Positions 1 through 14,588 of a stretch of 14,588 nucleotides of DNA are shown one piece after another. A model generated the notes under the pieces. That model searched no databases, was not told the origin of the DNA, and saw only the letters and a list, made by a program, of their open reading frames with translations. Origin of the DNA: a virus; the UHGV virus genome UHGV-1840666; one strand, given 5' to 3'. How positions within the stretch are numbered: the first letter of the stretch is position 1; the number at the start of each line of letters is the position of its first letter. Both the position numbers and the translations under genes were made by a program.

Positions 1-65
1 ACGGTATTTCCCGCGTGGTGTATGACATCAGCGGCAAGCCACCAGCAACTATTGAGTGGGAATGA
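1..65 (+). CDS. guaA: 3-prime end of upstream host-like gene, resembling the GMP synthase (GuaA) C-terminus; partial, continues left of window
   Basis: Frame 3 translates to ...GISRVVYDISGKPPATIEWE then TGA at 63-65. The ...PPATIEWE ending matches my recollection of enterobacterial GuaA; not verified. Confidence 0.45.
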   Translation, partial: GISRVVYDISGKPPATIEWE

Positions 66-113
66 TTAATAGCTAACTCATAGCAAATCATTTCTATTCA
101 GACACTAACTCAA

Positions 114-143
114 CCTCTGTTTTTACAGAGGGTTTTTGTTTTT
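114..143 (+). terminator. Rho-independent terminator after the guaA-like gene
   Basis: Stem CCTCTG (114-119) / CAGAGG (126-131), loop TTTTTA, followed by GTTTTTGTTTTT. Confidence 0.6.
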
Positions 144-256
144 ATGTATTCATTTCTATTCACTCTACACCATATTTTTCGGCGGTACAGGTGACGGTAT
201 TACCTTAAAGGTATACTCTCATACCGTCATGAAAATGGTTTCTATACGGGTGAATT

Positions 257-1506
257 GTGCTTACCGATACAAAATTAAAAAACCTCAAGCCGCAGGACAA
301 ACTGTACAAGGTCTCCGATCGTGACGGGCTGTATGTAGCTGTGCTTACGTCAGGCACGGTCTCGTTTCGCTACGACTACCGTATCAACGGTCGCCGCGAA
401 ACGCTGGTAATCGGGCAGTATGGGCGTGACGGTATCAGCCTGGCAGAAGCGCGAGAAGAACTGATTGCTGCAAAGAAGCTGCTTAAAGCAGGCCAGTCAC
501 CGGCTGCGGCTAAACGTGACGGTATCAAAAAGATTCGTGGTGCCGAGACGTTTGCGGTACATACCGACAGTTATATGAAACACGTCATCCTGGCTGACAG
601 TACCCGCGCAATGAAACAGGCGGTGATCGACCGTGACATACTTCCGGTTCTTGGCAATAAAATGATGGCTGAAATTACCACATCGATGGTTCGTGATTTG
701 TGTGACCGGATTGTCGAACGCGGTGGCCGGGCAACAGCAGTGCAGGCCAGGGAGATCATCAGTAGCGTATACCGTCACGCCAATGACCGTGGTCATGGTT
801 TGTTTAATCCTGCGGCTGACATTAAACCTTCGTCTATCGCCATATTTAAACCAAGAGAGCGAACACTGACACCAGAAGAAATTGGCCTGTTCTTCCGCAC
901 GCTGGATGCCATTGGTGCTATGGCACTATGAAAATGGCTTTAAAGCTGGTGCTTATCACTATGGTTCGTAAAGGCGAATTCACCAACGCAACGTGGGATG
1001 AAATAGATTTTAAAAAATGGACATGGACCATTCCTTCAGACCGCATGAAGGGAAGCCGGGCGCACGTTATTTACCTGCCTAAACAGGCTCAGGATATATT
1101 GGTCGGATTGCAGATGTGCGCTGGTGGAAGTGAATATCTGGTTCCTGGTCGTTACAATTTCCGGAAGCCATTATCTAATGCCGCGCTGAACTCTCTGATC
1201 GACAGAACGGTGAAAATAATAAATGAAGATGGTGAGCATATTCAGGGCTTCACCGTACACGATATGCGCCGTACAGCCAGTACATTGTTGCATGAGGCTG
1301 GTTATCCTTCAGACTGGATTGAAAAGGCTCTGGCACATGAGCAGAAAGGTGTGCGCGCCGTATATAACAAAGCGGAATACGCCAGACAGCGCGCCTACAT
1401 GTTGCAGCAGTGGGCCGATATGATTGATTCCTGGATTGACGGGGAGCATACGGATCTGATTCCGTTCTCCCCGTCGAAGTTTGAGAAGTGGATGGCGGGG
1501 GAATAA
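257..1506 (+). CDS. int: Tyrosine recombinase, P4-type phage integrase (N-terminal DUF4102-like arm-binding region plus C-terminal catalytic domain); split into two ORFs (257-931, 928-1506) by a frameshift near 925-935
   Basis: N-terminal ORF (GTG start) has LTDTKLKNLKP...YRINGRRETLVIGQYG typical of P4-like integrases. C-terminal ORF has VLITMVRKGEF...HDMRRTASTLL...YNKAEYARQ (R/H-x-x-R and Tyr region). Combined about 415 aa. Frame change 2 to 1 is consistent with a 1-bp deletion. Confidence 0.85.
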
Positions 1507-1509
1507 CGT

Positions 1510-1704
1510 TTAATTATTCTGCTGATTTTCTTCCATCTCGGCTTCTGCTGCCAGTGATTCAATTTTATCTGTGAATATTGCTGACAGTGTTGCAAATTCA
1601 GCATCAGTGACAGCGGGAATTGGAACAAACCTGATCCCGCTGTGTGCAAGCATGTTTGCAGTTTCAAGGCATTTCCTTAAATCTGCTGGTGATGCCCTGT
1701 TCAT
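1510..1704 (-). CDS. Small acidic hypothetical protein (about 64 aa), last gene of the leftward operon
   Basis: ATG at 1704-1702 overlaps the methyltransferase stop (ATGA coupling). Product MNRASPADLRKCLETANMLAHSGIRF...EAEMEENQQNN. Taken from the C-terminal part of the 1510-1824 track ORF. Confidence 0.35.
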   Translation of the reverse strand: MNRASPADLRKCLETANMLAHSGIRFVPIPAVTDAEFATLSAIFTDKIESLAAEAEMEENQQNN

Positions 1705-2347
1705 GCTGCACGCTCCCGCCCCTGGTTGTCTGTTGGTGACAGCGGAGCATTGCTGAATGCATTTGTTAATCCGGCAATATACAACGCGTATCCAGGGTGT
1801 AGTTGCACTGCTGGGTCTTCGCACTGATTACCCCAAACATCGAAGCCATGAGACGTTTGGCGGGCGAACAGTTCAATGCGAGAAACATCGCCTAACAATT
1901 GCACAAGTTTTTCACGAACGACATCTGGTTTTCTTGAATGCTCAAGCCGCGGTGCGGTAAATGACTGAACGATACCTGCATTAATGCGCGGAGGTAGTTT
2001 TCCCTTTACCGCAAACAGGCAATCTTCACTGTTGGCGCGAGTCATGTGTCCCATCCCCATAACCAGTTTATCTGGTTGTCGACTACCACATTTTATCCAC
2101 GTGAAGCCCTTCATGGTCATCAGACGAAATCCCCAGGCTTCAACAACTTTTAGTGCTTCGAGTGGTTGTGTTGGCACCCACCACATGGCCAACAGACAGT
2201 TTTCATCGGCCAAATCCCACACAGGAAGGCGGCAGATATCCAGCACACTCATAACCGGATATTTAAAACCGGCACCGCGATTACCATCTGCGGCTTTGTC
2301 CCGGTATACCCAGGTGGATCTGCATAGATTAGCGTGTATTTTTTCAT
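1701..2347 (-). CDS. MT-A70 family (phage Dam-like) DNA N6-adenine methyltransferase; frameshifted inside the DPPW catalytic motif near 2310-2314
   Basis: N-terminus MKKYTLIYADPP (frame of ORF 2249-2473) is followed, after a -1 shift, by WVYRDKAADGNRGAGFKYPVMSVLDI... continuing into the 183-aa ORF, which ends ...FDVWGNQ. The observed CCACCTGGG would read DPPW if it were CCACCCTGG. Confidence 0.8.
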
Positions 2348-2480
2348 TGTTCTGCTCCCAGACTTCCTTTGGTAAAGGCTTGTATCAGCCTGTTTGCTGC
2401 CGCTTTCTGTGCTGCTACATTGGCAATAACTGATAGTTTTTCCTGGCTTGCTTTCGTGCAGATCCCAACCCAATTATCCA

Positions 2481-3445
2481 TTAGGAAAAAATTCTCTCTT
2501 TCTGCGAATCAGTATTTGCACATAATGTTTCAATCATTGAAATTATTTCTTTTATTGAGTGATTAACCATCATTTGCTGAACAGCATAGCCAAAAGCGTT
2601 AATCATCACTGCATGAAACTGGATATATTCTCTTTTGTATTCTGATTGCTTTGTACCATGGCGAATTGCTTCTAGTTGTGTAAGACATAACCATGATTCC
2701 CATACTGACTCGATGTTACCAATTTCTAGTTTTTTCCCATTATGAATACAAAATTTTGATGTTGAATCACTTAATGCTTTGAAACTCACCCACATGTTTG
2801 ACTTTGACGGAACAACGTTGTGCTCGAAGTCAGTGACTTCTGCAAAAGTGTCATGTTGCGACAGGAAAGACACCATTTCTTGGGCAACATCGTTTCGTCC
2901 GTCATACGCCATATTAATTGCTGCAGATGGTTTTGAAACATTATTATTAATGTCAGAAAAGAACTGCTGACGCGCTTCAAAGGAAGGTTATGCGTAAGCA
3001 TAAGAGGAATCATAATTGTTTCGCCATAATTACGGCAGAACTCAGCTAATCCTGCAGCACGATGCTGTCCATCAAATAATTTTATTTCTGCATCCATAGG
3101 AAATCTAGCTAAACCGACATTAGTATTTCCAATCTCATGGAACTCTATTTCTGAGTTACAATTTCCGACCAATGGTGGAACAATAAATGGTTCCTTTTTC
3201 TCGTAAGCGTTGACTAAATATTGATAAAACTTTTTTACCCTGGTTGGATTAATTTCACGTTGAGAACGTTCAAGGGTACTTCCCGTATTGTCGGTTGCCA
3301 ATACTCTCGATAGTGCTCTTGCTGGTACTGTCATCATAAGTATTACAGTGCTTCCCTGCGTTCCTCGTGATGCGGGAAATTCAAAGAAATAATCGCCTAC
3401 CTTGCTCATGATATTACCTTTTACATTATTGTTTTGATTATTCAT
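2481..3445 (-). CDS. DGQHR-domain protein (DndB-like, ParB/Srx-fold); two overlapping ORFs joined by a 1-bp frameshift near 2979-2981
   Basis: N-terminal ORF contains ...IKLFDGQHRAAGLAEF..., the signature DGQHR motif. The downstream frame reads through as ...FEARQQFFSDINNNVSKPSAAINMAYDGRND... to the stop at 2481. Start could be ATG 3445 or ATG 3409 (MSKVGDYFFEF). Confidence 0.7.
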
Positions 3446-3737
3446 AAACCACCCCGCAACATCCTATGCCGCTATAGTCGCCACGGCGAAGGCCGTTACC
3501 TTTTGTGATACATTGGTCCCTGCGAACCGCGATCCTTGCACGTTCAACATCACCAGAAGCAACATCCATACACTGAAGCCAAAGGTGAGCGGCAATGCGG
3601 AATTGCCCTTTTTTCTCTCTTTCAATCGCGCGTTTTTCGATCTCTATCGCCGCAGGAGTAACGGCGACAATCTTTGACGGACTGCGCATTGAAACCTTAT
3701 TCATGTGATATTTTTCAAGTCGGCTTAACTTTCTCAC
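3438..3737 (-). CDS. Hypothetical protein (about 99 aa)
   Basis: ORF with GTG start at 3737 preceded by AGAGAGGG (RBS-like). Stop overlaps the start of the DGQHR gene. No recognisable family. Confidence 0.45.
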   Translation of the reverse strand: MRKLSRLEKYHMNKVSMRSPSKIVAVTPAAIEIEKRAIEREKKGQFRIAAHLWLQCMDVASGDVERARIAVRRDQCITKGNGLRRGDYSGIGCCGVVYE

Positions 3738-3850
3738 TTAATCCAACCCTCTCTGAAAATTAATGCCAGCAGATAAAGCCATGCTGAAACAGAGGCCAGG
3801 AATAAGTACCATCCTGACCATTTGCTCCAGTGCCTTAGCAGCACACTCAT
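3734..3850 (-). CDS. Small hydrophobic peptide (38 aa), putative single-pass membrane protein
   Basis: ATG 3850-3848 to TGA 3736-3734, product MSVLLRHWSKWSGWYLFLASVSAWLYLLALIFREGWIK with a 19-residue hydrophobic core. Stop overlaps the GTG start of the downstream gene (GTGA). Weak RBS. Confidence 0.3.
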   Translation of the reverse strand: MSVLLRHWSKWSGWYLFLASVSAWLYLLALIFREGWIK

Positions 3851-3937
3851 GCAGCGTTGCTCACAGGACGATATACACGTTGCTGAACAGGAGGCTTTTT
3901 ACCCTGGAACTCTGCCGGGCTTGCTGCCTGACGTTCA

Positions 3938-4096
3938 TCAACTCCACAGCTCAACTTCGTCACGGTTCCATGCGCAGCGTTTGTCAGTGATATACCAGCG
4001 TTTAGGAAATTCACCTGCGCGCTCCATACGGTCGATAGTGCTCCATGACAGTGGCACCACCGCCAGGAGTTCCTTCTTACCTAATGCACCTTTCAT
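3938..4096 (-). CDS. AlpA/excisionase-family small DNA-binding regulator (52 aa)
   Basis: ATG 4096-4094 preceded by AGAGAGG. Product MKGALGKKELLAVVPLSWSTIDRMERAGEFPKRWYITDKRCAWNRDEVELWS matches the AlpA-family winged-HTH pattern (..LS.STI.R....G.FP......W...EV..W). Below the 60-aa track cutoff. Confidence 0.5.
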   Translation of the reverse strand: MKGALGKKELLAVVPLSWSTIDRMERAGEFPKRWYITDKRCAWNRDEVELWS

Positions 4097-4145
4097 AAAT
4101 ACCTCTCTTGGTTGCAGTGCGGCGCGCGTGGCGCCGCGGTGGTGG

Positions 4146-5063
4146 TTACATAGATGTTTCGTTTAATTCTTCCCGACGAACGCTGTAAACGTCGGTGGCT
4201 TTTGCCAGCAGTTCGTCATCATCTGAAAGTTTTTGTGCAATGTATTTGTAAGCCTTATCCAGTTCGGAGACAGTGCTGTAATTCATCGCTGCGCTGGTAA
4301 AGGCCATCAGCATTTCTTCTGGATCACGGCTATCCGCTTTACGCGTTTGCTCATCAGGCTTTTTCACTGTTTTAGCGTTGATCAGACTGTTCATGCTGGA
4401 TGCTGTGCCGTGCTTTGCCTGACTTCTTGGAGTTACGTCACGTTCAATAATGTCAGGTGAGTCGATATATTTACCTTCCATTTCCTCAGCTGTGGCTTGT
4501 TGACCAATCTCCGGCCATGCTTTACGTAATGCCTGTGCCTCTGCGCATTTTGCCAACTGCGCATAAGGCGCTTTTTCCACATGGCATTTGGTGCCGATGT
4601 GTCACGCCCCCCAGTTGCATAGTTCTCAATCCAGTATTCTTTGGCGCTAAACTCTACGATTTCCCCGCTTGCCCATTCGCTTGCTGACGGTGTACTTACA
4701 CCACTGAGGGAAGGTAACCTCCACGCCTGAAAGCGTTTGTGTTACATCTGGACCGAACTCAGGTTCATTAGCGCCTGCGTAATCGCCGGAACGGTAGGCC
4801 TGAATGCGATAAAGTCCAATGCCAGGCATGACCACGTCGCGCCATTCATTCTTTCCACTCTTCGAGTCTTTAACACTCATTGGTACCAGGTGTACCGGCT
4901 TAAGAAGAGGATCGAGTTGACGCGCCCGGCAGTAATCGACTGCCATCATTACCGATTCATCTTTTGCCCCAGGGTAAATACTGTTTTTCAGAGCGCTCCA
5001 TGTAACTTCATCGATTCCCCGAATAGCCAACACATCATTGGTGATTGCAATTTCGTTGCTCAT
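4146..5063 (-). CDS. recT: RecT-family single-strand annealing recombinase; disrupted by two homopolymer frameshifts (near 4663-4666 and 4572-4576)
   Basis: ATG 5063-5061 overlaps the exonuclease stop (ATGA). N-terminal ORF ...DYCRARQLDPLLKPVHLVPM...GIGLYRIQAYRSG; the middle segment reads in another frame (...EIVEFSAKEYWIENYATGGRDTSAPNAMWKK); C-terminal ORF (V)EKAPYAQLAKCAEAQALRKAW... Placed next to a RecE-like exonuclease. Confidence 0.8.
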
Positions 5064-5881
5064 ACGTACATATCCTGTTTGCGTGCCCACTCAGGGCGTT
5101 TAATAATTTCCACGCCGCCCCATTCATCGCTGATGCGGCATTCGTGATAGGTATTCAGATCCCGGCGGAACAGAGCGTGCCCGGCATCGACATCCGGCGC
5201 ATCCAGCCCGAACACGCGTACCGGATACCGACCACAATCAATGCTTTCGCTCACGGCAAGAAAGAAAAAACCATGCGGCTGACCAGTAATCCTCATTGCG
5301 CCTTCGCGGTACATTGCGTCCTGCACGTGGTAGCGGAATTCCTCGATGTGACGTGCAAAACGGTCCATATCTGCAACCTTTTTCACGTCGACGATCACGT
5401 TGTGCTCGTTCAGCCATTTGTCTGGACGAATTCGGCACAACTCACCCGTCTCTTCATCGTTCCAGTACATTGATGCTTCGCAGTAACCAGGTGCTTCCAG
5501 CATCCAGCGTGCCGCCGGGTGAGCCATTGCGCTATCACGCATCAGCTCCAGTTTCCGCCACTGCTCGGCATCAAGTACCGTAATCCCCATATCCGCTACA
5601 TCACGAAGAAATGCTTCTTCGTCAGCTTTACCTTGTTTCGTCCGACGATCGAACTTCGGTGAAACAATGAAGCGTTTGTCGAATTCTCCAGGCTCCAGAA
5701 GCAGACAGTGCAATGCGGTTCCCATATCCAGTGCAGACTTTTTCTCTTCGTCTTCTGGTGCTGCCTGAACCCATTTAAGAAGCGCCGGATTCTTGGCAAC
5801 CATGTCCAGTTGCGACTTACTCACGCCGTCACCGGCGTGGTAGTCTTCGTTGCTGATGTCGAAATAAATTCCCGGTTTCAT
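5060..5881 (-). CDS. RecE-like PD-(D/E)XK exonuclease (exodeoxyribonuclease VIII-like), partner of RecT
   Basis: Intact 273-aa ORF MKPGIYFDISNEDYHAGDG...RIRPDKW...VIVDVKKVADMD...; directly upstream of, and translationally coupled to, recT. Confidence 0.75.
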   Translation of the reverse strand: MKPGIYFDISNEDYHAGDGVSKSQLDMVAKNPALLKWVQAAPEDEEKKSALDMGTALHCLLLEPGEFDKRFIVSPKFDRRTKQGKADEEAFLRDVADMGITVLDAEQWRKLELMRDSAMAHPAARWMLEAPGYCEASMYWNDEETGELCRIRPDKWLNEHNVIVDVKKVADMDRFARHIEEFRYHVQDAMYREGAMRITGQPHGFFFLAVSESIDCGRYPVRVFGLDAPDVDAGHALFRRDLNTYHECRISDEWGGVEIIKRPEWARKQDMYV

Positions 5882-6177
5882 GCCGCTTCCCTCTGCCCAT
5901 CAAGCTGATCCGCCAGATCCCAGCGCGCTATAATTGCCATTGCCTCGCGCCGGTAGGAATCCATCAGTTCTTCGAACTCAGGGCTGTCTTTAGCAGCCTC
6001 CAGCACTTCCTGACGAACGCCTTTGCCTGTTACAACGTCGAAAGTTGAGGACAGTTGATGAAGTCGGATGCTCTCAATCAGTTCAACTTGTCGGTCATAT
6101 AGCTGTTCTGACAGGCGGTAGTCCTTGTCGAATGCCAGCATGATTTTTTGAAGATTTTTCTGCTGATTAACGTTCAT
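5878..6177 (-). CDS. Hypothetical phage protein (about 99 aa)
   Basis: ORF with ATG at 6177 preceded by GGGAGGG (6190-6184); the track's earlier start at 6192 lacks an RBS. Stop overlaps the exonuclease ATG. Confidence 0.55.
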   Translation of the reverse strand: MNVNQQKNLQKIMLAFDKDYRLSEQLYDRQVELIESIRLHQLSSTFDVVTGKGVRQEVLEAAKDSPEFEELMDSYRREAMAIIARWDLADQLDGQREAA

Positions 6178-6179
6178 TA

Positions 6180-6332
6180 TCAGCCCTCCCATATCTCGTT
6201 ATCGTTGGCCACATCGCGAGCTTCTTTGCTGACGAAAGCCCACTTAATGCCTTCCTGTAAGGTGCGGAACTTCCAGCTCATGAATCCGCATGCAGTAACG
6301 CAGTACCAACCGTTGATGATTTTCCACTGCAT
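6180..6332 (-). CDS. Small hypothetical protein (50 aa), first gene of the leftward early operon
   Basis: ATG 6332-6330 just downstream of the leftward promoter/operator region, product MQWKIINGWYCVTACGFMSWKFRTLQEGIKWAFVSKEARDVANDNEIWEG; stop 3 nt before the next ATG. Confidence 0.35.
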   Translation of the reverse strand: MQWKIINGWYCVTACGFMSWKFRTLQEGIKWAFVSKEARDVANDNEIWEG

Positions 6333-6351
6333 AACTTGTTACCTCGGTCTG

Positions 6352-6428
6352 TTACCGTTGAGGTAATAATTATGCGTATTTGGTTTGATGTCAATAGATA
6401 TGAGTTAAAAAAATTACCCATAAGGTAA
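6352..6428 (-). promoter_or_regulatory. Leftward early (PL-like) promoter with two flanking operators
   Basis: Palindromes TTACCgttgaGGTAA (6352-6366) and TTACCcataaGGTAA (6414-6428) flank a perfect -35 TTGACA on the minus strand (6394-6389); AT-rich -10 region is ambiguous. An extra half-site TTACC lies at 6339-6343. Confidence 0.5.
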
Positions 6429-6440
6429 TCTTGTTGGCAA

Positions 6441-6463
6441 TAAAAAAGCCGCCATGAGGCGGC
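6441..6463 (-). terminator. Rho-independent terminator downstream of the repressor gene
   Basis: GCCGCC (6448-6453) / GGCGGC (6458-6463) stem with ATGA loop; on the minus strand the stem is followed by TTTTTT (complement of the A-run 6442-6447). Confidence 0.6.
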
Positions 6464-6485
6464 TTACTTACTGAAAACTATAGTT

Positions 6486-7069
6486 TTATTGTTTGCTTCT
6501 TTCGTTCTGGCTGATGACAAATTCAATGTAACTTTCGATCTTTGCCTTCTCTGTTTCGGGTAACAATGCGTAGCGCGAGCGGTCATAGTTGATAGTCGCA
6601 GGGTCGTGCGGGTGAATCAGTAATTCATAGCCGTGACGCCCGAATGCGGATGCAACATTCTCCAGGGTGGAAATGGAAACGCTGACTTCATTGTTTAACA
6701 GGCGGCTGATTGTCACCTGGCGACGCCGGATGCGCGGTGTAGTTTTCCCTGCGTTGAAAGGTCGCGGCTTTCGCTCATCCAGCGTTCCAGGTTGTGAGCC
6801 GCCAGCTGACCAATGTCGCTTGGGCCGACAGGCTGAAACCCCTCCTGAGAAAGCGAGCGATCGATATCAAGCCAGTTACGGGGTTTATTGGCGGCAGCTT
6901 CAATTTTTCGCGCAACCTGGTCGCCGATAACCTTCTTGCCAAGAGCCCAGCGGTTTACCAGATTTGCCTGAGTTCCAAGTTTTTCTGCCATCCGCGTCTG
7001 AACACCATTGAATTCACGGTCGATCAAGTCGTTGAGATTTTGCCTGCGGACGTCCTGGATACTTTTCAT
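6486..7069 (-). CDS. Phage immunity repressor with two tandem XRE-type HTH domains and no S24 peptidase domain; split by a 1-bp frameshift near 6714-6720
   Basis: N-terminal ORF ...GVQTRMAEKLGTQANLVNRWALGKKVIGDQVARKIEAAANKPRNWLD (HTH 1). After the shift the sequence reads ...LSTQGKLHRASGVAR-VTISRLLNNEVSVSISTLENVASAFG... (HTH 2). Sits between the two operator clusters, divergent from the Cro-like gene. Confidence 0.8.
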
Positions 7070-7124
7070 TTTCTGGAAAATCGCCTCATATATGAATCAG
7101 TAGATGATTCAATTTAAAGCAATA

Positions 7125-7187
7125 TTACCCAACAGGTAAATGCACCTCATAGGTAACTATCCTTGATTTTTGTTACCTTATGGGTGA
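7125..7187. promoter_or_regulatory. Tripartite operator region (OR-like) between the repressor and cro-like genes
   Basis: TTACCcaacaGGTAA (7125-7139), GCACCtcataGGTAA (7142-7156, imperfect), TTACCttatgGGTGA (7173-7187, imperfect); candidate -35 TTGATT at 7163-7168. Confidence 0.5.
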
Positions 7188-7223
7188 ATATTTATTATCT
7201 GAAATAAATATCAGGCAATAGCT

Positions 7224-7454
7224 ATGAGCGATAACGGACATTTCGATTTCAAAAAGCACTGGCTTGCACTTACTCCGGATGAGCGTGAAGCCTTCGCACA
7301 GGAAGCCGGAACGACGAGTCACTATATCCAGACTCACTTAACAGGTAAGCGCAAAATGCCAGGTAAAGTATTGATGAATGGGCTTTTTAAAGCCTGTAAA
7401 ACAAGACAATGGCTGCGCTCAAAAGCAGAACTGGCATACTTCTTCTACTCATGA
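7224..7454 (+). CDS. Cro/YdaS-like small HTH regulator (76 aa)
   Basis: First rightward gene after the operator region; ...TPDEREAFAQEAGTTSHYIQTHLTGKRKMPGKVLMNG... is HTH-like; followed by a terminator. Confidence 0.6.
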   Translation: MSDNGHFDFKKHWLALTPDEREAFAQEAGTTSHYIQTHLTGKRKMPGKVLMNGLFKACKTRQWLRSKAELAYFFYS

Positions 7455-7476
7455 TATCCAGCTACAACCCTCTGTA

Positions 7477-7498
7477 GACCGCCACCCGGCGGTCTTTT
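7477..7498 (+). terminator. Rho-independent terminator after the cro-like gene (tR1-like position)
   Basis: GACCGCC (7477-7483) / GGCGGTC (7488-7494) stem, ACCC loop, then TTTT. Confidence 0.6.
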
Positions 7499-7602
7499 CA
7501 TATCTATTCGTACCTCAAAGGTAATAAAAAACCAAATCTGGTTGATCAAATTTTCCAATTGTGCAAAATATCCAATATCAATAACAAAAAGAGGCGGAAA
7601 AA

Positions 7603-7815
7603 TTGAAGATAGTAACCAGAATGGAGGCCGCAAAAGCCGGGTTAAATCGCTATTTCACAGGAAAGCGGTGCCGTCACGGCCATCTCTCTGAAAGGTATGT
7701 TCTGAACGGAACATGTGTTGAATGTGCAATGAATAGCGCCAACCGCCATCGTAATGAATTTGCTTGTGCACTAAAGAGTGCAAGAGGGGAAACCTATGGC
7801 AAGCAGCTGGATTAA
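7603..7815 (+). CDS. Small Cys/His-rich hypothetical protein at the cII position (about 70 aa)
   Basis: TTG start with AGAGG RBS 8 nt upstream; product has C-x-H-G-H ... C-x-x-C spacing (KRCRHGHLSERYVLNGTCVECAM), suggesting a zinc ribbon. Function unknown. Confidence 0.45.
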   Translation: MKIVTRMEAAKAGLNRYFTGKRCRHGHLSERYVLNGTCVECAMNSANRHRNEFACALKSARGETYGKQLD

Positions 7816-8619
7816 GGTTGAAGTTATCACTCCTGATAAACCTGAAATTTTTCAGATAGCAGAAATTCTGGGTATTGATCCAGATGCTGTTCTTGGAAAG
7901 CTGGTTCGTATATGGGCATGGGCTGACCAGCAAACAATAGACGGTAACGCTGGCAGCGTTACAAAAGGAGTACTTGATAGACTCGCTTTTATTACAGGAT
8001 TTGCTGACGCCCTCATTAGCGTCGGATGGCTTGCTTATCATGACGGCAAACTAATTCTTCCAAACTTTGAGCGACACAATGGAGAATCATCGAAAAAACG
8101 TGCACTTACGAATAGAAGAGTGGCAGAGCATCGAAAACGAGTAACGCAAAAATAACGCCAACAGCGTTACAAAAGGAGTTACCAGAGGAAGAGGAAGATA
8201 TATATAAAACCCCACACATAGCGCACGTGCGCGAGGGTGCTCCGACCAGTGAAGCGAACGGTATGCCGTTGCAGGTGGCTGAACCTGAATTTCTGGATGG
8301 CCTGAGTGAACCCATCGGGAAATTTCCGATGACCGATGGCCGGCATCCGTCGCCGGATTTTCGACGGCGTGCTGCGCTGTGGGGAACGGCCCTGCCGGAA
8401 CCGGAATTTACACCTGCTGAACTTGCTGCATTCCGGGATTACTGGATGGCTGAGGGCAAAGTGTTCACGCAGGTTCAGTGGGAACAAAAATTCGCCAGGC
8501 ACGTAAATCATATCAGGGGAAAATCAAAAAACGCCGGGAAAAGCGATGAGCTTGACTGGAATAACACTGACTGGATAGAAGGGGTGTGGGATGAAATCAA
8601 CTCCAGAACTTCTCAATGA
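7796..8619 (+). CDS. Replication initiator: replisome-organizer N-terminal domain fused to a DnaT-like C-terminal domain; frameshift near 8134-8140
   Basis: ATG 7796 with AGAGGGGA RBS. N-part MASSWIKVEVITPDKPEIFQIAEILGID...VGWLAYHDGKL. After a -1 shift the frame reads NAKITPTALQKELPEEEEDIYK... and continues ...IGKFPMTDGRHPSPDFRRRAALWGTALPEPEFTPAELAAFRDYWMAEGKVFTQVQWEQKFARHV, closely resembling the E. coli DnaT C-terminus as recalled. Confidence 0.7.
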
Positions 8620-9366
8620 GTACGATCGCTTACGTGAGCATGGTGTTGCTGTGCATGAAGAGCGGCGTGACAGCAATGGCAAAAAGGAGCATGTCGCTAG
8701 AATTTTCAATGAACTATTTGTCCAGTTACAGGCTGCATTTCCCGCAAGCGTTTCGACCATAAGGGAGCAGAACAAACTTAATGAATTCCGTAAGCAATGG
8801 ATGCTTGCGTTTCTGGAGAATGGGATCACTACAATGGAACAGGTTAACGCTGGTATGCGCCACGCCCGCGCCAGTGAGTCTCCGTTCTGGCCGTCGCCAG
8901 GGCAATTCATCAAGTGGTGTAAAGACAGCAAGATGGTTCTTGGCGTCACCATTGACGATGTGATGGCAGAGTTTCACCGGTACAGCAAGGAAAAAAGTTT
9001 ATATCCTGGTGGTCCCGAAAGATTCCCGTGGCGGCACCCGGTTATGTACTGGGTCGTATGTGATACCCGCCGTGCAATGTATCAGCGCCAGCTTAGCGAG
9101 ATTGAGTTGAGAAACACGCGCGCAGGCTGCTCGATGATTGGGCGAAAAAGGTGGCTTCAGGACAGCAGATACCCGATCCGGTGATCAGCATACAGGCAAA
9201 GCCAGAACCCATGAGTACGCCTCCGGACACAGGGAGAGACGTTTACCATCCACCAGGGCGAAGTTTCGGGTGCATGCCTAACGCCGCCACCCTTGGGGGA
9301 ATAACACCGGCGCAGTGGCTGATGGAGGAATACAGGCGGGGAAAGGCGGCAGGATTTATCAAGTAA
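8591..9366 (+). CDS. Lambda P-like replication protein (DnaB helicase loader); frameshift near 9108-9116
   Basis: ...QWMLAFLENGITTMEQVNAGMRHARASESPFWPSPGQFIKWCKD... matches the conserved core of lambda P as recalled. The C-terminus continues in the adjacent frame (...RRLLDDWAKKVASGQQIPDPV...). Confidence 0.75.
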
Positions 9367-9371
9367 TACCA

Positions 9372-9391
9372 GCGCGATAGCGCATTTTTTT
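9372..9391 (+). terminator. Possible weak terminator after the P-like gene
   Basis: GCGC-gata-GCGC hairpin (9372-9383) followed by A then T7 (9385-9391); short stem. Confidence 0.3.
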
Positions 9392-9403
9392 ACGTCTCGA
9401 TAA

Positions 9404-9480
9404 TTACCTGTGAGGTAATAAAATATTCTAAACTCTATTGATTTCGTGTCTTATGTGGTTTTTAATTACCTCAGGGGTAA
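9404..9480 (+). promoter_or_regulatory. Second repressor-controlled promoter module driving the rightward accessory operon
   Basis: TTACCtgtgaGGTAA (9404-9418), -35 TTGATT (9438-9443), 17-bp spacer, -10 TTTAAT (9461-9466), TTACCtcaggGGTAA (9466-9480). Spacing is identical to the leftward module at 6352-6428. Confidence 0.5.
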
Positions 9481-9483
9481 ATT

Positions 9484-9827
9484 ATGAGAAAACAGATACA
9501 GGCTCTTGGTCGACTCAAAACAGGCAGATGAACAAAACAGAATCTGCGTATTGCCAGCACCTTGAGCTGCGTAAACGTGCAGGGGAAATCGCCTGGTATC
9601 GATTTGAGGGTATCAAGCTGCGATTAGCTGACAACACGTTCTATACGCCCGATTTTGCTGTGATGCTCGCCACCGGCGAGATGGAACTGCACGAAGTGAA
9701 AGGTTTCTGGACCGACGACGCCAGGGTGAAAACCAAAGTCGCCGCAGATCAGTATCCGTTCCGAATCATCGGGGTAACGGTTAAACCAAAGAAAGCAGGT
9801 GGTGGCTGGAACATCGAAGAGTTCTGA
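9484..9827 (+). CDS. Hypothetical phage protein with a GFW-DDA-V motif weakly reminiscent of RusA-type resolvases; N-terminus uncertain
   Basis: Main ORF from ATG 9528 (MNKTESAYCQHLELRKRAGEIAWYRFEGIKLRLADNTFYTPDF...GFWTDDARVKTKV...). A 15-codon ORF with a good RBS starts at 9484 and ends ATGA-overlapping 9528; this is either a coupled leader peptide or the real start displaced by a 1-bp deletion in the A-run at 9488-9492. Confidence 0.5.
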
Positions 9828-9888
9828 ATCGACGATCTTTTTAGTTATCAATGTAATCAATAAGTTATGTGGATAAGCGAGGGTAAAG

Positions 9889-10326
9889 ATGGAAAGTAAT
9901 ATCAAAGGGTTAGTTGCCGCCGGGCATGAGATGGCTTCGGAACTGAAAGCAGAATGTGGTGCCGTTGATATGCGCAGTGTGGCAAAGCTGATCAGCTATT
10001 TGGCAACGCAACTGGAAGTGCAACTGGTGCGTGCTAATGCGCTGGCTGCGGAGAATGCGCTGGCTCGTAAAGCAGTTCAGGCATTTTGCGATGTTGTTGG
10101 CGACAGCACCGAGGTTATCTGCGAGGAGATTGGGCGAGATGGCGTTCTGGTTATTTTGGAGGCAATGAAGGCAACAGGAAATATGCCAGCCACCGATGCT
10201 TTCCTGTCTGAAGTGCGGGCGCAGGGGGTAGAGATGATGCGCGAACATCCATCAATCAAACTTTGTTCTTTGACGCACATATGTGATGAGTTAGCCGCCC
10301 AGCTTCGCAAAGGAGGCAGCCAGTGA
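9889..10326 (+). CDS. Hypothetical phage protein (145 aa)
   Basis: ATG 9889 with GAGGGTAAAG RBS; intact ORF; stop overlaps the next start. Confidence 0.55.
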   Translation: MESNIKGLVAAGHEMASELKAECGAVDMRSVAKLISYLATQLEVQLVRANALAAENALARKAVQAFCDVVGDSTEVICEEIGRDGVLVILEAMKATGNMPATDAFLSEVRAQGVEMMREHPSIKLCSLTHICDELAAQLRKGGSQ

Positions 10327-10817
10327 GCGAAATTAATTACCAGGCATTGCGTGAGGCGGCAGAGAAAGCAACGTGGGGAGACTGGGACTCATATAAACCA
10401 CACCGTGGCGCACGTGGTTATGAGGTCCGACTAAGTAGTCAGGCCATTGCGCAACACGTTCTGAAAAACAACGCTGAATTTATTGCTGCCTTTAATCCAA
10501 AGGTTGCTTTGGCACTACTGGATGAACGGGAAAAAAACCAGCAATACATCAAACTCCGCGACCAGGAGAACGAGGATATTGCGCTAACGGTAGGGAAGCT
10601 GCGCGTTGAGCTTGAAGCAGAAAAACAGATGGCAAAGGTTCTATTTATGGAAAATGCTCGGCTTAAGTCAGGCATAGCCGGTCTGATACACCTCGGTATT
10701 CGATATGCAGATGTTGAGGTCATGAAAATTGCTGGAGATGCCCAGCTTTCTACTCCATGCACTGACAGCATCATAAACAGCATTGCAACAGGCATTCGCA
10801 TCAACGGAGGTGAGTAG
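10323..10817 (+). CDS. Ea22-like protein (lambda Ea22 family)
   Basis: MSEINYQALREAAEKA... and ...LLDEREKNQQYIKLRDQENEDIALTVGKLRVELEAEK... resemble lambda Ea22 as recalled; GTG start overlapping the upstream stop. Confidence 0.7.
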   Translation: MSEINYQALREAAEKATWGDWDSYKPHRGARGYEVRLSSQAIAQHVLKNNAEFIAAFNPKVALALLDEREKNQQYIKLRDQENEDIALTVGKLRVELEAEKQMAKVLFMENARLKSGIAGLIHLGIRYADVEVMKIAGDAQLSTPCTDSIINSIATGIRINGGE

Positions 10818-10993
10818 TGCGTGTGGCATGTATCGGCTTGTTACCGTACCCGACTCGTTTTTGGGCTTCTGCGCTAATTGCAAAGCCACATGTCCTGATG
10901 GCTGACAACATCATCCCGGCACCAAAGCGCCGCCATACCGGTATTGCAGCGGCACGACGAGCAGCAAAGAGACGCAGGAGAGCAAAGCGATGA
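10817..10993 (+). CDS. Possible small protein with Arg-rich C-terminus (58 aa)
   Basis: GTG 10817 overlapping the Ea22-like stop; ...HTGIAAARRAAKRRRRAKR; stop overlaps the next ATG. Could instead be a frameshifted extension of the Ea22-like gene. Confidence 0.25.
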   Translation: MRVACIGLLPYPTRFWASALIAKPHVLMADNIIPAPKRRHTGIAAARRAAKRRRRAKR

Positions 10994-11167
10994 AAAACCG
11001 TAAGGCAAAACGACTTTTTTTTACAGCGACCTGTGCGTGTGGTGGAGCTGGTTATTAGCAACCATAAGATAGCGGTACTCCATCCATTTGGTCAGGTGGC
11101 TTTTGCCGCAAAGCGTAAGCCTACTGCGTCACAGAACAGGCGGAAGAAAGGGTACGCTGTAAGATGA
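10990..11167 (+). CDS. Small basic hypothetical protein, paralog A (MKNRKAK...); frameshifted in a T8 run (11015-11022)
   Basis: ATG 10990. Read with T7 instead of T8 the ORF gives MKNRKAKRLFLQRPVRVVELVISNHKIAVLHPFGQVAFAAKRKPTASQNRRKKGYAVR, ending ATGA-overlapped with paralog B and resembling it at both ends. Confidence 0.3.
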
Positions 11168-11352
11168 AAAACCGTAAAGCAAAGATTCTGTTAGTTCGTA
11201 GAAACGCTCCTGGCGTCTGGCAGTGGGTGAGACTCAGCAACCGACGGATGGGGTTGATGAAATATTACGGGATGATGGATTGTGGTTTTTGCAAAAAGCC
11301 CAGCGCGGCGCAAAACCGCTGGAAAAACCACTTGCGCACTAAAGGAGAGTGA
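11164..11352 (+). CDS. Small basic hypothetical protein, paralog B (62 aa)
   Basis: Track ORF MKNRKAKILLVRRNAPGVWQWVRLSNRRMGLMKYYGMMDCGFCKKPSAAQNRWKNHLRTKGE; the first 20 nt nearly repeat the start of paralog A. Confidence 0.4.
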   Translation: MKNRKAKILLVRRNAPGVWQWVRLSNRRMGLMKYYGMMDCGFCKKPSAAQNRWKNHLRTKGE

Positions 11353-11353
11353 T

Positions 11354-11867
11354 ATGGCGTTAACACACCGCGAACTCTGTCAGATTGCGTATAAGTTCCT
11401 TAAGCGCAACGGGTTCAAGGTTTGTTTCATGACCGCTTTATAGCTGTAACCAGTACCGGAGAACAGCCAGATGCTATGGGATTCAGAAATTCAGCATCAT
11501 GCCTGATAGAGGCGAAGTGTTCTCGTGCTGACTTGTTGGCAGATAGAAAAAAGCGTTTTCGTAAAAATCCATCTCTTGGAATGGGCGACTGGCGATTCTT
11601 TATTAGTGAGCGGGAATTATTTCAGTTGAGGATTTACCACCTGGCTGGGGATTACTTCACGTTGTTAACGGAAGAGTACGGAAAGTACATGGGTGGCCCA
11701 AGGGTAATTGCTGTTGGGGTAATCCTGACGATAAGCCATTTACTGGAAATAAGCAGGTTGAATGCGATTACATGTTATCTGCATTAAGGCGCATGGAGTT
11801 GAGAGGGCACCTTAATGAAATATATGACGGTGTAATTGTTAATAAGAAAGAAGGAAACGCGGCATGA
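11354..11867 (+). CDS. PD-(D/E)XK-fold nuclease-like protein (Hjc/MmcB/VRR-NUC-like); two frameshifts (near 11425-11440 and 11600-11620)
   Basis: ATG 11354 with AAGGAG RBS. MALTHRELCQIAYKFLKRNGFKVCF...IAVTSTGEQPDAMGFRNSASCLIEAKCSRADL shows E...PD...E-x-K spacing. The frame returns to ...NPDDKPFTGNKQVECDYMLSALRRMELRGHLNEIYDGVIVNKKEGNAA with the stop overlapping the next ATG. Confidence 0.5.
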
Positions 11868-12642
11868 TCACTATTACCAATAAGAAACAGTATCCCAGCG
11901 AGCAATATCTTAATGAGCTGATCACCAACATAGAGTTTGCTGCAAGGGCACCAGTTGAAGTCGTGAGAGCAATGGCAGCAGAGCTACAGAAGCGGCGCGA
12001 AGCTGATAGCGCAGAACCAGTTGCTTATATTTTCAAACATCCGGCCGGGAAATTATTCTGGGCTTTAACGGATGAAAGTAATAAAGAGCAAGCGGACGTT
12101 ATTCCTGTTTATGCCGCCCCTCCAGTGCCAGTAGTACCTGAAGAAAAACCAATGCCTAACCCTCTTAAAATGTACGCGGTCGATGCTGTTGCCGCTATTG
12201 CAGAGGTGAGAGGCTGGAACGCTGCCGCGCCGCCATGCTTCAGGCCGAACCTGTAAGTAATAGTGATGAGTTACCGCTGGACTATCTGCAAGGACACAAA
12301 GACGGCCTGGAGTGGGCTGCACAATTGGCAGAAGCCAATCATCCGCAAACAGGTGACTGGTTGTACGACGACCCAATCGATCTTGCCAGGGCGATTCGCA
12401 AAGGTCCTGATATGCCTACTGTTCAGGCTGGCAACTATCCGGTAACTCCGGATGGTTGGATAAGCTGTAGTGAGCGAATGCCCGCTCAAGATGATTGGAT
12501 TTTAATTTATTCAAAGCACGGCGAGTATATGGCAGGACAGGTACAAGGGGAATACGTGGAGTTGAGCGACGGCACTTTATCGTGGTTAGGGAACGCCTTG
12601 TACTGGATGCCTCTACCGGAACCGCCGCAGGAGGTTAATTGA
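11864..12642 (+). CDS. DUF551-domain phage protein; frameshift near 12215-12235
   Basis: C-terminal part ...DGWISCSERMPAQDDWILIYSKHGEYMAGQVQGEYVELSDGTLSWLGNALYWMPLPEPP is a typical DUF551 signature; the N-terminal ORF from ATG 11864 (AAGGAA RBS) runs into it after a -1 shift. Confidence 0.65.
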
Positions 12643-12926
12643 TGGTCTCCTTCGCGAAATATACGATTATTGACTGGATAGCATTCATTCAGGTTTTGCT
12701 CATCTGGTTTTATATGGCTTACAGGAGTGGACAGTGGATTGTCAGTGTAGCCTGTAGCAATGGATGGCGTTGGTGGAACCGAAAGAATAAAAAAGCGCTG
12801 GCCTTGGCTTCGTTTTACGAAGCATTCAATCTTAACAGTCTTCAGCCTGGTTCTGTCGTTGTAGTCACCACTCAAAGCGGCATGACGATACAAATTCACA
12901 AGCCAAAGGAGGAAGGTCGTGGCTAA
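12642..12926 (+). CDS. Hypothetical protein with N-terminal transmembrane helix (94 aa)
   Basis: ATG 12642 overlapping the upstream stop (TGATG), AGGAGG RBS 9 nt upstream; hydrophobic segment IIDWIAFIQVLLIWFYMAY. Confidence 0.45.
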   Translation: MVSFAKYTIIDWIAFIQVLLIWFYMAYRSGQWIVSVACSNGWRWWNRKNKKALALASFYEAFNLNSLQPGSVVVVTTQSGMTIQIHKPKEEGRG

Positions 12927-13203
12927 CCTGCAACTTGCCGTTAAAGGTGAATACTTCGATGCCATGATTCGCGGAGAGAAAACGGAAGAGTATCGCCTGT
13001 GTAATGACTACTGGAATAAGCGAATTATGTTCCGCGAGTATGACCGCCTGATTATCACAAAGGGATATCCGAAGCGCGACGATTCCAGCCGCAGAATTGA
13101 CGTCCCGTATGACGGATATGAAATCAAGACAATCACACATCCGCACTTCGGCGATAAACCGGTAAAGGTGTTCGCGATAAAGGTGAATATCAGCAATGAA
13201 TAA
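12919..13203 (+). CDS. ASCH-domain-like protein (94 aa)
   Basis: GTG 12919 with GGAGGAAGG RBS; ...AVKGEYFDAMIRGEKTEEYR...YDRLIITKGY...KVFAIKV fits the ASCH/PUA-like pattern. Confidence 0.5.
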   Translation: MANLQLAVKGEYFDAMIRGEKTEEYRLCNDYWNKRIMFREYDRLIITKGYPKRDDSSRRIDVPYDGYEIKTITHPHFGDKPVKVFAIKVNISNE

Positions 13204-13237
13204 CAATCCTCGCACTCGCGGGGATTTCTTTTATCTG

Positions 13238-13262
13238 AACTCGCTACGGCGAGTTTTGTTTT
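13238..13262 (+). terminator. Rho-independent terminator after the ASCH-like gene
   Basis: AACTCGC (13238-13244) / GCGAGTT (13249-13255) stem, TACG loop, then TTTTGTTTT. Confidence 0.5.
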
Positions 13263-13275
13263 ATGGAGATGATAA

Positions 13276-13443
13276 ATGCACTTCCGGGTGACAGGTGAAT
13301 GGAATGGAGAACCATTCAACAGAGTTATCGAAGCGGAGAACATCAACGACTGCTATGACCACTGGATGCTGTGGGCGCAGATAGCGCATGCAGACGTAAC
13401 CAATATTCGAATTGAAGAACTGAAAGAACACCATGCCGCCTGA
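13276..13443 (+). CDS. Small hypothetical protein (55 aa), possibly the lambda orf55 equivalent
   Basis: ATG 13276 with GGAG RBS; MHFRVTGEWNGEPFNRVIEAENINDCYDHWMLWAQIAHADVTNIRIEELKEHHAA. Below the track cutoff; the orf55 link is from memory of lambda gene order only. Confidence 0.4.
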   Translation: MHFRVTGEWNGEPFNRVIEAENINDCYDHWMLWAQIAHADVTNIRIEELKEHHAA

Positions 13444-13456
13444 TGGCGGTTTTTTA
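13435..13456 (+). terminator. Rho-independent terminator overlapping the stop of the 55-aa ORF
   Basis: GCCGCC (13435-13440) / GGCGGT (13445-13450) stem, TGAT loop, then a T-run (13450-13455). Confidence 0.5.
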
Positions 13457-13469
13457 TTGGAGACAAGAA

Positions 13470-13814
13470 ATGTCAGATTTGGCTATGAAGGTTTTGAAAT
13501 GGCAATCGACTGGCGATGTCGGCATCAGTAGCGCAACTCTTGCCTCAATCGCATGTGGACTGAAAAAGAATATCTATGGTCATAGCTTCGGTGCTCCACA
13601 TGACGCAGCCGATTTCCGGCGATGCGTTGCACTTGTTGAGCAGATTCCAGAAATCAGAGATTCATTCGACAAGGTTGCAAAGCTCGTTCCGGCATTCAAA
13701 GGCATCCTCAACGAATGGGATTCCCTCGTTGCTCTGTTGAAGTCTGAAATGAAGATACACGGAAACAAAGCACCAGAGACTTACAGAAGAATTAGCGAAC
13801 TACGCAAGGACTAA
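13470..13814 (+). CDS. Hypothetical protein (114 aa) upstream of xis
   Basis: ATG 13470 with GGAG 7 nt upstream (the track start at 13443 lies inside the terminator loop); MSDLAMKVLKWQSTGDVGISSATLASIACGLKK... Confidence 0.5.
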   Translation: MSDLAMKVLKWQSTGDVGISSATLASIACGLKKNIYGHSFGAPHDAADFRRCVALVEQIPEIRDSFDKVAKLVPAFKGILNEWDSLVALLKSEMKIHGNKAPETYRRISELRKD

Positions 13815-13929
13815 CCATGGAATCACACAGCCTCAAACCCAATGAGGCCTGTTCATTTCTCAAGATATCCAGACCTACCATTGCCGCATCAATGCGGCTT
13901 TTCTTGCGTGTAATTGCGGAGACTTTGCG

Positions 13930-14148
13930 ATGTACTTGACACTTCAGGAGTGGAACGCACGCCAGCGACGCCCAAGAAGCCTTGAAACAGTTCGTCGATG
14001 GATACGCGAGTGCAGGATATTCCCTCCTCCGGTTAAGGATGGAAGAGAGTATCTGTTCCACGAATCAGCGGTAAAGGTTGACTTAAATCGACCAGTAACA
14101 GGTAGCCTTTTGAAGAGGATCAGAAATGGGAAGAAGGCGAAGTCATGA
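13930..14148 (+). CDS. xis: Excisionase Xis (lambda type)
   Basis: 72-aa product MYLTLQEWNARQRRPRSLETVRRWIRECRIFPPPVKDGREYLFHESAVKVDLNRPVTG.LLKRIRNGKKAKS is near-identical to lambda Xis as recalled; overlaps the int start. Confidence 0.9.
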   Translation: MYLTLQEWNARQRRPRSLETVRRWIRECRIFPPPVKDGREYLFHESAVKVDLNRPVTGSLLKRIRNGKKAKS

Positions 14149-14588
14149 GCGCCGGGATTTACCCCCTAATCTTTATATAAGAAACAATGGATATTACTGC
14201 TATAGGGACCCAAGGACGGGTAAAGAGTTTGGATTAGGCCGAGACAGGAGGATAGCAATCACTGAAGCAATACAGGCCAACATTGAGTTATTTTCAGGAC
14301 ACAAACACAAGCCTCTGACAGCGAGAATCAACAGTGATAATTCTGTTACGTTACATTCATGGCTTGATCGCTACGAAAAAATCCTCGCCAACAGAGGAAT
14401 CAAGCAGAAGACACTCATAAATTACATGAGCAAAATTAAAGCAATAAGGAGGGGTCTGCCTGATGCTCCACTTGAAGACATCACCACAAAAGAAATTGCG
14501 GCAATGCTCAATGGATACATAGACGAGGGCAAGGCGGCGTCAGCAAGTTAATCAGATCAACACTGAGCGATGCATTCCGAGGGAGGCA
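14126..14588 (+). CDS. int: Lambda-type integrase Int, N-terminal part (continues beyond window); 1-bp frameshift near 14545-14548
   Basis: MGRRRSHERRDLPPNLYIRNNGYYCYRDPRTGKEFGLGRDRRIAITEAIQANIELFSGHKHKPLTARINSD... matches the lambda Int N-terminus as recalled. The ORF stops at ...GKAASAS while the +1 frame continues KLIRSTLSDAF..., which is the known lambda continuation. Confidence 0.9.

Follow-up and report, generated by a model that had tools for sequence, protein, structure and literature searches.

Introduction

Temperate podoviruses of the Uetakevirus group (phiV10, TL-2011b, vB_EcoP_ZX5 and the epsilon15 group) integrate at guaA with a P4-type integrase, and the 17-bp att core reported for phiV10, epsilon15 and vB_EcoP_ZX5 is ATTGAGTGGGAATGATT (PMC9782041). 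Their genes follow the order int, DUF1382, MT-A70, DGQHR, PerC, AlpA-like, RecT, exonuclease, repressor, cro-like, DnaT-like, P, DUF1064, Ea22, DUF551 and ASCH, after which a small hypothetical gene leads into the genes for the terminase subunits, portal, capsid and tail. A different kind of prophage occupies the lambda site, between ybhC/gal and bio, as in DETEC-S589 and ExPEC XM. In these prophages attL and ybhC lie just beyond int, and the upstream genes are lambdoid N, cIII, kil, a recombinase and anti-RecBCD. Features of both kinds come together in the N39/N47 hybrid prophage (also IMG/VR UViG_2744054675_000008), in which a phiV10-type early block ending in Ea22/DUF551/ASCH has been spliced into the left arm of a lambdoid prophage and is followed by a lambdoid hypothetical-xis-int end, so that one prophage has a pair of integrase genes and a pair of immunity/replication sets. 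Temperate phages have been documented to undergo exchange with resident prophages (PMC3945230, PMC2669165), and prophage-prophage interactions have been described (PMC2669165).

Here we analyze a stretch of 14,588 nucleotides (the window) that a first-pass annotation had presented as one element with two different tyrosine recombinase modules. Our results do not establish such an element; they resolve the window into parts of two ordinary prophages, both of common and well-described E. coli types, and the join between them was probably made by the assembler rather than by the cell.

The left part of the window matches a Uetakevirus prophage at guaA

Positions 1-13190 can be identified from their sequence as attL plus the early region of a Uetakevirus prophage (phiV10/epsilon15 type) at guaA, sharing the att core, the P4-type integrase and the gene order of this group at 96.8-99.8% DNA identity. 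The window opens with the 3' end of host guaA (1-65, plus strand; stop codon at 63-65), which agrees with the end of guaA in K-12 and in APEC E19035. The attL core lies at 51-67 and occurs just once in the window; phage homology begins at 51, and homology to the empty site of K-12 stops at 67. A phage-borne hairpin with a T-run follows (114-137, plus strand) that resembles guaA's own terminator, being identical to the K-12 sequence downstream of guaA at 22 of 24 positions, and may likewise act as a terminator. The integrase occupies 257-1506 on the plus strand, next to the guaA end as the first-pass annotation had placed it. It is divided into two ORFs (257-931 and 928-1506) with PF13356, PF22022 and PF00589, the first being the arm-binding and the last the catalytic domain in Pfam, and is collinear with the intact 416-aa integrase of a related prophage (L001).

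The next genes lie on the minus strand. DUF1382 (1510-1704) was mapped from the L001 annotation, while the MT-A70 methyltransferase (1701-2347) and the DGQHR/DndB-like protein (2344-3409), each broken by 1-bp deletion (at 2312, 2508 and 2974 across the two genes), were assigned from the L001 annotation and from Pfam on the source contig. A PerC-family regulator (3438-3689; L001 annotation) is followed by an AlpA-family HTH protein (3847-4096; PF05930 and L001 annotation), which is likely the directionality factor (excisionase) for the P4-type integrase. The recombination module consists of RecT/Bet (4146-5063; broken by indels at 4566 and 4672) and a PD-(D/E)XK exonuclease (5060-5881). An HTH repressor (6486-7069; broken by a deletion at 6718), of a kind reported to be identical among phiV10-group phages (PMC9782041), is divergent from a plus-strand cro-like gene (7224-7454); both assignments come from L001 annotation and mapping. 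The replication module, also on the plus strand, comprises DnaT-like (7796-8619), P (8591-9366) and DUF1064 (9484-9827), with 1-bp deletions at 8152, 9105 and 9524, respectively. Variable accessory genes fill 9889-12425 on the same strand: a hypothetical gene, an Ea22-like gene (10323-10817), small ORFs and, from 11864, the 5' part of DUF551. Genes of this accessory region are swapped among phiV10-type prophages, lambdoid prophages and ~95-kb plasmids.

The gene content between the two integrases fits the immunity, replication and recombination genes of the first-pass annotation: it comprises repressor, cro-like, DnaT-like, P, RecT, exonuclease and accessory genes, with no lysis or virion genes. 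The podovirus packaging/virion module (terminase, portal, capsid and tailspike) and attR are absent from the window, and the lack of structural genes is due solely to the departure of the contig from the phiV10-type path at 13191. Positions 3-10328 are 99.8% identical to prophage L001, which runs on from ASCH through a hypothetical gene to terminase, portal and capsid. Identity of the early region to phiV10, TL-2011b and ZX5 is 96.8-97.7%, and plaque-forming phages are 97-98% identical to it.

The right end of the window matches the left end of lambda-site prophages

In sequence, positions 13191-14588 correspond to the normal left end of lambda-site prophages, cut by the contig end. All genes are on the plus strand: two hypothetical genes of 55 aa (13276-13443) and 114 aa (13470-13814), xis (13930-14148; PF07825, E = 8e-41) and the N-terminal part of int (14126-14588; PF09003 and PF02899). 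With lambda proteins from the PDB as reference, 70 of 72 Xis residues and 139 of the first 140 Int residues are identical to those of lambda, and Pfam recognizes the arm-binding and core-binding domains of lambda Int and a lambda Exc-family Xis. As previously annotated, this xis-int pair points outward at the right edge. The contig stops at about Int residue 154, without covering the catalytic domain (RHR-Y), and no copy of the lambda att core lies within the window.

The match to lambda-site prophages extends leftward beyond the lambdoid-specific sequence. Positions 12426-14588 are 98-99.3% identical to the left end of the DETEC-S589 and ExPEC XM prophages, and 12426-14581 is 99.3% identical to the ASCH-hypothetical-hypothetical-xis-int-ybhC end of lambda-site prophages. 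The window differs from these prophages on both sides of this segment, as its upstream genes are phiV10-type rather than lambdoid and its sequence ends inside int, without reaching attL and ybhC. The part of the window specific to lambdoid prophages amounts to its last 1.4 kb only.

The two parts meet in a module common to both prophage types

The switch from one prophage type to the other falls within a plus-strand module made up of the 3' part of DUF551 (11864-12642; frameshifted by deletion of a C at 12221), DUF4752 (12642-12926) and ASCH (12919-13203). This module is near-identical in both phage types over at least 765 bp (12426-13190), which defines the crossover interval. In this interval the window differs by two substitutions from the CM2 prophage of guaA type and by five from the DETEC-S589 prophage at the lambda site, and the two references part from each other exactly at 13190/13191. 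The CM2 prophage matches 12011-13190 at 99.4% and differs from 13191 onward. From this point typical Uetakevirus genomes continue toward the terminase genes, whereas the window is lambdoid.

Among the 10 matches listed, the exact ASCH allele of the window occurred in lambdoid contexts only, which suggested a crossover to the left of 12919. We rejected this placement, as a module with 99.4% identity is also present in CM2 and related guaA-type prophages; therefore, the crossover cannot be placed more narrowly than 12426-13190. A look-up of the 135-aa DUF551 ORF of the window found it on the source contig only, but this uniqueness is uninformative because the ORF is a fragment created by the erroneous C deletion at 12221.

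The window lies at the end of a metagenome contig of very low coverage

Exact-protein look-up showed that the window corresponds to the last 14,588 bases of a metagenome contig, ENA ERZ504554 NODE_374_length_24114_cov_2.450494, which has a k-mer coverage of 2.45x. The right edge of the window (14588) is the physical end of this contig, and upstream of the window the contig carries guaA, guaB and xseA. One-base homopolymer deletions occur along the contig at ~1.3 per kb, and guaB, guaA and xseA are among the genes that they hit. Against its closest relative the window has 12 one-base indels and only five substitutions in 10.3 kb, and the 4.6 kb of xseA-guaB-guaA on the same contig hold eight further homopolymer deletions. 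A Logan contig from run DRR042503 has two of these deletions in common and two others of its own. The left integrase is split by the loss of one base at 921; in the right integrase, loss of one base at 14543 leads to a stop at 14549-14551. Because homopolymer deletions also break the host genes guaB, guaA and xseA on this contig, the apparently split integrases are the product of read errors, and the same holds for the frameshifts in about ten other genes. Exact-pattern scans of genome contigs and viral contigs for the int frameshift specific to the window gave no match. Indel density showed no detectable difference between the two halves, in numbers too small to discriminate. A literature search for the accessions of the run and the assembly gave nothing, and the sequencing platform is therefore inferred from the error pattern only.

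The join does not recur in complete genomes

In a survey of 5,426 complete E. coli genomes, the guaA prophage was present in 569 (~10%) and the lambda-type end in 169 (~3%). The join of the two was found in none of the 5,426, the 569 guaA lysogens included. Some genomes carry both prophages at separate sites, among them M21816 and Br_54_kylling, in which the two copies of the module lie on the same strand as direct repeats. The same P gene is carried by 80 IMG/VR loci that we compared; 61 of them run on into a small terminase of phiV10 type, and lambda xis-int is reached in none.

Origin of the join

The first-pass annotation had offered a recombinant mosaic as one interpretation of the window. 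As a description of the sequence this fits, with a phiV10-type left half, a shared module and a lambda-type int end; the existence of the mosaic in a cell is doubtful, given a 2.45x contig and a join that appears in no complete genome. We infer that the join is probably an assembly chimera. The sample would have contained two prophages, a Uetakevirus temperate podovirus integrated at the 3' end of guaA by its own P4-type integrase and a lambda-type prophage, and the DUF551-DUF4752-ASCH module of both families (at least 765 bp) would have been collapsed into one repeat during assembly. Working with error-prone reads at ~2.5x k-mer coverage, a de Bruijn-graph assembler could then have crossed the repeat from one prophage to the other and halted 1.4 kb past it. 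That the join instead arose in vivo, by homologous recombination within the module, is a possibility we take seriously but regard as rather unlikely. At least 765 bp of at least 99% identity would suffice for RecA- or RecT-mediated exchange, the phiV10-type phage has a RecT/exonuclease pair of its own, and natural hybrids through the same module are known (N39/N47, locus L007, and locus L083). By one route, a circular lambda-type genome would insert Campbell-style into the guaA prophage to give a nested double prophage in the order guaA-attL-phiV10 early-R-hyp-hyp-xis-int-attP-lambdoid genome-R-phiV10 late-attR; by the other, a hybrid phage would gain a lambda xis-int-attP segment between ASCH and the terminase genes. 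Either product, if real, would truly have two integrase/excisionase systems, each complete and different from the other, and could be an intermediate on the path to N39-type hybrids. The sole evidence for such a recombinant, however, is a single contig at 2.45x whose sequence stops 1.4 kb beyond the repeat, and the join is missing from all 5,426 complete genomes and all 80 IMG/VR relatives. Moreover, the known hybrids differ from the window at their left boundary, in their integrase and in their att site: N39/N47 lies at tRNA-Thr/proA without a guaA attL, its P4-type int is truncated, internal to the lambdoid prophage and fused to a truncated recombinase gene, and its terminal integrase and xis, unlike those of the window, are not those of lambda.

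E. coli prophages are known to rearrange with one another, and the residence of both prophages in some strains would allow a deletion or inversion between the guaA and lambda-site prophages of one chromosome. We judge this very improbable. In M21816 and Br_54_kylling the same-strand orientation of the repeats means that the arrangement of the window would be a deletion-type junction, with the loss of ~1.9 Mb that includes the terminus and many essential genes, and a chromosome with such a deletion is not viable; an inversion would need an earlier rearrangement that flipped one of the sites. The suggestion of a satellite-like element is harder still to credit. A satellite or decayed cryptic element at guaA that kept no more than integrase, immunity and replication genes, inactivated by frameshifts, could be read from the P4-type integrase, the AlpA-family gene, the lack of structural genes in the window and the many split ORFs, yet the early region is 97-99.8% identical to complete, virion-forming phages and prophages of 39-45 kb (PMC9782041), the upper value being to prophages with the full virion module, and the ORFs are split by the same type of homopolymer deletion that affects guaB, guaA and xseA. 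Pfam listings of the window and of the source contig contained no satellite hallmark genes or domains. Tandem prophages, which had also been proposed, were rejected: the window has one guaA-type core and no lambda core, neither a second att core nor a hybrid att site lies between the parts, and the switch falls inside a homologous gene module.

The biological weight of the window is small: its halves belong to two common prophage types, and mosaicism via shared accessory modules is already established. If real, the join would be a further case in which a Uetakevirus and a lambdoid phage recombined, of modest interest for the origin of N39-like hybrids. The window also serves as a caution that promiscuous phage modules of ~1 kb (Ea22, DUF551, DUF4752 and ASCH) can join unrelated prophages in low-coverage metagenome contigs, where chimeric contigs can look like composite or satellite-like elements and homopolymer errors like gene decay. 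A point against a chimera is that the co-resident prophages of M21816 have only 273 bp in common, at 96% identity, so a repeat long enough to mislead an assembler is not present in every such strain.

Two known components on one contig

Exact protein matches to two ORFs specific to sequence errors place the window in ENA metagenome assembly ERZ504554, where it spans positions 9527-24114 of contig NODE_374_length_24114_cov_2.450494, and its right edge is the contig end. It opens with the guaA 3' end (1-65, stop codon 63-65), followed at 257-1506 by a P4-type tyrosine integrase with arm-binding (PF13356), central (PF22022) and catalytic (PF00589) domains. At the other edge, a lambda-family xis (13930-14148; PF07825, E = 8e-41) and the start of a lambda-type int (from 14126; PF09003 arm-binding domain) are transcribed out of the window. 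These are nearly identical to lambda Xis (70/72 residues) and lambda Int (139/140 over residues 1-140). Immunity, replication, recombination and accessory genes fill the interval between the two integrases, and no lysis or virion genes were found there in the window. The first-pass annotation had described just this arrangement of two integrases flanking a region free of lysis and structural genes, and it is correct as a description of a contig. Its proposal that both recombinase modules belong to a single element was not supported; instead, two known components are joined on one contig.

The left 13 kb is a Uetakevirus prophage

Phage homology starts at 51 and K-12 empty-site homology stops at 67. 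The att core at 51-67, ATTGAGTGGGAATGATT, is the attachment core used at the guaA 3' end by phiV10, epsilon15 and vB_EcoP_ZX5 (PMC9782041), and no second copy was found within the window. From the att start to 10328, the sequence is 99.8% identical to the guaA prophage of strain APEC E19035, which continues past ASCH into small and large terminase, portal, major capsid, epsilon15-type capsid staple and tail genes. The early regions of TL-2011b, phiV10 and ZX5 are 96.8-97.7% identical to the window, and guaA together with this P4-type integrase is present in 569 of 5,426 complete E. coli genomes. On the strength of the att core, the identity to full-virion prophage and phages, and this frequency, the left part is an ordinary left half of a Uetakevirus prophage and no satellite. 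It shares the att core, integrase and synteny of guaA-integrating Uetakeviruses and differs from them in that the virion module is absent from it in the source contig. The satellite-like reading offered earlier is thereby set aside; the features expected of a tandem prophage, also suggested, were sought and not found.

A hairpin with a T-run just inside attL (114-137) is identical at 22/24 positions to K-12 sequence downstream of guaA and, because of this resemblance, the prophage seems to replace both the last codons of guaA and its terminator. In the early-left operon (1701-3409, minus strand), an MT-A70 methyltransferase lies beside a DGQHR/DndB-like protein, a putative pair that could serve DNA modification or anti-defence. 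The host flank xseA-guaB-guaA (source contig 4962-9589) is 97.3% identical to APEC E19035, with 117 substitutions in 4.6 kb, and the adjoining prophage (3-10328) differs from that of APEC E19035 by 5 substitutions in 10.3 kb. A diverged flank beside a near-identical prophage suggests that the phage spread horizontally, and recently, across divergent hosts.

The right end matches prophages at the lambda site

At the classical lambda site of DETEC-S589 lies a lambdoid prophage whose left end matches positions 12426-14581 with 99.3% identity, and the left end of the lambda-site prophage of ExPEC XM is 98.2% identical to the window from 12918. Both prophages have the order Ea22, DUF551, DUF4752, ASCH, two hypothetical genes, xis and int, then the ybhC/gal side. 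The right part of the window carries the sequence features of the lambda Int/Xis (integrase/excisionase) module, but the contig stops before its catalytic domain and att site are reached.

An accessory module is common to both phage families. The guaA-type prophage of CM2 matches 12011-13190 at 99.4%, with two substitutions after 12093, and leaves the path of the window at 13191 for its own hypothetical gene and terminase; the lambdoid reference has five substitutions over 12426-13190. Precedents thus exist in phiV10-type prophages for everything up to 13190 and in lambda-site prophages for everything from 12426, so that the crossover falls somewhere within at least 765 bp of near-identical sequence. 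Judged by these alignments, the lambdoid-specific part is only 13191-14588. Promiscuous variable genes occupy 10328-12011, with counterparts of 98-99% identity in guaA-type prophages, on ~95 kb plasmids and in a P22-like prophage at sbcB. The block at 10510-12245 (Ea22-like, small ORFs, start of DUF551) recurs at ~98% identity on many ~95 kb E. coli plasmids as well as in guaA-type prophages and the P22-like prophage at sbcB, and is a module common to very different mobile elements.

The join is probably an assembly chimera

A link between phiV10-type replication genes and lambda xis-int is absent from the 5,426 complete E. coli genomes; a genome with one would have topped the ranking by coverage. 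Likewise, none of 80 IMG/VR loci with the same P gene reaches lambda xis-int, and 61 of them run on into a phiV10-type terminase. The guaA-type and lambda-type prophages occur at frequencies of 10.5% and 3.1%, so both together are expected in ~0.3% of genomes, and they are co-resident at separate sites in some, such as M21816 and Br_54_kylling. We consider it probable that the join is an assembly chimera, in which the assembler would have walked through the collapsed repeat from one prophage into the other. K-mer coverage of 2.45x would make such a walk-through easy, since rival branches often go uncovered at that depth, and the contig stops 1.4 kb after the repeat.

A circular lambda-type genome or segment may instead have recombined homologously into the guaA prophage, making the join genuine. 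Recombination of temperate phages with resident prophages is well documented (PMC3945230, PMC2669165), and a natural hybrid lineage exists (N39, N47 and one IMG/VR isolate contig). However, there are no joins in 569 finished guaA lysogens, compared with ~3% co-residence among such lysogens, a value that would be higher if the metagenome holds several strains; on this comparison, we regard a genuine recombinant as possible but rather unlikely, and chimeric assembly as the better account. All other readings together are very improbable. Even a genuine join would add another case to the modular mosaicism known among phages, and neither component is new.

M21816 and Br_54_kylling carry both copies of the shared module on one strand, so the arrangement in the window would be a deletion-type junction, at a cost of ~1.9 Mb with the replication terminus among the lost sequence. 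No viable chromosome could therefore have arisen by simple rearrangement between resident prophages, which leaves the two accounts given above.

The hybrid of N39, N47 and the isolate contig (UViG_2744054675_000008) places a phiV10-type early block inside the left arm of a lambdoid prophage at tRNA-Thr/proA (in N39, positions 4800-16800 of locus L007 from NZ_CM165893.1). The block spans a truncated P4-type int, repressor, DnaT-like, P, Ea22, DUF551 and ASCH genes; beyond ASCH follow a hypothetical gene, a xis-like gene and an integrase. It is a real element in which the immunity module, the replication module and the integrase gene are each present twice over.

Frameshifts are sequencing artefacts

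Over 3-10328, the window differs from its closest relative, the APEC E19035 prophage, by 5 substitutions and 12 one-base indels, nearly all of the latter a G or C dropped from short runs. The host genes xseA-guaB-guaA on the same contig have lost single bases from homopolymers at 8 places within 4.6 kb. The ratio of indels to substitutions, above 2, together with damage to core biosynthetic genes, points to consensus error at very low depth rather than gene decay. Flow-based or uncorrected long reads would give errors of this kind. An independent Logan assembly of run DRR042503 has the deletions at 921 and 2312, plus two others, and the two shared deletions indicate that it very probably derives from the same reads. 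The deletion at 921 splits the P4-type integrase, and one at 14543 gives the lambda-type integrase a premature stop; MT-A70, DGQHR, RecT, repressor, DnaT-like, P, DUF1064 and DUF551 are also split. Given errors at very low depth, all of these genes, both integrases included, should be read as intact: the frameshifts are artefacts.

An AlpA-family gene is truncated relative to APEC E19035 by three substitutions and a 1-bp insertion clustered at 3942-3948, which, unlike the other differences, is no simple homopolymer deletion. At the contig tip (14580-14588), there are apparently two extra G relative to lambda-type references, one of whose alignments ends at 14581, and this mismatch is probably read-end noise.

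Follow-up and report, generated by a model that had tools for sequence, protein, structure and literature searches.

Single-base frame breaks in a low-coverage metagenomic contig with a phiV10-like Escherichia coli prophage are very probably sequence errors

True cryptic prophages have lost large segments, have taken up IS elements and carry nonsense or missense substitutions; their lesions are shared within lineages, and the neighbouring host genes are intact. Assemblies from flow-chemistry platforms, or uncorrected assemblies of low coverage, contain homopolymer indels that create artefactual frameshifted "pseudogenes", and the textbook error profile of 454 and Ion Torrent reads also affects long A/T runs. 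The stretch of DNA analysed here (14,588 nucleotides, hereafter the window; positions in it carry the prefix w) resembles decaying cryptic prophages, such as the defective lambdoid prophages of E. coli K-12, in that many phage genes look disrupted, but neither the lesion spectrum nor the lineage sharing nor the intact host neighbours of true cryptic prophages hold for its contig. With errors of the 454/Ion Torrent type it shares single-base changes of run length, deletions in excess of insertions, indels that outnumber substitutions and are uniform over sequence classes, differences between assemblies of the same data, and very low coverage. It differs from them in a bias almost wholly towards short G/C runs and GCCC/GGGC contexts, long A/T runs being largely right. 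We consider it very probable (roughly 0.95) that the frame changes are uncorrected base-calling or consensus errors in a metagenome contig of very low coverage, and not mutations.

The window comprises the last 14,588 bases of the ENA metagenome contig ERZ504554:NODE_374_length_24114_cov_2.450494 (contig positions 9527-24114, window base 1 being contig base 9527), for which the contig header of the metagenome assembly gives a k-mer coverage of 2.45. Upstream of it, the same contig holds 9.6 kb of host chromosome, in which lie an adhesin gene, xseA, guaB and guaA. Beneath the frame changes, the DNA is that of an ordinary E. coli prophage of the well-known phiV10/TL-2011b-like group, which looks intact and is inserted beside guaA. 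A prophage of this type (Uetakevirus, epsilon15-like) at positions 1492222-1504023 of NZ_CP126926.1 is 99.8% identical to w3-10328; it is likewise inserted downstream of guaA and has the same gene order (int, DUF1382, MT-A70, DGQHR, PerC, HTH, Bet, PD-(D/E)XK, repressor, DnaT-like, P, DUF1064). TL-2011b and phiV10 themselves show 96.8% identity to the window over the parts covered.

Base-by-base comparison with intact references reveals 17 single-base indels in the window, 14 deletions and 3 insertions, which disrupt 14 genes and one intergenic site (Table 1). The first-pass annotation, made from the sequence without database searches, had proposed that at least ten genes are broken by single-base indels of both kinds and had attributed this to sequence error; both the extent and the mixture of deletions and insertions are borne out by the reference comparison and tblastn. 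Five events are additional to those it listed (in the HTH gene and the DUF1064 gene, at w11424, at w11610 and in the intergenic run at w113). The comparison with a close reference phage that it had proposed shows every indel to be private to the window: all 17 are absent from every reference covering the site (4-9 references per site), and none is common to any of the 15 references compared. Against the nearest prophage reference, NZ_CP126926.1, the window has 12 private 1-bp indels in w3-10328 and only 5 substitutions over 10.3 kb. Frame-breaking singleton indels across about 15 references number only about two in total, and the count in the window is well above chance.

Table 1. Features of the window and the single-base changes found in them. 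Deletions are given by the preceding position.
Feature	Coordinates	Strand	Change	Basis and remarks
guaA 3' end (host)	1..65	+		reference annotation (L001, L009)
intergenic guaA/int	113..114	.	deletion after w113, CCC->CC	absent in 8/8 references; Logan contig starts within run
P4-type integrase	257..1506	+	deletion after w921, GGG->GG	reference comparison, tblastn; also in Logan L008
MT-A70 methyltransferase	1701..2347	-	deletion after w2312, GGG->GG	absent in 8/8 references; also in L008
DGQHR (DndB-like)	2344..3409	-	deletions after w2508 (single G) and w2974 (CC->C)	reference comparison, tblastn
small AlpA-like HTH regulator	3847..4096	-	inserted A at w3948	7/7 references differ from window
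Bet/RecT recombinase	4146..5063	-	deletion after w4566 (GGG->GG), insertion at w4672 (CC->CCC)	5/5 references
PD-(D/E)XK (DUF3799, RecE-like) nuclease	5060..5881	-	intact	273-aa ORF; 273/273 residues identical to WP_023145215.1
HTH repressor	6486..7069	-	deletion after w6718, GGG->GG	8/8 references
DnaT-like replication initiator	7796..8619	+	single G lost after w8152	7/7 references
replication protein P	8591..9366	+	deletion after w9105, GG->G	reference comparison, tblastn
DUF1064 protein	9484..9827	+	deletion after w9524, CC->C	9/9 references
accessory module (Ea22, small paralogs, DUF551, DUF4752, ASCH)	10330..13190	+		common to phiV10-like and lambdoid prophages
small 58-aa paralog ("paralog A" of the first-pass annotation)	10990..11167	+	inserted T at w11015, T7->T8	T7 in 4/4 references
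179-bp hypothetical gene	11354..11531	+	extra deletion after w11424, TTTT->TTT	7/7 references
110-aa hypothetical	11536..11867	+	deletion after w11610, CC->C	7/7 references
DUF551 protein	11864..12642	+	deletion after w12221, CC->C	5/5 references
lambda-type integrase	14126..14588	+	deletion after w14543, CC->C; runs off contig end	4/4 references

Each affected protein resumes in another frame at about 100% identity when intact reference proteins are aligned by tblastn, and, frame changes apart, the prophage proteins match intact homologues at about 100% identity. The lambda-type integrase illustrates this: as had been recognized from its sequence, the protein continues after w14543 in the frame that lies two bases off that of the int start, reading KLIRSTLSDAFR, which corresponds to Int residues 141-152 of the reference. 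In Bet/RecT, correctly described earlier as interrupted twice, about 106 bases between the two indels are out of frame. The truncated Bet/RecT (144 aa) and P (197 aa) products are known from this contig only, with no other occurrence among 153 billion indexed genes. Intact counterparts exist for the 58-aa paralog (CDS annotated in reference L005, 3511-3687) and for the DUF551 protein (a 266-aa homologue in reference L003). For the AlpA-like HTH regulator the tblastn alignment covers residues 52-82 only, and three clustered substitutions (w3942, 3943 and 3945) lie beside the insertion. One assignment fails, that of two breaks in the PD-(D/E)XK nuclease: this gene is intact and identical over its whole length to a known protein, unless the DUF1064 gene, with its one indel, was meant. 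The inserted T of the 58-aa paralog occupies a classic site of natural slippage and could be real.

The changes have a distinct base signature. In the window they affect GGG or CCC at 5 sites, GG or CC at 7, single bases at 3, T4 at one and T7 at one, the last being the only long run changed, with the other long A/T runs spared. The earlier proposal that frame changes lie most often next to runs such as AAAA, GGG, CCC or T8 holds for GGG/CCC and T8, but most of the changed runs are short G/C runs, three changes affect single bases, and among the 17 indels none alters the length of an A-run; the G lost after w8152 adjoins an A5 run that is itself unchanged. When window and host DNA are taken together, 29 of 31 deletions take away a G or C, in runs 1-4 bases long, and the deletion rate per G/C run rises from 0.04% and 0.36% at lengths 1 and 2 to 4.7% and 6.5% at lengths 3 and 4. 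None of 324 A/T runs of length 3 has a deletion. The GCCC/GGGC context is enriched among the deletions, CCC runs being hit in 11 of 112 cases when preceded by G and in 3 of 145 in other contexts (p=0.01).

The host genes on the contig are broken in the same way. Its 9.6 kb of host DNA contains 18 further private 1-bp indels (adhesin gene 10, xseA 3, guaB 2, guaA 3), all of them absent from two 99.6% references. Relative to the nearest host reference there are 18 indels, each of 1 bp, and 20 substitutions over the 9.6 kb. The host part has 1.88 indels per kb and the prophage 1.17 (p=0.17), and the whole contig, host chromosome included, carries about 1.5 errors per kb. After frame repair, synonymous and nonsynonymous differences number 11 and 0 in guaB, 32 and 1 in guaA, and 62 and 9 in xseA, with no stop codons in any of the three, and the repaired host genes are under strong purifying selection. 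Because conserved host genes carry the same indels, the frame-breaking defect is not specific to the prophage.

A second assembly is available in a Logan contig of run DRR042503 (L008), which matches the window over 2.4 kb with 0 substitutions. On the basis of this identity, ERZ504554 and DRR042503 apparently derive from the same sample. Nevertheless, the overlap contains 5 indel sites, and at 3 of them only one assembly has the indel: the Logan contig has two extra deletions of its own (w239 and w1469) and does not have the window's deletion at w2508. Its ends fall at two of the window's indel sites, w113 and w2508; at the latter the reference-state G is present and the contig stops 1 nt beyond. 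The two assemblies together suggest that individual reads disagree at the indel sites. The deletions at w921 and w2312 are common to both assemblies, which would fit shared reads or a systematic error, as it would a real allele.

Sequence error is thus supported by five independent lines of evidence, namely the low coverage, the hits in host genes, the purifying selection on those genes, the disagreement between assemblies and the G/C signature. At a depth of only about 2-4 reads, short G/C runs that are systematically under-called would stay so in the consensus; the changes are mostly the loss of one G or C, most often from a C-run after G (GCCC/GGGC). The platform is probably of the flow-chemistry type (454 or Ion Torrent), an assignment made by accession range: the number of run DRR042503 is near runs attributed to a study that used 454, Ion PGM/Proton and MiSeq, and it lies within the accession range of a project on gut metagenomes of healthy Japanese. 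Nishijima 2016 is given as the source of the nearby runs DRR042402-403 (PMC8563208), and the sequencing in that work was done with 454, Ion PGM/Proton and MiSeq (PMC4833420).

It is possible, but unlikely, that one or two real alleles are hidden among changes that are nearly all errors, the candidates being w11015 (T7->T8), w11424, w921 and w2312. The change at w11015 sits in a T7 tract, a kind of sequence in which natural slippage is frequent. The 179-bp ORF hit at w11424 already bears a frameshift in the annotation of at least 6 complete genomes, implying little constraint, and w921 and w2312 recur in both assemblies. However, no reference has any of the four, and all fit the overall rate; w921 and w2312 bear the GGG->GG signature of the host-gene errors, and their sharing is expected if both assemblies drew on the same few reads.

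Far less credible is a real, genome-wide frameshift load produced by slippage at short homopolymers in a mutator (mismatch-repair-deficient) or host-restricted E. coli lineage. The even spread of indels over host and prophage and their enrichment in mononucleotide runs are what replication slippage predicts. Mutators also gather many transitions, and slippage becomes steeply more frequent in longer runs, A/T runs included. Here, by contrast, about 5% of 3-base G/C runs are hit against 1 change in 63 A/T runs of 5 bases or more, and guaB and guaA would combine 2-3 frameshifts per gene with 0 and 1 nonsynonymous differences. The GCCC context bias and the disagreement between assemblies indicate a technical origin, and the coverage is only 2.45. 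Equally improbable is a genuinely decaying cryptic prophage, in which real inactivating mutations accumulated without selection: many prophage genes are indeed disrupted, and complete genomes have occasional real pseudogenes here (the "frameshifted" 179-bp CDS, partial DUF551 and Ea22), but the prophage shows only 1-bp indels, with no larger deletions, nonsense or missense decay or IS elements, these indels are more numerous than substitutions in the comparison with the closest relative, are shared with none of the references and differ between assemblies, and the occurrence of the identical kind of indel, at an equal or higher rate, in conserved host genes effectively refutes this reading and makes it untenable.

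If, as we hold very probable, the frame changes are sequence errors, they are a quality-control matter only: gene calls, pseudogene counts and the inference of a defective prophage from this contig would be wrong. Other low-coverage contigs of the same assembly probably have the same problem. Public collections already list truncated proteins from this contig as unique, and the signature of G/C-run deletions in GCCC contexts could serve to flag similar artefacts.

The right-hand part of the contig departs from phiV10-like prophages. After the ASCH gene no terminase, structural or lysis genes are present; instead of terminase and late genes, the window enters a lambdoid module past w13190 (two hypothetical genes, xis and int). 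The contig changes prophage type within the accessory module, leaving the guaA prophage and continuing as a ybhC-type lambdoid prophage, of which it has the xis-int end; this switch within a shared module is probably an assembly chimera. Since the junction is probably chimeric, the missing late region says nothing about the real prophage. There is a small chance that the junction is real, reflecting a natural recombinant of Uetakevirus-type and lambdoid prophages through the Ea22/DUF551/DUF4752/ASCH module, with one or two run-length changes (for example T7->T8) perhaps being real slippage alleles; such an element would bear two different integrases. At the contig end, the last 7 bases of the window diverge from the lambda-type int references, with an extra GG.

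The window carries an E. coli prophage of the phiV10/TL-2011b type (epsilon15-like, Uetakevirus) located directly downstream of guaA, as revealed by megablast searches of complete E. coli and phage genomes; a tRNA scan of the window found none. Positions w3-10328 align at 99.84% identity with the nearest reference, a prophage in NZ_CP126926.1 (L001), with 5 substitutions and 12 single-base gaps. The genes of L001 are annotated as intact; the ORF map of the window is unusually fragmented. The left part encodes, in order, int, DUF1382, MT-A70, DGQHR, PerC, HTH, Bet/RecT, PD-(D/E)XK, two hypotheticals, and the repressor, followed by two hypotheticals, DnaT-like, P, DUF1064, and one more hypothetical.

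In the mosaic right-hand part, comparison with closer references adds 5 further indels. All 17 indels are absent from every reference covering each site (4-9 per site, from 15 references in total, phages TL-2011b and phiV10 included). Indels that separate the references from one another comprise a 10-bp intergenic indel, a 6-bp repeat unit that keeps the frame, pairs that compensate each other, and about two frameshifts confined to a single reference. One window indel is intergenic (w113) and the other 16 fall in fourteen genes, where tblastn with intact reference proteins shows each protein running on in another frame at ~100% identity. The lambda-type int, for example, reads KLIRSTLSDAFR after w14543, the known sequence, as the first-pass annotation had recognized. 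Its wider claim, that at least ten genes are broken by single-base indels, is borne out, with a list of genes that needs revision: the small HTH gene, DUF1064, w11424, w11610, and w113 had been missed, and the PD-(D/E)XK nuclease gene, thought to be broken, is intact (w5060-5881, 273/273 residues identical). The proposed association with homopolymers holds for short G/C runs, which changed length, and fails for A-runs, which did not.

We estimate a probability of about 95% that the indels are uncorrected run-length errors in a contig of ~2.5x coverage, and that prophage and chromosome are otherwise intact and ordinary. The frame changes are then an artefact and no biological feature. That they reflect sequence error and not pseudogenization, as initially proposed, is supported by a second assembly, the error signature, and indels in host genes. 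Programmed frameshifting was set aside, as the changes are missing from all homologues and are found in guaBA too.

The window takes in a contig end, being exactly bases 9527-24114 of ENA ERZ504554:NODE_374_length_24114_cov_2.450494, whose header denotes a SPAdes-style metagenome assembly with a k-mer coverage of ~2.45. The exact sequence of the truncated integrase product (w257-931) is carried by two contigs only, NODE_374 and a 2.4-kb Logan contig from run DRR042503 (L008); the truncated P and RecT products are on no contig but NODE_374 in the whole gene index. The between-assembly comparison comprises this one Logan contig, which spans w114-2508 with zero substitutions, suggesting that the two assemblies derive from the same sample. 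Both have the deletions at w921 and w2312. Run-length deletions specific to L008 occur at w239 (TTT to TT) and w1469 (CCCC to CCC), and at the w2508 site L008 has the reference-state G, so that 3/5 indel sites in the overlap are assembly-specific. The contig breaks also coincide with indel sites, since L008 starts within the run of C at the w113 site and stops one base past the w2508 site. Both features are expected if the few reads disagree on run lengths. A variant of the error explanation, overlapping with it and not exclusive of it, holds that most indels are errors and a minority are real, the candidates being T7 to T8, w11424, or the two deletions shared by both assemblies; we regard it as improbable.

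The errors have a distinct signature. The 24.1-kb contig has 35 single-base indels (1.45 per kb), comprising 31 deletions and 4 insertions. The deleted base is G or C in 29/31 deletions (window 13/14, host DNA 16/17; among the first 22 deletions, 20, p=5e-5). Per-run deletion rates for G/C runs of length 1, 2, 3, and 4 are 0.04%, 0.36%, 4.7%, and 6.5%, respectively; A/T runs were shortened in 0/324 cases at length 3 and 1/63 at length 5 or more. CCC is shortened more often after a G (11/112; GCCC, which reads GGGC on the opposite strand) than in other contexts (3/145, p=0.01). Typically, one C is lost from CC or CCC after G, in the host part as in the window. This differs from the textbook homopolymer-error profile in that long A/T runs are spared. 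Such dependence on context points to base calling as a systematic source of error, and the GCCC/GGGC context could be diagnostic of this data set. Replication slippage would affect long A/T tracts hardest.

A literature search on the run accession of DRR042503 found no paper, the sole link being indirect, via DRR042402-403. These runs are credited to the healthy-Japanese gut metagenome study, Nishijima 2016 (PMC8563208), in which 454 GS FLX, Ion PGM/Proton, and MiSeq were used (PMC4833420). DRR042503 probably belongs to that series, which makes flow-chemistry reads plausible.

The same contig contains 9.6 kb of host chromosome. Relative to two host references (L021 and L022, 99.6% identical to this part), contig positions 1-9590 show 18 private single-base indels (17 deletions and 1 insertion) and 20-24 substitutions. 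APEC E19035, the first host reference, was replaced on account of its adhesin gene, with only 66-70% identity. The indels lie in the large adhesin gene (10), xseA (3), guaB (2), and guaA (3). Host DNA has 1.88 indels per kb and the prophage 1.17, which is no significant difference (p=0.17). After filling the missing bases, synonymous/nonsynonymous codon differences are 11/0 in guaB, 32/1 in guaA, and 62/9 in xseA, with no internal stops; the repaired genes are under strong purifying selection. The host frameshifts are not real, because 2-3 frameshifts per gene are incompatible with essentially no amino-acid change. A real mutator or host-restricted lineage is very improbable: nonsynonymous changes are almost lacking, long A/T runs are spared, the losses favour GCCC, and the two assemblies disagree. 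Equally slight is the probability of a decaying cryptic prophage, which would leave neighbouring chromosomal genes intact and is excluded by their broken state, with other lesion types lacking and all indels private.

The right end of the window switches prophage type. Left of ~w10330, matches are to guaA-integrated phiV10-like prophages only; right of w13190, they are only to lambdoid prophages integrated at ybhC (98-100% identity). The switch lies somewhere within the 2.9 kb between (w10330-13190; Ea22, small paralogs, DUF551, DUF4752, ASCH), which is common to both phage types. The exact ASCH protein is an allele widespread in lambdoid pL operons and is uninformative on the junction. In all phiV10-like references, terminase genes follow ASCH. 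Among complete E. coli genomes, none covers at least 80% of the window at a single locus, and none has the phiV10-like and lambdoid combination. On the K-12 map (b-numbers), we take xseA-guaB-guaA and ybhC-ybhJ both to run in descending order here, placing the loci in direct orientation, so that a real chromosomal recombinant would have lost ~1.8 Mb. Together, the lack of a single-genome match, the terminase position in the references, and this loss make the junction probably an assembly chimera across a repeat in a contig with a coverage of 2.45x, with a rare natural recombinant conceivable.

Coordinates of window features and indels, and of the 179-bp ORF in reference loci (w, window position)
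Feature	Locus	Position	Change
guaA 3' end	window	w1-65	
Two hypotheticals right of w13190, pL-operon end	window		
xis, pL-operon end	window	w13930-14148	
Lambda-type int, pL-operon end	window	from w14126	
Insertion	window	w11015	+T (T7 to T8)
Deletion	window	after w11424	-T
Deletion	window	after w11610	-C
Deletion	window	after w12221	-C
Deletion	window	after w14543	-C
179-bp ORF	L002	14010-14188	
179-bp ORF	L005	3874-4052	
179-bp ORF	L010	3554-3732	
179-bp ORF	L011	2344-2522	
179-bp ORF	L012	3344-3522	
179-bp ORF	L016	11857-12035	
179-bp ORF	L018	10252-10430	

Several local differences are of other kinds. Three of the 5 substitutions relative to L001 cluster at w3942-3945 in the small HTH gene and, together with an inserted A, occupy a stretch of 7 bases (w3942-3948) at which 7/7 references differ from the window; this looks like a locally garbled read and not a run-length error. 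At w8183, in the DnaT-like gene, 5/7 references have an extra in-frame AGAGGA repeat unit, which is natural variation in repeat number and differs in kind from the 1-bp errors. The last 7 contig bases (w14582-14588) read GAGGGAGGCA where all references have GAGAGGCA, typical contig-end noise.

PGAP labels a 179-bp hypothetical ORF (w11354-11531) 'frameshifted' in no fewer than seven complete genomes, all independent. The disruption of its frame is conserved and apparently real, unless the small gene is mis-modelled or recoded, and it is distinct from the additional deletion that the window has at w11424. The deletion was rejected as a repair of this ORF, as neither the reference (179 bp) nor the window (178 bp) length is a multiple of 3.

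The MT-A70 methyltransferase and DGQHR (DndB-like) gene pair (w1701-3409) is a module of variable cargo. Some guaA prophages have the DGQHR gene (L001, L002, L015, and L016), but TL-2011b, phiV10, L017, and L018 lack it, and in these MT-A70 adjoins PerC directly. In phiV10 (L014, NC_007804.2), PhiV10p37 (3303-5063; equivalent position ~w5077) is annotated as a 'RecE-RecT fusion', which coincides with one extra T near the 3' end of the PD-(D/E)XK gene, found in phiV10 only (1/8 references). The fusion, too, may be the product of a one-base indel, whether an error in the record or a change specific to that strain.

Follow-up and report, generated by a model that had tools for sequence, protein, structure and literature searches.

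Among the phages closest to the one analysed here, regulatory and recombination sites have been annotated from the sequence in epsilon15. Its RefSeq record (NC_004775) lists seven ATTACC-N5-GGTAAT palindromes as repressor sites and four copies of the 10-mer GTGACGGTAT as integrase-binding, including one upstream of the integrase gene (int) and two within it, so that both motif families discussed below had already been predicted. The palindrome copy upstream of int, however, is labelled in that record as an RNase III site (26874–26912), not as a repressor site. The att core has been published as well: ATTGAGTGGGAATGATT is the attP core given for ZX5, phiV10 and epsilon15 (PMC9782041). For the related phage SPC32H, good binding by the Rep repressor (PDB 5D50) has been reported to require a tetramer, which contacts palindromes in pairs (PMC9638917). 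As for the control of integrase genes lying next to attL, the nearest described cases are intS of KplE1 (CPS-53) and P4 int, whose promoters overlap attL and are repressed by the integrase and by the excision factor (PMC2951348).

The window, by which we mean the whole stretch of 14,588 nucleotides of the viral genome UHGV-1840666 that was analysed, covers attL, the left end, of a prophage resembling phiV10 and epsilon15 (genus Uetakevirus), with the 3′ end of E. coli guaA as its insertion site; the features are collected in the table. A preliminary description had singled out a palindromic, operator-like element at 193–228, upstream of a P4-type integrase gene. It proposed that the element either places int under immunity control or serves as an att/arm-type recombinase site, and allowed that it might turn out to be host intergenic sequence. 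The last possibility is removed by the alignment to the empty guaA site that the description had called for. We compared attB of an empty-site strain, attL of the window and attR of a 99.8%-identical prophage (NZ_CP126926). Empty-site E. coli sequences match the window up to position 67 and diverge from 68, and the match to free phage genomes of the genus Uetakevirus (phiV10, vB_EcoP_ZX5, the O157 typing phages, Tyrion, SPN1S and others) begins at 51, as does that to a 41-kb circular "plasmid" that is really a phage genome. Since the att core ends at 67, the flagged element is phage P′-arm DNA and not host sequence. Among 5426 complete E. coli genomes, 566 contain the first 1600 bases of the window in full, and nearly all of the 5426 match positions 1–67 only.

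Table. Features of the window, with positions counted from its first letter.
Feature	Position	Strand	Remarks
Host guaA, 3′ end	1–65	+	stop codon 63–65; carries the guaA annotation in every matching E. coli genome
att core ATTGAGTGGGAATGATT, overlap region of attL	51–67		common to attB, attL and attR
Intrinsic terminator, phage-borne	114–141	+	7-bp stem and T-run; annotated in phiV10 and epsilon15
Degenerate direct arm copy GGCGGTAC	181–188	+	CGGTA invariant in 14-sequence alignment
Predicted integrase arm-type site GTGACGGTAT, left arm	191–200	+	homologous epsilon15 10-mer annotated "integrase" binding
Rep operator-like palindrome ATTACCTTAAAGGTATA	199–215		core TACC-N5-GGTA at 201–213; ATTACC-TTAAA-GGTATA
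-10-like hexamer TATACT, putative int promoter element	212–217	+	overlaps operator right half-site
Inverted arm copy ATACCGTCAT, right arm	221–230	-	one mismatch to GTGACGGTAT; less conserved
Integrase gene (int), P4-like tyrosine recombinase	257–1506	+	split in window by 1-base deletion near 921
GTGACGGTAT copy within int	426–435	+	annotated "integrase" site in epsilon15
GTGACGGTAT copy within int	516–525	+	annotated "integrase" site in epsilon15
Inverted GTGACGGTAT copy within int	769–778	-	not conserved in most relatives
Left operator pair TTACCGTTGAGGTAA (6352–6366) and TTACCCATAAGGTAA (6414–6428)	6352–6428		62 bp apart, around leftward early promoter
Rep repressor gene	6486–7069	-	split in window by 1-base deletion at 6718
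Right operators (7125–7139, 7142–7156, 7173–7187)	7125–7187		between rep and cro-like gene
Single operator	7510–7524		beyond terminator of cro-like gene
Operator pair	9404–9480		62 bp apart, upstream of DUF1064 gene

The strings making up the element are where the preliminary description had them (GACGGTAT at 193–200, TACCTTAAAGGTA at 201–213 and ATACCGTC at 221–228), and so is the element as a whole relative to int: the centre of the palindrome, at 207, lies 50 bp 5′ of the int GTG at 257, in agreement with the 40–60 bp given. The inverted repeat is in fact longer, with 9 nt perfectly paired (TGACGGTAT at 192–200 and ATACCGTCA at 221–229; pair I16) and 10 nt if one mismatch is allowed (191–200 and 221–230). 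The operator match TTACCttaaaGGTAt, on the other hand, had been assigned the wrong coordinates, 205–219; it occupies 200–214, where a check of the sequence finds TTACCTTAAAGGTAT. Its single mismatch to the operator consensus is correct for the 15-mer TTACC-N5-GGTAA, but against the 17-mer ATTACC-N5-GGTAAT only 10 of the 12 specified positions agree.

Inverted repeats of 9 nt around a short gap are unremarkable by themselves, and the window has four others with separated arms (I5, I6, I12 and I13). The same frequency could be taken to mean that we are looking at a chance palindrome within conserved but functionless phage DNA, all the more so as close relatives share ancestry, which makes conservation alone weak evidence. 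We consider this hardly credible, since both motif families far exceed expectation. With up to one mismatch, GTGACGGTAT occurs five times against 0.53 expected, all five copies lying within 191–778, and TACC-N5-GGTA occurs seven times in the window against 0.06 expected; none of 200 shuffled sequences reached five copies of the former, and none of 200 reached seven of the latter. Chance also does not account for fixed half-sites next to a variable spacer and a variable downstream flank, nor for the independent occurrence of the palindrome in rearranged contexts in Pantoea and Rahnella (see below). Judged by these motifs, the element is made of two unrelated parts, outer arms of the integrase type and an inner palindrome of the repressor-operator type. 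The two proposals of the preliminary description, operator and arm site, are thus both supported, each for a separate sub-element; what does not hold is their merging into one operator-like element.

The outer arms resemble the arm-type sites of lambda-type and P4-type integrases in that the repeats are found on both attP arms and the integrase has an N-terminal arm-binding domain. Indeed, an intact int homologue matches the Pfam families Arm-DNA-bind_3 (residues 2–87, E = 4e-20), Phage_int_M and Phage_integrase. The motif differs from the core sequence. On the P′ arm it is present at 181–188, 191–200 and 221–230, the CGGTA of the first copy starting 12 bp ahead of that of the second; on the P arm, at attR, it takes the form GGTGACGGTAT-ataaa-ACGGTAT, 71 bp from the core, and the same arrangement is found in the circular attP. 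To see how far the motif extends, we used 47 loci encoding integrase relatives, one genome per species. GACGGTA is enriched 39-fold upstream of int in 37 loci; summed over the 38 loci examined, the 450 bp upstream of int have 6.85 copies per kb, compared with 0.18 per kb in the remainder of these loci. The upstream copies are confined to the 32 loci whose int is at least 47% identical, and no copy precedes the five int genes that are at most 38% identical. In Betaproteobacteria, direct and inverted GACGGTA copies persist where the rest of the sequence upstream of int can no longer be aligned. Because the motif follows the integrase lineage across otherwise unrelated elements, the outer repeats are tied to this integrase subfamily, and we infer that they are bound as arm-type sites by the P4-like integrase that the phage itself encodes, through its N-terminal domain. 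CII-type activator sites, which were considered for the CGGTA-N7-CGGTA repeats, were rejected, as the motif stays with the integrase lineage even in elements whose regulatory genes are unrelated.

What is unusual for arm sites is that two or three copies of the motif lie inside int and that at least one of them shows synonymous-site conservation. Codons D58 and G59, which belong to the copy at 426–435, are 100% codon-identical across 22 genes. The copy at 516–525, seen as GACGGTA at +261 of the gene, is kept in 16 of the 17 other loci with an int at least 59% identical (L010–L024, L031) and absent from L025–L030, and the one at 769–778 (+513) is shared by the window and L015 only. The inverted repeat upstream of int has one arm that is better conserved than the other. 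The left arm, TGACGGTAT, is unchanged in 14 relatives. In the 13 relatives scored in register, the right arm is complementary to it at 9/9 positions in five, at 8/9 in five and at 7/9 in three; in BUCT554 it reads ATAGCGACA, with 6/9 complementarity counted by eye. The inverted copy homologous to 221–230 is not annotated in the epsilon15 record, and its assignment as a further integrase-type repeat, based on the motif, appears to be new.

The inner palindrome belongs, as far as its sequence tells, to the ATTACC-N5-GGTAAT repressor-operator family. Scored with a matrix for which the seven annotated epsilon15 repressor sites were the sole training set, 199–215 is the fourth-best site of the window at 16.2 bits, outscoring four sites of the immunity region and just exceeding 15.5 bits, the 95th percentile of the best scores in shuffled windows. 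The other six exact TACC-N5-GGTA occurrences start at 6353, 6415, 7126, 7511, 9405 and 9467, with near-copies at 7143 and 7174. The left operator pair falls in the gap that separates the early-left genes from the 3′ end of the repressor gene, and a pair with the same 62-bp distance is found in relatives. The complete 41-kb phage has 12 TACC-N5-GGTA sites, 11 of which are intergenic in a genome that is only 8.5% intergenic (P about 2e-11); 199–215, located between the terminator and the int start, is intergenic like other members of the family. Its half-sites TTACC and GGTAT are invariant in 14 relatives and the 5-nt spacer takes eight forms. Fixed half-sites around a varying spacer are the pattern of a dimer-binding site.

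In phiV10 and SPC32H an identical site is present 56 bp upstream of int, and in epsilon15 itself the int-upstream site is TTACCCTAAAGGTAT at 26882–26896. The window therefore resembles epsilon15 and SPC32H in the palindrome family, the 5-nt spacing, the intergenic positions of the sites and the possession of a homologous repressor: the intact homologue of the window's Rep matches the SPC32H repressor (chain 5d50_A) with E = 4.5e-42 and contains the Pfam domain HTH_3. Unlike the annotated epsilon15 sites, the one upstream of int in the window departs from the 17-mer at both outermost right positions (GGTATA instead of GGTAAT) and stands alone rather than in a pair, no nearby partner palindrome having been found in a matrix scan of the window. 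If this Rep, like that of SPC32H, binds well only to palindromes in pairs, which speaks against the operator reading, such a lone site might be a weak one or might be bridged to another site far away.

If the palindrome is an operator of Rep, it might be expected where Rep is present. The operator family was recovered downstream in eight close relatives, and every one of them has the site at -55 or -56 of int, although these relatives are not independent. Pantoea L021 and Rahnella L035 encode Rep homologues that are 47% and 46% identical, and they have operator-like palindromes at -42 (TACCAGATTGGTA) and -46 (TCACCATTTTGGTAT, respectively), each sitting between an inverted and a direct arm site in int-upstream regions organised differently from that of the window. 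In relatives without a Rep homologue, arm sites are present, and both the palindrome and the operator family are absent. The placement of an operator beside int is nevertheless not universal. Morganella L022, whose Rep is 34% identical, has operators altered to TGACC-N5-GGTCA, and no matching operator was found next to its int despite the presence of Rep and of its own operators. This is the only case of altered operators among the relatives compared for heteroimmunity covariation; no Uetakevirus in the comparison departs from the common half-sites, not even epsilon15 with a Rep of just 43% identity. When viral contigs were scanned with Rep, either as a single sequence or as an alignment, only phages with 98–100% identity were returned, and neither of the two scans found a Rep-bearing phage with an integrase of a different family. 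The 23 viral loci that carry the element are identical across it, the exception being one substitution 13 nt 3′ of the right arm in a single locus, so that they add no independent evidence.

The label in the epsilon15 record calls for a closer look at the alternative it implies, namely that the 39-nt inverted repeat acts as RNA, folding within the int leader into a hairpin that RNase III cleaves or that otherwise controls the stability or translation of the mRNA. Apart from the label itself, which covers the homologous region, the folding of the sequence as RNA is in its favour: for 188–233 the folding energy is -16.1 kcal/mol (z-score -3.65), a value reached by just one of 200 shuffled sequences. 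However, a hairpin maintained by selection is difficult to see in the alignment. The left arm never changes, and the changes in the right arm, which lower the complementarity to 7/9–8/9 in eight relatives and to 6/9 in BUCT554, are all uncompensated; not a single compensated change was found in the 13 in-register relatives or in BUCT554. Moreover, the inner stem of the supposed hairpin is the operator palindrome, which recurs at many untranscribed promoter regions. The left arm itself would not be transcribed if TATACT at 212–217 is the -10 element, and the terminator at 114–141 stops transcription coming from upstream. Finally, a search of positions 1–1600 against Rfam gave no match at E up to 1. 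Taken together, these observations make the RNA reading very unlikely, and the int-upstream copy appears instead, from its sequence, to be a member of the repressor-site family, an assignment that appears to be new.

A different objection is that the palindrome has nothing to do with Rep. As GGTA(A/T), the half-site, and CGGTA(T/A), the arm motif, overlap in sequence, all of 181–230 might be a cluster of integrase sites alone, with the palindrome composed of degenerate arm half-sites (AGGTAT/AGGTAA), its likeness to the operator coincidental and int purely autoregulated. The sharing of GGTA(T/A) is real, in K. pneumoniae ATCC 13883 the right half even reads ACGGTAT, a full arm 7-mer, and autoregulation is known for int promoters that overlap attL (PMC2951348). 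Several features nevertheless weaken this reading. The C of CGGTA, invariant in the copies at 181–200 (14/14), is missing from both palindrome halves in 13 of 14 sequences, and the palindrome has the spacing of exactly 5 nt and the flanking ATTACC that mark the operator family. In addition, distant relatives lacking a Rep homologue have three to seven GACGGTA copies upstream of int (oriented +,+,-,+ in several) without TACC-N5-GGTA, and the palindrome recurs together with Rep in another arrangement in the Pantoea and Rahnella loci. We thus regard an integrase-only cluster as unlikely.

How, then, could a repressor site at this position act on int? The phage-borne terminator at 114–141 is predicted to replace the guaA terminator and to shield int from read-through. 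Because this terminator would be met by read-through from guaA and, when the phage genome is circular, from the lysis genes, int needs a promoter of its own within 142–256. Nor can int be read from the leftward early promoter, since int and the early-left operon are convergent. Upstream of int there is a single conserved -10-like hexamer, TATACT at 212–217, in which TATA is invariant and the last T is kept in 12 of 14 relatives; in two relatives the hexamer is TATAAT. A sigma-70 promoter scan of positions 1–400 returned no promoter that passes, and a hand search for a -35 element gave GTGACG at a 15-bp spacing and a weak TTCATT-16-CATATT further upstream, neither of them convincing. That the operator overlaps the int promoter is an assumption, made from the position of the hexamer.

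Our preferred interpretation, held with moderate confidence, is that 191–230, about 125–160 bp to the right of the att core and 30–65 bp upstream of int, may be a composite control region of the P′ arm in which arm-type sites for Int flank an operator for Rep. Under this interpretation, Rep bound at 199–215 would block a weak int promoter in the lysogen, and the palindrome possibly also serves a Cro-like protein that shares the sites of Rep. The direction of the effect is suggested by the layout: because the operator overlaps the sole -10-like hexamer and abuts an Int site, Rep present in a lysogen would turn int transcription off and so probably keeps the integrase silent. An antirepressor that strips Rep from DNA would then switch int on together with the early-left operon encoding an AlpA-type excisionase. 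Int accumulating on the flanking arm sites might subsequently damp its own synthesis, as at other int promoters that overlap attL.

The same arrangement of sites can be read as acting on recombination rather than on transcription. In that case Rep would bind 199–215 mainly to block assembly of the excisive complex at attL. The operator shares 2 bp (199–200) with the left arm site and is separated from the right one by 5 bp, and no convincing promoter is present. Relatives in Pantoea and Rahnella have the same arm/operator/arm sandwich with their arm sites in reversed orientation, which fits a constraint relative to the Int sites rather than to a promoter. On the other hand, the same arrangement is equally expected if the int promoter simply lies in the P′ arm, as it does in KplE1. 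The right arm site is weakly conserved and the Morganella relative does without the operator altogether. A role mainly in blocking recombination is, in our view, rather doubtful. Similarly tentative, and to be regarded as no more probable, is a combination of the two roles, in which Rep on attL would both silence int and bar Int from the excisive complex until the antirepressor removes Rep. The nearest parallel to a repressor licensing recombination is phage Mu, whose repressor blocks the transposition enhancer; for a tyrosine-integrase phage, we know of no repressor with a role in directly licensing recombination.

Returning to the composite control region as the preferred reading, its organisation resembles that of KplE1 and P4. 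As in those elements, int adjoins attL and is transcribed away from the core (core at 51–67, int at 257–1506 on the same strand), and int and the gene for the excision factor belong to separate operons; the predicted arm-type sites surround what may be the -10 region, as they do there. There are two differences. The prophage in the window targets the 3′ end of a protein-coding gene, guaA, and not a tRNA gene, and a copy of the immunity-repressor operator lies between the arm sites, which is not described for KplE1 or P4. The likeness to lambda is of another kind, in that expression of the integrase is tied to the lysis-lysogeny circuit. In lambda, int is transcribed from PI, which is activated by CII, and by read-through from PL, which is subject to retroregulation through sib. 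The link to immunity proposed here would be neither activation nor retroregulation, but direct repression at int's own promoter. Such a candidate region for control by both repressor and integrase, at a putative int promoter inside attL, appears to be new.

Overall, these results change no general principle. About one in ten complete E. coli genomes carries this integrase beside guaA, and the phage group includes serotype-converting and K1-capsule-specific phages. In practice, the RNase III label in the epsilon15 database record would be corrected, and the predicted Rep regulon would gain one site. If Rep indeed represses int directly, the supply of integrase would be linked to immunity by a simple and direct route. 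This scheme would differ from that of lambda as well as from the purely self-regulated KplE1 and P4, to which it would add an immunity input, and it would account for the joint activation, at induction, of int and an excisionase gene that is transcribed separately.

Three copies of the integrase-site 10-mer, the predicted arm-type motif with a GACGGTA core, lie within the coding sequence of int, the P4-like tyrosine recombinase gene. The two in direct orientation each encode R-D-G-I with identical codons, and both are labeled as integrase sites in the epsilon15 record. In a set of 22 int genes whose proteins are as little as about 60% identical, the codons for D58 (GAC) and G59 (GGT) never change, and only 4 of the 183 conserved-residue columns show such invariance. 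This pattern, read from the aligned genes, suggests selection on the DNA itself. These candidate arm-type sites are located 170–260 bp into the gene.

A further repeated motif in the window is TCATWTCTATTC, which is strongly conserved in the 14-sequence alignment of the region upstream of int (A1) and is present four times in the 41-kb phage (0.37 copies expected). Two copies, 62 bp apart, bracket the terminator in the P′ arm; of the other two, one shares bases with the −35 region of the leftward early promoter and one adjoins the operator located after the cro-like gene. Comparison with the IHF site gave a poor match.

Coordinates of repeated motifs, indels, altered operators and the tailspike gene
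Feature	Sequence	Position	Strand	Remark
Integrase-site 10-mer	window	426-435, 516-525	+	perfect copies, within int
Integrase-site 10-mer	window	769-778	-	within int
TCATWTCTATTC	window	88-99, 150-161, 7498-7509		
TCATWTCTATTC	window	6392-6403	-	
Single-base indels	window	113, 921, 2312, 2508, 2974, 3942, 4566, 4672, 6718, 8152, 9105, 9524		comparison with NZ_CP126926
Altered operators (TGACC-N5-GGTCA/GGTAA)	L022	18431-18445, 19233-19263		
Endosialidase tailspike	L005	20164-23283		NZ_CP126926 carries this prophage type

In two parts of the window (6353/6415 and 9405/9467), operators of the repressor Rep are paired at exactly 62 bp, roughly six turns of the helix, and the same pairs are kept in seven loci encoding int relatives (L010, L012, L013 and L016–L019). 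This arrangement fits the published idea of a Rep tetramer holding two palindromes. Separately, a lone TTACC half-site, its other half missing, occurs in int codons 2–3 (262–266), exactly 62 bp downstream of the TTACC of the operator (200–204) and hence at the spacing of the operator pairs; the distance is probably a coincidence.

The window differs from the near-identical prophage in NZ_CP126926 by 12 single-base indels, the majority of which are one G or C missing from a short run, and by only about five substitutions over 10.3 kb. The indels break int (split by a premature stop at 929–931), the methyltransferase, DGQHR, AlpA-type, bet and Rep repressor genes, and others. Judged by this pattern, they look like long-read assembly errors and not real pseudogenes. 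The near-identical prophage of an O2:K1:H5 avian pathogenic strain (L005; NZ_CP126926 has the same type) has an endosialidase tailspike, which marks it as a K1-capsule-specific member of the phiV10/epsilon15 group.

In the Morganella psychrotolerans locus L022, no matching operator site was found adjoining int; its Rep relative is 34% identical, and the altered operator sequence suggests a different immunity specificity. L007 (NZ_CP079768, 'plasmid pSF10EC-3') is a circular 41-kb Uetakevirus genome with an intact attP; this phage genome, deposited as a plasmid, is the excised form or an episome. It contains 12 repressor-type sites, among them copies that precede the portal and tailspike regions and a BRO-N (antirepressor-like) gene, so that Rep may act genome-wide, beyond the immunity region alone.

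Follow-up and report, generated by a model that had tools for sequence, protein, structure and literature searches.

An apparent frameshift in the DPPW codons of an Escherichia coli prophage MT-A70 methyltransferase gene as a very probable homopolymer error of a low-coverage metagenome contig

Among the MT-A70 methyltransferases of prophages, M.EcoPA8orf6770P (gp5 of Stx2 phage PA8) displays weak and non-specific activity when alone, and forms a 1:1 holoenzyme with PNB-2, the product of the gene upstream; the C-terminal 27 residues of enzymes of this STEC type may matter for the assembly with PNB-2 (PMC10810198). M.EcoPA8orf6770P is further reported to prefer 16S rRNA in 30S subunits and to affect spontaneous prophage induction, and over-production of M.EcoGV results in the methylation of GATC sites in DNA (PMC10810198). 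A further member, gp33 of phage phiV10 (PhiV10p33), is named 'DNA methyltransferase', and eukaryotic proteins of the MT-A70 type include the ciliate MTA1 complex and METTL3. Fusions or linkages of ParB-fold proteins with methyltransferases have also been described as common in phages (PMC12704722).

The window considered here, i.e. the whole stretch of viral DNA that was analysed (14,588 nt), holds a gene for an MT-A70 family methyltransferase on its minus strand (1701..2347). The gene measures 647 nt in the window and 648 nt (215 aa) in its intact form, and its orthologue in the closest complete genome, NZ_CP126926 (APEC E19035), is annotated as MT-A70 family methyltransferase, WP_023145212.1. 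The intact or repaired protein matched the Pfam family PF05063 over the entire profile (1-172 of 172; 78.9 bits for a cut-off of 23.9, E 5.7e-22). Downstream of the methyltransferase and overlapping its stop lies a DUF1382 gene (1510..1704, minus strand), which is intact here, followed by the P4-type tyrosine integrase gene of the guaA-adjacent prophage (257..1506, plus strand), which is split into 224 and 192 aa by a GGG to GG change at 923. Upstream, a DGQHR-domain (DndB-like) gene of 355 aa (2344..3409, minus strand) overlaps the methyltransferase start by ATGA and is broken by two one-base deletions, at 2508 and 2975. The same neighbourhood was found in NZ_CP126926, with the DGQHR gene upstream, DUF1382 and the convergent tyrosine integrase downstream, and guaA immediately after. 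The prophage is phiV10/epsilon15-like and integrated next to guaA, its terminase and portal genes being located further along. On the basis of these comparisons, the real gene is considered to belong to the early-left operon of an E. coli prophage of the phiV10/epsilon15 type and to encode an intact 215-aa DPPW MT-A70 enzyme; this intact form has nothing unusual among the prophage MT-A70 enzymes of the group comprising phiV10 gp33, M.EcoGV and M.EcoPA8orf6770P. By analogy with the homologue described in PMC10810198, the putative enzyme would catalyse AdoMet-dependent N6-adenine methyl transfer.

The closest of these relatives, phiV10 gp33, shared 97% identity (208/214) with the repaired protein, and its gene likewise belongs to an early-left operon, where it precedes DUF1382 and a convergent integrase of the P4 type. 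The two loci differ in that PerC lies directly upstream of the methyltransferase in phiV10, whereas the DGQHR/DndB-like gene is intercalated between PerC and the methyltransferase here, and in the one-base gap that sets the window copy apart from both gp33 and WP_023145212.1. M.EcoPA8orf6770P was 81% identical (154/190) over residues 2-191 (E 4e-123), with an N-terminal DPPW as well; its gene is also found in a prophage early region near int and DUF1382, and its start also overlaps the upstream gene. In contrast, its C-terminal tail (about 24 aa past residue 191-192) is unrelated to that of the window enzyme: the alignment ended at residue 191-192 and the STEC-type C-terminal 27 residues were not matched. 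No PNB-2 subunit gene was found adjoining the window methyltransferase, the comparison of the upstream DGQHR protein with PA8 PNB-2 (KP682374 2851-3282) giving a BLASTP E value of 0.62. Similarity to the eukaryotic MT-A70 proteins extended to a full-length Pfam match, and matches among PDB sequences, in which the DPPW was aligned, included the 'MT-a70 family protein' of 7f4r/7f4l (E about 5e-13) and METTL3 (E about 4e-6). Unlike these proteins, to which its identity was about 30% or less, the window enzyme is a stand-alone bacterial/phage enzyme of 215 aa, and no METTL14- or MTA9-type partner was present here.

Read from the ATG at 2347, the minus strand of the window gives ATG AAA AAA TAC ACG CTA ATC TAT GCA GAT CCA CCT GGG TAT ACC GGG... 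The altered motif IV, GAT CCA CCT GGG (2309..2320, minus strand), has one C fewer than the intact GAT CCA CCC TGG (G); on the plus strand this is a GGG to GG change at about 2314, which appeared as an alignment gap against NZ_CP126926. A preliminary description of this DNA had located GAT CCA CCT GGG between 2305 and 2320, and it was indeed found at 2320-2309. In this uncorrected form, motif IV reads DPPG instead of DPPW, and the residues after it are out of frame. The frameshift product is an N-terminal stub of 32 aa (2249..2347, minus strand; sequence MKKYTLIYADPPGYTGTKPQMVIAVPVLNIRL), which consists of 12 native residues (MKKYTLIYADPP) and 20 out-of-frame residues before the stop, and was annotated as a gene on the source contig by the gene caller. 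A downstream ORF of 183 aa beginning with MSVLDI (1701..2252, minus strand), in a different frame from the stub, starts at the position of Met33 of the intact protein and is devoid of DPPW, which agrees with the earlier claim that the gene is split at its active site. The addition of a single C (CCACCTGG to CCACCCTGG) yields a protein of 215 aa, MKKYTLIYADPPWVYRDKAADGNRGAGFKYPVMSVLDI..., in which DPPW occupies residues 10-13, as in every relative examined. The gene repaired in this way was identical to the intact gene at 1493922-1494569 of NZ_CP126926.1 at 648/648 nt, and its product was 100% identical to WP_023145212.1; the one-C repair that had been proposed was thereby confirmed. The sequence expected after the repaired motif was also in frame, but YRDK does not directly adjoin DPPW, the actual continuation being VYRDKAADG...

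It is very probable that this frameshift results from a base-calling or assembly error, namely the under-call of a C/G homopolymer in a metagenome contig, and that the organism itself does not bear the mutation. The methyltransferase frame would have been broken by a CCC read as CC at a k-mer coverage of about 2.5, and the reads at 2314 would be expected either to disagree or to be too few. The deletion was reckoned non-biological because of the error spectrum, the state of housekeeping genes, its absence elsewhere and the identity of the source contig. Regarding the latter, positions 1-10252 of the window were 100% identical to contig NODE_374_length_24114_cov_2.450494 of ENA assembly ERZ504554, which was retrieved through the exact 183-aa product, and the truncated lambda-like integrase fragment matched NODE_374 of ERZ504554 and no other contig. 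Position 14588 of the window is the last base of NODE_374, of which the window represents the final 14,588 nt; the contig position therefore equals 9526 + p, where p is the position in the window. The 'cov' value in SPAdes contig names is the k-mer coverage, and NODE_374 is thus a metagenome contig built from few reads per position, at a k-mer coverage of about 2.5.

The alignment of window positions 3-10334 with NZ_CP126926 showed 99.8% identity; it contained 12 gaps of one base each and just 7 mismatches, of which four fell in a complex site (3942-3948) and two at the edge of the alignment. In the part matching this genome, 9/17 mapped prophage genes were broken by indels. Apart from an intergenic one-base gap at 115 and the lesions of the integrase and DGQHR genes given above, one-base indels were found at 3942 in an AlpA-like HTH gene (the complex site), at 4568 and 4674 in bet, at 6720 in a repressor-like HTH gene and, in the replication region, at 8152 in the DnaT-like O gene, at 9106 in P and at 9525 in DUF1064. 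The stretch holding the indels from 3942 to 9525 (3847..9827) thus shows lesions of the same class as the methyltransferase gap. In the lambdoid part, one-base C deletions were detected on the plus strand at 12221 (DUF551) and 14543 (lambda-like integrase) by comparison with NZ_CP116071 and NZ_CM132938, the integrase ORF ending early, at 14551, after the latter deletion. All of the 13 indels of the window other than that at 2314 concern G or C and most are deletions in runs of 2-3 nt. The AlpA-like HTH gene is interrupted by an inserted base, unlike the deletions of the other genes. A putative indel at window position 10620 was dropped, as it was seen against a single reference, of 92% identity, and was absent against two others.

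Housekeeping genes were affected as well. In the part of the contig lying outside the window, eight more one-base deletions were observed against the APEC genome, distributed among guaA (three), guaB (two) and xseA (three). Because of these deletions, each gene was called as two or three fragments (guaA, 173 + 217 aa; guaB, 130 + 183 + 191 aa; xseA, 153 + 256 aa). For the contig as a whole, about 22 reliable single-base indels were counted in about 19 kb, 20/22 being deletions and 21/22 involving G or C, and isolated substitutions relative to near-identical references were very few. The frequency of indels grew with the length of the G/C run, from 2/4450 isolated bases and a handful among 1113 doublets to 9/190 triplets and 2/31 runs of four; A/T runs were hit in 0/324 triplets, 0/86 runs of four and 1/43 runs of five. 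Indels make up roughly a tenth of the spontaneous events in E. coli mutation accumulation. Assuming such a 10% indel share, the probability of at least 12 indels among 19 events was 2.6e-8.

Homopolymer indels in low-coverage or flow-chemistry assemblies are a known source of 'frameshifted proteins' in draft genomes. The lesions of the contig resemble those of such drafts in being one-base indels, mostly deletions, that depend on run length and are spread evenly over phage and housekeeping genes; they differ from them in being almost confined to G/C runs. This near-exclusive G/C bias of the deletions does not correspond to the classical error pattern of 454 or Ion chemistry, which is a point against the under-call explanation. 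It is worth noting that the complex site in the AlpA-like HTH gene (3847-4096, minus strand) departs from the simple homopolymer errors found elsewhere: it combines an inserted base and three mismatches within 7 nt (3942-3948; AACTCCACAGC versus AA-GCCAACGC), and this cluster may be either a local misassembly or a real variant.

The position of the deletion within the catalytic motif can be considered in the same terms. The intact methyltransferase gene contains 16 G/C runs of at least 3 nt, two of which (CCC and GGG) are located within the DPPW codons, CCA CCC TGG G, and about 4.7% of the G/C runs of at least 3 nt on the contig have lost a base. A gene of such size would then be hit with a probability of roughly 50% and, once it is hit, the lesion would have about 1 chance in 8 of falling inside the motif. 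Given this number of runs and this rate of loss per run, the landing of a deletion in DPPW requires no biological cause.

The main alternative is a genuine inactivating mutation, by which the gene would be an MT-A70 pseudogene in the decaying prophage of a gut E. coli strain, and it was judged very improbable. Prophage accessory genes are dispensable, and the deletion was present in both ENA ERZ504554 and Logan DRR042503; its occurrence in two assemblies would point to a real, or at least systematic, change if the libraries were independent. However, apart from the gap, no base distinguishes the gene from intact copies (100% identity), guaA, guaB and xseA are broken likewise on the same contig, and frameshifts at a density of about one per kb would be incompatible with a viable chromosome; a living genome in which nearly all genes above 600 bp are frameshifted, guaA and guaB among them, is not plausible. 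Indels moreover far exceed substitutions, and a mutational origin would require one real deletion among about 21 identical-looking artefacts. The frameshift as a property of the organism is not supported, in light of the similar one-base G/C lesions across phage and housekeeping genes and since no independent assembly displayed the deletion. Taken individually, any single indel among these many errors could still be genuine.

Searches for the deletion in other assemblies also spoke against a mutation. The gene region matched 542 E. coli complete-genome records, the best at 99.9% over 851 versus 852 bases, which corresponds to the single gap. With 64 nt centred on the site as the query, matches were obtained in 488 E. 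coli complete-genome records, none of which reached 99% identity, and the full-length matches listed among them were all at 98.5%, i.e. one gap in 65 columns; the deletion was thus present in 0/488 of these records. Exact copies of the 34-mer carrying the deletion were absent from the species-representative genomes of GTDB, from IMG/VR and from the metagenome contigs of JGI, as opposed to at least 120 matches of the intact 35-mer in IMG/VR. The sole other carrier was a 2.4-kb Logan contig of run DRR042503, which had the deletions at 923 and 2314 in common with the window and showed no mismatch to it. This contig also had two deletions of its own, TTT to TT (241) and CCCC to CCC (1472), which were absent from both the ENA contig and the reference. 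These differences between the two assemblies at 241 and 1472 show that the lengths of homopolymers are not stable in this material. The two carriers, which differ only at such other homopolymers, are most simply explained as a single read set, and the ENA and Logan contigs are probably two assemblies of the same noisy reads. The runs with neighbouring numbers, DRR042402-3, come from PRJDB3601, a gut metagenome project from Japan for which 454, Ion PGM/Proton and MiSeq instruments were used; DRR042503 may conceivably be part of it too.

Another point in favour of mutational decay is that two other public runs bear a different frameshift in the same gene. This lesion, A6 to A5 in codons 2-3 (window 2339-2344), was observed in the Logan contigs of SRR22784722 and ERR14116787, two unrelated runs in which the DPPW codons are intact. 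The A5 allele was found in 0/21 complete genomes covering the DGQHR-methyltransferase junction, and it could reflect either an error that recurs or a null allele that is real but rare.

Programmed recoding or phase variation, in which a -1 shift at CCA CCT GGG or slippage in C/G runs would restore DPPW, appears extremely unlikely. A -1 shift after CCT would indeed allow the T to be read again as part of TGG, giving TGG GTA TAC and a product of the type DPPWVY... However, no X XXY YYZ slippery heptamer is present and the runs are of just 2-3 nt; the enzyme is encoded in a single frame in all 488 genome records and in at least 120 viral contigs, and identical lesions are scattered over unrelated genes. 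As for a functional, N-terminally shortened methyltransferase corresponding to the 183-aa MSVLDI product, it has an ATG start, was annotated by the gene caller of the source and retains a Pfam MT-A70 (PF05063) match of 63.6 bits, restricted to profile positions 30-172, but such an enzyme is implausible to the point of being negligible because motif IV is absent, the replacement of DPPW by APPA having abolished the function of the 81%-identical M.EcoPA8orf6770P (PMC10810198), and no natural homologue starts at this position, intact copies being of 208-216 aa with DPPW at residues 10-13.

The gene located directly 5' of the methyltransferase varies among these prophages: it is PerC in phiV10, the 143-aa PNB-2 in PA8 and an ORF of 62 aa in PA28. 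The DGQHR gene found at this place in the window is a minority arrangement, as 4/116 IMG/VR loci had it between PerC and the methyltransferase versus 109/116 with PerC directly upstream; the DGQHR-methyltransferase arrangement was present in about 21 complete genomes. Its product matched PF14072 (E 3.2e-46) and the DGQHR domain TIGR03187 (192.6 bits), and scored 110 bits against the DndB equivalog TIGR03233, below the cut-off of 328. No dndCDE genes were found near the DGQHR gene in NZ_CP126926, where it is flanked by PerC and the methyltransferase. With PADLOC and NCBIfam, the DGQHR and methyltransferase proteins received generic names only (DndB-like, Type II MTase, DGQHR domain). Since the DGQHR gene holds the place that PNB-2 occupies in Stx phage PA8, its ATGA-coupled, DndB-like ParB-fold product may be seen as a candidate alternative targeting or regulatory subunit, which would redirect the methyltransferase to DNA or to another RNA site; this proposal, drawn by analogy, is tentative and rather unlikely.

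Up to about position 10330, the window follows the phiV10-like prophage at guaA; beyond this point it corresponds to the left end of a lambdoid prophage, with genes for Ea22, DUF551, DUF4752, ASCH, xis (13930-14148) and a lambda-type int (14126-end), the junction region extending over 10330-13200. In other genomes, this lambdoid part adjoins ybhC at att-lambda. The window as a whole was not found at a single location in any complete E. coli genome, the highest coverage being 77%. On a contig with a cov of 2.45, the junction may be a chimeric join through common Ea22/DUF551/ASCH modules; the alternatives are a genuine hybrid prophage or a rearrangement mediated by a prophage. Upstream of xis, an ORF of 114 aa (13485-13814, plus strand) had its first 51 residues 96% identical to gp06 of Stx phage PA28, the 62-aa ORF that lies directly upstream of, and overlaps, the MT-A70 gene of that phage. 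The 114-aa ORF matched no Pfam family and showed no similarity to PA8 PNB-2; on sequence grounds, its likeness to PA28 gp06 suggests module shuffling around the MT-A70 methyltransferase. The identification of PA28 gp06 with PNB-2 itself was considered and dropped, because the PA8 record shows PNB-2 as a different protein of 143 aa; in addition, PA28 lacks the terminator sequence given in PMC10810198.

The density of homopolymer indels on this contig, about one per kb, calls for caution on the part of anyone reading its genes, and the apparent pseudogenes, split genes and frameshifts of the window should all be discounted. Those of the integrase, DGQHR, bet, repressor, O/P and lambda-like int genes are concerned. 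The proposed loss of phage-specific adenine DNA methylation is doubtful too, as the closest characterised homologue, 81% identical, has been reported to act mainly on 16S rRNA (PMC10810198). Were the deletion real, it would represent a natural null allele of an MT-A70 enzyme, of which a close homologue is reported to modulate the induction of Stx prophages. More generally, the codons of catalytic motifs rich in Pro and Trp/Gly, DPPW among them, consist of C/G runs, and such motifs are natural hot spots for errors of this kind.

Follow-up and report, generated by a model that had tools for sequence, protein, structure and literature searches.

The window, a stretch of 14,588 nucleotides from virus genome UHGV-1840666, represents an E. 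coli prophage of the phiV10/epsilon15-like (Uetakevirus) kind, which sits at the 3′ end of guaA. The distal part of its early-left operon is a three-gene module on the minus strand, composed of an alpA(xis)-like gene (3847-4096), a gene for a 38-amino acid single-pass membrane peptide (3734-3850) and a perC-like gene (3438-3737). The two small minus-strand reading frames on which the original prediction was based, 3938-4096 and 3734-3850, are both present, and both genes are already known, being annotated in the phages phiV10, epsilon15 and Tyrion. The label "lambdoid" used earlier for this phage is strictly wrong, as it is a Uetakevirus, i.e. a podovirus of the epsilon15/phiV10 type. Positions 3400-4200 of the window are 97-98% identical to the phiV10 family and approximately 77-79% identical to Tyrion and SPN1S, with unchanged gene order. 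The same region is present in 556 of 5426 E. coli genomes, the top ones of which show 99.5% identity over its 801 nucleotides and differ essentially only at positions 3942-3948.

The alpA-like gene and its interrupted reading frame

Alignment to phiV10, APEC E19035 and Tyrion, together with matches to Pfam, phrog_66 and PDB entry 8C3T, defines an alpA-like gene that is 249 nucleotides long (82 amino acids) in all relatives and whose stop codon forms an ATGA overlap with the 38-amino acid ORF. The length of 82 residues is kept across the Enterobacterales, with more than 100 protein clusters of this size, and the intact proteins share the conserved tail GKKPPVxxRxYRPVSxAA. The orthologues PhiV10p36 of phiV10, gp33 of epsilon15 and gp34 of Tyrion are described as AlpA family regulatory proteins of 82 amino acids. 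The first 49 residues of the window protein are 100% identical to the phiV10-type orthologue, and the genes have in common their place after recT, the Shine-Dalgarno sequence and an upstream hairpin. Unlike these orthologues, the window copy encodes only 52 amino acids and has lost the conserved C-terminal tail through a +1 frameshift. Its ORF 3938-4096(-), which starts with ATG, corresponds to the N-terminal 52 codons of the 82-codon gene (about two thirds), whereas the conserved C-terminal 30 codons lie in the frame of ORF 3847-4014(-). The premature TGA is caused by a private lesion at 3942-3948, consisting of three substitutions and a one-nucleotide insertion relative to NZ_CP126926, by which GAGC-GTTGGC-TTGA of the relatives is changed to GAGC-TGTGGAG-TTGA. 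The proposal of a 52-amino acid AlpA-type gene with a strong ribosome binding site thus holds for the family, which is matched in Pfam as Phage_AlpA, and for the good Shine-Dalgarno sequence, but the true gene has 82 codons and its frame is broken in this copy only.

The Shine-Dalgarno sequence GAGAGG (4102-4107, minus strand) is located five bases upstream of the alpA ATG (4096-4094) and is identical in phiV10, APEC and Tyrion. Folding of window positions 4085-4160 gave a GC hairpin (GCGGCGC-CACGC-GCGCCGC, 4119-4137, minus strand) between the recT stop codon (4146-4148) and alpA. It lacks a U-tract, is nearly invariant in the alignment of four phages, where phiV10 alone differs by one substitution in the loop, and carries the label 'stem-loop; transcriptional pausing' in the epsilon15 RefSeq record.

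The lesion in alpA is shared by no complete E. coli genome, and we consider it, and with it the 52-residue form, probably a sequencing or assembly error, judging from the pattern of differences across the window. A comparison over 10.3 kb with the closest genome, NZ_CP126926, yields 12 one-base indels and only 5 substitutions; ten of the indels are one-base deletions of G or C, eight of these in short G/C runs, and the remainder of the 10.3 kb is 99.8% identical to the intact prophage. This excess of indels over substitutions makes sequencing error the most likely source of the pattern. If the frameshifts were genuine, the window would be a cryptic prophage in decay, and its alpA a pseudogene that encodes a 52-residue winged-helix remnant. 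Such decay would fit with the number of genes that are frameshifted (int, the DGQHR gene, alpA, recT twice, the repressor and replication genes) and with the retention of most of the winged helix-turn-helix domain in the remnant (Pfam positions 7-50 of 51), but far more substitutions per indel would then be expected, and in view of the private nature of the alpA lesion and the close identity to an intact prophage we regard real decay as quite unlikely. A real frameshift would deprive the protein of its conserved C-terminal tail, and translation of the peptide and PerC would no longer be coupled to that of alpA.

With about one single-base indel per 860 bases most genes are split and an ORF-based reading of the window is unreliable; the indels make the 82-residue gene appear to encode 52 residues and create a spurious antisense ORF of 114 amino acids. 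The plus-strand ORFs 3763-3990 and 3822-4166 had been dismissed as antisense, which is borne out by their lack of conservation and by the stops or split frames found in relatives. As a gene, the 75-residue plus-strand ORF is rejected for its stops in Tyrion and epsilon15, and the 114-residue ORF exists only owing to the frameshift in the window. Clusters of 115-120 amino acids that looked like natural fusions of AlpA and the peptide, and as such like a clue to function, proved to be frameshift read-throughs.

Relation of the AlpA-like protein to the GIsul2 excisionase

Membership of the AlpA family, which had been proposed from the letters alone, was confirmed by matches to Phage_AlpA (PF05930) above the gathering score of 21, both for the 52-residue ORF (23.3 bits) and for the intact 82-residue orthologue (24.2 bits). 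The best PHROG is phrog_66, 'excisionase and transcriptional regulator' (E 2e-16), of the category 'integration and excision'. An AF2 model of P0004, which is 99% identical to the intact orthologue, has a pLDDT of 81 and a β-α-α-β-β-α fold. Its best Foldseek match is 8C3T, the excisionase of GIsul2, with a target-normalised TM score of 0.93 and an rmsd of 1.0 over 57 residues, followed by RdfS, TorI and Pukovnik Xis. The relation to the GIsul2 protein is also found by sequence comparison (E 1.8e-11 for 8C3T; 38-39% identity to GIsul2 AlpA, WP_001179606), whereas TorI from KplE1, RdfS, Pukovnik Xis and BldC, which are MerR-like winged-helix recombination directionality factors, share only the fold class with it (E 0.04-0.5, 16-23% identity). 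The winged-helix fold is thus the same in the window protein and GIsul2 AlpA, but the genetic setting is different. The alpA gene of GIsul2 follows immediately after int, shares its strand and encodes a protein of 73 amino acids with a different tail, while the window alpA is located about 2.3 kb from a convergent int, within the early-left operon, is followed by the coupled peptide gene, and belongs to a type with the tail KKPPVxQRVYRPVSNAA.

The integrase gene, which is convergent with the early-left operon, encodes a tyrosine integrase of the P4 type (257-1506, plus strand) and is split into ORFs 257-931 and 928-1506 by an indel at about position 921. Its intact orthologue WP_001567237 and the integrase of GIsul2 share 54% identity (E 2e-161). 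The att core attgagtgggaatgatt (attL) is found at 51-67 on the plus strand, at the 3′ end of guaA, and the published attP/attB core of phage vB_EcoP_ZX5 is the same 17-mer, attgagtgggaatgatt (PMC9782041). The integration site of GIsul2 is GAGTGGGA (PMC9376610), so that prophage and GIsul2 have the guaA core GAGTGGGA in common. A search of attL for binding sites of a recombination directionality factor (RDF) or for Int arm sites revealed two copies of TCATTTCTATTCA, which has no counterpart beside the GIsul2 int gene. In recombination, the AlpA-like protein probably has this integrase as its partner. Overexpression of GIsul2 alpA leads to more circular intermediates (PMC9376610).

Because of this homology and the shared integrase and att site, the intact AlpA-like protein is most likely the recombination directionality factor of the phage, and possibly a regulator as well. 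Members of the AlpA family include both excisionases and transcription activators (PMC11773190), and the protein could instead act mainly as a transcription factor, i.e. as an activator of int, late or other phage genes or as an antiterminator, for which AlpA of CP4-57, of PICIs and of P. aeruginosa may serve as models. The Pfam family takes its name from a regulator, AlpA is the master activator in E. coli PICIs (PMC11773190), int requires its own promoter since it is convergent with the operon, and the GC hairpin is positioned immediately upstream of alpA. We nevertheless find a mainly regulatory role improbable: the nearest relative, in structure as well as sequence, is an excisionase whose element uses the same att core and has an integrase 54% identical to that of the phage, the best PHROG belongs to integration and excision, and the early-left operon shows no other RDF candidate. 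Dual function is moreover common in the family and the two roles are not exclusive. Published experiments on any Uetakevirus AlpA or 38-residue peptide, including gp32/gp33 of epsilon15 or phiV10, were not found in the literature, and the paper describing vB_EcoP_ZX5 makes no mention of AlpA or the 38-residue peptide (PMC9782041).

The 38-residue membrane peptide

The peptide gene (3734-3850, minus strand) starts with ATG, and its TGA stop overlaps the GTG start (3737) of the 99-codon ORF as GTGA. The product corresponds to PhiV10p35, epsilon15 gp32 and Tyrion gp33, orthologues which are 79-97% identical to it, have the same overlaps on both sides and differ in nothing of substance. It matches phrog_17484 ('membrane protein') over its full length (1-38 of 38, E 4.7e-27), the sole PHROG found for it, of the category 'moron, auxiliary metabolic gene and host takeover'. 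Prediction of transmembrane segments, a check that had been suggested with the original prediction, gave a single helix comprising residues 14-32. The peptide is rich in tryptophan, with Trp at both interfaces, and a small-xxx-small motif ([AGT]19-x3-A23) is conserved. WSGW and REGWI motifs also occur in the peptide. The earlier description of a real small hydrophobic peptide that is coupled to the next gene is supported by the phrog_17484 match and the GTGA overlap, the next gene being a member of the PerC family.

Tblastn gave full-length matches to the 38 residues in 35 phage records, which cover four host genera, and 23 of the 38 positions are invariant across four genera. The codon-level comparison, with a dN/dS of 0.19 in the peptide frame as compared to about 1.3 in the two other sense frames, shows that the frame is under purifying selection; within E. 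coli pN/pS is 0.37, and 78 of 80 copies of the gene in IMG/VR are intact. On the antisense strand, the frame with the same third codon positions has a dN/dS of 0.27, which is the expected mirror artefact, and contains stops in the window and in Tyrion. Peptide length and overlaps are kept in Escherichia, Salmonella, Enterobacter, Klebsiella, Citrobacter, Kluyvera, Scandinavium and Superficieibacter, and divergent homologues of 39-40 amino acids are found in identical synteny. Conservation in related phages, on which the original prediction depended, was established for both small genes, the alpA-like one at its full 82 codons. In Pseudescherichia vulneris, Ca. Erwinia dacicola and K. pneumoniae ATCC 13883 the peptide is missing or decayed while AlpA and PerC are kept, which indicates that the peptide is dispensable for the module.

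The gene had been described as missed by the ORF track. This follows from the cutoff of 60 amino acids that was used, but the RefSeq records of the phages do annotate the 38-codon gene; in E. coli chromosomes PGAP omits it too. A word-index protein search, for which the query was padded with two upstream in-frame codons, returned three peptide clusters and a full HMMER scan eight matches; these eight matches show that the ORF is rarely called by gene callers.

A host-killing function such as that of Kil had been suggested for the peptide. Lambda Kil and Rac KilR are soluble inhibitors of FtsZ that have no transmembrane helix. The likeness to these proteins is positional only, as small products of an early-left operon near recombination genes; there is no sequence similarity, and the peptide does have a transmembrane helix. 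The Kil-like assignment was not upheld, since no Pfam family, Lambda_Kil included, is matched at E≤1 and the only PHROG is 'membrane protein'. Searches of the peptide against NCBIfam, PADLOC and PDB gave no match, PADLOC gave none that would indicate anti-phage defence by the peptide, AlpA or PerC, and no Rfam match at gathering level, antitoxin RNA included, is present in the whole window. Membership of a type I toxin-antitoxin system (Hok/Sok, Ldr, Ibs, TisB and similar) was rejected, as Pfam, NCBIfam and Rfam gave no match. A toxin that kills the host or arrests its growth, be it Kil-like or type I-like, would be consistent with a small, hydrophobic and Trp-rich peptide with one membrane helix, with its PHROG category and with expression that would occur only from the repressed early-left operon. 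Given these search results, the soluble nature of the Kil proteins and the lineages that lost the peptide yet kept its neighbours, we consider a toxin unlikely.

Translational coupling and a model for the operon

The perC-like gene (3438-3737, minus strand) encodes 99 amino acids from the GTG at 3737. Its product scores 30.1 bits against PerC (PF06069; gathering score 22.6) and matches phrog_868 over its full length (1-99 of 99, E 1.6e-61). In other genera an ATG stands at this position as part of an ATGA overlap, and the protein's N-terminal residues are kept. A longer PerC of 122 amino acids that extends N-terminally over the peptide frame, as in two Klebsiella phage records, was rejected, since this extended frame is interrupted by a stop in both E. 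coli and Tyrion and its dN/dS is about 1.35. Overlaps of four nucleotides between stop and start join alpA to the peptide gene and the peptide gene to perC in every intact relative examined. The claim that the peptide is coupled to the next gene was therefore correct for the GTGA junction but incomplete, as intact relatives also couple it through ATGA to the upstream AlpA.

The 38-codon ORF might serve solely to pass ribosomes on from alpA to perC as a translational bridge, the peptide itself being functionless. The overlaps on both sides in all intact copies and the weakness of the peptide's own Shine-Dalgarno sequence would fit with a bridge, but not the constraint at the amino acid level (dN/dS and invariant positions as given above), nor the length of 38-40 residues, which is held even at low identity; in P. 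vulneris, perC directly follows alpA without a bridging ORF. A bridge without peptide function is accordingly very unlikely in our judgement.

A search for σ70-like promoters on the minus strand found none in 3300-4300; the only one is at 6394-6366(-). After inactivation of the repressor, transcription would start from the promoter near 6366-6394(-) and proceed through the nuclease gene, recT and the GC hairpin. Ribosomes would initiate at the strong alpA Shine-Dalgarno sequence and re-initiate at ATGA and then at GTGA and, with the weak Shine-Dalgarno sequence of the peptide gene, the peptide and PerC would be made in fixed proportion to AlpA. The 82-residue protein, of the MerR/excisionase winged-helix type, would serve the convergent P4-type integrase as its RDF at the guaA att site and might regulate int as well, in a mode like that of its GIsul2 homologue. 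The peptide is predicted to insert into the inner membrane as a single-span helix where, early in lytic development, it would probably pack against another copy of itself or against a membrane protein of the host. We consider it likely that this explanation is correct as a whole, i.e. that the locus belongs to the operon of a guaA prophage and encodes an AlpA-like RDF with a coupled membrane peptide and PerC, the 52-residue form of the RDF being artefactual.

A more specific role for the peptide can be proposed only tentatively. It is possible, if rather doubtful, that it is a phage effector which is produced stoichiometrically with the excisionase and uses its small-xxx-small face to bind one particular protein of the host inner membrane at the time of excision. 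Proteases such as FtsH/HflKC, division proteins and components of the envelope or of DNA entry are among the candidate targets.

The AlpA-like protein emerges from these comparisons as a well-supported candidate for the recombination directionality factor of the Uetakevirus group, homologous to the GIsul2 excisionase. The peptide is part of a prophage region found in about 10% of the complete genomes of E. coli; in the records examined, its gene is not annotated by PGAP. Should the peptide indeed be an effector, it would tie the decision to excise to altered host membrane physiology or to superinfection exclusion.

The AlpA-family gene and its lesion

Both minus-strand ORFs of the original prediction were found where it had placed them. 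The 52-codon ORF (3938-4096, minus strand) has an ATG start five bases after GAGAGG (4107-4102), in line with the strong ribosome binding site ascribed to it, and its product scores above the gathering score of Pfam Phage_AlpA (23.3 versus 21). The assignment to the AlpA family therefore stands, whereas the length of 52 amino acids does not: the gene encodes 82 amino acids and is frameshifted in the window. In phiV10 (PhiV10p36), Tyrion (gp34), epsilon15 (gp33), Klebsiella phages and the E. coli chromosome (WP_000675390) alpA measures 249 nt, and in phiV10, Tyrion, epsilon15 and the E. coli chromosome its 3' end overlaps the start of the 38-aa ORF as ATGA. Alignment and the list of differences showed that at 3942-3948 the coding strand of the relatives reads GAGC-GTTGGC-TTGATG and that of the window GAGC-TGTGGAG-TTGATG, a lesion of three substitutions and one inserted base. 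The window protein ends in ...EVELWS* and those of the relatives in ...EVERWLDERQAASPAEFQGKKPPVQQRVYRPVSNAA*; the last 30 alpA codons persist in the frame of ORF 3847-4014(-). Because the length is nearly always 82 amino acids and the motif GKKPPVxxRxYRPVSxAA is strongly conserved across 38 diverse homologues, this comparison marks the C-terminal tail as functional sequence.

Over 801 nt the best-matching E. coli genomes show four differences from the window, all of them the alpA lesion (99.5% identity), and an intact 82-aa AlpA is encoded in 80 of 80 retrieved IMG/VR loci, which were chosen by similarity to the intact protein. The lesion is private to the window. Over 10,336 aligned bases, the window and E. 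coli APEC E19035 (NZ_CP126926) differ by 12 one-base indels and only five substitutions, three of them inside the lesion. The indels (window positions 113, 921, 2312, 2508, 2974, 4566, 4672, 6718, 8152, 9105 and 9524, plus 3942-3948) strike int, the DGQHR gene (twice), recT (twice), the repressor gene, the DnaT-like gene, the P gene and others; ten are G or C deletions, eight of those in short G/C runs. With more than two indels per substitution in sequence that is otherwise 99.8% identical, the pattern very probably reflects homopolymer-type sequencing error rather than gradual decay, which makes every ORF call in the window suspect. What the window shows as an AlpA ORF is thus a fragment left by a frameshift, most likely a sequencing error. 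If the lesion were real, AlpA would lack its conserved tail, and translation would end 88 nt before the ATG of the peptide gene, breaking the coupling between the two.

The 38-residue peptide and the PerC gene

RefSeq phage records already list both small genes, and each has a PHROG family; as predicted, the ORF track missed these known genes, which here fall below its 60-aa cutoff. The 38-aa ORF (3734-3850, minus strand), annotated as PhiV10p35, epsilon15 gp32 and Tyrion gp33, is matched end to end by phrog_17484 ('membrane protein', E 4.7e-27). It shares the bases GTGA with the 99-aa ORF 3438-3737(-), its own TGA overlapping the GTG start at 3737, so that the stop/start overlap behind the predicted translational coupling to the next gene is present. 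By tblastn the peptide is matched over its full length in 35 phage records, with 95-100% identity for the phages of E. coli, 76-79% for those of Salmonella and Enterobacter and 66% for those of Klebsiella. In all intact copies its start overlaps the alpA stop as ATGA (GTGA in Klebsiella) and its stop overlaps the perC start as ATGA (GTGA in E. coli). Among E. coli, Enterobacter, Salmonella and Klebsiella sequences the peptide frame has a dN/dS of 0.19, against 1.31 and 1.35 for the two remaining sense frames; the antisense frame with the same third positions has 0.27, as expected for a mirror frame, and contains stops. Within E. coli, 78 of 80 IMG/VR copies are intact (pN/pS 0.37). By these comparative measures the 38-aa ORF is a real, conserved gene. 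What is added to the existing annotation is quantitative evidence of purifying selection on the peptide and, in intact copies, a triad of alpA, peptide gene and perC with predicted stop/start coupling.

A profile search of 1.84 billion proteins gave only eight peptide matches, including 39-40-aa homologues such as MIAAIRNRITKCAGWMIFLGAVAAWLALLAAVLTTEGWLK. Two distant homologues could be placed on contigs, and both lie between 82-84-aa AlpA and 99-101-aa PerC genes, with 4-nt overlaps and the recT...MT-A70...int context of the window. The triad is intact in 8 of the 16 GTDB species-representative loci with the AlpA clade. Pseudescherichia vulneris has perC immediately after alpA, K. pneumoniae ATCC 13883 has a deletion that fuses the perC region to that of the peptide, and Ca. 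Erwinia dacicola has a decayed peptide frame, so that the peptide, though conserved, is dispensable. The 'AlpA' clusters P0006, P0009, P0046 and P0083 (115-120 aa) were considered as natural fusions, but they arise where a frameshift lets alpA read through into either the 38-aa frame or the third one.

The peptide, MSVLLRHWSKWSGWYLFLASVSAWLYLLALIFREGWIK, contains a hydrophobic 19-residue segment at residues 14-32 (Wimley-White octanol -15.7 kcal/mol, mean Kyte-Doolittle 1.9), in line with its proposed transmembrane character, between weakly basic flanks (+2 and +1), and has five Trp residues. Across four genera the pattern M..L.R.W..WSGW.L.L...SAWL.LLA.IFREGWI. is invariant; in the aligned sequences only A, G or T occurs at position 19 and only A at position 23, forming a small-xxx-small face. 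These features suggest a helix that would cross the inner membrane once, with Trp belts at the interfaces and a face for helix packing; this would point to self-association or binding of a host membrane protein. The original prediction also suggested a host-killing function like that of Kil; the peptide has no match in Pfam, NCBIfam, PADLOC or PDB, so that operon position is the one point in favour of the suggestion. A tentative and rather unlikely reading would make the peptide a specific effector at the membrane, produced together with the excisionase. No Rfam family was found anywhere in the window.

The 99-aa ORF belongs to the PerC family (30.1 versus a gathering score of 22.6). Its long form, starting with the GTG at 3737, is backed by a full-length phrog_868 match, and other genera have ATG at this position and conserve the N-terminal PerC residues; PGAP and the phiV10 record use later ATGs. 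The product also gave a sub-threshold hit to NCBIfam ANR (AraC negative regulator; 23.6 bits, cutoff 32). A PerC gene is also named as one of the shared genes of the E. coli PICI EcCIMP1, an element with AlpA-family genes (PMC11773190). Two Klebsiella phage records (L086 and L087, 2539-2907 in both) omit the peptide gene and list a 'PerC' of 122 aa, with an N-terminal extension overlapping the 38-aa ORF out of frame; this is probably a misannotation, because the extension frame is free of coding constraint (dN/dS ~1.35) and contains a stop in E. coli and Tyrion. The plus-strand ORFs opposite alpA and the peptide gene are, as originally proposed, antisense frames and not genes: the homologous frames hold stops in Tyrion and epsilon15, and the 114-aa ORF is continuous only in the window, where the local frameshift joins two frames.

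No sigma70-like promoter was found on the minus strand within 3300-4300; the only candidate (TTGACA-17-AATTAT, 6394-6366, minus strand) lies just after the terminator following the repressor gene. Between recT and alpA, a GC hairpin (4119-4137, minus strand; 7-bp stem, 5-nt loop, no U-tract) hardly varies among the aligned phages, which range from those of E. coli to Enterobacter phage Tyrion, apart from a single loop substitution in phiV10. Its counterpart in the epsilon15 RefSeq record is labelled a transcriptional pause stem-loop; in the window the local fold z-score (-1.25) is unremarkable. alpA has a strong Shine-Dalgarno sequence, whereas the peptide gene has only GTGAG about 12 nt before its start, and for this reason the peptide is probably translated by termination-reinitiation at ATGA. 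PerC would probably be translated likewise, at GTGA.

Prophage context and integration site

Matches to window 3400-4200 were found in 559 E. coli records, which come from 556 of the 5426 complete genomes; most are 95-99% identical and the best 99.5%. phiV10, O157 typing phages 9 and 10, vB_EcoP_ZX5 and others are 97-98% identical over this region and Tyrion and SPN1S ~77-79%; 16 further phage records, including more Salmonella and Klebsiella phages, also match, and every annotated phage match belongs to the genus Uetakevirus. In the top chromosomal match, APEC E19035, the element lies directly 3' of guaA. The sequence attgagtgggaatgatt at window 51-67, where guaA ends, is the attL core; it agrees base for base with the attP/attB core reported for vB_EcoP_ZX5, likewise at the 3' end of guaA (PMC9782041), and it includes the integration site GAGTGGGA of the GIsul2 element.

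Downstream of the repressor gene the minus strand encodes two small hypothetical proteins, a PD-(D/E)XK nuclease, RecT, the AlpA-family protein, the 38-aa peptide, the PerC-family protein, a DGQHR/DndB-like protein, an MT-A70 methylase and a DUF1382 protein; a P4-type integrase gene on the plus strand is convergent with this operon. The DGQHR/DndB-like gene (2481-3445, minus strand; PADLOC DndB, E 2e-37) separates perC from the MT-A70 gene, and is frameshifted in the window and 355 aa long in relatives. phiV10, epsilon15 and Tyrion lack this insertion and have small DUF1317 or other genes in its place; the interval is a variable cargo slot, and this cargo is possibly related to defence or anti-defence.

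The attL arm between core and int holds two exact copies of the 13-mer TCATTTCTATTCA, 62 nt apart (88-100 and 150-162). Copies with two mismatches occur at the immunity region (6391-6403, minus strand; 7498-7510, plus strand), one of them overlapping the -35 hexamer of the early-left promoter-like site. The four matches (0.5 expected) may be Int arm-type sites or sites for a recombination directionality factor (RDF) or regulator; no copy was found next to the GIsul2 int gene.

The AlpA-like protein and the GIsul2 excisionase

An AlphaFold2 model built from the 38-sequence alignment (pLDDT 81) has a beta-alpha-alpha-beta-beta-alpha order followed by a low-confidence tail. Its sole significant PDB match in Foldseek is 8C3T, 'Structure of the GIsul2 transposon excisionase' (E 1.4e-5; target-normalised TM 0.93, rmsd 1.0, 38% identity), ranked ahead of RdfS, TorI, BldC, Pukovnik Xis and MerR-family domains; sequence alone also matches 8C3T (E 1.8e-11). 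Overexpression of GIsul2 alpA yields more circular intermediates (PMC9376610). The best PHROG, phrog_66 ('excisionase and transcriptional regulator', E 2e-16), agrees with an RDF assignment. A regulatory role may also apply, as the convergent int requires its own promoter and the AlpA family, one name spanning both activities, includes true activators such as the PICI master regulators (PMC11773190). Experiments on a Uetakevirus AlpA were not found in the literature; the ZX5 study assayed only repressor, anti-repressor and integrase (PMC9782041).

The strongest argument available for the RDF role comes from comparison with the int-alpA pair of GIsul2, taken from pAB3. The GIsul2 integrase is 54% identical to that of the prophage over 396 residues (E 2e-161) and its AlpA is 39% identical to the prophage AlpA-like protein, so that the Uetakevirus Int/AlpA pair is homologous to the Int/excisionase pair of GIsul2 and shares its chromosomal target at guaA. 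By this analogy the 82-aa AlpA-like protein is most likely the RDF of the phage. With integrases 54% identical, an Int/RDF/att system appears common to a phage genus and a resistance island.

Follow-up and report, generated by a model that had tools for sequence, protein, structure and literature searches.

How many promoters of a temperate phage are held directly by its repressor, and where do they lie? The question arises from a stretch of 14,588 nucleotides (UHGV virus genome UHGV-1840666; hereafter the window), for which the original prediction placed one family of TTACC-N5-GGTAA palindromes at three regulatory regions: a leftward promoter, the interval between repressor and cro, and the region after the P gene, where a separate repressor-controlled promoter was proposed. 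We asked whether these palindromes are repressor operators, and whether three regions is the correct number. The features discussed are collected in Table 1.

Palindromic sites between the genes

Scanning the whole window for the exact motif (TTACCNNNNNGGTAA) returned five copies, at 6352, 6414, 7125, 9404 and 9466, where none was expected and none of 200 shuffled sequences contained any. Allowing up to one mismatch gave eight sites against an expectation of 0.23, adding 7173-7187, 7510-7524 and 200-214. A further site at 7142-7156 (GCACC..GGTAA) carries two mismatches in the window. All seven palindromes predicted from the sequence were thus recovered, five exact and two degenerate (7142-7156 and 7173-7187), and the scan supplied two one-mismatch sites that had been missed (7510-7524 and 200-214). 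When all 5+5 palindromes in the window were enumerated, TTACC with an N5 centre ranked first; the full consensus, A-TTACC-wwwww-GGTAA-T, is a perfect palindrome of 17 bp. The claim that the sites are strictly intergenic held for all nine, which lie between open reading frames and, by the annotation of a 99.8% identical prophage, also between its genes. In phage ZX5, the complete relative in which positions were compared with the gene table, 10 of 10 exact sites fall in the 8.6% of its DNA that is non-coding (P about 2e-11), before nearly every transcription unit.

Table 1. Positions of operators, promoters, genes and terminators in the window.
Feature	Position	Strand	Detail
Candidate additional operator	200..214	.	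TTACCTTAAAGGTAT; 1 mismatch; 42 bp upstream of Uetakevirus int start
PL proximal operator	6352..6366	-	exact; conserved in 14 genomes
PL promoter	6366..6394	-	-35 TTGACA (6394-6389), 17-nt spacer, -10 AATTAT (6371-6366)
PL distal operator	6414..6428	-	exact; centred 62 bp upstream of proximal operator
Intrinsic terminator	6446..6465	-	8-bp stem, 6 GC pairs, T-run; terminator annotated in phiV10
Repressor gene rep	6486..7069	-	Rep is 194 aa in relatives
OR cluster, three sites	7125..7187	.	7125-7139 exact; 7142-7156, 2 mismatches; 7173-7187, 1 mismatch
Cro-like small regulator, 76 aa	7224..7454	+	PHROG 35 'transcriptional repressor', E 5.6e-13; divergent from rep
Intrinsic terminator after cro-like gene	7476..7495	+	terminator scan; annotated in phiV10
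Fourth module	7510..7570	+	operator GTACCTCAAAGGTAA (7510-7524), 17 bp, TTGATC (7542-7547), 17 nt, AAAATA
P3 upstream hairpin	9372..9391	+	GCGC-GATA-GCGC, then A and T7; directly after P stop (9366)
P3 distal operator	9404..9418	+	exact; followed by near-invariant TAAAATAT tract
P3 core	9438..9466	+	-35 TTGATT (9438-9443), 17 nt, TTTAAT (9461-9466)
P3 proximal operator	9466..9480	+	exact; contains G-rich ribosome-binding site

Complete relatives carry 8-10 exact sites per genome of roughly 39 kb (10 in SPC32H), and in SPC32H, Tyrion, BUCT554 and BUCT711 exact sites occupy the same regulatory regions. The three-region layout, with paired sites 61-63 bp apart, recurs in Superficieibacter, Erwinia, Klebsiella, Citrobacter, Scandinavium and further E. 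coli prophages. That one operator family serves the leftward promoter PL, the rep/cro interval and the region after P was therefore upheld, but three understates the number of regions: complete relatives also have operator-bearing regions before terS, before the portal operon and in the tail fibre/ant region. In the epsilon15 record (GenBank AY150271.2) the motif ATTACC-N5-GGTAAT is already labelled 'repressor / lysogeny': binding sites are marked ahead of terS and of the portal operon, in the interval separating an ant-like gene from the tailspike, three times at PL, and behind the replication gene. No operators are defined in the ZX5 paper. The status of 200-214 as an operator is uncertain. 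Its last three bases overlap a -10-like hexamer, TATACT (212-217), and in six genomes its half-sites are invariant while the N5 varies; the whole attP-proximal region around it is conserved, and epsilon15 annotates Int and RNase III sites there.

The prophage and its repressor

By its sequence the window is a Uetakevirus prophage at guaA, similar to phiV10, epsilon15 and SPC32H and of the phiV10/TL-2011b/ZX5 type. It is not a lambdoid phage, and the contrast with lambda drawn in the original prediction is not supported. Its region is matched in 685 of 5,426 complete E. coli genomes, and phiV10-type prophages are in this sense common; phiV10 itself is in use as an O157 reporter phage. In the window rep is split into two open reading frames by a 1-nt deletion at 6718. 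Among the 17 alignment columns that differ from the near-identical prophage (99.8% identity to the window DNA), 12 are single-base indels, the window lacking a base in 11 of them and having an extra one in the other; most fall in G/C runs and several in CCWGG-like contexts. Since this pattern is typical of long-read sequencing error, we rejected a decayed prophage with a dead repressor, and the deletion at 6718 most probably arose in this way. Scanning the window against Rfam and for tRNAs gave no matches.

The intact Rep orthologue encoded by the 99.8% identical DNA aligns over residues 1-190 to residues 2-197 of SPC32H Rep (PDB 5D50, E 4.5e-42), with about 42% identity from end to end; the aligned stretch takes in the N-terminal HTH DNA-binding domain, the middle domain and the C-terminal tetramerisation/Ant-binding domain. 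A Pfam scan of Rep returned HTH_3, HTH_26, LacI-HTH and YdaS-like matches only, and no S24 peptidase domain of the kind that mediates RecA-dependent self-cleavage. From these matches, Rep is a helix-turn-helix protein of the SPC32H/epsilon15 family without a self-cleavage domain. Repressors of this type are said to act as tetramers and to be inactivated by a LexA-controlled antirepressor. According to secondary sources, the form of Rep that binds palindromic DNA is a tetramer containing two DNA-binding pairs. When the ZX5 repressor, which is 98.5% identical, was overexpressed, transcripts of the lysis genes fell by over 99.9% (PMC9782041).

Rep has diverged strongly from SPC32H Rep outside the DNA-binding helix. 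The helix segment NLVNRW is invariant in six aligned Reps, and distant homologues with the same operator carry the conservative variants NLVSRW, NLINRW, NLISRW and NVISRW. We searched for covariation of repressor and operator by a Rep-alignment scan of genome contigs, a search of 5.8 billion proteins, and inspection of the NLVSRW, NLINRW and NLISRW variant contexts. No relative with a changed operator emerged from this search: all full-length Rep homologues use TTACC-N5-GGTAA, and the only hits without it have no more than the N-terminal domain in common with Rep and say nothing about covariation. Both components have precedents, the operator family being already annotated for epsilon15 and the repressor family already structurally characterised.

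Predicted promoters flanked or overlapped by probable operators

In the promoter scan PL scored 10/12, the highest sigma-70 match anywhere in the window, and its CTATTGAC segment is invariant in 14 genomes. Under its control are gp39 (ATG at 6332) and the recombination operon, and the terminator at 6446-6465 is predicted to end the repressor transcript ahead of it. The proximal operator begins at the last -10 base and spans about -7 to +8, while a T-tract directly after the distal operator occupies the UP-element position. The module after P, whose promoter we call P3, repeats this arrangement. Each module measures 77 bp and consists of an operator, 19 bp, TTGACA or TTGATT, 22 bp and a second operator, and both proximal operators begin TTACCTCA. 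The identical geometry noted from the sequence was therefore borne out by measurement. The description of the modules as near-identical fits this geometry but not their sequence, since only 46 of 77 positions match; outside the half-sites 26 of 57 agree (shuffle mean 17.3, P about 0.008). The paired operators lie 61-63 bp apart around an invariant TATTGA -35 in each of the 16 related genomes for which the spacing was measured; in a Serratia prophage that is more distant, every region carries the motif, with other spacings.

The conservation around P3 was resolved element by element. The upstream hairpin has a 4-bp stem, below the 5-bp threshold of the terminator scan, and its fold is no better than that of shuffled sequences; its support is comparative, the stem and T-run being invariant and the loop variable in 13 genomes, with a terminator annotated in phiV10. 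The epsilon15 homologue of the distal operator is annotated 'protein_bind: repressor'. Across 12 aligned genomes TATTGA is invariant at the spacing found in PL while neighbouring bases drift, and the half-sites are invariant while the N5 and spacers vary. The -10 (TTTAAT or TTAATT) is weak: in this clade it has no A at position 2, and the promoter scan did not pick it out. P3 itself may be a weak promoter or depend on an activator. An alternative promoter at 9397-9424, with a -10 TAAAAT after the distal operator, was rejected. Because its -35 is not conserved, we treated the conserved tract there as a putative UP-like element rather than a -10. Downstream, the gene for a DUF1064 protein (PHROG 190, 'Holliday junction resolvase') starts at an ATG at 9484, just after the proximal operator; across genomes this start codon follows the operator by 2-5 nt, and by 3 nt in most. 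Since the paired modules recur in 16 related genomes, a separate repressor-controlled promoter after the P gene is well supported by conservation.

This part of the original prediction survives, but not the assignment of P3 to an operon running from Ea22 to int, which is not a feature of the family. In intact relatives P3 would drive the gene for a Holliday-junction resolvase (DUF1064 or RuvC) together with ea-type accessory genes, and terS comes next with its own operator. The right end of the window is instead a lambda-type xis-int segment, joined by recombination or assembly: positions 12426-14581 match the PL-distal end of a lambdoid prophage at att-lambda with 99.3% identity, the junction runs through a shared DUF551/DUF4752/ASCH cassette, and four terminator-like hairpins stand between the ASCH gene and xis.

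At the rep/cro switch the three-site layout is conserved in 10 genomes, and the counterpart of 7142-7156 is an exact site in Salmonella and Klebsiella relatives. Sites 7125-7139 and 7142-7156 are located where rep's own promoter must be. Site 7173-7187 sits in the spacer of a rightward promoter whose hexamers we read by eye (TTGATT 7163-7168, 17 nt, GAATAT 7186-7191); the promoter scan instead chose TTGTTA 7170-7175 and TATTAT 7193-7198. The module at 7510-7570 is a probable separate promoter of the replication operon (gp42, DnaT-like, P). Its operator is present with at most one mismatch in ZX5, phiV10, Tyrion, BUCT554, BUCT711 and Superficieibacter, and SPC32H has a degenerate counterpart, read directly from its sequence.

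Proposed distributed repression, its alternatives and known systems

We consider it likely that the palindromes are Rep operators at several separate promoters of the prophage. Rep would then directly control at least four: PL, rep/cro, probably 7510-7570, and P3, which would drive the resolvase and ea-type accessory genes from behind the terminator-like hairpin. At PL and P3 one operator overlaps the -10 end and the putative transcription start, and the second lies 62 bp upstream, about six helical turns away and just beyond the -35/UP-element region. A repressor equipped with two DNA-binding pairs could occupy both operators along the same side of the helix, excluding RNA polymerase. That a single tetramer bridges the pair is speculative, since a 62-bp loop would be very tight.

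If the pair at 9404-9480 were instead a stoperator-like roadblock behind a leaky terminator, it would block read-through in the lysogen, and the genes downstream would be expressed only by read-through from the replication operon once Rep is removed. The non-canonical, uncalled -10 and the short, probably leaky hairpin fit such an arrangement, as does the adjacency of operators to terminators elsewhere, for example at 7510 after the cro terminator. However, a roadblock needs neither a conserved -35 nor a fixed 62-bp pair, whereas TATTGA is kept at exactly the PL spacing in the 12 genomes, and the distal operator and AT-tract duplicate the geometry of the window's best promoter. We regard the roadblock as unlikely and P3 as a probable promoter.

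The sites might also be bound mainly by another protein, either the Cro-like gp41 or a host factor, with Rep recognising something else. Cro-type proteins usually share the operators of their repressor, and gp41 may well bind some of the sites. As the main binder, though, another protein is very improbable: in each genome looked at the motif is accompanied by a Rep homologue, even where identity falls to 42%, the helix segment is invariant or varies conservatively among repressors with this operator, no other over-represented palindrome was found in these genomes, and the epsilon15 depositors, who identified the repressor gene, label the sites as repressor sites. The idea that the repeats arose by coincidence or are inert leftovers of a duplication, which has the AT-rich context in its favour and nothing else, is already refuted by the shuffles, by the intergenic position of every site and by half-sites that are invariant around a variable centre in more than 14 genomes from at least nine genera; we give it practically no weight.

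Rep control of several promoters can be extended to a three-part reading that we offer tentatively, and whose parts together we think possible rather than likely. PL, P3 and related promoters might be copies of one cassette, in which one Rep tetramer clamps two palindromes spaced by about 62 bp (near -61 and +1), forming an unusually short protein-held loop that takes in the entire RNA polymerase site. Distributed direct repression might replace an antitermination cascade. Immunity specificity in this phage group might, unlike that of lambdoid phages, not be diversifying at the operator, because the exact half-site is kept by every Rep lineage examined, across 42-100% Rep identity and at least nine genera of enterobacteria, and with conservative changes in the putative recognition-helix segment.

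The finding is correct and largely ordinary, and current understanding is not overturned. Its use lies in the detail: repressor-controlled promoters for each operon yield a regulatory map of operators, promoters and terminators that predicts which genes are silent in the lysogen and accounts for what a recombinant prophage is still able to express, in this case with a lambda-type xis-int segment downstream of a Uetakevirus promoter. The conserved 62-bp pairs also provide a simple system in which promoter engagement by a tetrameric repressor that has two DNA-binding pairs can be studied.

Among known systems the Rep-Ant pair of SPC32H, reportedly a lysis/lysogeny switch, is close to the window. 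Like the window, SPC32H (PDB 5D4Z, 5D50) has a full-length Rep homologue, the same TTACC-N5-GGTAA sites in the same places, and 62-bp operator pairs at PL and after the replication gene. The window differs in having no ant region, lambdoid DNA having taken the place of its structural half; ZX5, a 98% identical phage, encodes an 85-aa protein 88% identical to SPC32H Ant, with a LexA box (CTGTATATTTATACAG) upstream. Epsilon15 (gp38 repressor) shares the identical 17-bp palindrome and the dispersed layout, and its site 35906-35922 is the homologue of 9404-9418. Unlike the window, its record annotates no proximal partner for that site and no OR site, and epsilon15 has a third PL site and RuvC rather than DUF1064 as the first gene after P3.

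The divergent repressor and cro genes around a three-site operator (7125, 7142, 7173), and a leftward early recombination operon under the same repressor, recall lambda CI/Cro. In contrast to lambda, Rep lacks the S24 self-cleavage domain of CI, the window has more than two operator regions (also 7510 and 9404-9480), and operator pairs flank a single promoter at 62 bp where OL has adjacent triplets. Whereas lambda relies on an N/Q antitermination cascade from two promoters, most transcription units in the complete relatives carry an operator of their own. Many dispersed repressor sites per genome are also known from the C1 operators of P1 and the gp71 stoperators of mycobacteriophage L5. No homology of Rep to C1 or gp71 was seen, the Pfam matches being to generic HTH families only. 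As in those phages, about ten or more sites in short intergenic regions would silence many units directly, but the sites here are symmetric palindromes, usually at promoters, rather than asymmetric and orientation-dependent.

Operator sites in the window and its relatives

Exact matches to the operator palindrome TTACC-N5-GGTAA, searched as TTACCNNNNNGGTAA, numbered five in the 14.6-kb window (at 6352, 6414, 7125, 9404 and 9466), and none of 200 dinucleotide-preserving shuffles contained any. Allowing up to one mismatch gave eight sites against 0.23 expected, adding 7173-7187 together with 7510-7524 and 200-214, the last two absent from the original prediction. The site at 7142-7156, listed there as the sixth, carries two mismatches in the window, where Salmonella and Klebsiella relatives have an exact match at this position. 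In an unbiased count, TTACC with N5 ranked first among all 5+5 inverted repeats of any gap. All of the operators lay between ORFs in the window and were also intergenic by the annotation of a 99.8% identical prophage, so that the prediction of seven operators confined to intergenic regions (five exact, one with one mismatch, one with two) was confirmed and extended.

The region was 97-98% identical to phiV10, TL-2011b, HEMP4 and vB_EcoP_ZX5 (genus Uetakevirus, epsilon15 group), and the lambda-style framing of the prediction was not supported. It was 99.8% identical to guaA-adjacent prophages of avian E. coli, which agrees with the published integration of ZX5 at guaA (PMC9782041). Several window genes looked split (see the table for gene order). 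Against the 99.8% identical prophage there were 17 differing columns, 12 of them single-base indels (11 deletions and one insertion in the window; positions include 113, 921, 2312, 2508, 2974, 4566, 6718, 8152, 9105, 9524 and others). These broke int, rep, the DnaT-like gene, P and DUF1064, lay mostly in G/C runs, several in CCWGG-like contexts, and fell in none of the operators. Such indels look typical of long-read sequencing errors; gene decay as the cause of the split genes was rejected on this pattern.

Features of the window, with the basis of the call where one applies
Feature	Position	Strand or direction	Remarks
int	257-1506	plus	
Leftward recombination operon	ends at 6332	leftward	
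rep	6486-7069	minus	
OR rightward promoter	TTGATT 7163-7168; GAATAT 7186-7191		hexamers read from sequence
cro-like gene	7224-7454		
cro terminator	7476-7495		strong; scan call
gp42, DnaT-like gene, P	up to 9366		
DUF1064 gene	from 9484		followed by ea-type genes
Terminator-like hairpins, ASCH to xis	13205-13226, 13237-13256, 13435-13450, 13883-13898		scan

The epsilon15 record (AY150271.2) contains 'protein_bind: repressor / lysogeny' features with the sequence ATTACC-N5-GGTAAT: ahead of terS and of the portal operon, in the gap between the Ant-like gene and the tailspike, three at the leftward promoter, and one after the replication gene, which is the homologue of window 9404-9418. Since this record annotates both, the operator family and its presence in the third region were already public for a relative and are not new. 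Terminators were the only control elements annotated in the phiV10 record, and the ZX5 paper (PMC9782041) names no operators. Confinement to non-coding DNA held in a whole-genome motif scan of ZX5, the genome for which intergenic position was taken from the gene table: all 10 exact operators lay within the 8.6% of DNA that is non-coding (P about 2e-11), as did all 4 one-mismatch sites. SPC32H (10 exact sites), Tyrion, BUCT554 and Klebsiella phage BUCT711 had exact sites in matching regulatory regions. Across the phage genomes, operators were located at the leftward early promoter (PL), in the cluster between rep and the cro-like gene (OR), after the cro terminator and after the replication genes, and further before terS, the portal operon and int and in the ant/tail-fibre divergent region; 79 exact sites pooled gave the consensus A-TTACC-wwWww-GGTAA-T.

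Proposed promoter modules and other control elements

The paired modules at PL and after P (P3) both span 77 bp, consisting of an operator, 19 bp, TTGACA or TTGATT, 22 bp and a second operator. The original prediction had called them near-identical, which is true of their geometry and not of their sequence, because identity was only 46/77 (26/57 without the half-sites; shuffle mean 17.3, P about 0.008). In both modules the proximal operator begins with TTACCTCA. At PL, TTGACA, 17 nt and AATTAT (10/12) formed the best sigma-70 match found by promoter scan of the window. P3 follows the same plan; the scan missed its -10, which has no A at position 2 in the window's clade. Given a -10 that abuts the proximal operator, the operator centres would lie near +1 and -61, about six helical turns apart.

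Alignment of 12 genomes gave the P3 pattern. A hairpin of only four base pairs (GCGC-N4-GCGC, stem invariant and loop variable), followed by A and T7, precedes the distal operator; then come a near-invariant TAAAATAT tract, an invariant TATTGA, 17-18 nt, and TTwAAT continuing into the proximal operator, which holds the ribosome-binding site, with the start codon 2-5 nt on (3 nt in most genomes). Operator half-sites were invariant and the central five bases freely variable. The gene directly behind P3 switches among relatives between DUF1064 (PHROG 'Holliday junction resolvase') and RuvC, so conservation of the module does not depend on its cargo. This nuclease/resolvase swap (window 9484-9827; loci L004, L007, L011, L012, L014 and L026 of relatives) marks a mosaic boundary right behind the proximal operator. 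We also observed an 8-mer, ATGTGGTT, at 9453-9460, immediately 5' of the P3 -10 and proximal operator. The ZX5 genome has only three copies (2470, 16158 and 22815), which share the plus strand and lie at the tail-fibre promoter, at P3 and at the portal-operon promoter; an operator or half-operator comes after each of them. The 8-mer may be a common promoter element or an activator site.

At OR, the 7173 operator sits within the spacer of the rightward promoter and the remaining two sites cover DNA upstream of rep, a layout kept in 10 genomes. Immediately past the cro terminator lies the 7510 operator, GTACCTCAAAGGTAA, with TTGATC 17 bp downstream, which suggests that the replication genes may have their own repressor-controlled promoter at 7510-7570; a degenerate version of this operator was visible in SPC32H. 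Within the DnaT-like gene, 27-bp direct repeats at 7944-7971 and 8152-8179, 208 bp apart, each hold a 19-bp palindrome (GTAACGC-N5-GCGTTAC), and two distant relatives (L026 and L027) have an equivalent pair, TAACGC-N5-GCGTTA, 209 bp apart; the repeat pair is possibly a replication origin.

Upstream of int, the 200-214 site kept its half-sites with a variable centre in six genomes. Since the whole of the surrounding attP-proximal DNA is conserved in general, its status as a candidate operator is uncertain. This one-mismatch site, TTACCTTAAAGGTAT, overlaps a -10-like hexamer, TATACT, and is nested at 193-228 in a larger inverted repeat, GACGGTAT ... ATACCGTC; at the equivalent position the epsilon15 record has Int-arm and RNase III sites.

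The right end of the window

The original prediction had placed an Ea22-to-int operon under the promoter after P. Window 12426-14581 matched, at 99.3% identity, the PL-distal end of a lambdoid prophage that occupies att-lambda next to ybhC; the gene order there is DUF551, DUF4752, ASCH, two small genes, xis and int. Homology to Uetakevirus extended as far as 13190, where the ASCH gene ends, and no single place in complete E. coli genomes matched at least 80% of the window. The right-end array thus appears to be a junction of two prophages via a common accessory cassette, DUF551/DUF4752/ASCH (zone 12426-13190). It would have arisen either by real prophage-prophage recombination or by misassembly; inversion-type recombination is plausible because the two sites, guaA and att-lambda, are on opposite replichores. 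Four terminator-like hairpins separate the ASCH gene from xis, and it is doubtful that transcripts from P3 read through into xis-int. In intact relatives the P3 unit stops ahead of terS, and terS carries an operator of its own. A separate repressor-controlled promoter after P is well supported, though not proven, by the conserved P3 module in 12 genomes; its reach to int, and with it the Ea22-to-int operon, is not supported.

The repressor and its proposed operator across lineages

An intact orthologue of the repressor (Rep) aligned end to end with the crystal structure of the repressor of Salmonella phage SPC32H (PDB 5D50; E 4.5e-42) and contained HTH_3-type domains; a domain scan of it found no S24 self-cleavage domain. 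According to secondary sources, SPC32H Rep forms a tetramer that binds palindromic DNA through two DNA-binding pairs, and the antirepressor Ant releases it. Overexpression of the ZX5 repressor lowered endolysin and holin transcripts by >99.9% (PMC9782041). ZX5 encodes an 85-residue protein 88% identical to SPC32H Ant, with a LexA box upstream. This homologue (L005 2089-2346, LexA box 2368-2383; SPC32H L006 19676-19936) is unannotated, and the repressors of the two phages are only about 42% identical. The antirepressor in the ZX5 paper is a different, KilAC-type protein (PMC9782041).

Six divergent Reps, with 42-78% identity to that of the window type, all had the segment NLVNRW in the N-terminal HTH, and more distant homologues had conservative variants of it. 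TTACC-N5-GGTAA was retained with NLVSRW, NLINRW and NLISRW (including a Serratia protein of 54% identity). The three-region layout with pairs of 61-63 bp recurred in prophages of Superficieibacter, Erwinia dacicola, K. pneumoniae, two Citrobacter species and Scandinavium; in a Serratia prophage the spacings differed (18 bp after the replication genes, 75 bp at PL). Among Rep homologues with changed helix residues, we found no altered operator specificity that could be followed through the three regions. That the sites are Rep operators is inferred from co-occurrence, the epsilon15 annotation and homology rather than from covariation.

That one repressor would serve several operator-bearing control regions, with an independent promoter located behind the replication genes, is well supported, though not proven, by these comparisons. 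The system adds one more member to the SPC32H/epsilon15 Rep family, which was already known. Two modest points are possibly new: the conserved 62-bp operator pair, recurring as a promoter cassette, and an operator that did not vary among any of the Rep lineages compared, which come from Escherichia, Salmonella, Klebsiella, Enterobacter, Citrobacter, Erwinia, Serratia, Scandinavium and Superficieibacter. Whereas lambdoid phages have diversified immunity specificities, the half-site TTACC/GGTAA was unchanged in all of these lineages (42-100% Rep identity; loci L004-L016 and L023-L027).

Follow-up and report, generated by a model that had tools for sequence, protein, structure and literature searches.

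The minus-strand region 6486–7069 of the window (the whole stretch of 14,588 nt analyzed here, from UHGV virus genome UHGV-1840666) is a single immunity repressor gene, rep, of a phiV10-like prophage, frameshifted by one lost base. The explanation as a whole, in which one SPC32H-type Rep gene carries an artifactual frameshift and encodes a three-part protein controlled by an antirepressor, is given a probability of about 85%. Its importance is slight beyond correct annotation, which should list one intact SPC32H-type Rep and neither two ORFs nor a pseudogene.

The gene is 584 nt long in the window, where all relatives have 585 nt (194 aa and a stop codon), and its raw reading consists of two minus-strand ORFs lying head to tail in different frames (6713–7069, 118 aa; 6486–6716, 76 aa). 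In alignments with phiV10 and the prophage of E. coli APEC E19035, the coding strand changes from GCC CAG to GCC AG at the break, while restoration of the missing G yields a 194-aa ORF with 100% identity to WP_000836296.1 and 98.5% to phiV10 gp40, in agreement with the earlier note, which had proposed one repressor gene of about 190 aa after frameshift correction. The 1.1-kb rep region matches 19 phage and 543 E. coli records at 95–99.9% identity, each of the matches listed being one base longer than the window, and the rep locus occurs in 540 of 5426 complete E. coli genomes (~10%).

By sequence similarity, the corrected protein is a member of the SPC32H Rep family. A phmmer search against the PDB retrieved 5D50_A ('Repressor'; E=4.5e-42; residues 1–190 against 2–197), a PDB sequence search retrieved 5D4Z (Rep 92–198; E=4.6e-20), and tblastn aligned 98% of the query with SPC32H rep (41.8% identity). 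The top 12 Foldseek matches are all 5D50 ('Rep-Ant complex') or 5D4Z ('Repressor from Salmonella-temperate phage'), followed by ordinary XRE HTH proteins (NHTF, SinR, ClgR and HigA). Structures of the homologous Rep, alone (5D4Z) and with Ant (5D50), have been in the PDB since 2016, and the SPC32H mechanism was published in 2013 and 2016 (Kim & Ryu 2013; Kim et al. 2016, as cited in PMC7380047 and PMC9638917). According to PMC9986798, SPC32H Rep comprises an N-terminal DBD, a middle dimerization domain (MDD) and a C-terminal CAD/TetDloop for tetramer formation and Ant binding. PMC9638917 describes a Rep that binds DNA as a tetramer, where the DBD pair on each palindrome comes from different dimers, and a tetrameric Ant that binds two Rep dimers and breaks the Rep tetramer, while PMC7380047 has Ant production following LexA cleavage.

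Pfam places HTH_3 in two stretches of the corrected Rep (E=1.2e-9), of which the C-terminal one (residues 106–147) is strong, while the N-terminal one (residues 21–67) is weaker and also matches YdaS_toxin. The AlphaFold2 model was built on P0001, a family member with 97% identity; its confidence is moderate (pLDDT 75.8, pTM 0.41), and it contains five-helix bundles at 4–73 and 85–151, a disordered linker at 65–81 and a long terminal helix at 172–193 (Table 1). As modeled, the three-part layout matches that of SPC32H Rep, the C-terminal half aligning with its MDD and CAD, and the C-terminal domain carries the family-conserved motif I-x-YD...Y..LP..EK..I..FI..V. Pfam found no match to Peptidase_S24 (PF00717) in the corrected Rep even at E≤1, and the 194-aa sequence lacks the dipeptides AG and CG that would mark an Ala-Gly or Cys-Gly cleavage site. 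The domain search and structure prediction thus bear out the previously claimed presence of two XRE-type HTH domains, and likewise the claimed absence of an S24 domain and an Ala-Gly site. Internal duplication as the origin of the two HTHs was rejected, as no similarity between the two bundles is detectable (BLASTP of residues 1–75 against 81–155, no match at E≤100).

Table 1. Features of rep and its control region in the window.
Feature	Position	Strand	Basis or remark
rep, immunity repressor gene of phiV10-like (Uetakevirus) prophage	6486..7069	-	Full-length homologue of SPC32H Rep (PDB 5D50_A)
Frameshift site in rep	6719..6720	-	GG in window, GGG in relatives; inside second HTH motif (codons A117/Q118)
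N-terminal XRE/Cro-type HTH, predicted operator-reading DNA-binding domain, codons 1–64	6878..7069	-	Pfam 21–67; AF2 helices 4–59; 53% identity to SPC32H Rep NTD
Flexible linker (predicted), codons 65–84	6818..6877	-	pLDDT <50 at residues 65–81; length and sequence variable across family
Second XRE-type HTH fold, predicted equivalent of SPC32H Rep MDD, codons 85–153	6612..6817	-	Pfam 106–147; AF2 helices 85–151; Foldseek 5D4Z TMt 0.73
Putative C-terminal tetramerization/Ant-binding domain (CAD, TetDloop), codons 154–194	6489..6611	-	Aligns with SPC32H Rep 160–197, 44% identity; role from PMC9986798, PMC9638917
Terminator-like hairpin directly downstream of rep	6446..6465	-	Annotated terminator in phiV10
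Pair of exact operators (6352–6366, 6414–6428) flanking leftward promoter-like site for early-left operon	6352..6428		62-bp pair in SPC32H (33604/33666)
Leftward promoter-like site of early-left operon, TTGACA-17-AATTAT	6394-6366	leftward	Between operator pair
Operator 1, rep/cro divergent region, TTACCCAACAGGTAA, exact TTACC-N5-GGTAA palindrome	7125..7139		Triplet syntenic in SPC32H
Operator 2, GCACCTCATAGGTAA, 2 mismatches, center 17 bp from operator 1	7142..7156		17-bp spacing also in SPC32H (34390/34407)
Operator 3, TTACCTTATGGGTGA, overlaps rightward promoter-like site 7170–7198	7173..7187		Palindrome search
Divergent 76-aa Cro-position gene, homologue of phiV10 gp41 and SPC32H_042	7224..7454	+	PHROG 35 'transcriptional repressor', E=5.6e-13

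In the mechanism proposed here, RecA would be unable to trigger self-cleavage of Rep, because the S24 peptidase is absent. DNA damage would lead to cleavage of the host LexA and derepression of ant, a small gene (85 aa) which would adjoin the tailspike gene outside the window, and Ant would dock on the C-terminal domain of Rep, split the tetramer and free Rep from its operators. The N-terminal HTH would read 15-bp TTACC-N5-GGTAA palindromes and the second XRE-like fold would dimerize, while the C-terminal domain of ~40 residues would tetramerize and serve as the antirepressor docking site. These dimer, tetramer and Ant-binding roles are assigned to the E. coli-phage Rep by analogy with its Salmonella homologue.

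Induction through an antirepressor, as the earlier note had suggested, gains support from the SPC32H Rep homologue, which is inactivated by a LexA-controlled Ant (5D50), and the search for such a gene succeeded in the relatives. SPC32H ant (86 aa) is divergent from the tailspike gene, as are phiV10 gp24 and APEC E19035 WP_001188252.1, both of which are 88% identical to SPC32H Ant. The LexA box search around antirepressor candidates covered the region upstream of ant, where an exact box (CTGT-N8-ACAG) lies directly upstream of the gene in phiV10 (TACTGTGTATTTATACAGT), APEC E19035 (TACTGTATAAATATACAGT) and SPC32H (CTGTATGTTTATACAG). Of the 5426 E. coli genomes, 531 carry the ant locus, a count close to that of the rep locus, and Ant itself matches only PHROG 450 (unknown function) and, weakly, the tail of an anti-repressor family. 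No Ant homologue is encoded within the window (tblastn best E=0.71), which ends before the ant region, so that ant would lie beyond its right end; we infer its presence in the window's own prophage from the relatives phiV10 and APEC E19035. LexA boxes in the window are limited to matches with one mismatch (8 against 4.6 expected), none of them near rep, and no SOS box acts directly on rep or the Cro-position gene.

Overexpression of vB_EcoP_ZX5 ORF21, which has the phiV10 gp40 sequence, abolished free phage and blocked the lytic cycle, and the ZX5 lysogen yielded 1e9 PFU with mitomycin C (PMC9782041), while a microcin that damages DNA raised the induction of phiV10-species prophages 21- to 47-fold (bioRxiv 10.64898/2026.05.26.727859). 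Although its repressor is uncleavable, the prophage is best regarded as SOS-inducible, through LexA and Ant. As ~10% of complete E. coli genomes carry this repressor, the mechanism is relevant to predicting which prophages will react to drugs that damage DNA.

The physiological inducer might be a different protein, the Bro-N domain protein (phiV10 gp23, ZX5 ORF4), acting in place of the SPC32H-type Ant or beside it. Overexpression of ZX5 ORF4 lowered the prophage titer ~1000-fold and cut repressor transcription by 75%, and it was this protein, not Ant, that received the label 'anti-repressor' in the ZX5 study (PMC9782041); the Bro-N gene also lies near ant in phiV10 and APEC E19035, with Rep-operator-like palindromes upstream of it. 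However, ZX5 and phiV10 have identical repressors but Bro-N proteins with just 39% identity, whereas Ant is 88% conserved across to Salmonella phages, and the ZX5 paper demonstrated no binding of the Bro-N protein to Rep (PMC9782041), which leaves such a role unlikely.

The window contains five exact copies of TTACC-N5-GGTAA against 0.00 expected (200 shuffles), plus near-matches. Sites of the operator type form a triplet (7125/7142/7173), two pairs 62 bp apart (6352/6414 and 9404/9466) and singles at 7510 and 200. SPC32H has the same half-sites in syntenic places with the same 17-bp and 62-bp spacings, its pairs lying leftward and upstream of the DUF1064 gene. The 62 bp separate the starts of the paired sites (6352–6366/6414–6428 and 9404–9418/9466–9480 in the window; 33604/33666 and 35972/36034 in SPC32H), and the right-hand pair of the window (9404/9466) is also located just upstream of a DUF1064 gene. 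At ~6 helical turns, this conserved spacing would allow a single tetramer to contact both sites of a pair, and it would fit looping.

Similar palindromes occur away from the rep region. The operator-like site at 200–214 (TTACCTTAAAGGTAT), with attL on one side and the integrase start on the other, is identical to the site in the corresponding place of SPC32H (26960–26974), a hint that the repressor may control int or that the site acts at attP. Between ant and the tailspike gene, all three phages have a palindrome of the Rep-operator type, located ~40 bp upstream of the LexA box (23045–23059 in the APEC E19035 prophage, sequence L005; about 20880–20894, read on the minus strand, in phiV10, L004; 20013–20027 in SPC32H, L003), and repression by Rep may extend to ant itself or to the tailspike promoter. 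Exact 15-bp palindromes are found at 638, 3807, 20786, 21831, 21924 and 23045 of L005, which counts 7 against 0.5 expected, and at 12, 3175, 20013 and 33528–36048 of SPC32H, which counts 18 against 0.5. The scattered copies are mostly intergenic (next to the start of the terminase, upstream of the head genes and in the vicinity of the Bro-N gene), and the number of promoters under Rep, or under its Cro-position partner, may far exceed that under lambda CI.

Among 1.84 billion cluster representatives, a profile search returned just 15 clusters at E<1e-30, together with many shorter proteins matching only positions 85–192, i.e. the second HTH and the C-terminal domain. Four of these stand-alone examples (P0102, P0105, P0111 and P0113) contain a single HTH_3 and the tail I-x-YD...LP..EK..IE.FI; proteins of this kind are 110–170 aa long, some with a basic tail. 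They suggest that Rep may have originated when an older tetrameric regulator with a single HTH gained an N-terminal Cro/YdaS-like HTH. In the phiV10 clade, the second HTH, which keeps Q107, Q118 and R123 and is homologous to the sole HTH of these proteins, could still touch DNA, for example non-specifically or at the operator spacer, and Rep would then be such an older tetrameric repressor capped by a new specificity domain. In a related scenario, Rep could be a genome-wide silencer, with exact palindromes at a dozen or more intergenic sites, one of them beside the LexA box of ant, that also locks its own antirepressor. These extensions of the SPC32H-type reading are considered quite unlikely.

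The earlier note had gone further in suggesting two DNA-binding domains in one chain, which would fit binding to adjacent operators. The second HTH does keep the hallmark XRE residues Q107, Q118 and R123, in our alignment the counterparts of Q17, Q28 and Q33, which contact DNA in 434 repressor, and in the many stand-alone proteins composed of this HTH plus the C-terminal domain it is the sole candidate DNA-binding domain. On the other hand, the corresponding fold of the solved homologue SPC32H Rep is described as a dimerization domain, and the palindromes as being read by N-terminal domain pairs (PMC9986798, PMC9638917). Each operator is palindromic with two-fold symmetry, and such a site suits a pair of identical domains, not two that differ. 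SPC32H and the window phage have common half-sites and a common N-terminal recognition helix NLVNRW (ANLVNRW versus QNLVNRW), whereas helix 3 of the second HTH differs between the window and SPC32H (QVTISRLLN versus PATVNRIMK), where Q107 and Q118 are replaced by E and P. Among 14 family representatives, down to 29% identity, helix 3 of the N-terminal HTH varies and that of the second HTH is conserved, the opposite of what a specificity-determining helix in the second HTH would show; such a pattern is in keeping with a structural domain preceded by one for specificity. As the half-sites track the N-terminal helix, the palindromes are two-fold and the homologue's second HTH is the MDD, the idea of two HTHs spanning the operators is not supported, and contact of one chain with both operator 1 and operator 2 is very unlikely. 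The adjacent operators are real and lie 2 bp apart, as had been noted, but it is the assignment of the second HTH as reader of the neighboring site that lacks support; they are better explained by one tetramer with two N-terminal domain pairs.

The frameshift itself was examined with a 71-nt probe across 6719–6720, which matches 456 E. coli records, the best at 98.6%, equal to one gap. The GG allele occurs in 0 of these 456 records and is thus private to the window as judged by this probe. When compared with the near-identical prophage of APEC E19035 (NZ_CP126926.1, 99.8% identical), the window shows 12 single-base indels (at 114, 922, 2313, 2509, 2975, 3948, 4567, 4672, 6719, 8153, 9106 and 9525) and only 5 substitutions over 10.3 kb. 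Ten of the indels are a lost G or C, and three of the substitutions adjoin an indel. All indels but one (11/12) fall inside annotated CDSs and break nine genes, namely int, the MT-A70 methylase gene, the DGQHR gene, the AlpA-like regulator gene, bet, rep, the dnaT-like gene, P and the DUF1064 gene. Just 2 of the 12 coincide with CCWGG, the Dcm-site error signature, and the sequencing platform cannot be named. The rep frameshift is most likely a sequencing or assembly artifact, and very probably so, because the ratio of indels to substitutions points to assembly error and not to decay. The whole window looks like an unpolished assembly, and every frameshift within it should therefore be distrusted.

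A real frameshift would leave an inactivated repressor, either the 118-aa N-terminal fragment alone or both it and a 76-aa C-terminal piece translated on its own, and the prophage would be decaying or derepressed. The deletion is present in the sequence as given, and broken versions of rep do exist in public assemblies (P0066, P0085 and P0077). Yet the excess of indels over substitutions does not fit natural decay, nine genes, including int, bet and replication genes, would be broken at once, a prophage whose lytic genes are otherwise near-identical but whose repressor does not work would not be maintained stably, and the GG allele is in no complete E. coli genome, which makes a genuine lesion highly improbable. 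Two separate genes, or programmed ribosomal frameshifting joining both ORFs, find favor in the raw ORF map alone and are rejected as next to impossible, since all relatives encode one uninterrupted 194-aa ORF and the deletion is private to the window, the break moreover sitting within a helix-turn-helix motif.

The window starts with the 3' end of guaA and carries the attachment core ATTGAGTGGGAATGATT at 51–67 (core sequence from PMC9782041), the prophage being integrated at the guaA 3' end. Its gene order runs from int through the early-left operon, rep, the Cro-position gene and the replication genes into the terminase gene, which is the layout of phiV10, epsilon15 and SPC32H of the genus Uetakevirus. 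In the early-left operon, a DGQHR-domain gene adjoins an MT-A70 family methyltransferase gene (minus strand, about 2340–3440 of the window; 2944–4011 in the APEC E19035 sequence L002); its SPC32H equivalent is annotated as 'putative DNA-sulfur modification protein', while phiV10 is without the gene, and the pair may be a DNA-modification or defense cassette. The closest relative, a prophage of APEC O2:K1:H5, encodes an endosialidase tailspike (L005, 23164–26283), and its phiV10-like lineage is thus probably specific for the K1 capsule.

Among the closest known systems, SPC32H Rep and the window Rep have full-length homology, equal length, the three-part layout, the lack of S24 and the genus Uetakevirus in common. 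The gene order, the divergence of rep from the Cro-position gene with three operators between them and the half-sites TTACC/GGTAA are likewise common to both, and the 88%-identical Ant with its LexA box occupies the equivalent genomic position in phiV10 and APEC E19035. The two repressors differ in that identity is only 42% overall (NTD 53%, second HTH 32%, C-terminal domain 44%), that the central 5 bp of the operators are A/T-rich in SPC32H but mixed in the window, and that Q107 and Q118 of the second HTH are kept in the window Rep but lost in SPC32H Rep. SPC32H Rep has been characterized biochemically, whereas the E. coli-phage Rep is known here from sequence and model.

phiV10 gp40, vB_EcoP_ZX5 ORF21 and epsilon15 gp38 are annotated as putative repressors. 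The window Rep differs from gp40 in a few residues of the C-terminal tail (ISQNERSKQ versus INQNEKNKQ), and the 1-nt deletion is in the window copy and not in gp40. The phiV10 record is already annotated with 'two helix-turn-helix motifs (PF01381)', contrary to the novelty that had been implied for a two-HTH repressor; as the PDB also holds the homologous Rep alone and with Ant, the repressor type and its control are already known and nothing here is new.

The Gifsy and Fels-2 repressors and the CI/Tum system of coliphage 186 resemble Rep in that an uncleavable repressor receives the SOS signal through a LexA-repressed antirepressor gene (PMC7380047), but their repressor and antirepressor folds are unrelated and no sequence similarity was found. 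Lambda CI, P22 C2 and LexA have in common with Rep an N-terminal XRE-type HTH on palindromic operators and a divergent rep/cro region, whereas Rep is without S24, the Ala-Gly site and the Ser/Lys catalytic module and, unlike them, would oligomerize through the second HTH-like fold and a short C-terminal domain. Rco of plasmid pLS20 (DBD plus p53-like TetDloop, antagonized by Rap) likewise has an N-terminal XRE DBD and a C-terminal tetramerization domain, whose structure is reported in PMC9986798 to resemble that of the SPC32H Rep CAD, with tetramers that loop DNA. Rco differs in having no middle HTH-like domain, in a tetramerization domain without detectable sequence homology and in belonging to a plasmid and not to a phage.

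Follow-up and report, generated by a model that had tools for sequence, protein, structure and literature searches.

The window of 14,588 nucleotides contains the early-right (replication) part of a prophage near Escherichia phages TL-2011b and vB_EcoP_ZX5, both epsilon15-like members of the genus Uetakevirus. Positions 7600 to 8650 share 98 to 99% identity with these two phages. The genes are arranged in the order repressor, cro/cII-like gene (7224-7454), terminator, a small zinc-ribbon-like open reading frame (7603-7815), initiator gene, and lambda-P-like gene, with the small reading frame overlapping the start of the initiator gene.

The initiator gene lies on the plus strand and is in two pieces. 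Its 5' part (7796-8155) starts with an ATG at 7796, encodes the N-terminal domain in 119 codons, and ends in a TAA that results from a 1-base deletion. The remainder (8155-8619) continues in a shifted frame and encodes a disordered linker and a DnaT-like C-terminal domain. In the relatives the gene is intact and has 274 to 276 codons. The 5' part is 98 to 100% identical to gp12 of TL-2011b and to the "primosomal protein I" of ZX5. The N-terminal domain falls into PHROG 2509, "replication initiation protein," and has no model match in Pfam or NCBIfam and none in a PDB sequence search. For the C-terminal domain of an intact homologue, PF17948 (DnaT) was matched with an E value of 1e-18, and DnaT was also among the PDB sequence matches. 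The linker is predicted to be disordered (pLDDT below 50 for residues 116 to 161). The AF2 model of the N-terminal domain (pLDDT 77.6) comprises three or four helices together with a β-hairpin and gave weak, winged-helix-type matches to solved folds; it is compatible with DNA binding without proving it. The family of this domain comprises 6,812 protein clusters at 50% identity (E value of 1e-3 or better).

Downstream on the plus strand is the partner of the initiator, a lambda-P-like helicase loader gene (8591-9366), whose TL-2011b homologue matches PF06992 (Phage_lambda_P) with an E value of 2e-55. A 1-base deletion, at 9105, splits this gene as well. Judging from the PHROG call, the DnaT-like C-terminal domain, and the lambda-P-like gene that follows, the gene at 7796-8619 is a replication initiator.

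Heptamers in two clusters within the initiator gene

The first-pass annotation had pointed out an 18-bp direct repeat inside this gene. The 18-mer CAGCGTTACAAAAGGAGT does occur twice on the plus strand without mismatches, at 7954-7971 and 8162-8179. No third copy was found when up to 3 mismatches were allowed, and none of 200 dinucleotide shuffles had two matches to the 18-mer. Similarity around the copies reaches 27 nt at 89% identity (7945-7971 and 8153-8179). The two copies are translated in different reading frames, as the annotation had stated, and this is also the case in intact homologues, where they yield GSVTKGV and TALQKEL. Both copies were further said to be preceded by GTAACGC. This is correct for the first copy, where GTAACGC at 7944-7950 completes the 19-bp palindrome GTAACGC-TGGCA-GCGTTAC. 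The second copy is preceded here by aTAACGC (8152-8158), in which one G is missing, while all close relatives have GTAACGC at this half-site.

When the sequence was read together with an alignment with three phages, the working unit proved to be the heptamer GTAACGC/GCGTTAC and not the 18-mer. The two copies noticed at first are real, but the repeating unit is a 7-bp word with a 12-bp period that occurs in both direct and inverted orientations. That the 18-mer is identical at both places follows from its makeup of one heptamer, a spacer, and the beginning of the slot after it; the first copy runs from the end of one spacer through the GCGTTAC heptamer and the following spacer into the start of the third slot, and the second copy, which lies within cluster B, has the same composition.

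The heptamers are grouped into two clusters, which lie some 210 bp from each other. Cluster A (7944-7974) has the sequence GTAACGC-TGGCA-GCGTTAC-AAAAG-GAGTACT, that is, GTAACGC at 7944-7950, GCGTTAC at 7956-7962, and a degenerate GAGTACT at 7968-7974, with 5-nt spacers. It covers codons 50 to 60, within the part coding for the N-terminal domain. Cluster B (8141-8182) covers codons 116 to 129, in the linker between the domains, and contains GTAACGC at 8141-8147, aTAACGC at 8152-8158, GCGTTAC at 8164-8170, and GAGTTAC at 8176-8182, the last being a one-mismatch copy of the heptamer. In intact relatives cluster B reads GTAACGC-AAAAA-GTAACGC-CAACA-GCGTTAC-AAAAG-GAGTTAC, with four heptamers at an exact 12-bp period, the first two pointing forward and the last two backward. 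The gene has two 19-bp palindromes of the form GTAACGC-N5-GCGTTAC, together with flanking heptamers and some direct copies. Of the five exact GTAACGC words in the 14.6-kb window, four fall within 7944-8170. A test of helical phasing for clusters A and B did not discriminate between periods, as the resultant length was 0.5 to 0.7 for each period tried. A promoter and terminator scan returned nothing specific at the repeats except the palindromes themselves.

One base past the last heptamer begins a polypurine tract on the plus strand (8184-8209), AGAGGAAGAGGAAGA followed by TATATATAAAA, which is a candidate unwinding or loading region. It consists of 15 nt of polypurine and an 11-nt A/T run. 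The 25-mer with the lowest stability in the gene, 8185-8209, falls in this tract, with -26.1 kcal/mol against a window mean of -33.4 kcal/mol (98.9th percentile of the window). A flanking AT-rich region had been named as something to look for in the first-pass annotation. An easily melted stretch does adjoin cluster B, but it is this short polypurine/A+T tract and not the classical 40-bp AT-rich region, which is absent; no 100-nt window of the gene has a GC content below 38%.

The frameshift reported beside the second copy is present in this sequence. A single G is missing between 8152 and 8153, which splits the initiator gene, damages the second heptamer of cluster B, and creates the TAA at 8153-8155. 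The G is kept in all phage relatives examined and in the top matches from the 296 complete E. coli genomes with a match to the region. Against the nearest prophage, that of E. coli SCU-125, alignments flanking and spanning the replication region showed seven single-base deletions (at 113, 921, 2312, 6718, 8152, 9105, and 9524) and no single-base insertion. Each deletion is the loss of a G or a C, and several of them split open reading frames, among them the integrase, repressor, initiator, and P genes. The source of the sequence is ENA metagenome contig NODE_374 of ERZ504554, with a coverage of 2.45x. Because there are seven 1-base deletions in a contig of such coverage and the G is kept in the relatives, the frameshift is most likely technical, an assembly error that is silent on the origin of the repeat. 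Programmed frameshifting at CAAAAAG was also considered and was rejected, as the frame is single and open in the homologues and a canonical slippery heptamer does not occur in frame.

Conservation among relatives and codon use under the repeats

We collected 105 related loci, with identities as low as about 54%, followed by 80 additional ones from the wider family, and used a non-redundant set of 68 loci, with GC contents of 33 to 60%, to compare the layout. Cluster A is found at nt 149/161(/173) of the gene in 61 of the 68 non-redundant relatives, and cluster B with at least 2 heptamers in 59 of them. The second copy is therefore kept in homologous genes, and the gene holds further copies of the heptamer, 2 or 3 in cluster A and 2 to 6 in cluster B, with the number shifting in 12-bp (four-codon) steps and the 12-bp register kept throughout. 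The adjacent heptamer pairs spaced at exactly 12 bp number 79. Exact heptamers have a density of 15.8 per kb in nt 100 to 470 of the gene, compared with 0.40 per kb in 147 kb of flanking sequence. The first-pass annotation had raised the possibility that the second copy was a small duplication artifact. This can be dismissed, since both clusters are ancient and family-wide.

Codon use was tested in 28 representatives with less than 92% nucleotide identity, at four codons whose third base lies inside a heptamer of cluster A. They are almost invariant: GGT in 25 of 26 cases, AAC in 28 of 28, AGC in 24 of 24 (although six codons are available for serine), and GTT in 26 of 26. The 63 other conserved degenerate codons use synonyms freely. 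The normalized codon entropy was 0.03 for the heptamer codons and 0.80 elsewhere (Mann-Whitney P = 7e-4). The heptamers of cluster B fall into two codon phases, which differ between lineages and even inside a single gene, with 19 forward copies in phase 0 and 61 in phase 1, and 46 and 48 reverse copies, respectively. Translation of cluster B gives VTQKVTPTALQK in the E. coli branch and NGNANSNATSVT in Pectobacterium and Serratia phages; for example, the DNA that E. coli phages translate as VTPTALQK is translated as NANSNATSVT by Pectobacterium phages. The frozen synonymous sites and the differing codon phases therefore place the selection at the level of the DNA.

These results bear on one alternative, namely, that the repeat is a peptide motif (NAxSVT) selected twice, or else the product of chance, recent duplication, or faulty assembly. 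Most family members do encode NAxSVT at both places, and the contig is of low coverage. However, the synonymous positions are frozen, the E. coli branch keeps the DNA of cluster B but not the peptide, hundreds of independent genomes carry both copies, and the shuffles exclude chance. The codon, phase, density, and spacing results together exclude chance, recent duplication, and selection at the peptide level, and we regard this whole group of explanations as hardly credible.

Most relatives also have the purine tract. The purine-only run has a median length of 21 nt in the relatives, compared with a longest run of 12 nt in the flanks, and it begins 1 nt past the last GTTAC core in 39 of the non-redundant loci. 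Its unit is (GAGAA)4-5 in most of the family and (GAGGAA)2-4 in the enterobacterial branch. Translated in three frames, (GAGAA)n corresponds to the EKRREEK peptide signature of the family. The tract is retained even at loci with a different repeat word.

Repeat words and the N-terminal domain

In subfamilies of the N-terminal domain at 33 to 39% identity, the two-cluster layout (early in the gene and in the linker) followed by C-AGAGAAGAGAAG is kept, while the words differ. Epsilon15, Pseudomonas phage phiPSA1, and Ralstonia phage RPZH6 have GTCCGC/GCGGAC at an 11-bp period; in epsilon15 the words are at nt 55, 66, 79, and 101 and at nt 334, 345, 358, and 369 of the gene. Ralstonia phage Raharianne has GTAGAC/GTCTAC at a 12-bp period. 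Xanthomonas phage CP2, with an N-terminal domain of 55% identity, keeps GTAACG. As far as these loci show, the purine tract is near-universal among the subfamilies of the N-terminal domain.

The Rac prophage, with its ydaU-ydaV replication module, makes a close comparison. Some Rac-like prophages carry the N-terminal domain studied here together with the heptamer clusters (72.6% identity). The Rac prophage of E. coli K-12, for which an active origin, oriJ, has been reported (PMC3945230), differs in that its YdaU has a DUF1376 N-terminal domain and its own GATGTTCAA repeats. No relationship between the two N-terminal domains was detected with hhalign; the C-terminal domain of K-12 YdaU is shared with one Rac-like YdaU that carries our N-terminal domain and the heptamers. 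The published "oriJ" PCR primers map inside ydaV and so do not locate oriJ.

The small upstream reading frame is missing at many loci that retain the heptamers, and the C-terminal domain and the downstream loader vary between lambda-P-like, DnaC-like, and Toprim-DnaB-like. Because these neighbors vary, the repeats travel with the N-terminal domain as one cassette. The covariation of word and N-terminal domain points to the heptamers as the predicted cognate binding sites of the initiator and, by extension, to an intragenic origin.

Recognition by a protein other than the initiator, either a host factor or the product of the small zinc-ribbon-like reading frame at 7603-7815, seems quite unlikely. 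The constancy of GTAACGC across hosts from about 33 to 60% GC is what a universal host factor might call for, and the upstream reading frame overlaps the initiator start. That reading frame, however, is absent from many heptamer-bearing loci, and the word follows the subfamily of the N-terminal domain within one host group, with GTCCGC in epsilon15, a Salmonella phage, and GTAACGC in phages of E. coli, Enterobacter, and Klebsiella. A host factor is improbable because the word changes with the subfamily inside the same host groups.

The change of word also bears on a structural role, in which the palindromes would form hairpins, either in the mRNA, affecting translation or stability, or in single-stranded DNA, where they would signal priming or the assembly of a primosome. 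The palindromes have 7-bp arms and 5-nt loops, they are detected on the minus strand by a terminator-like scan, the words of the subfamilies differ yet stay self-complementary, and the C-terminal domain is DnaT-like. Many direct copies have no partner, though, with as many as three or four standing in tandem; the word does not vary within a subfamily, so that compensatory substitutions are not seen; and Rfam gave no family match in the window. We consider a hairpin function very unlikely.

The same low probability applies to the idea that the conserved words are recombination "linker" sequences at which N- and C-terminal modules are exchanged by homologous recombination. The junction between the conserved N-module and the varied C-module does lie just past the polypurine tract. 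This would leave the 12-bp period, the inverted pairs, the variation in copy number, the whole of cluster A, and the change of word between subfamilies unexplained, and lambda-type initiators also have a module junction beside the origin.

A candidate replication origin and its place among known systems

Taken together, we think that the repeats are probably part of a phage replication origin inside the initiator gene, with binding by the initiator, unwinding, and origin activity as predictions. A lambda-like intragenic origin with initiator-binding sites had been suggested in the first-pass annotation; the layout, the conservation, and the covariation strongly support it by comparison, and it is from these that we infer binding and origin function. 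In such an origin, dimers of the possibly winged-helix-like N-terminal domain would sit on the palindromes and spread cooperatively over the adjoining heptamers. Clusters A and B might be bridged, giving a nucleoprotein complex like the lambda "O-some." The adjoining purine tract would then be opened, possibly aided by rightward transcription, which may help because purine-rich RNA forms stable hybrids with the template. The DnaT-like C-terminal domain and the P-like loader encoded downstream would bring in the host DnaB helicase.

The heptamers could instead bind the initiator for control, by autoregulation, as a roadblock in the replication operon, or by "handcuffing" copy control, with the start site elsewhere. 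There are two separated clusters, one of them within a domain-coding region, and the covariation with the N-terminal domain supports binding and not origin firing specifically. In iteron plasmids such as P1 and F, extra iteron clusters act negatively. We nevertheless find a purely regulatory role unlikely. The replication region has no other repeat cluster or strikingly unstable stretch fit for an origin, and the polypurine tract follows cluster B at an unvarying distance of 1 nt, an arrangement suggestive of a composite origin. In lambda, too, the origin is placed in the corresponding linker (PMC7466680). The present sequence data do not distinguish initiation from control by one of the clusters or by both.

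The closest parallel to the proposed origin is ori-lambda, which lies midway along gene O, has a 19-bp imperfect inverted repeat as its minimal binding unit, and has an adjacent AT-rich tract (PMC7466680). In lambda and Stx phages the number of iterons varies, and extra iterons add amino acids to O (PMC7466680). The locus described here is alike in having repeats midway along its initiator gene, in the part coding for the link from the predicted origin-binding N-terminal domain to the predicted loader-binding C-terminal domain. It is also alike in the 19-bp inverted-repeat unit, the adjoining tract that is predicted to open easily, the lengthening of the protein when repeats are gained, and the P-like loader gene that comes next. 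It differs in its N-terminal domain, which is unrelated in sequence to lambda O (no Pfam match), and in its 7-bp half-sites at a 12-bp period, which also occur as tandem direct copies. Moreover, there are two clusters about 210 bp apart, whereas lambda has one block of four to six repeats, and a polypurine (GAGAA/GAGGAA)n tract takes the place of the AT-rich region of about 40 bp; the C-terminal domain is DnaT-like.

Some features count against the origin reading, among them the missing 40-bp AT-rich region. A 7-bp word at a 12-bp period and a cluster within the coding region of a folded domain are unlike the characterized lambdoid origins. Binding sites of this kind could also serve autoregulation or copy control.

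Other systems share single features. In the Bacillus phage SPP1, oriL lies inside gene 38, which encodes the replisome organizer G38P, a two-domain protein that binds repeats in its own gene and hands over to the helicase loader. The SPP1 origin is alike in its intragenic repeats and in the handover to a loader, and it differs in the protein family and in the repeats. Iteron plasmid origins (P1, F, R6K, and RK2) have direct repeats of 17 to 22 bp at a spacing of about 22 bp, usually outside the rep gene, and DnaA boxes. They resemble the present locus in their arrays of short initiator-specific repeats, in the variable copy number, and in sometimes having a second, control cluster, but differ from its intragenic 7-bp words, which recur every 12 bp in mixed orientation. 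In the bacterial oriC, a DnaA box stands directly before the DnaA-trio, a short tandem repeat on one strand that is the site of DNA opening. The order of a box and then a short tandem repeat is alike; here, the unit is 5 or 6 nt of purines and the initiator is unrelated.

More tentatively, the locus may be the E. coli version of an undescribed origin architecture common to a large initiator family, with initiator-specific words of 6 or 7 bp at an 11- or 12-bp period in two intragenic clusters and a near-universal (GAGAA)n tract fused to the last word. The purine tract would then serve specifically for opening or loading, whatever the type of helicase loader, and the EKRREEK signature might be nothing more than the purine DNA repeat read in three frames. 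By analogy, the tract could be a recognition repeat for single strands comparable to DnaA-trios, or an R-loop-prone stretch that is fired by transcription.

A literature search for epsilon15, phiV10, TL-2011b, the repeat words, EKRREE, and oriJ found no description of this origin, with subscription journals thinly covered, so that an older description is possible. A word search of the genome paper on ZX5 turned up nothing on an origin, and the curated record of epsilon15 annotates repressor and IHF sites and no origin feature.

If the origin reading is true, it would locate an origin that current annotation lacks, both in the epsilon15/phiV10/TL-2011b group and in thousands of prophages of Proteobacteria related to it, and the highly conserved peptide signature GNAxSVT ... 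ALPEKRREEK would be explained as the shadow of DNA signals. For annotators, it would be a warning that the linker of these proteins is constrained by DNA and not by protein. A sequence rule of this kind may be used to predict prophage origins and replication incompatibility, and it may help in building phage-derived replicons. The pairs of initiators and words (GTAACGC, GTCCGC, and GTAGAC) would form a natural series for studying the evolution of origin specificity.

Single-base losses in the window and at cluster B

Compared with the nearest prophage, that of E. coli SCU-125, the window carries seven single-base deletions, at positions 113, 921, 2312, 6718, 8152, 9105, and 9524. The lost base is a G or C in all seven, most of them within short G/C runs, and several of the deletions split open reading frames (ORFs), including those of the integrase, the repressor, the replication initiator, and the lambda-P-like loader (P). 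The source contig of the window (ENA ERZ504554 NODE_374) has a coverage of 2.45x. The deletions look more like errors of the assembly than signs of gene decay.

A different single-base loss was found at the same spot as the deletion at 8152 in three contigs from other samples (contigs L197, L200, and L201; samples SRR18681747, SRR22784926, and SRR16292294). It falls at nucleotides 350 to 357 of the initiator gene, equivalent to 8148 to 8152 in the window, in cluster B of the heptamer GTAACGC/GCGTTAC. The spacer between the first two heptamers of the cluster, B1 and B2, is A4 instead of A5, which changes their spacing to 11 bp. The resulting product is identical to that of the window, 119 amino acids with the N-domain only, and at least one of the three contigs has an intact repressor gene. 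The A4 form could be either a recurrent error or a real allele in circulation that encodes a truncated initiator. Four independent metagenome contigs (L198, L199, L202, and L203) end at nucleotides 357 to 359 of the gene, at most two bases from the same point, inside cluster B and directly after GTAACGCAAAAA. This shared end point suggests that assemblies are broken by the cluster B repeat or by strain variation there.

Insertion site and control region

The left end of the window (1 to 2341) aligns to the end of guaA and the adjacent integrase gene in E. coli SCU-125, and by this alignment the prophage is located at the guaA-proximal attachment site. Four stretches (2342 to 3437, 4150 to 5877, 10060 to 12429, and 13191 to 14588) have no match to the SCU-125 prophage, which indicates that the prophage is a mosaic.

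Upstream of the initiator, inverted repeats with GGTAAC/GTTACC (7123 to 7189 and 7511 to 7530; e.g., ATGCACCTCATAGGTAAC ... GTTACCTTATGGGTGAAT) occupy the AT-rich gap from which the repressor and cro-like genes diverge, with a related copy ahead of a small ORF, and are probably immunity operators. The word is similar to the core of the heptamer of the putative origin, with different flanks. A strong intrinsic-terminator-like hairpin at 7476 to 7504 (AGACCGCCACCCGGCGGTCT followed by TTTCATATCT) separates the cro/cII-like gene from the replication genes, the same position as that of a tR1-type terminator. The small ORF (7603 to 7815) encodes 70 amino acids that include a CxxH...CxxC pattern and belongs to PHROG 1081, a group of unknown function. 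Its 3' end overlaps the initiator start by 20 nucleotides, and within the initiator family it is confined to the enterobacterial branch.

Further conserved words and repeats in initiator genes

In the enterobacterial relatives, synonymous sites are also frozen in a second island at 8078 to 8112 (codons 95 to 105, NGESSKKRALT; TCGAAAAAACGTGCACTTAC), where AAA encodes both K100 and K101 and CTT encodes L104 in 24 of 24; no obvious conservation of the island was seen in the wider family. Since some relatives read GTTAC in place of its CTTAC, the latter may be an additional degenerate half-site. Directly after the purine tract that follows cluster B, many relatives have AAAACCCC or TAAACCCCA (window 8206 to 8214), another short conserved word at the right edge of the putative origin, which is present twice, 11 bp apart, in epsilon15 (L190, 1902 to 1921).

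The ydaU gene of E. coli K-12 Rac (L189, 5120 to 5977), which encodes a DUF1376 N-domain, has its own repeat family, (A/G)ATGTTCAA, with six to seven copies, including an inverted pair at 5545 to 5577. The copies sit in the parts coding for the N-domain and linker and are candidate iterons of oriJ, the reported active origin of Rac.
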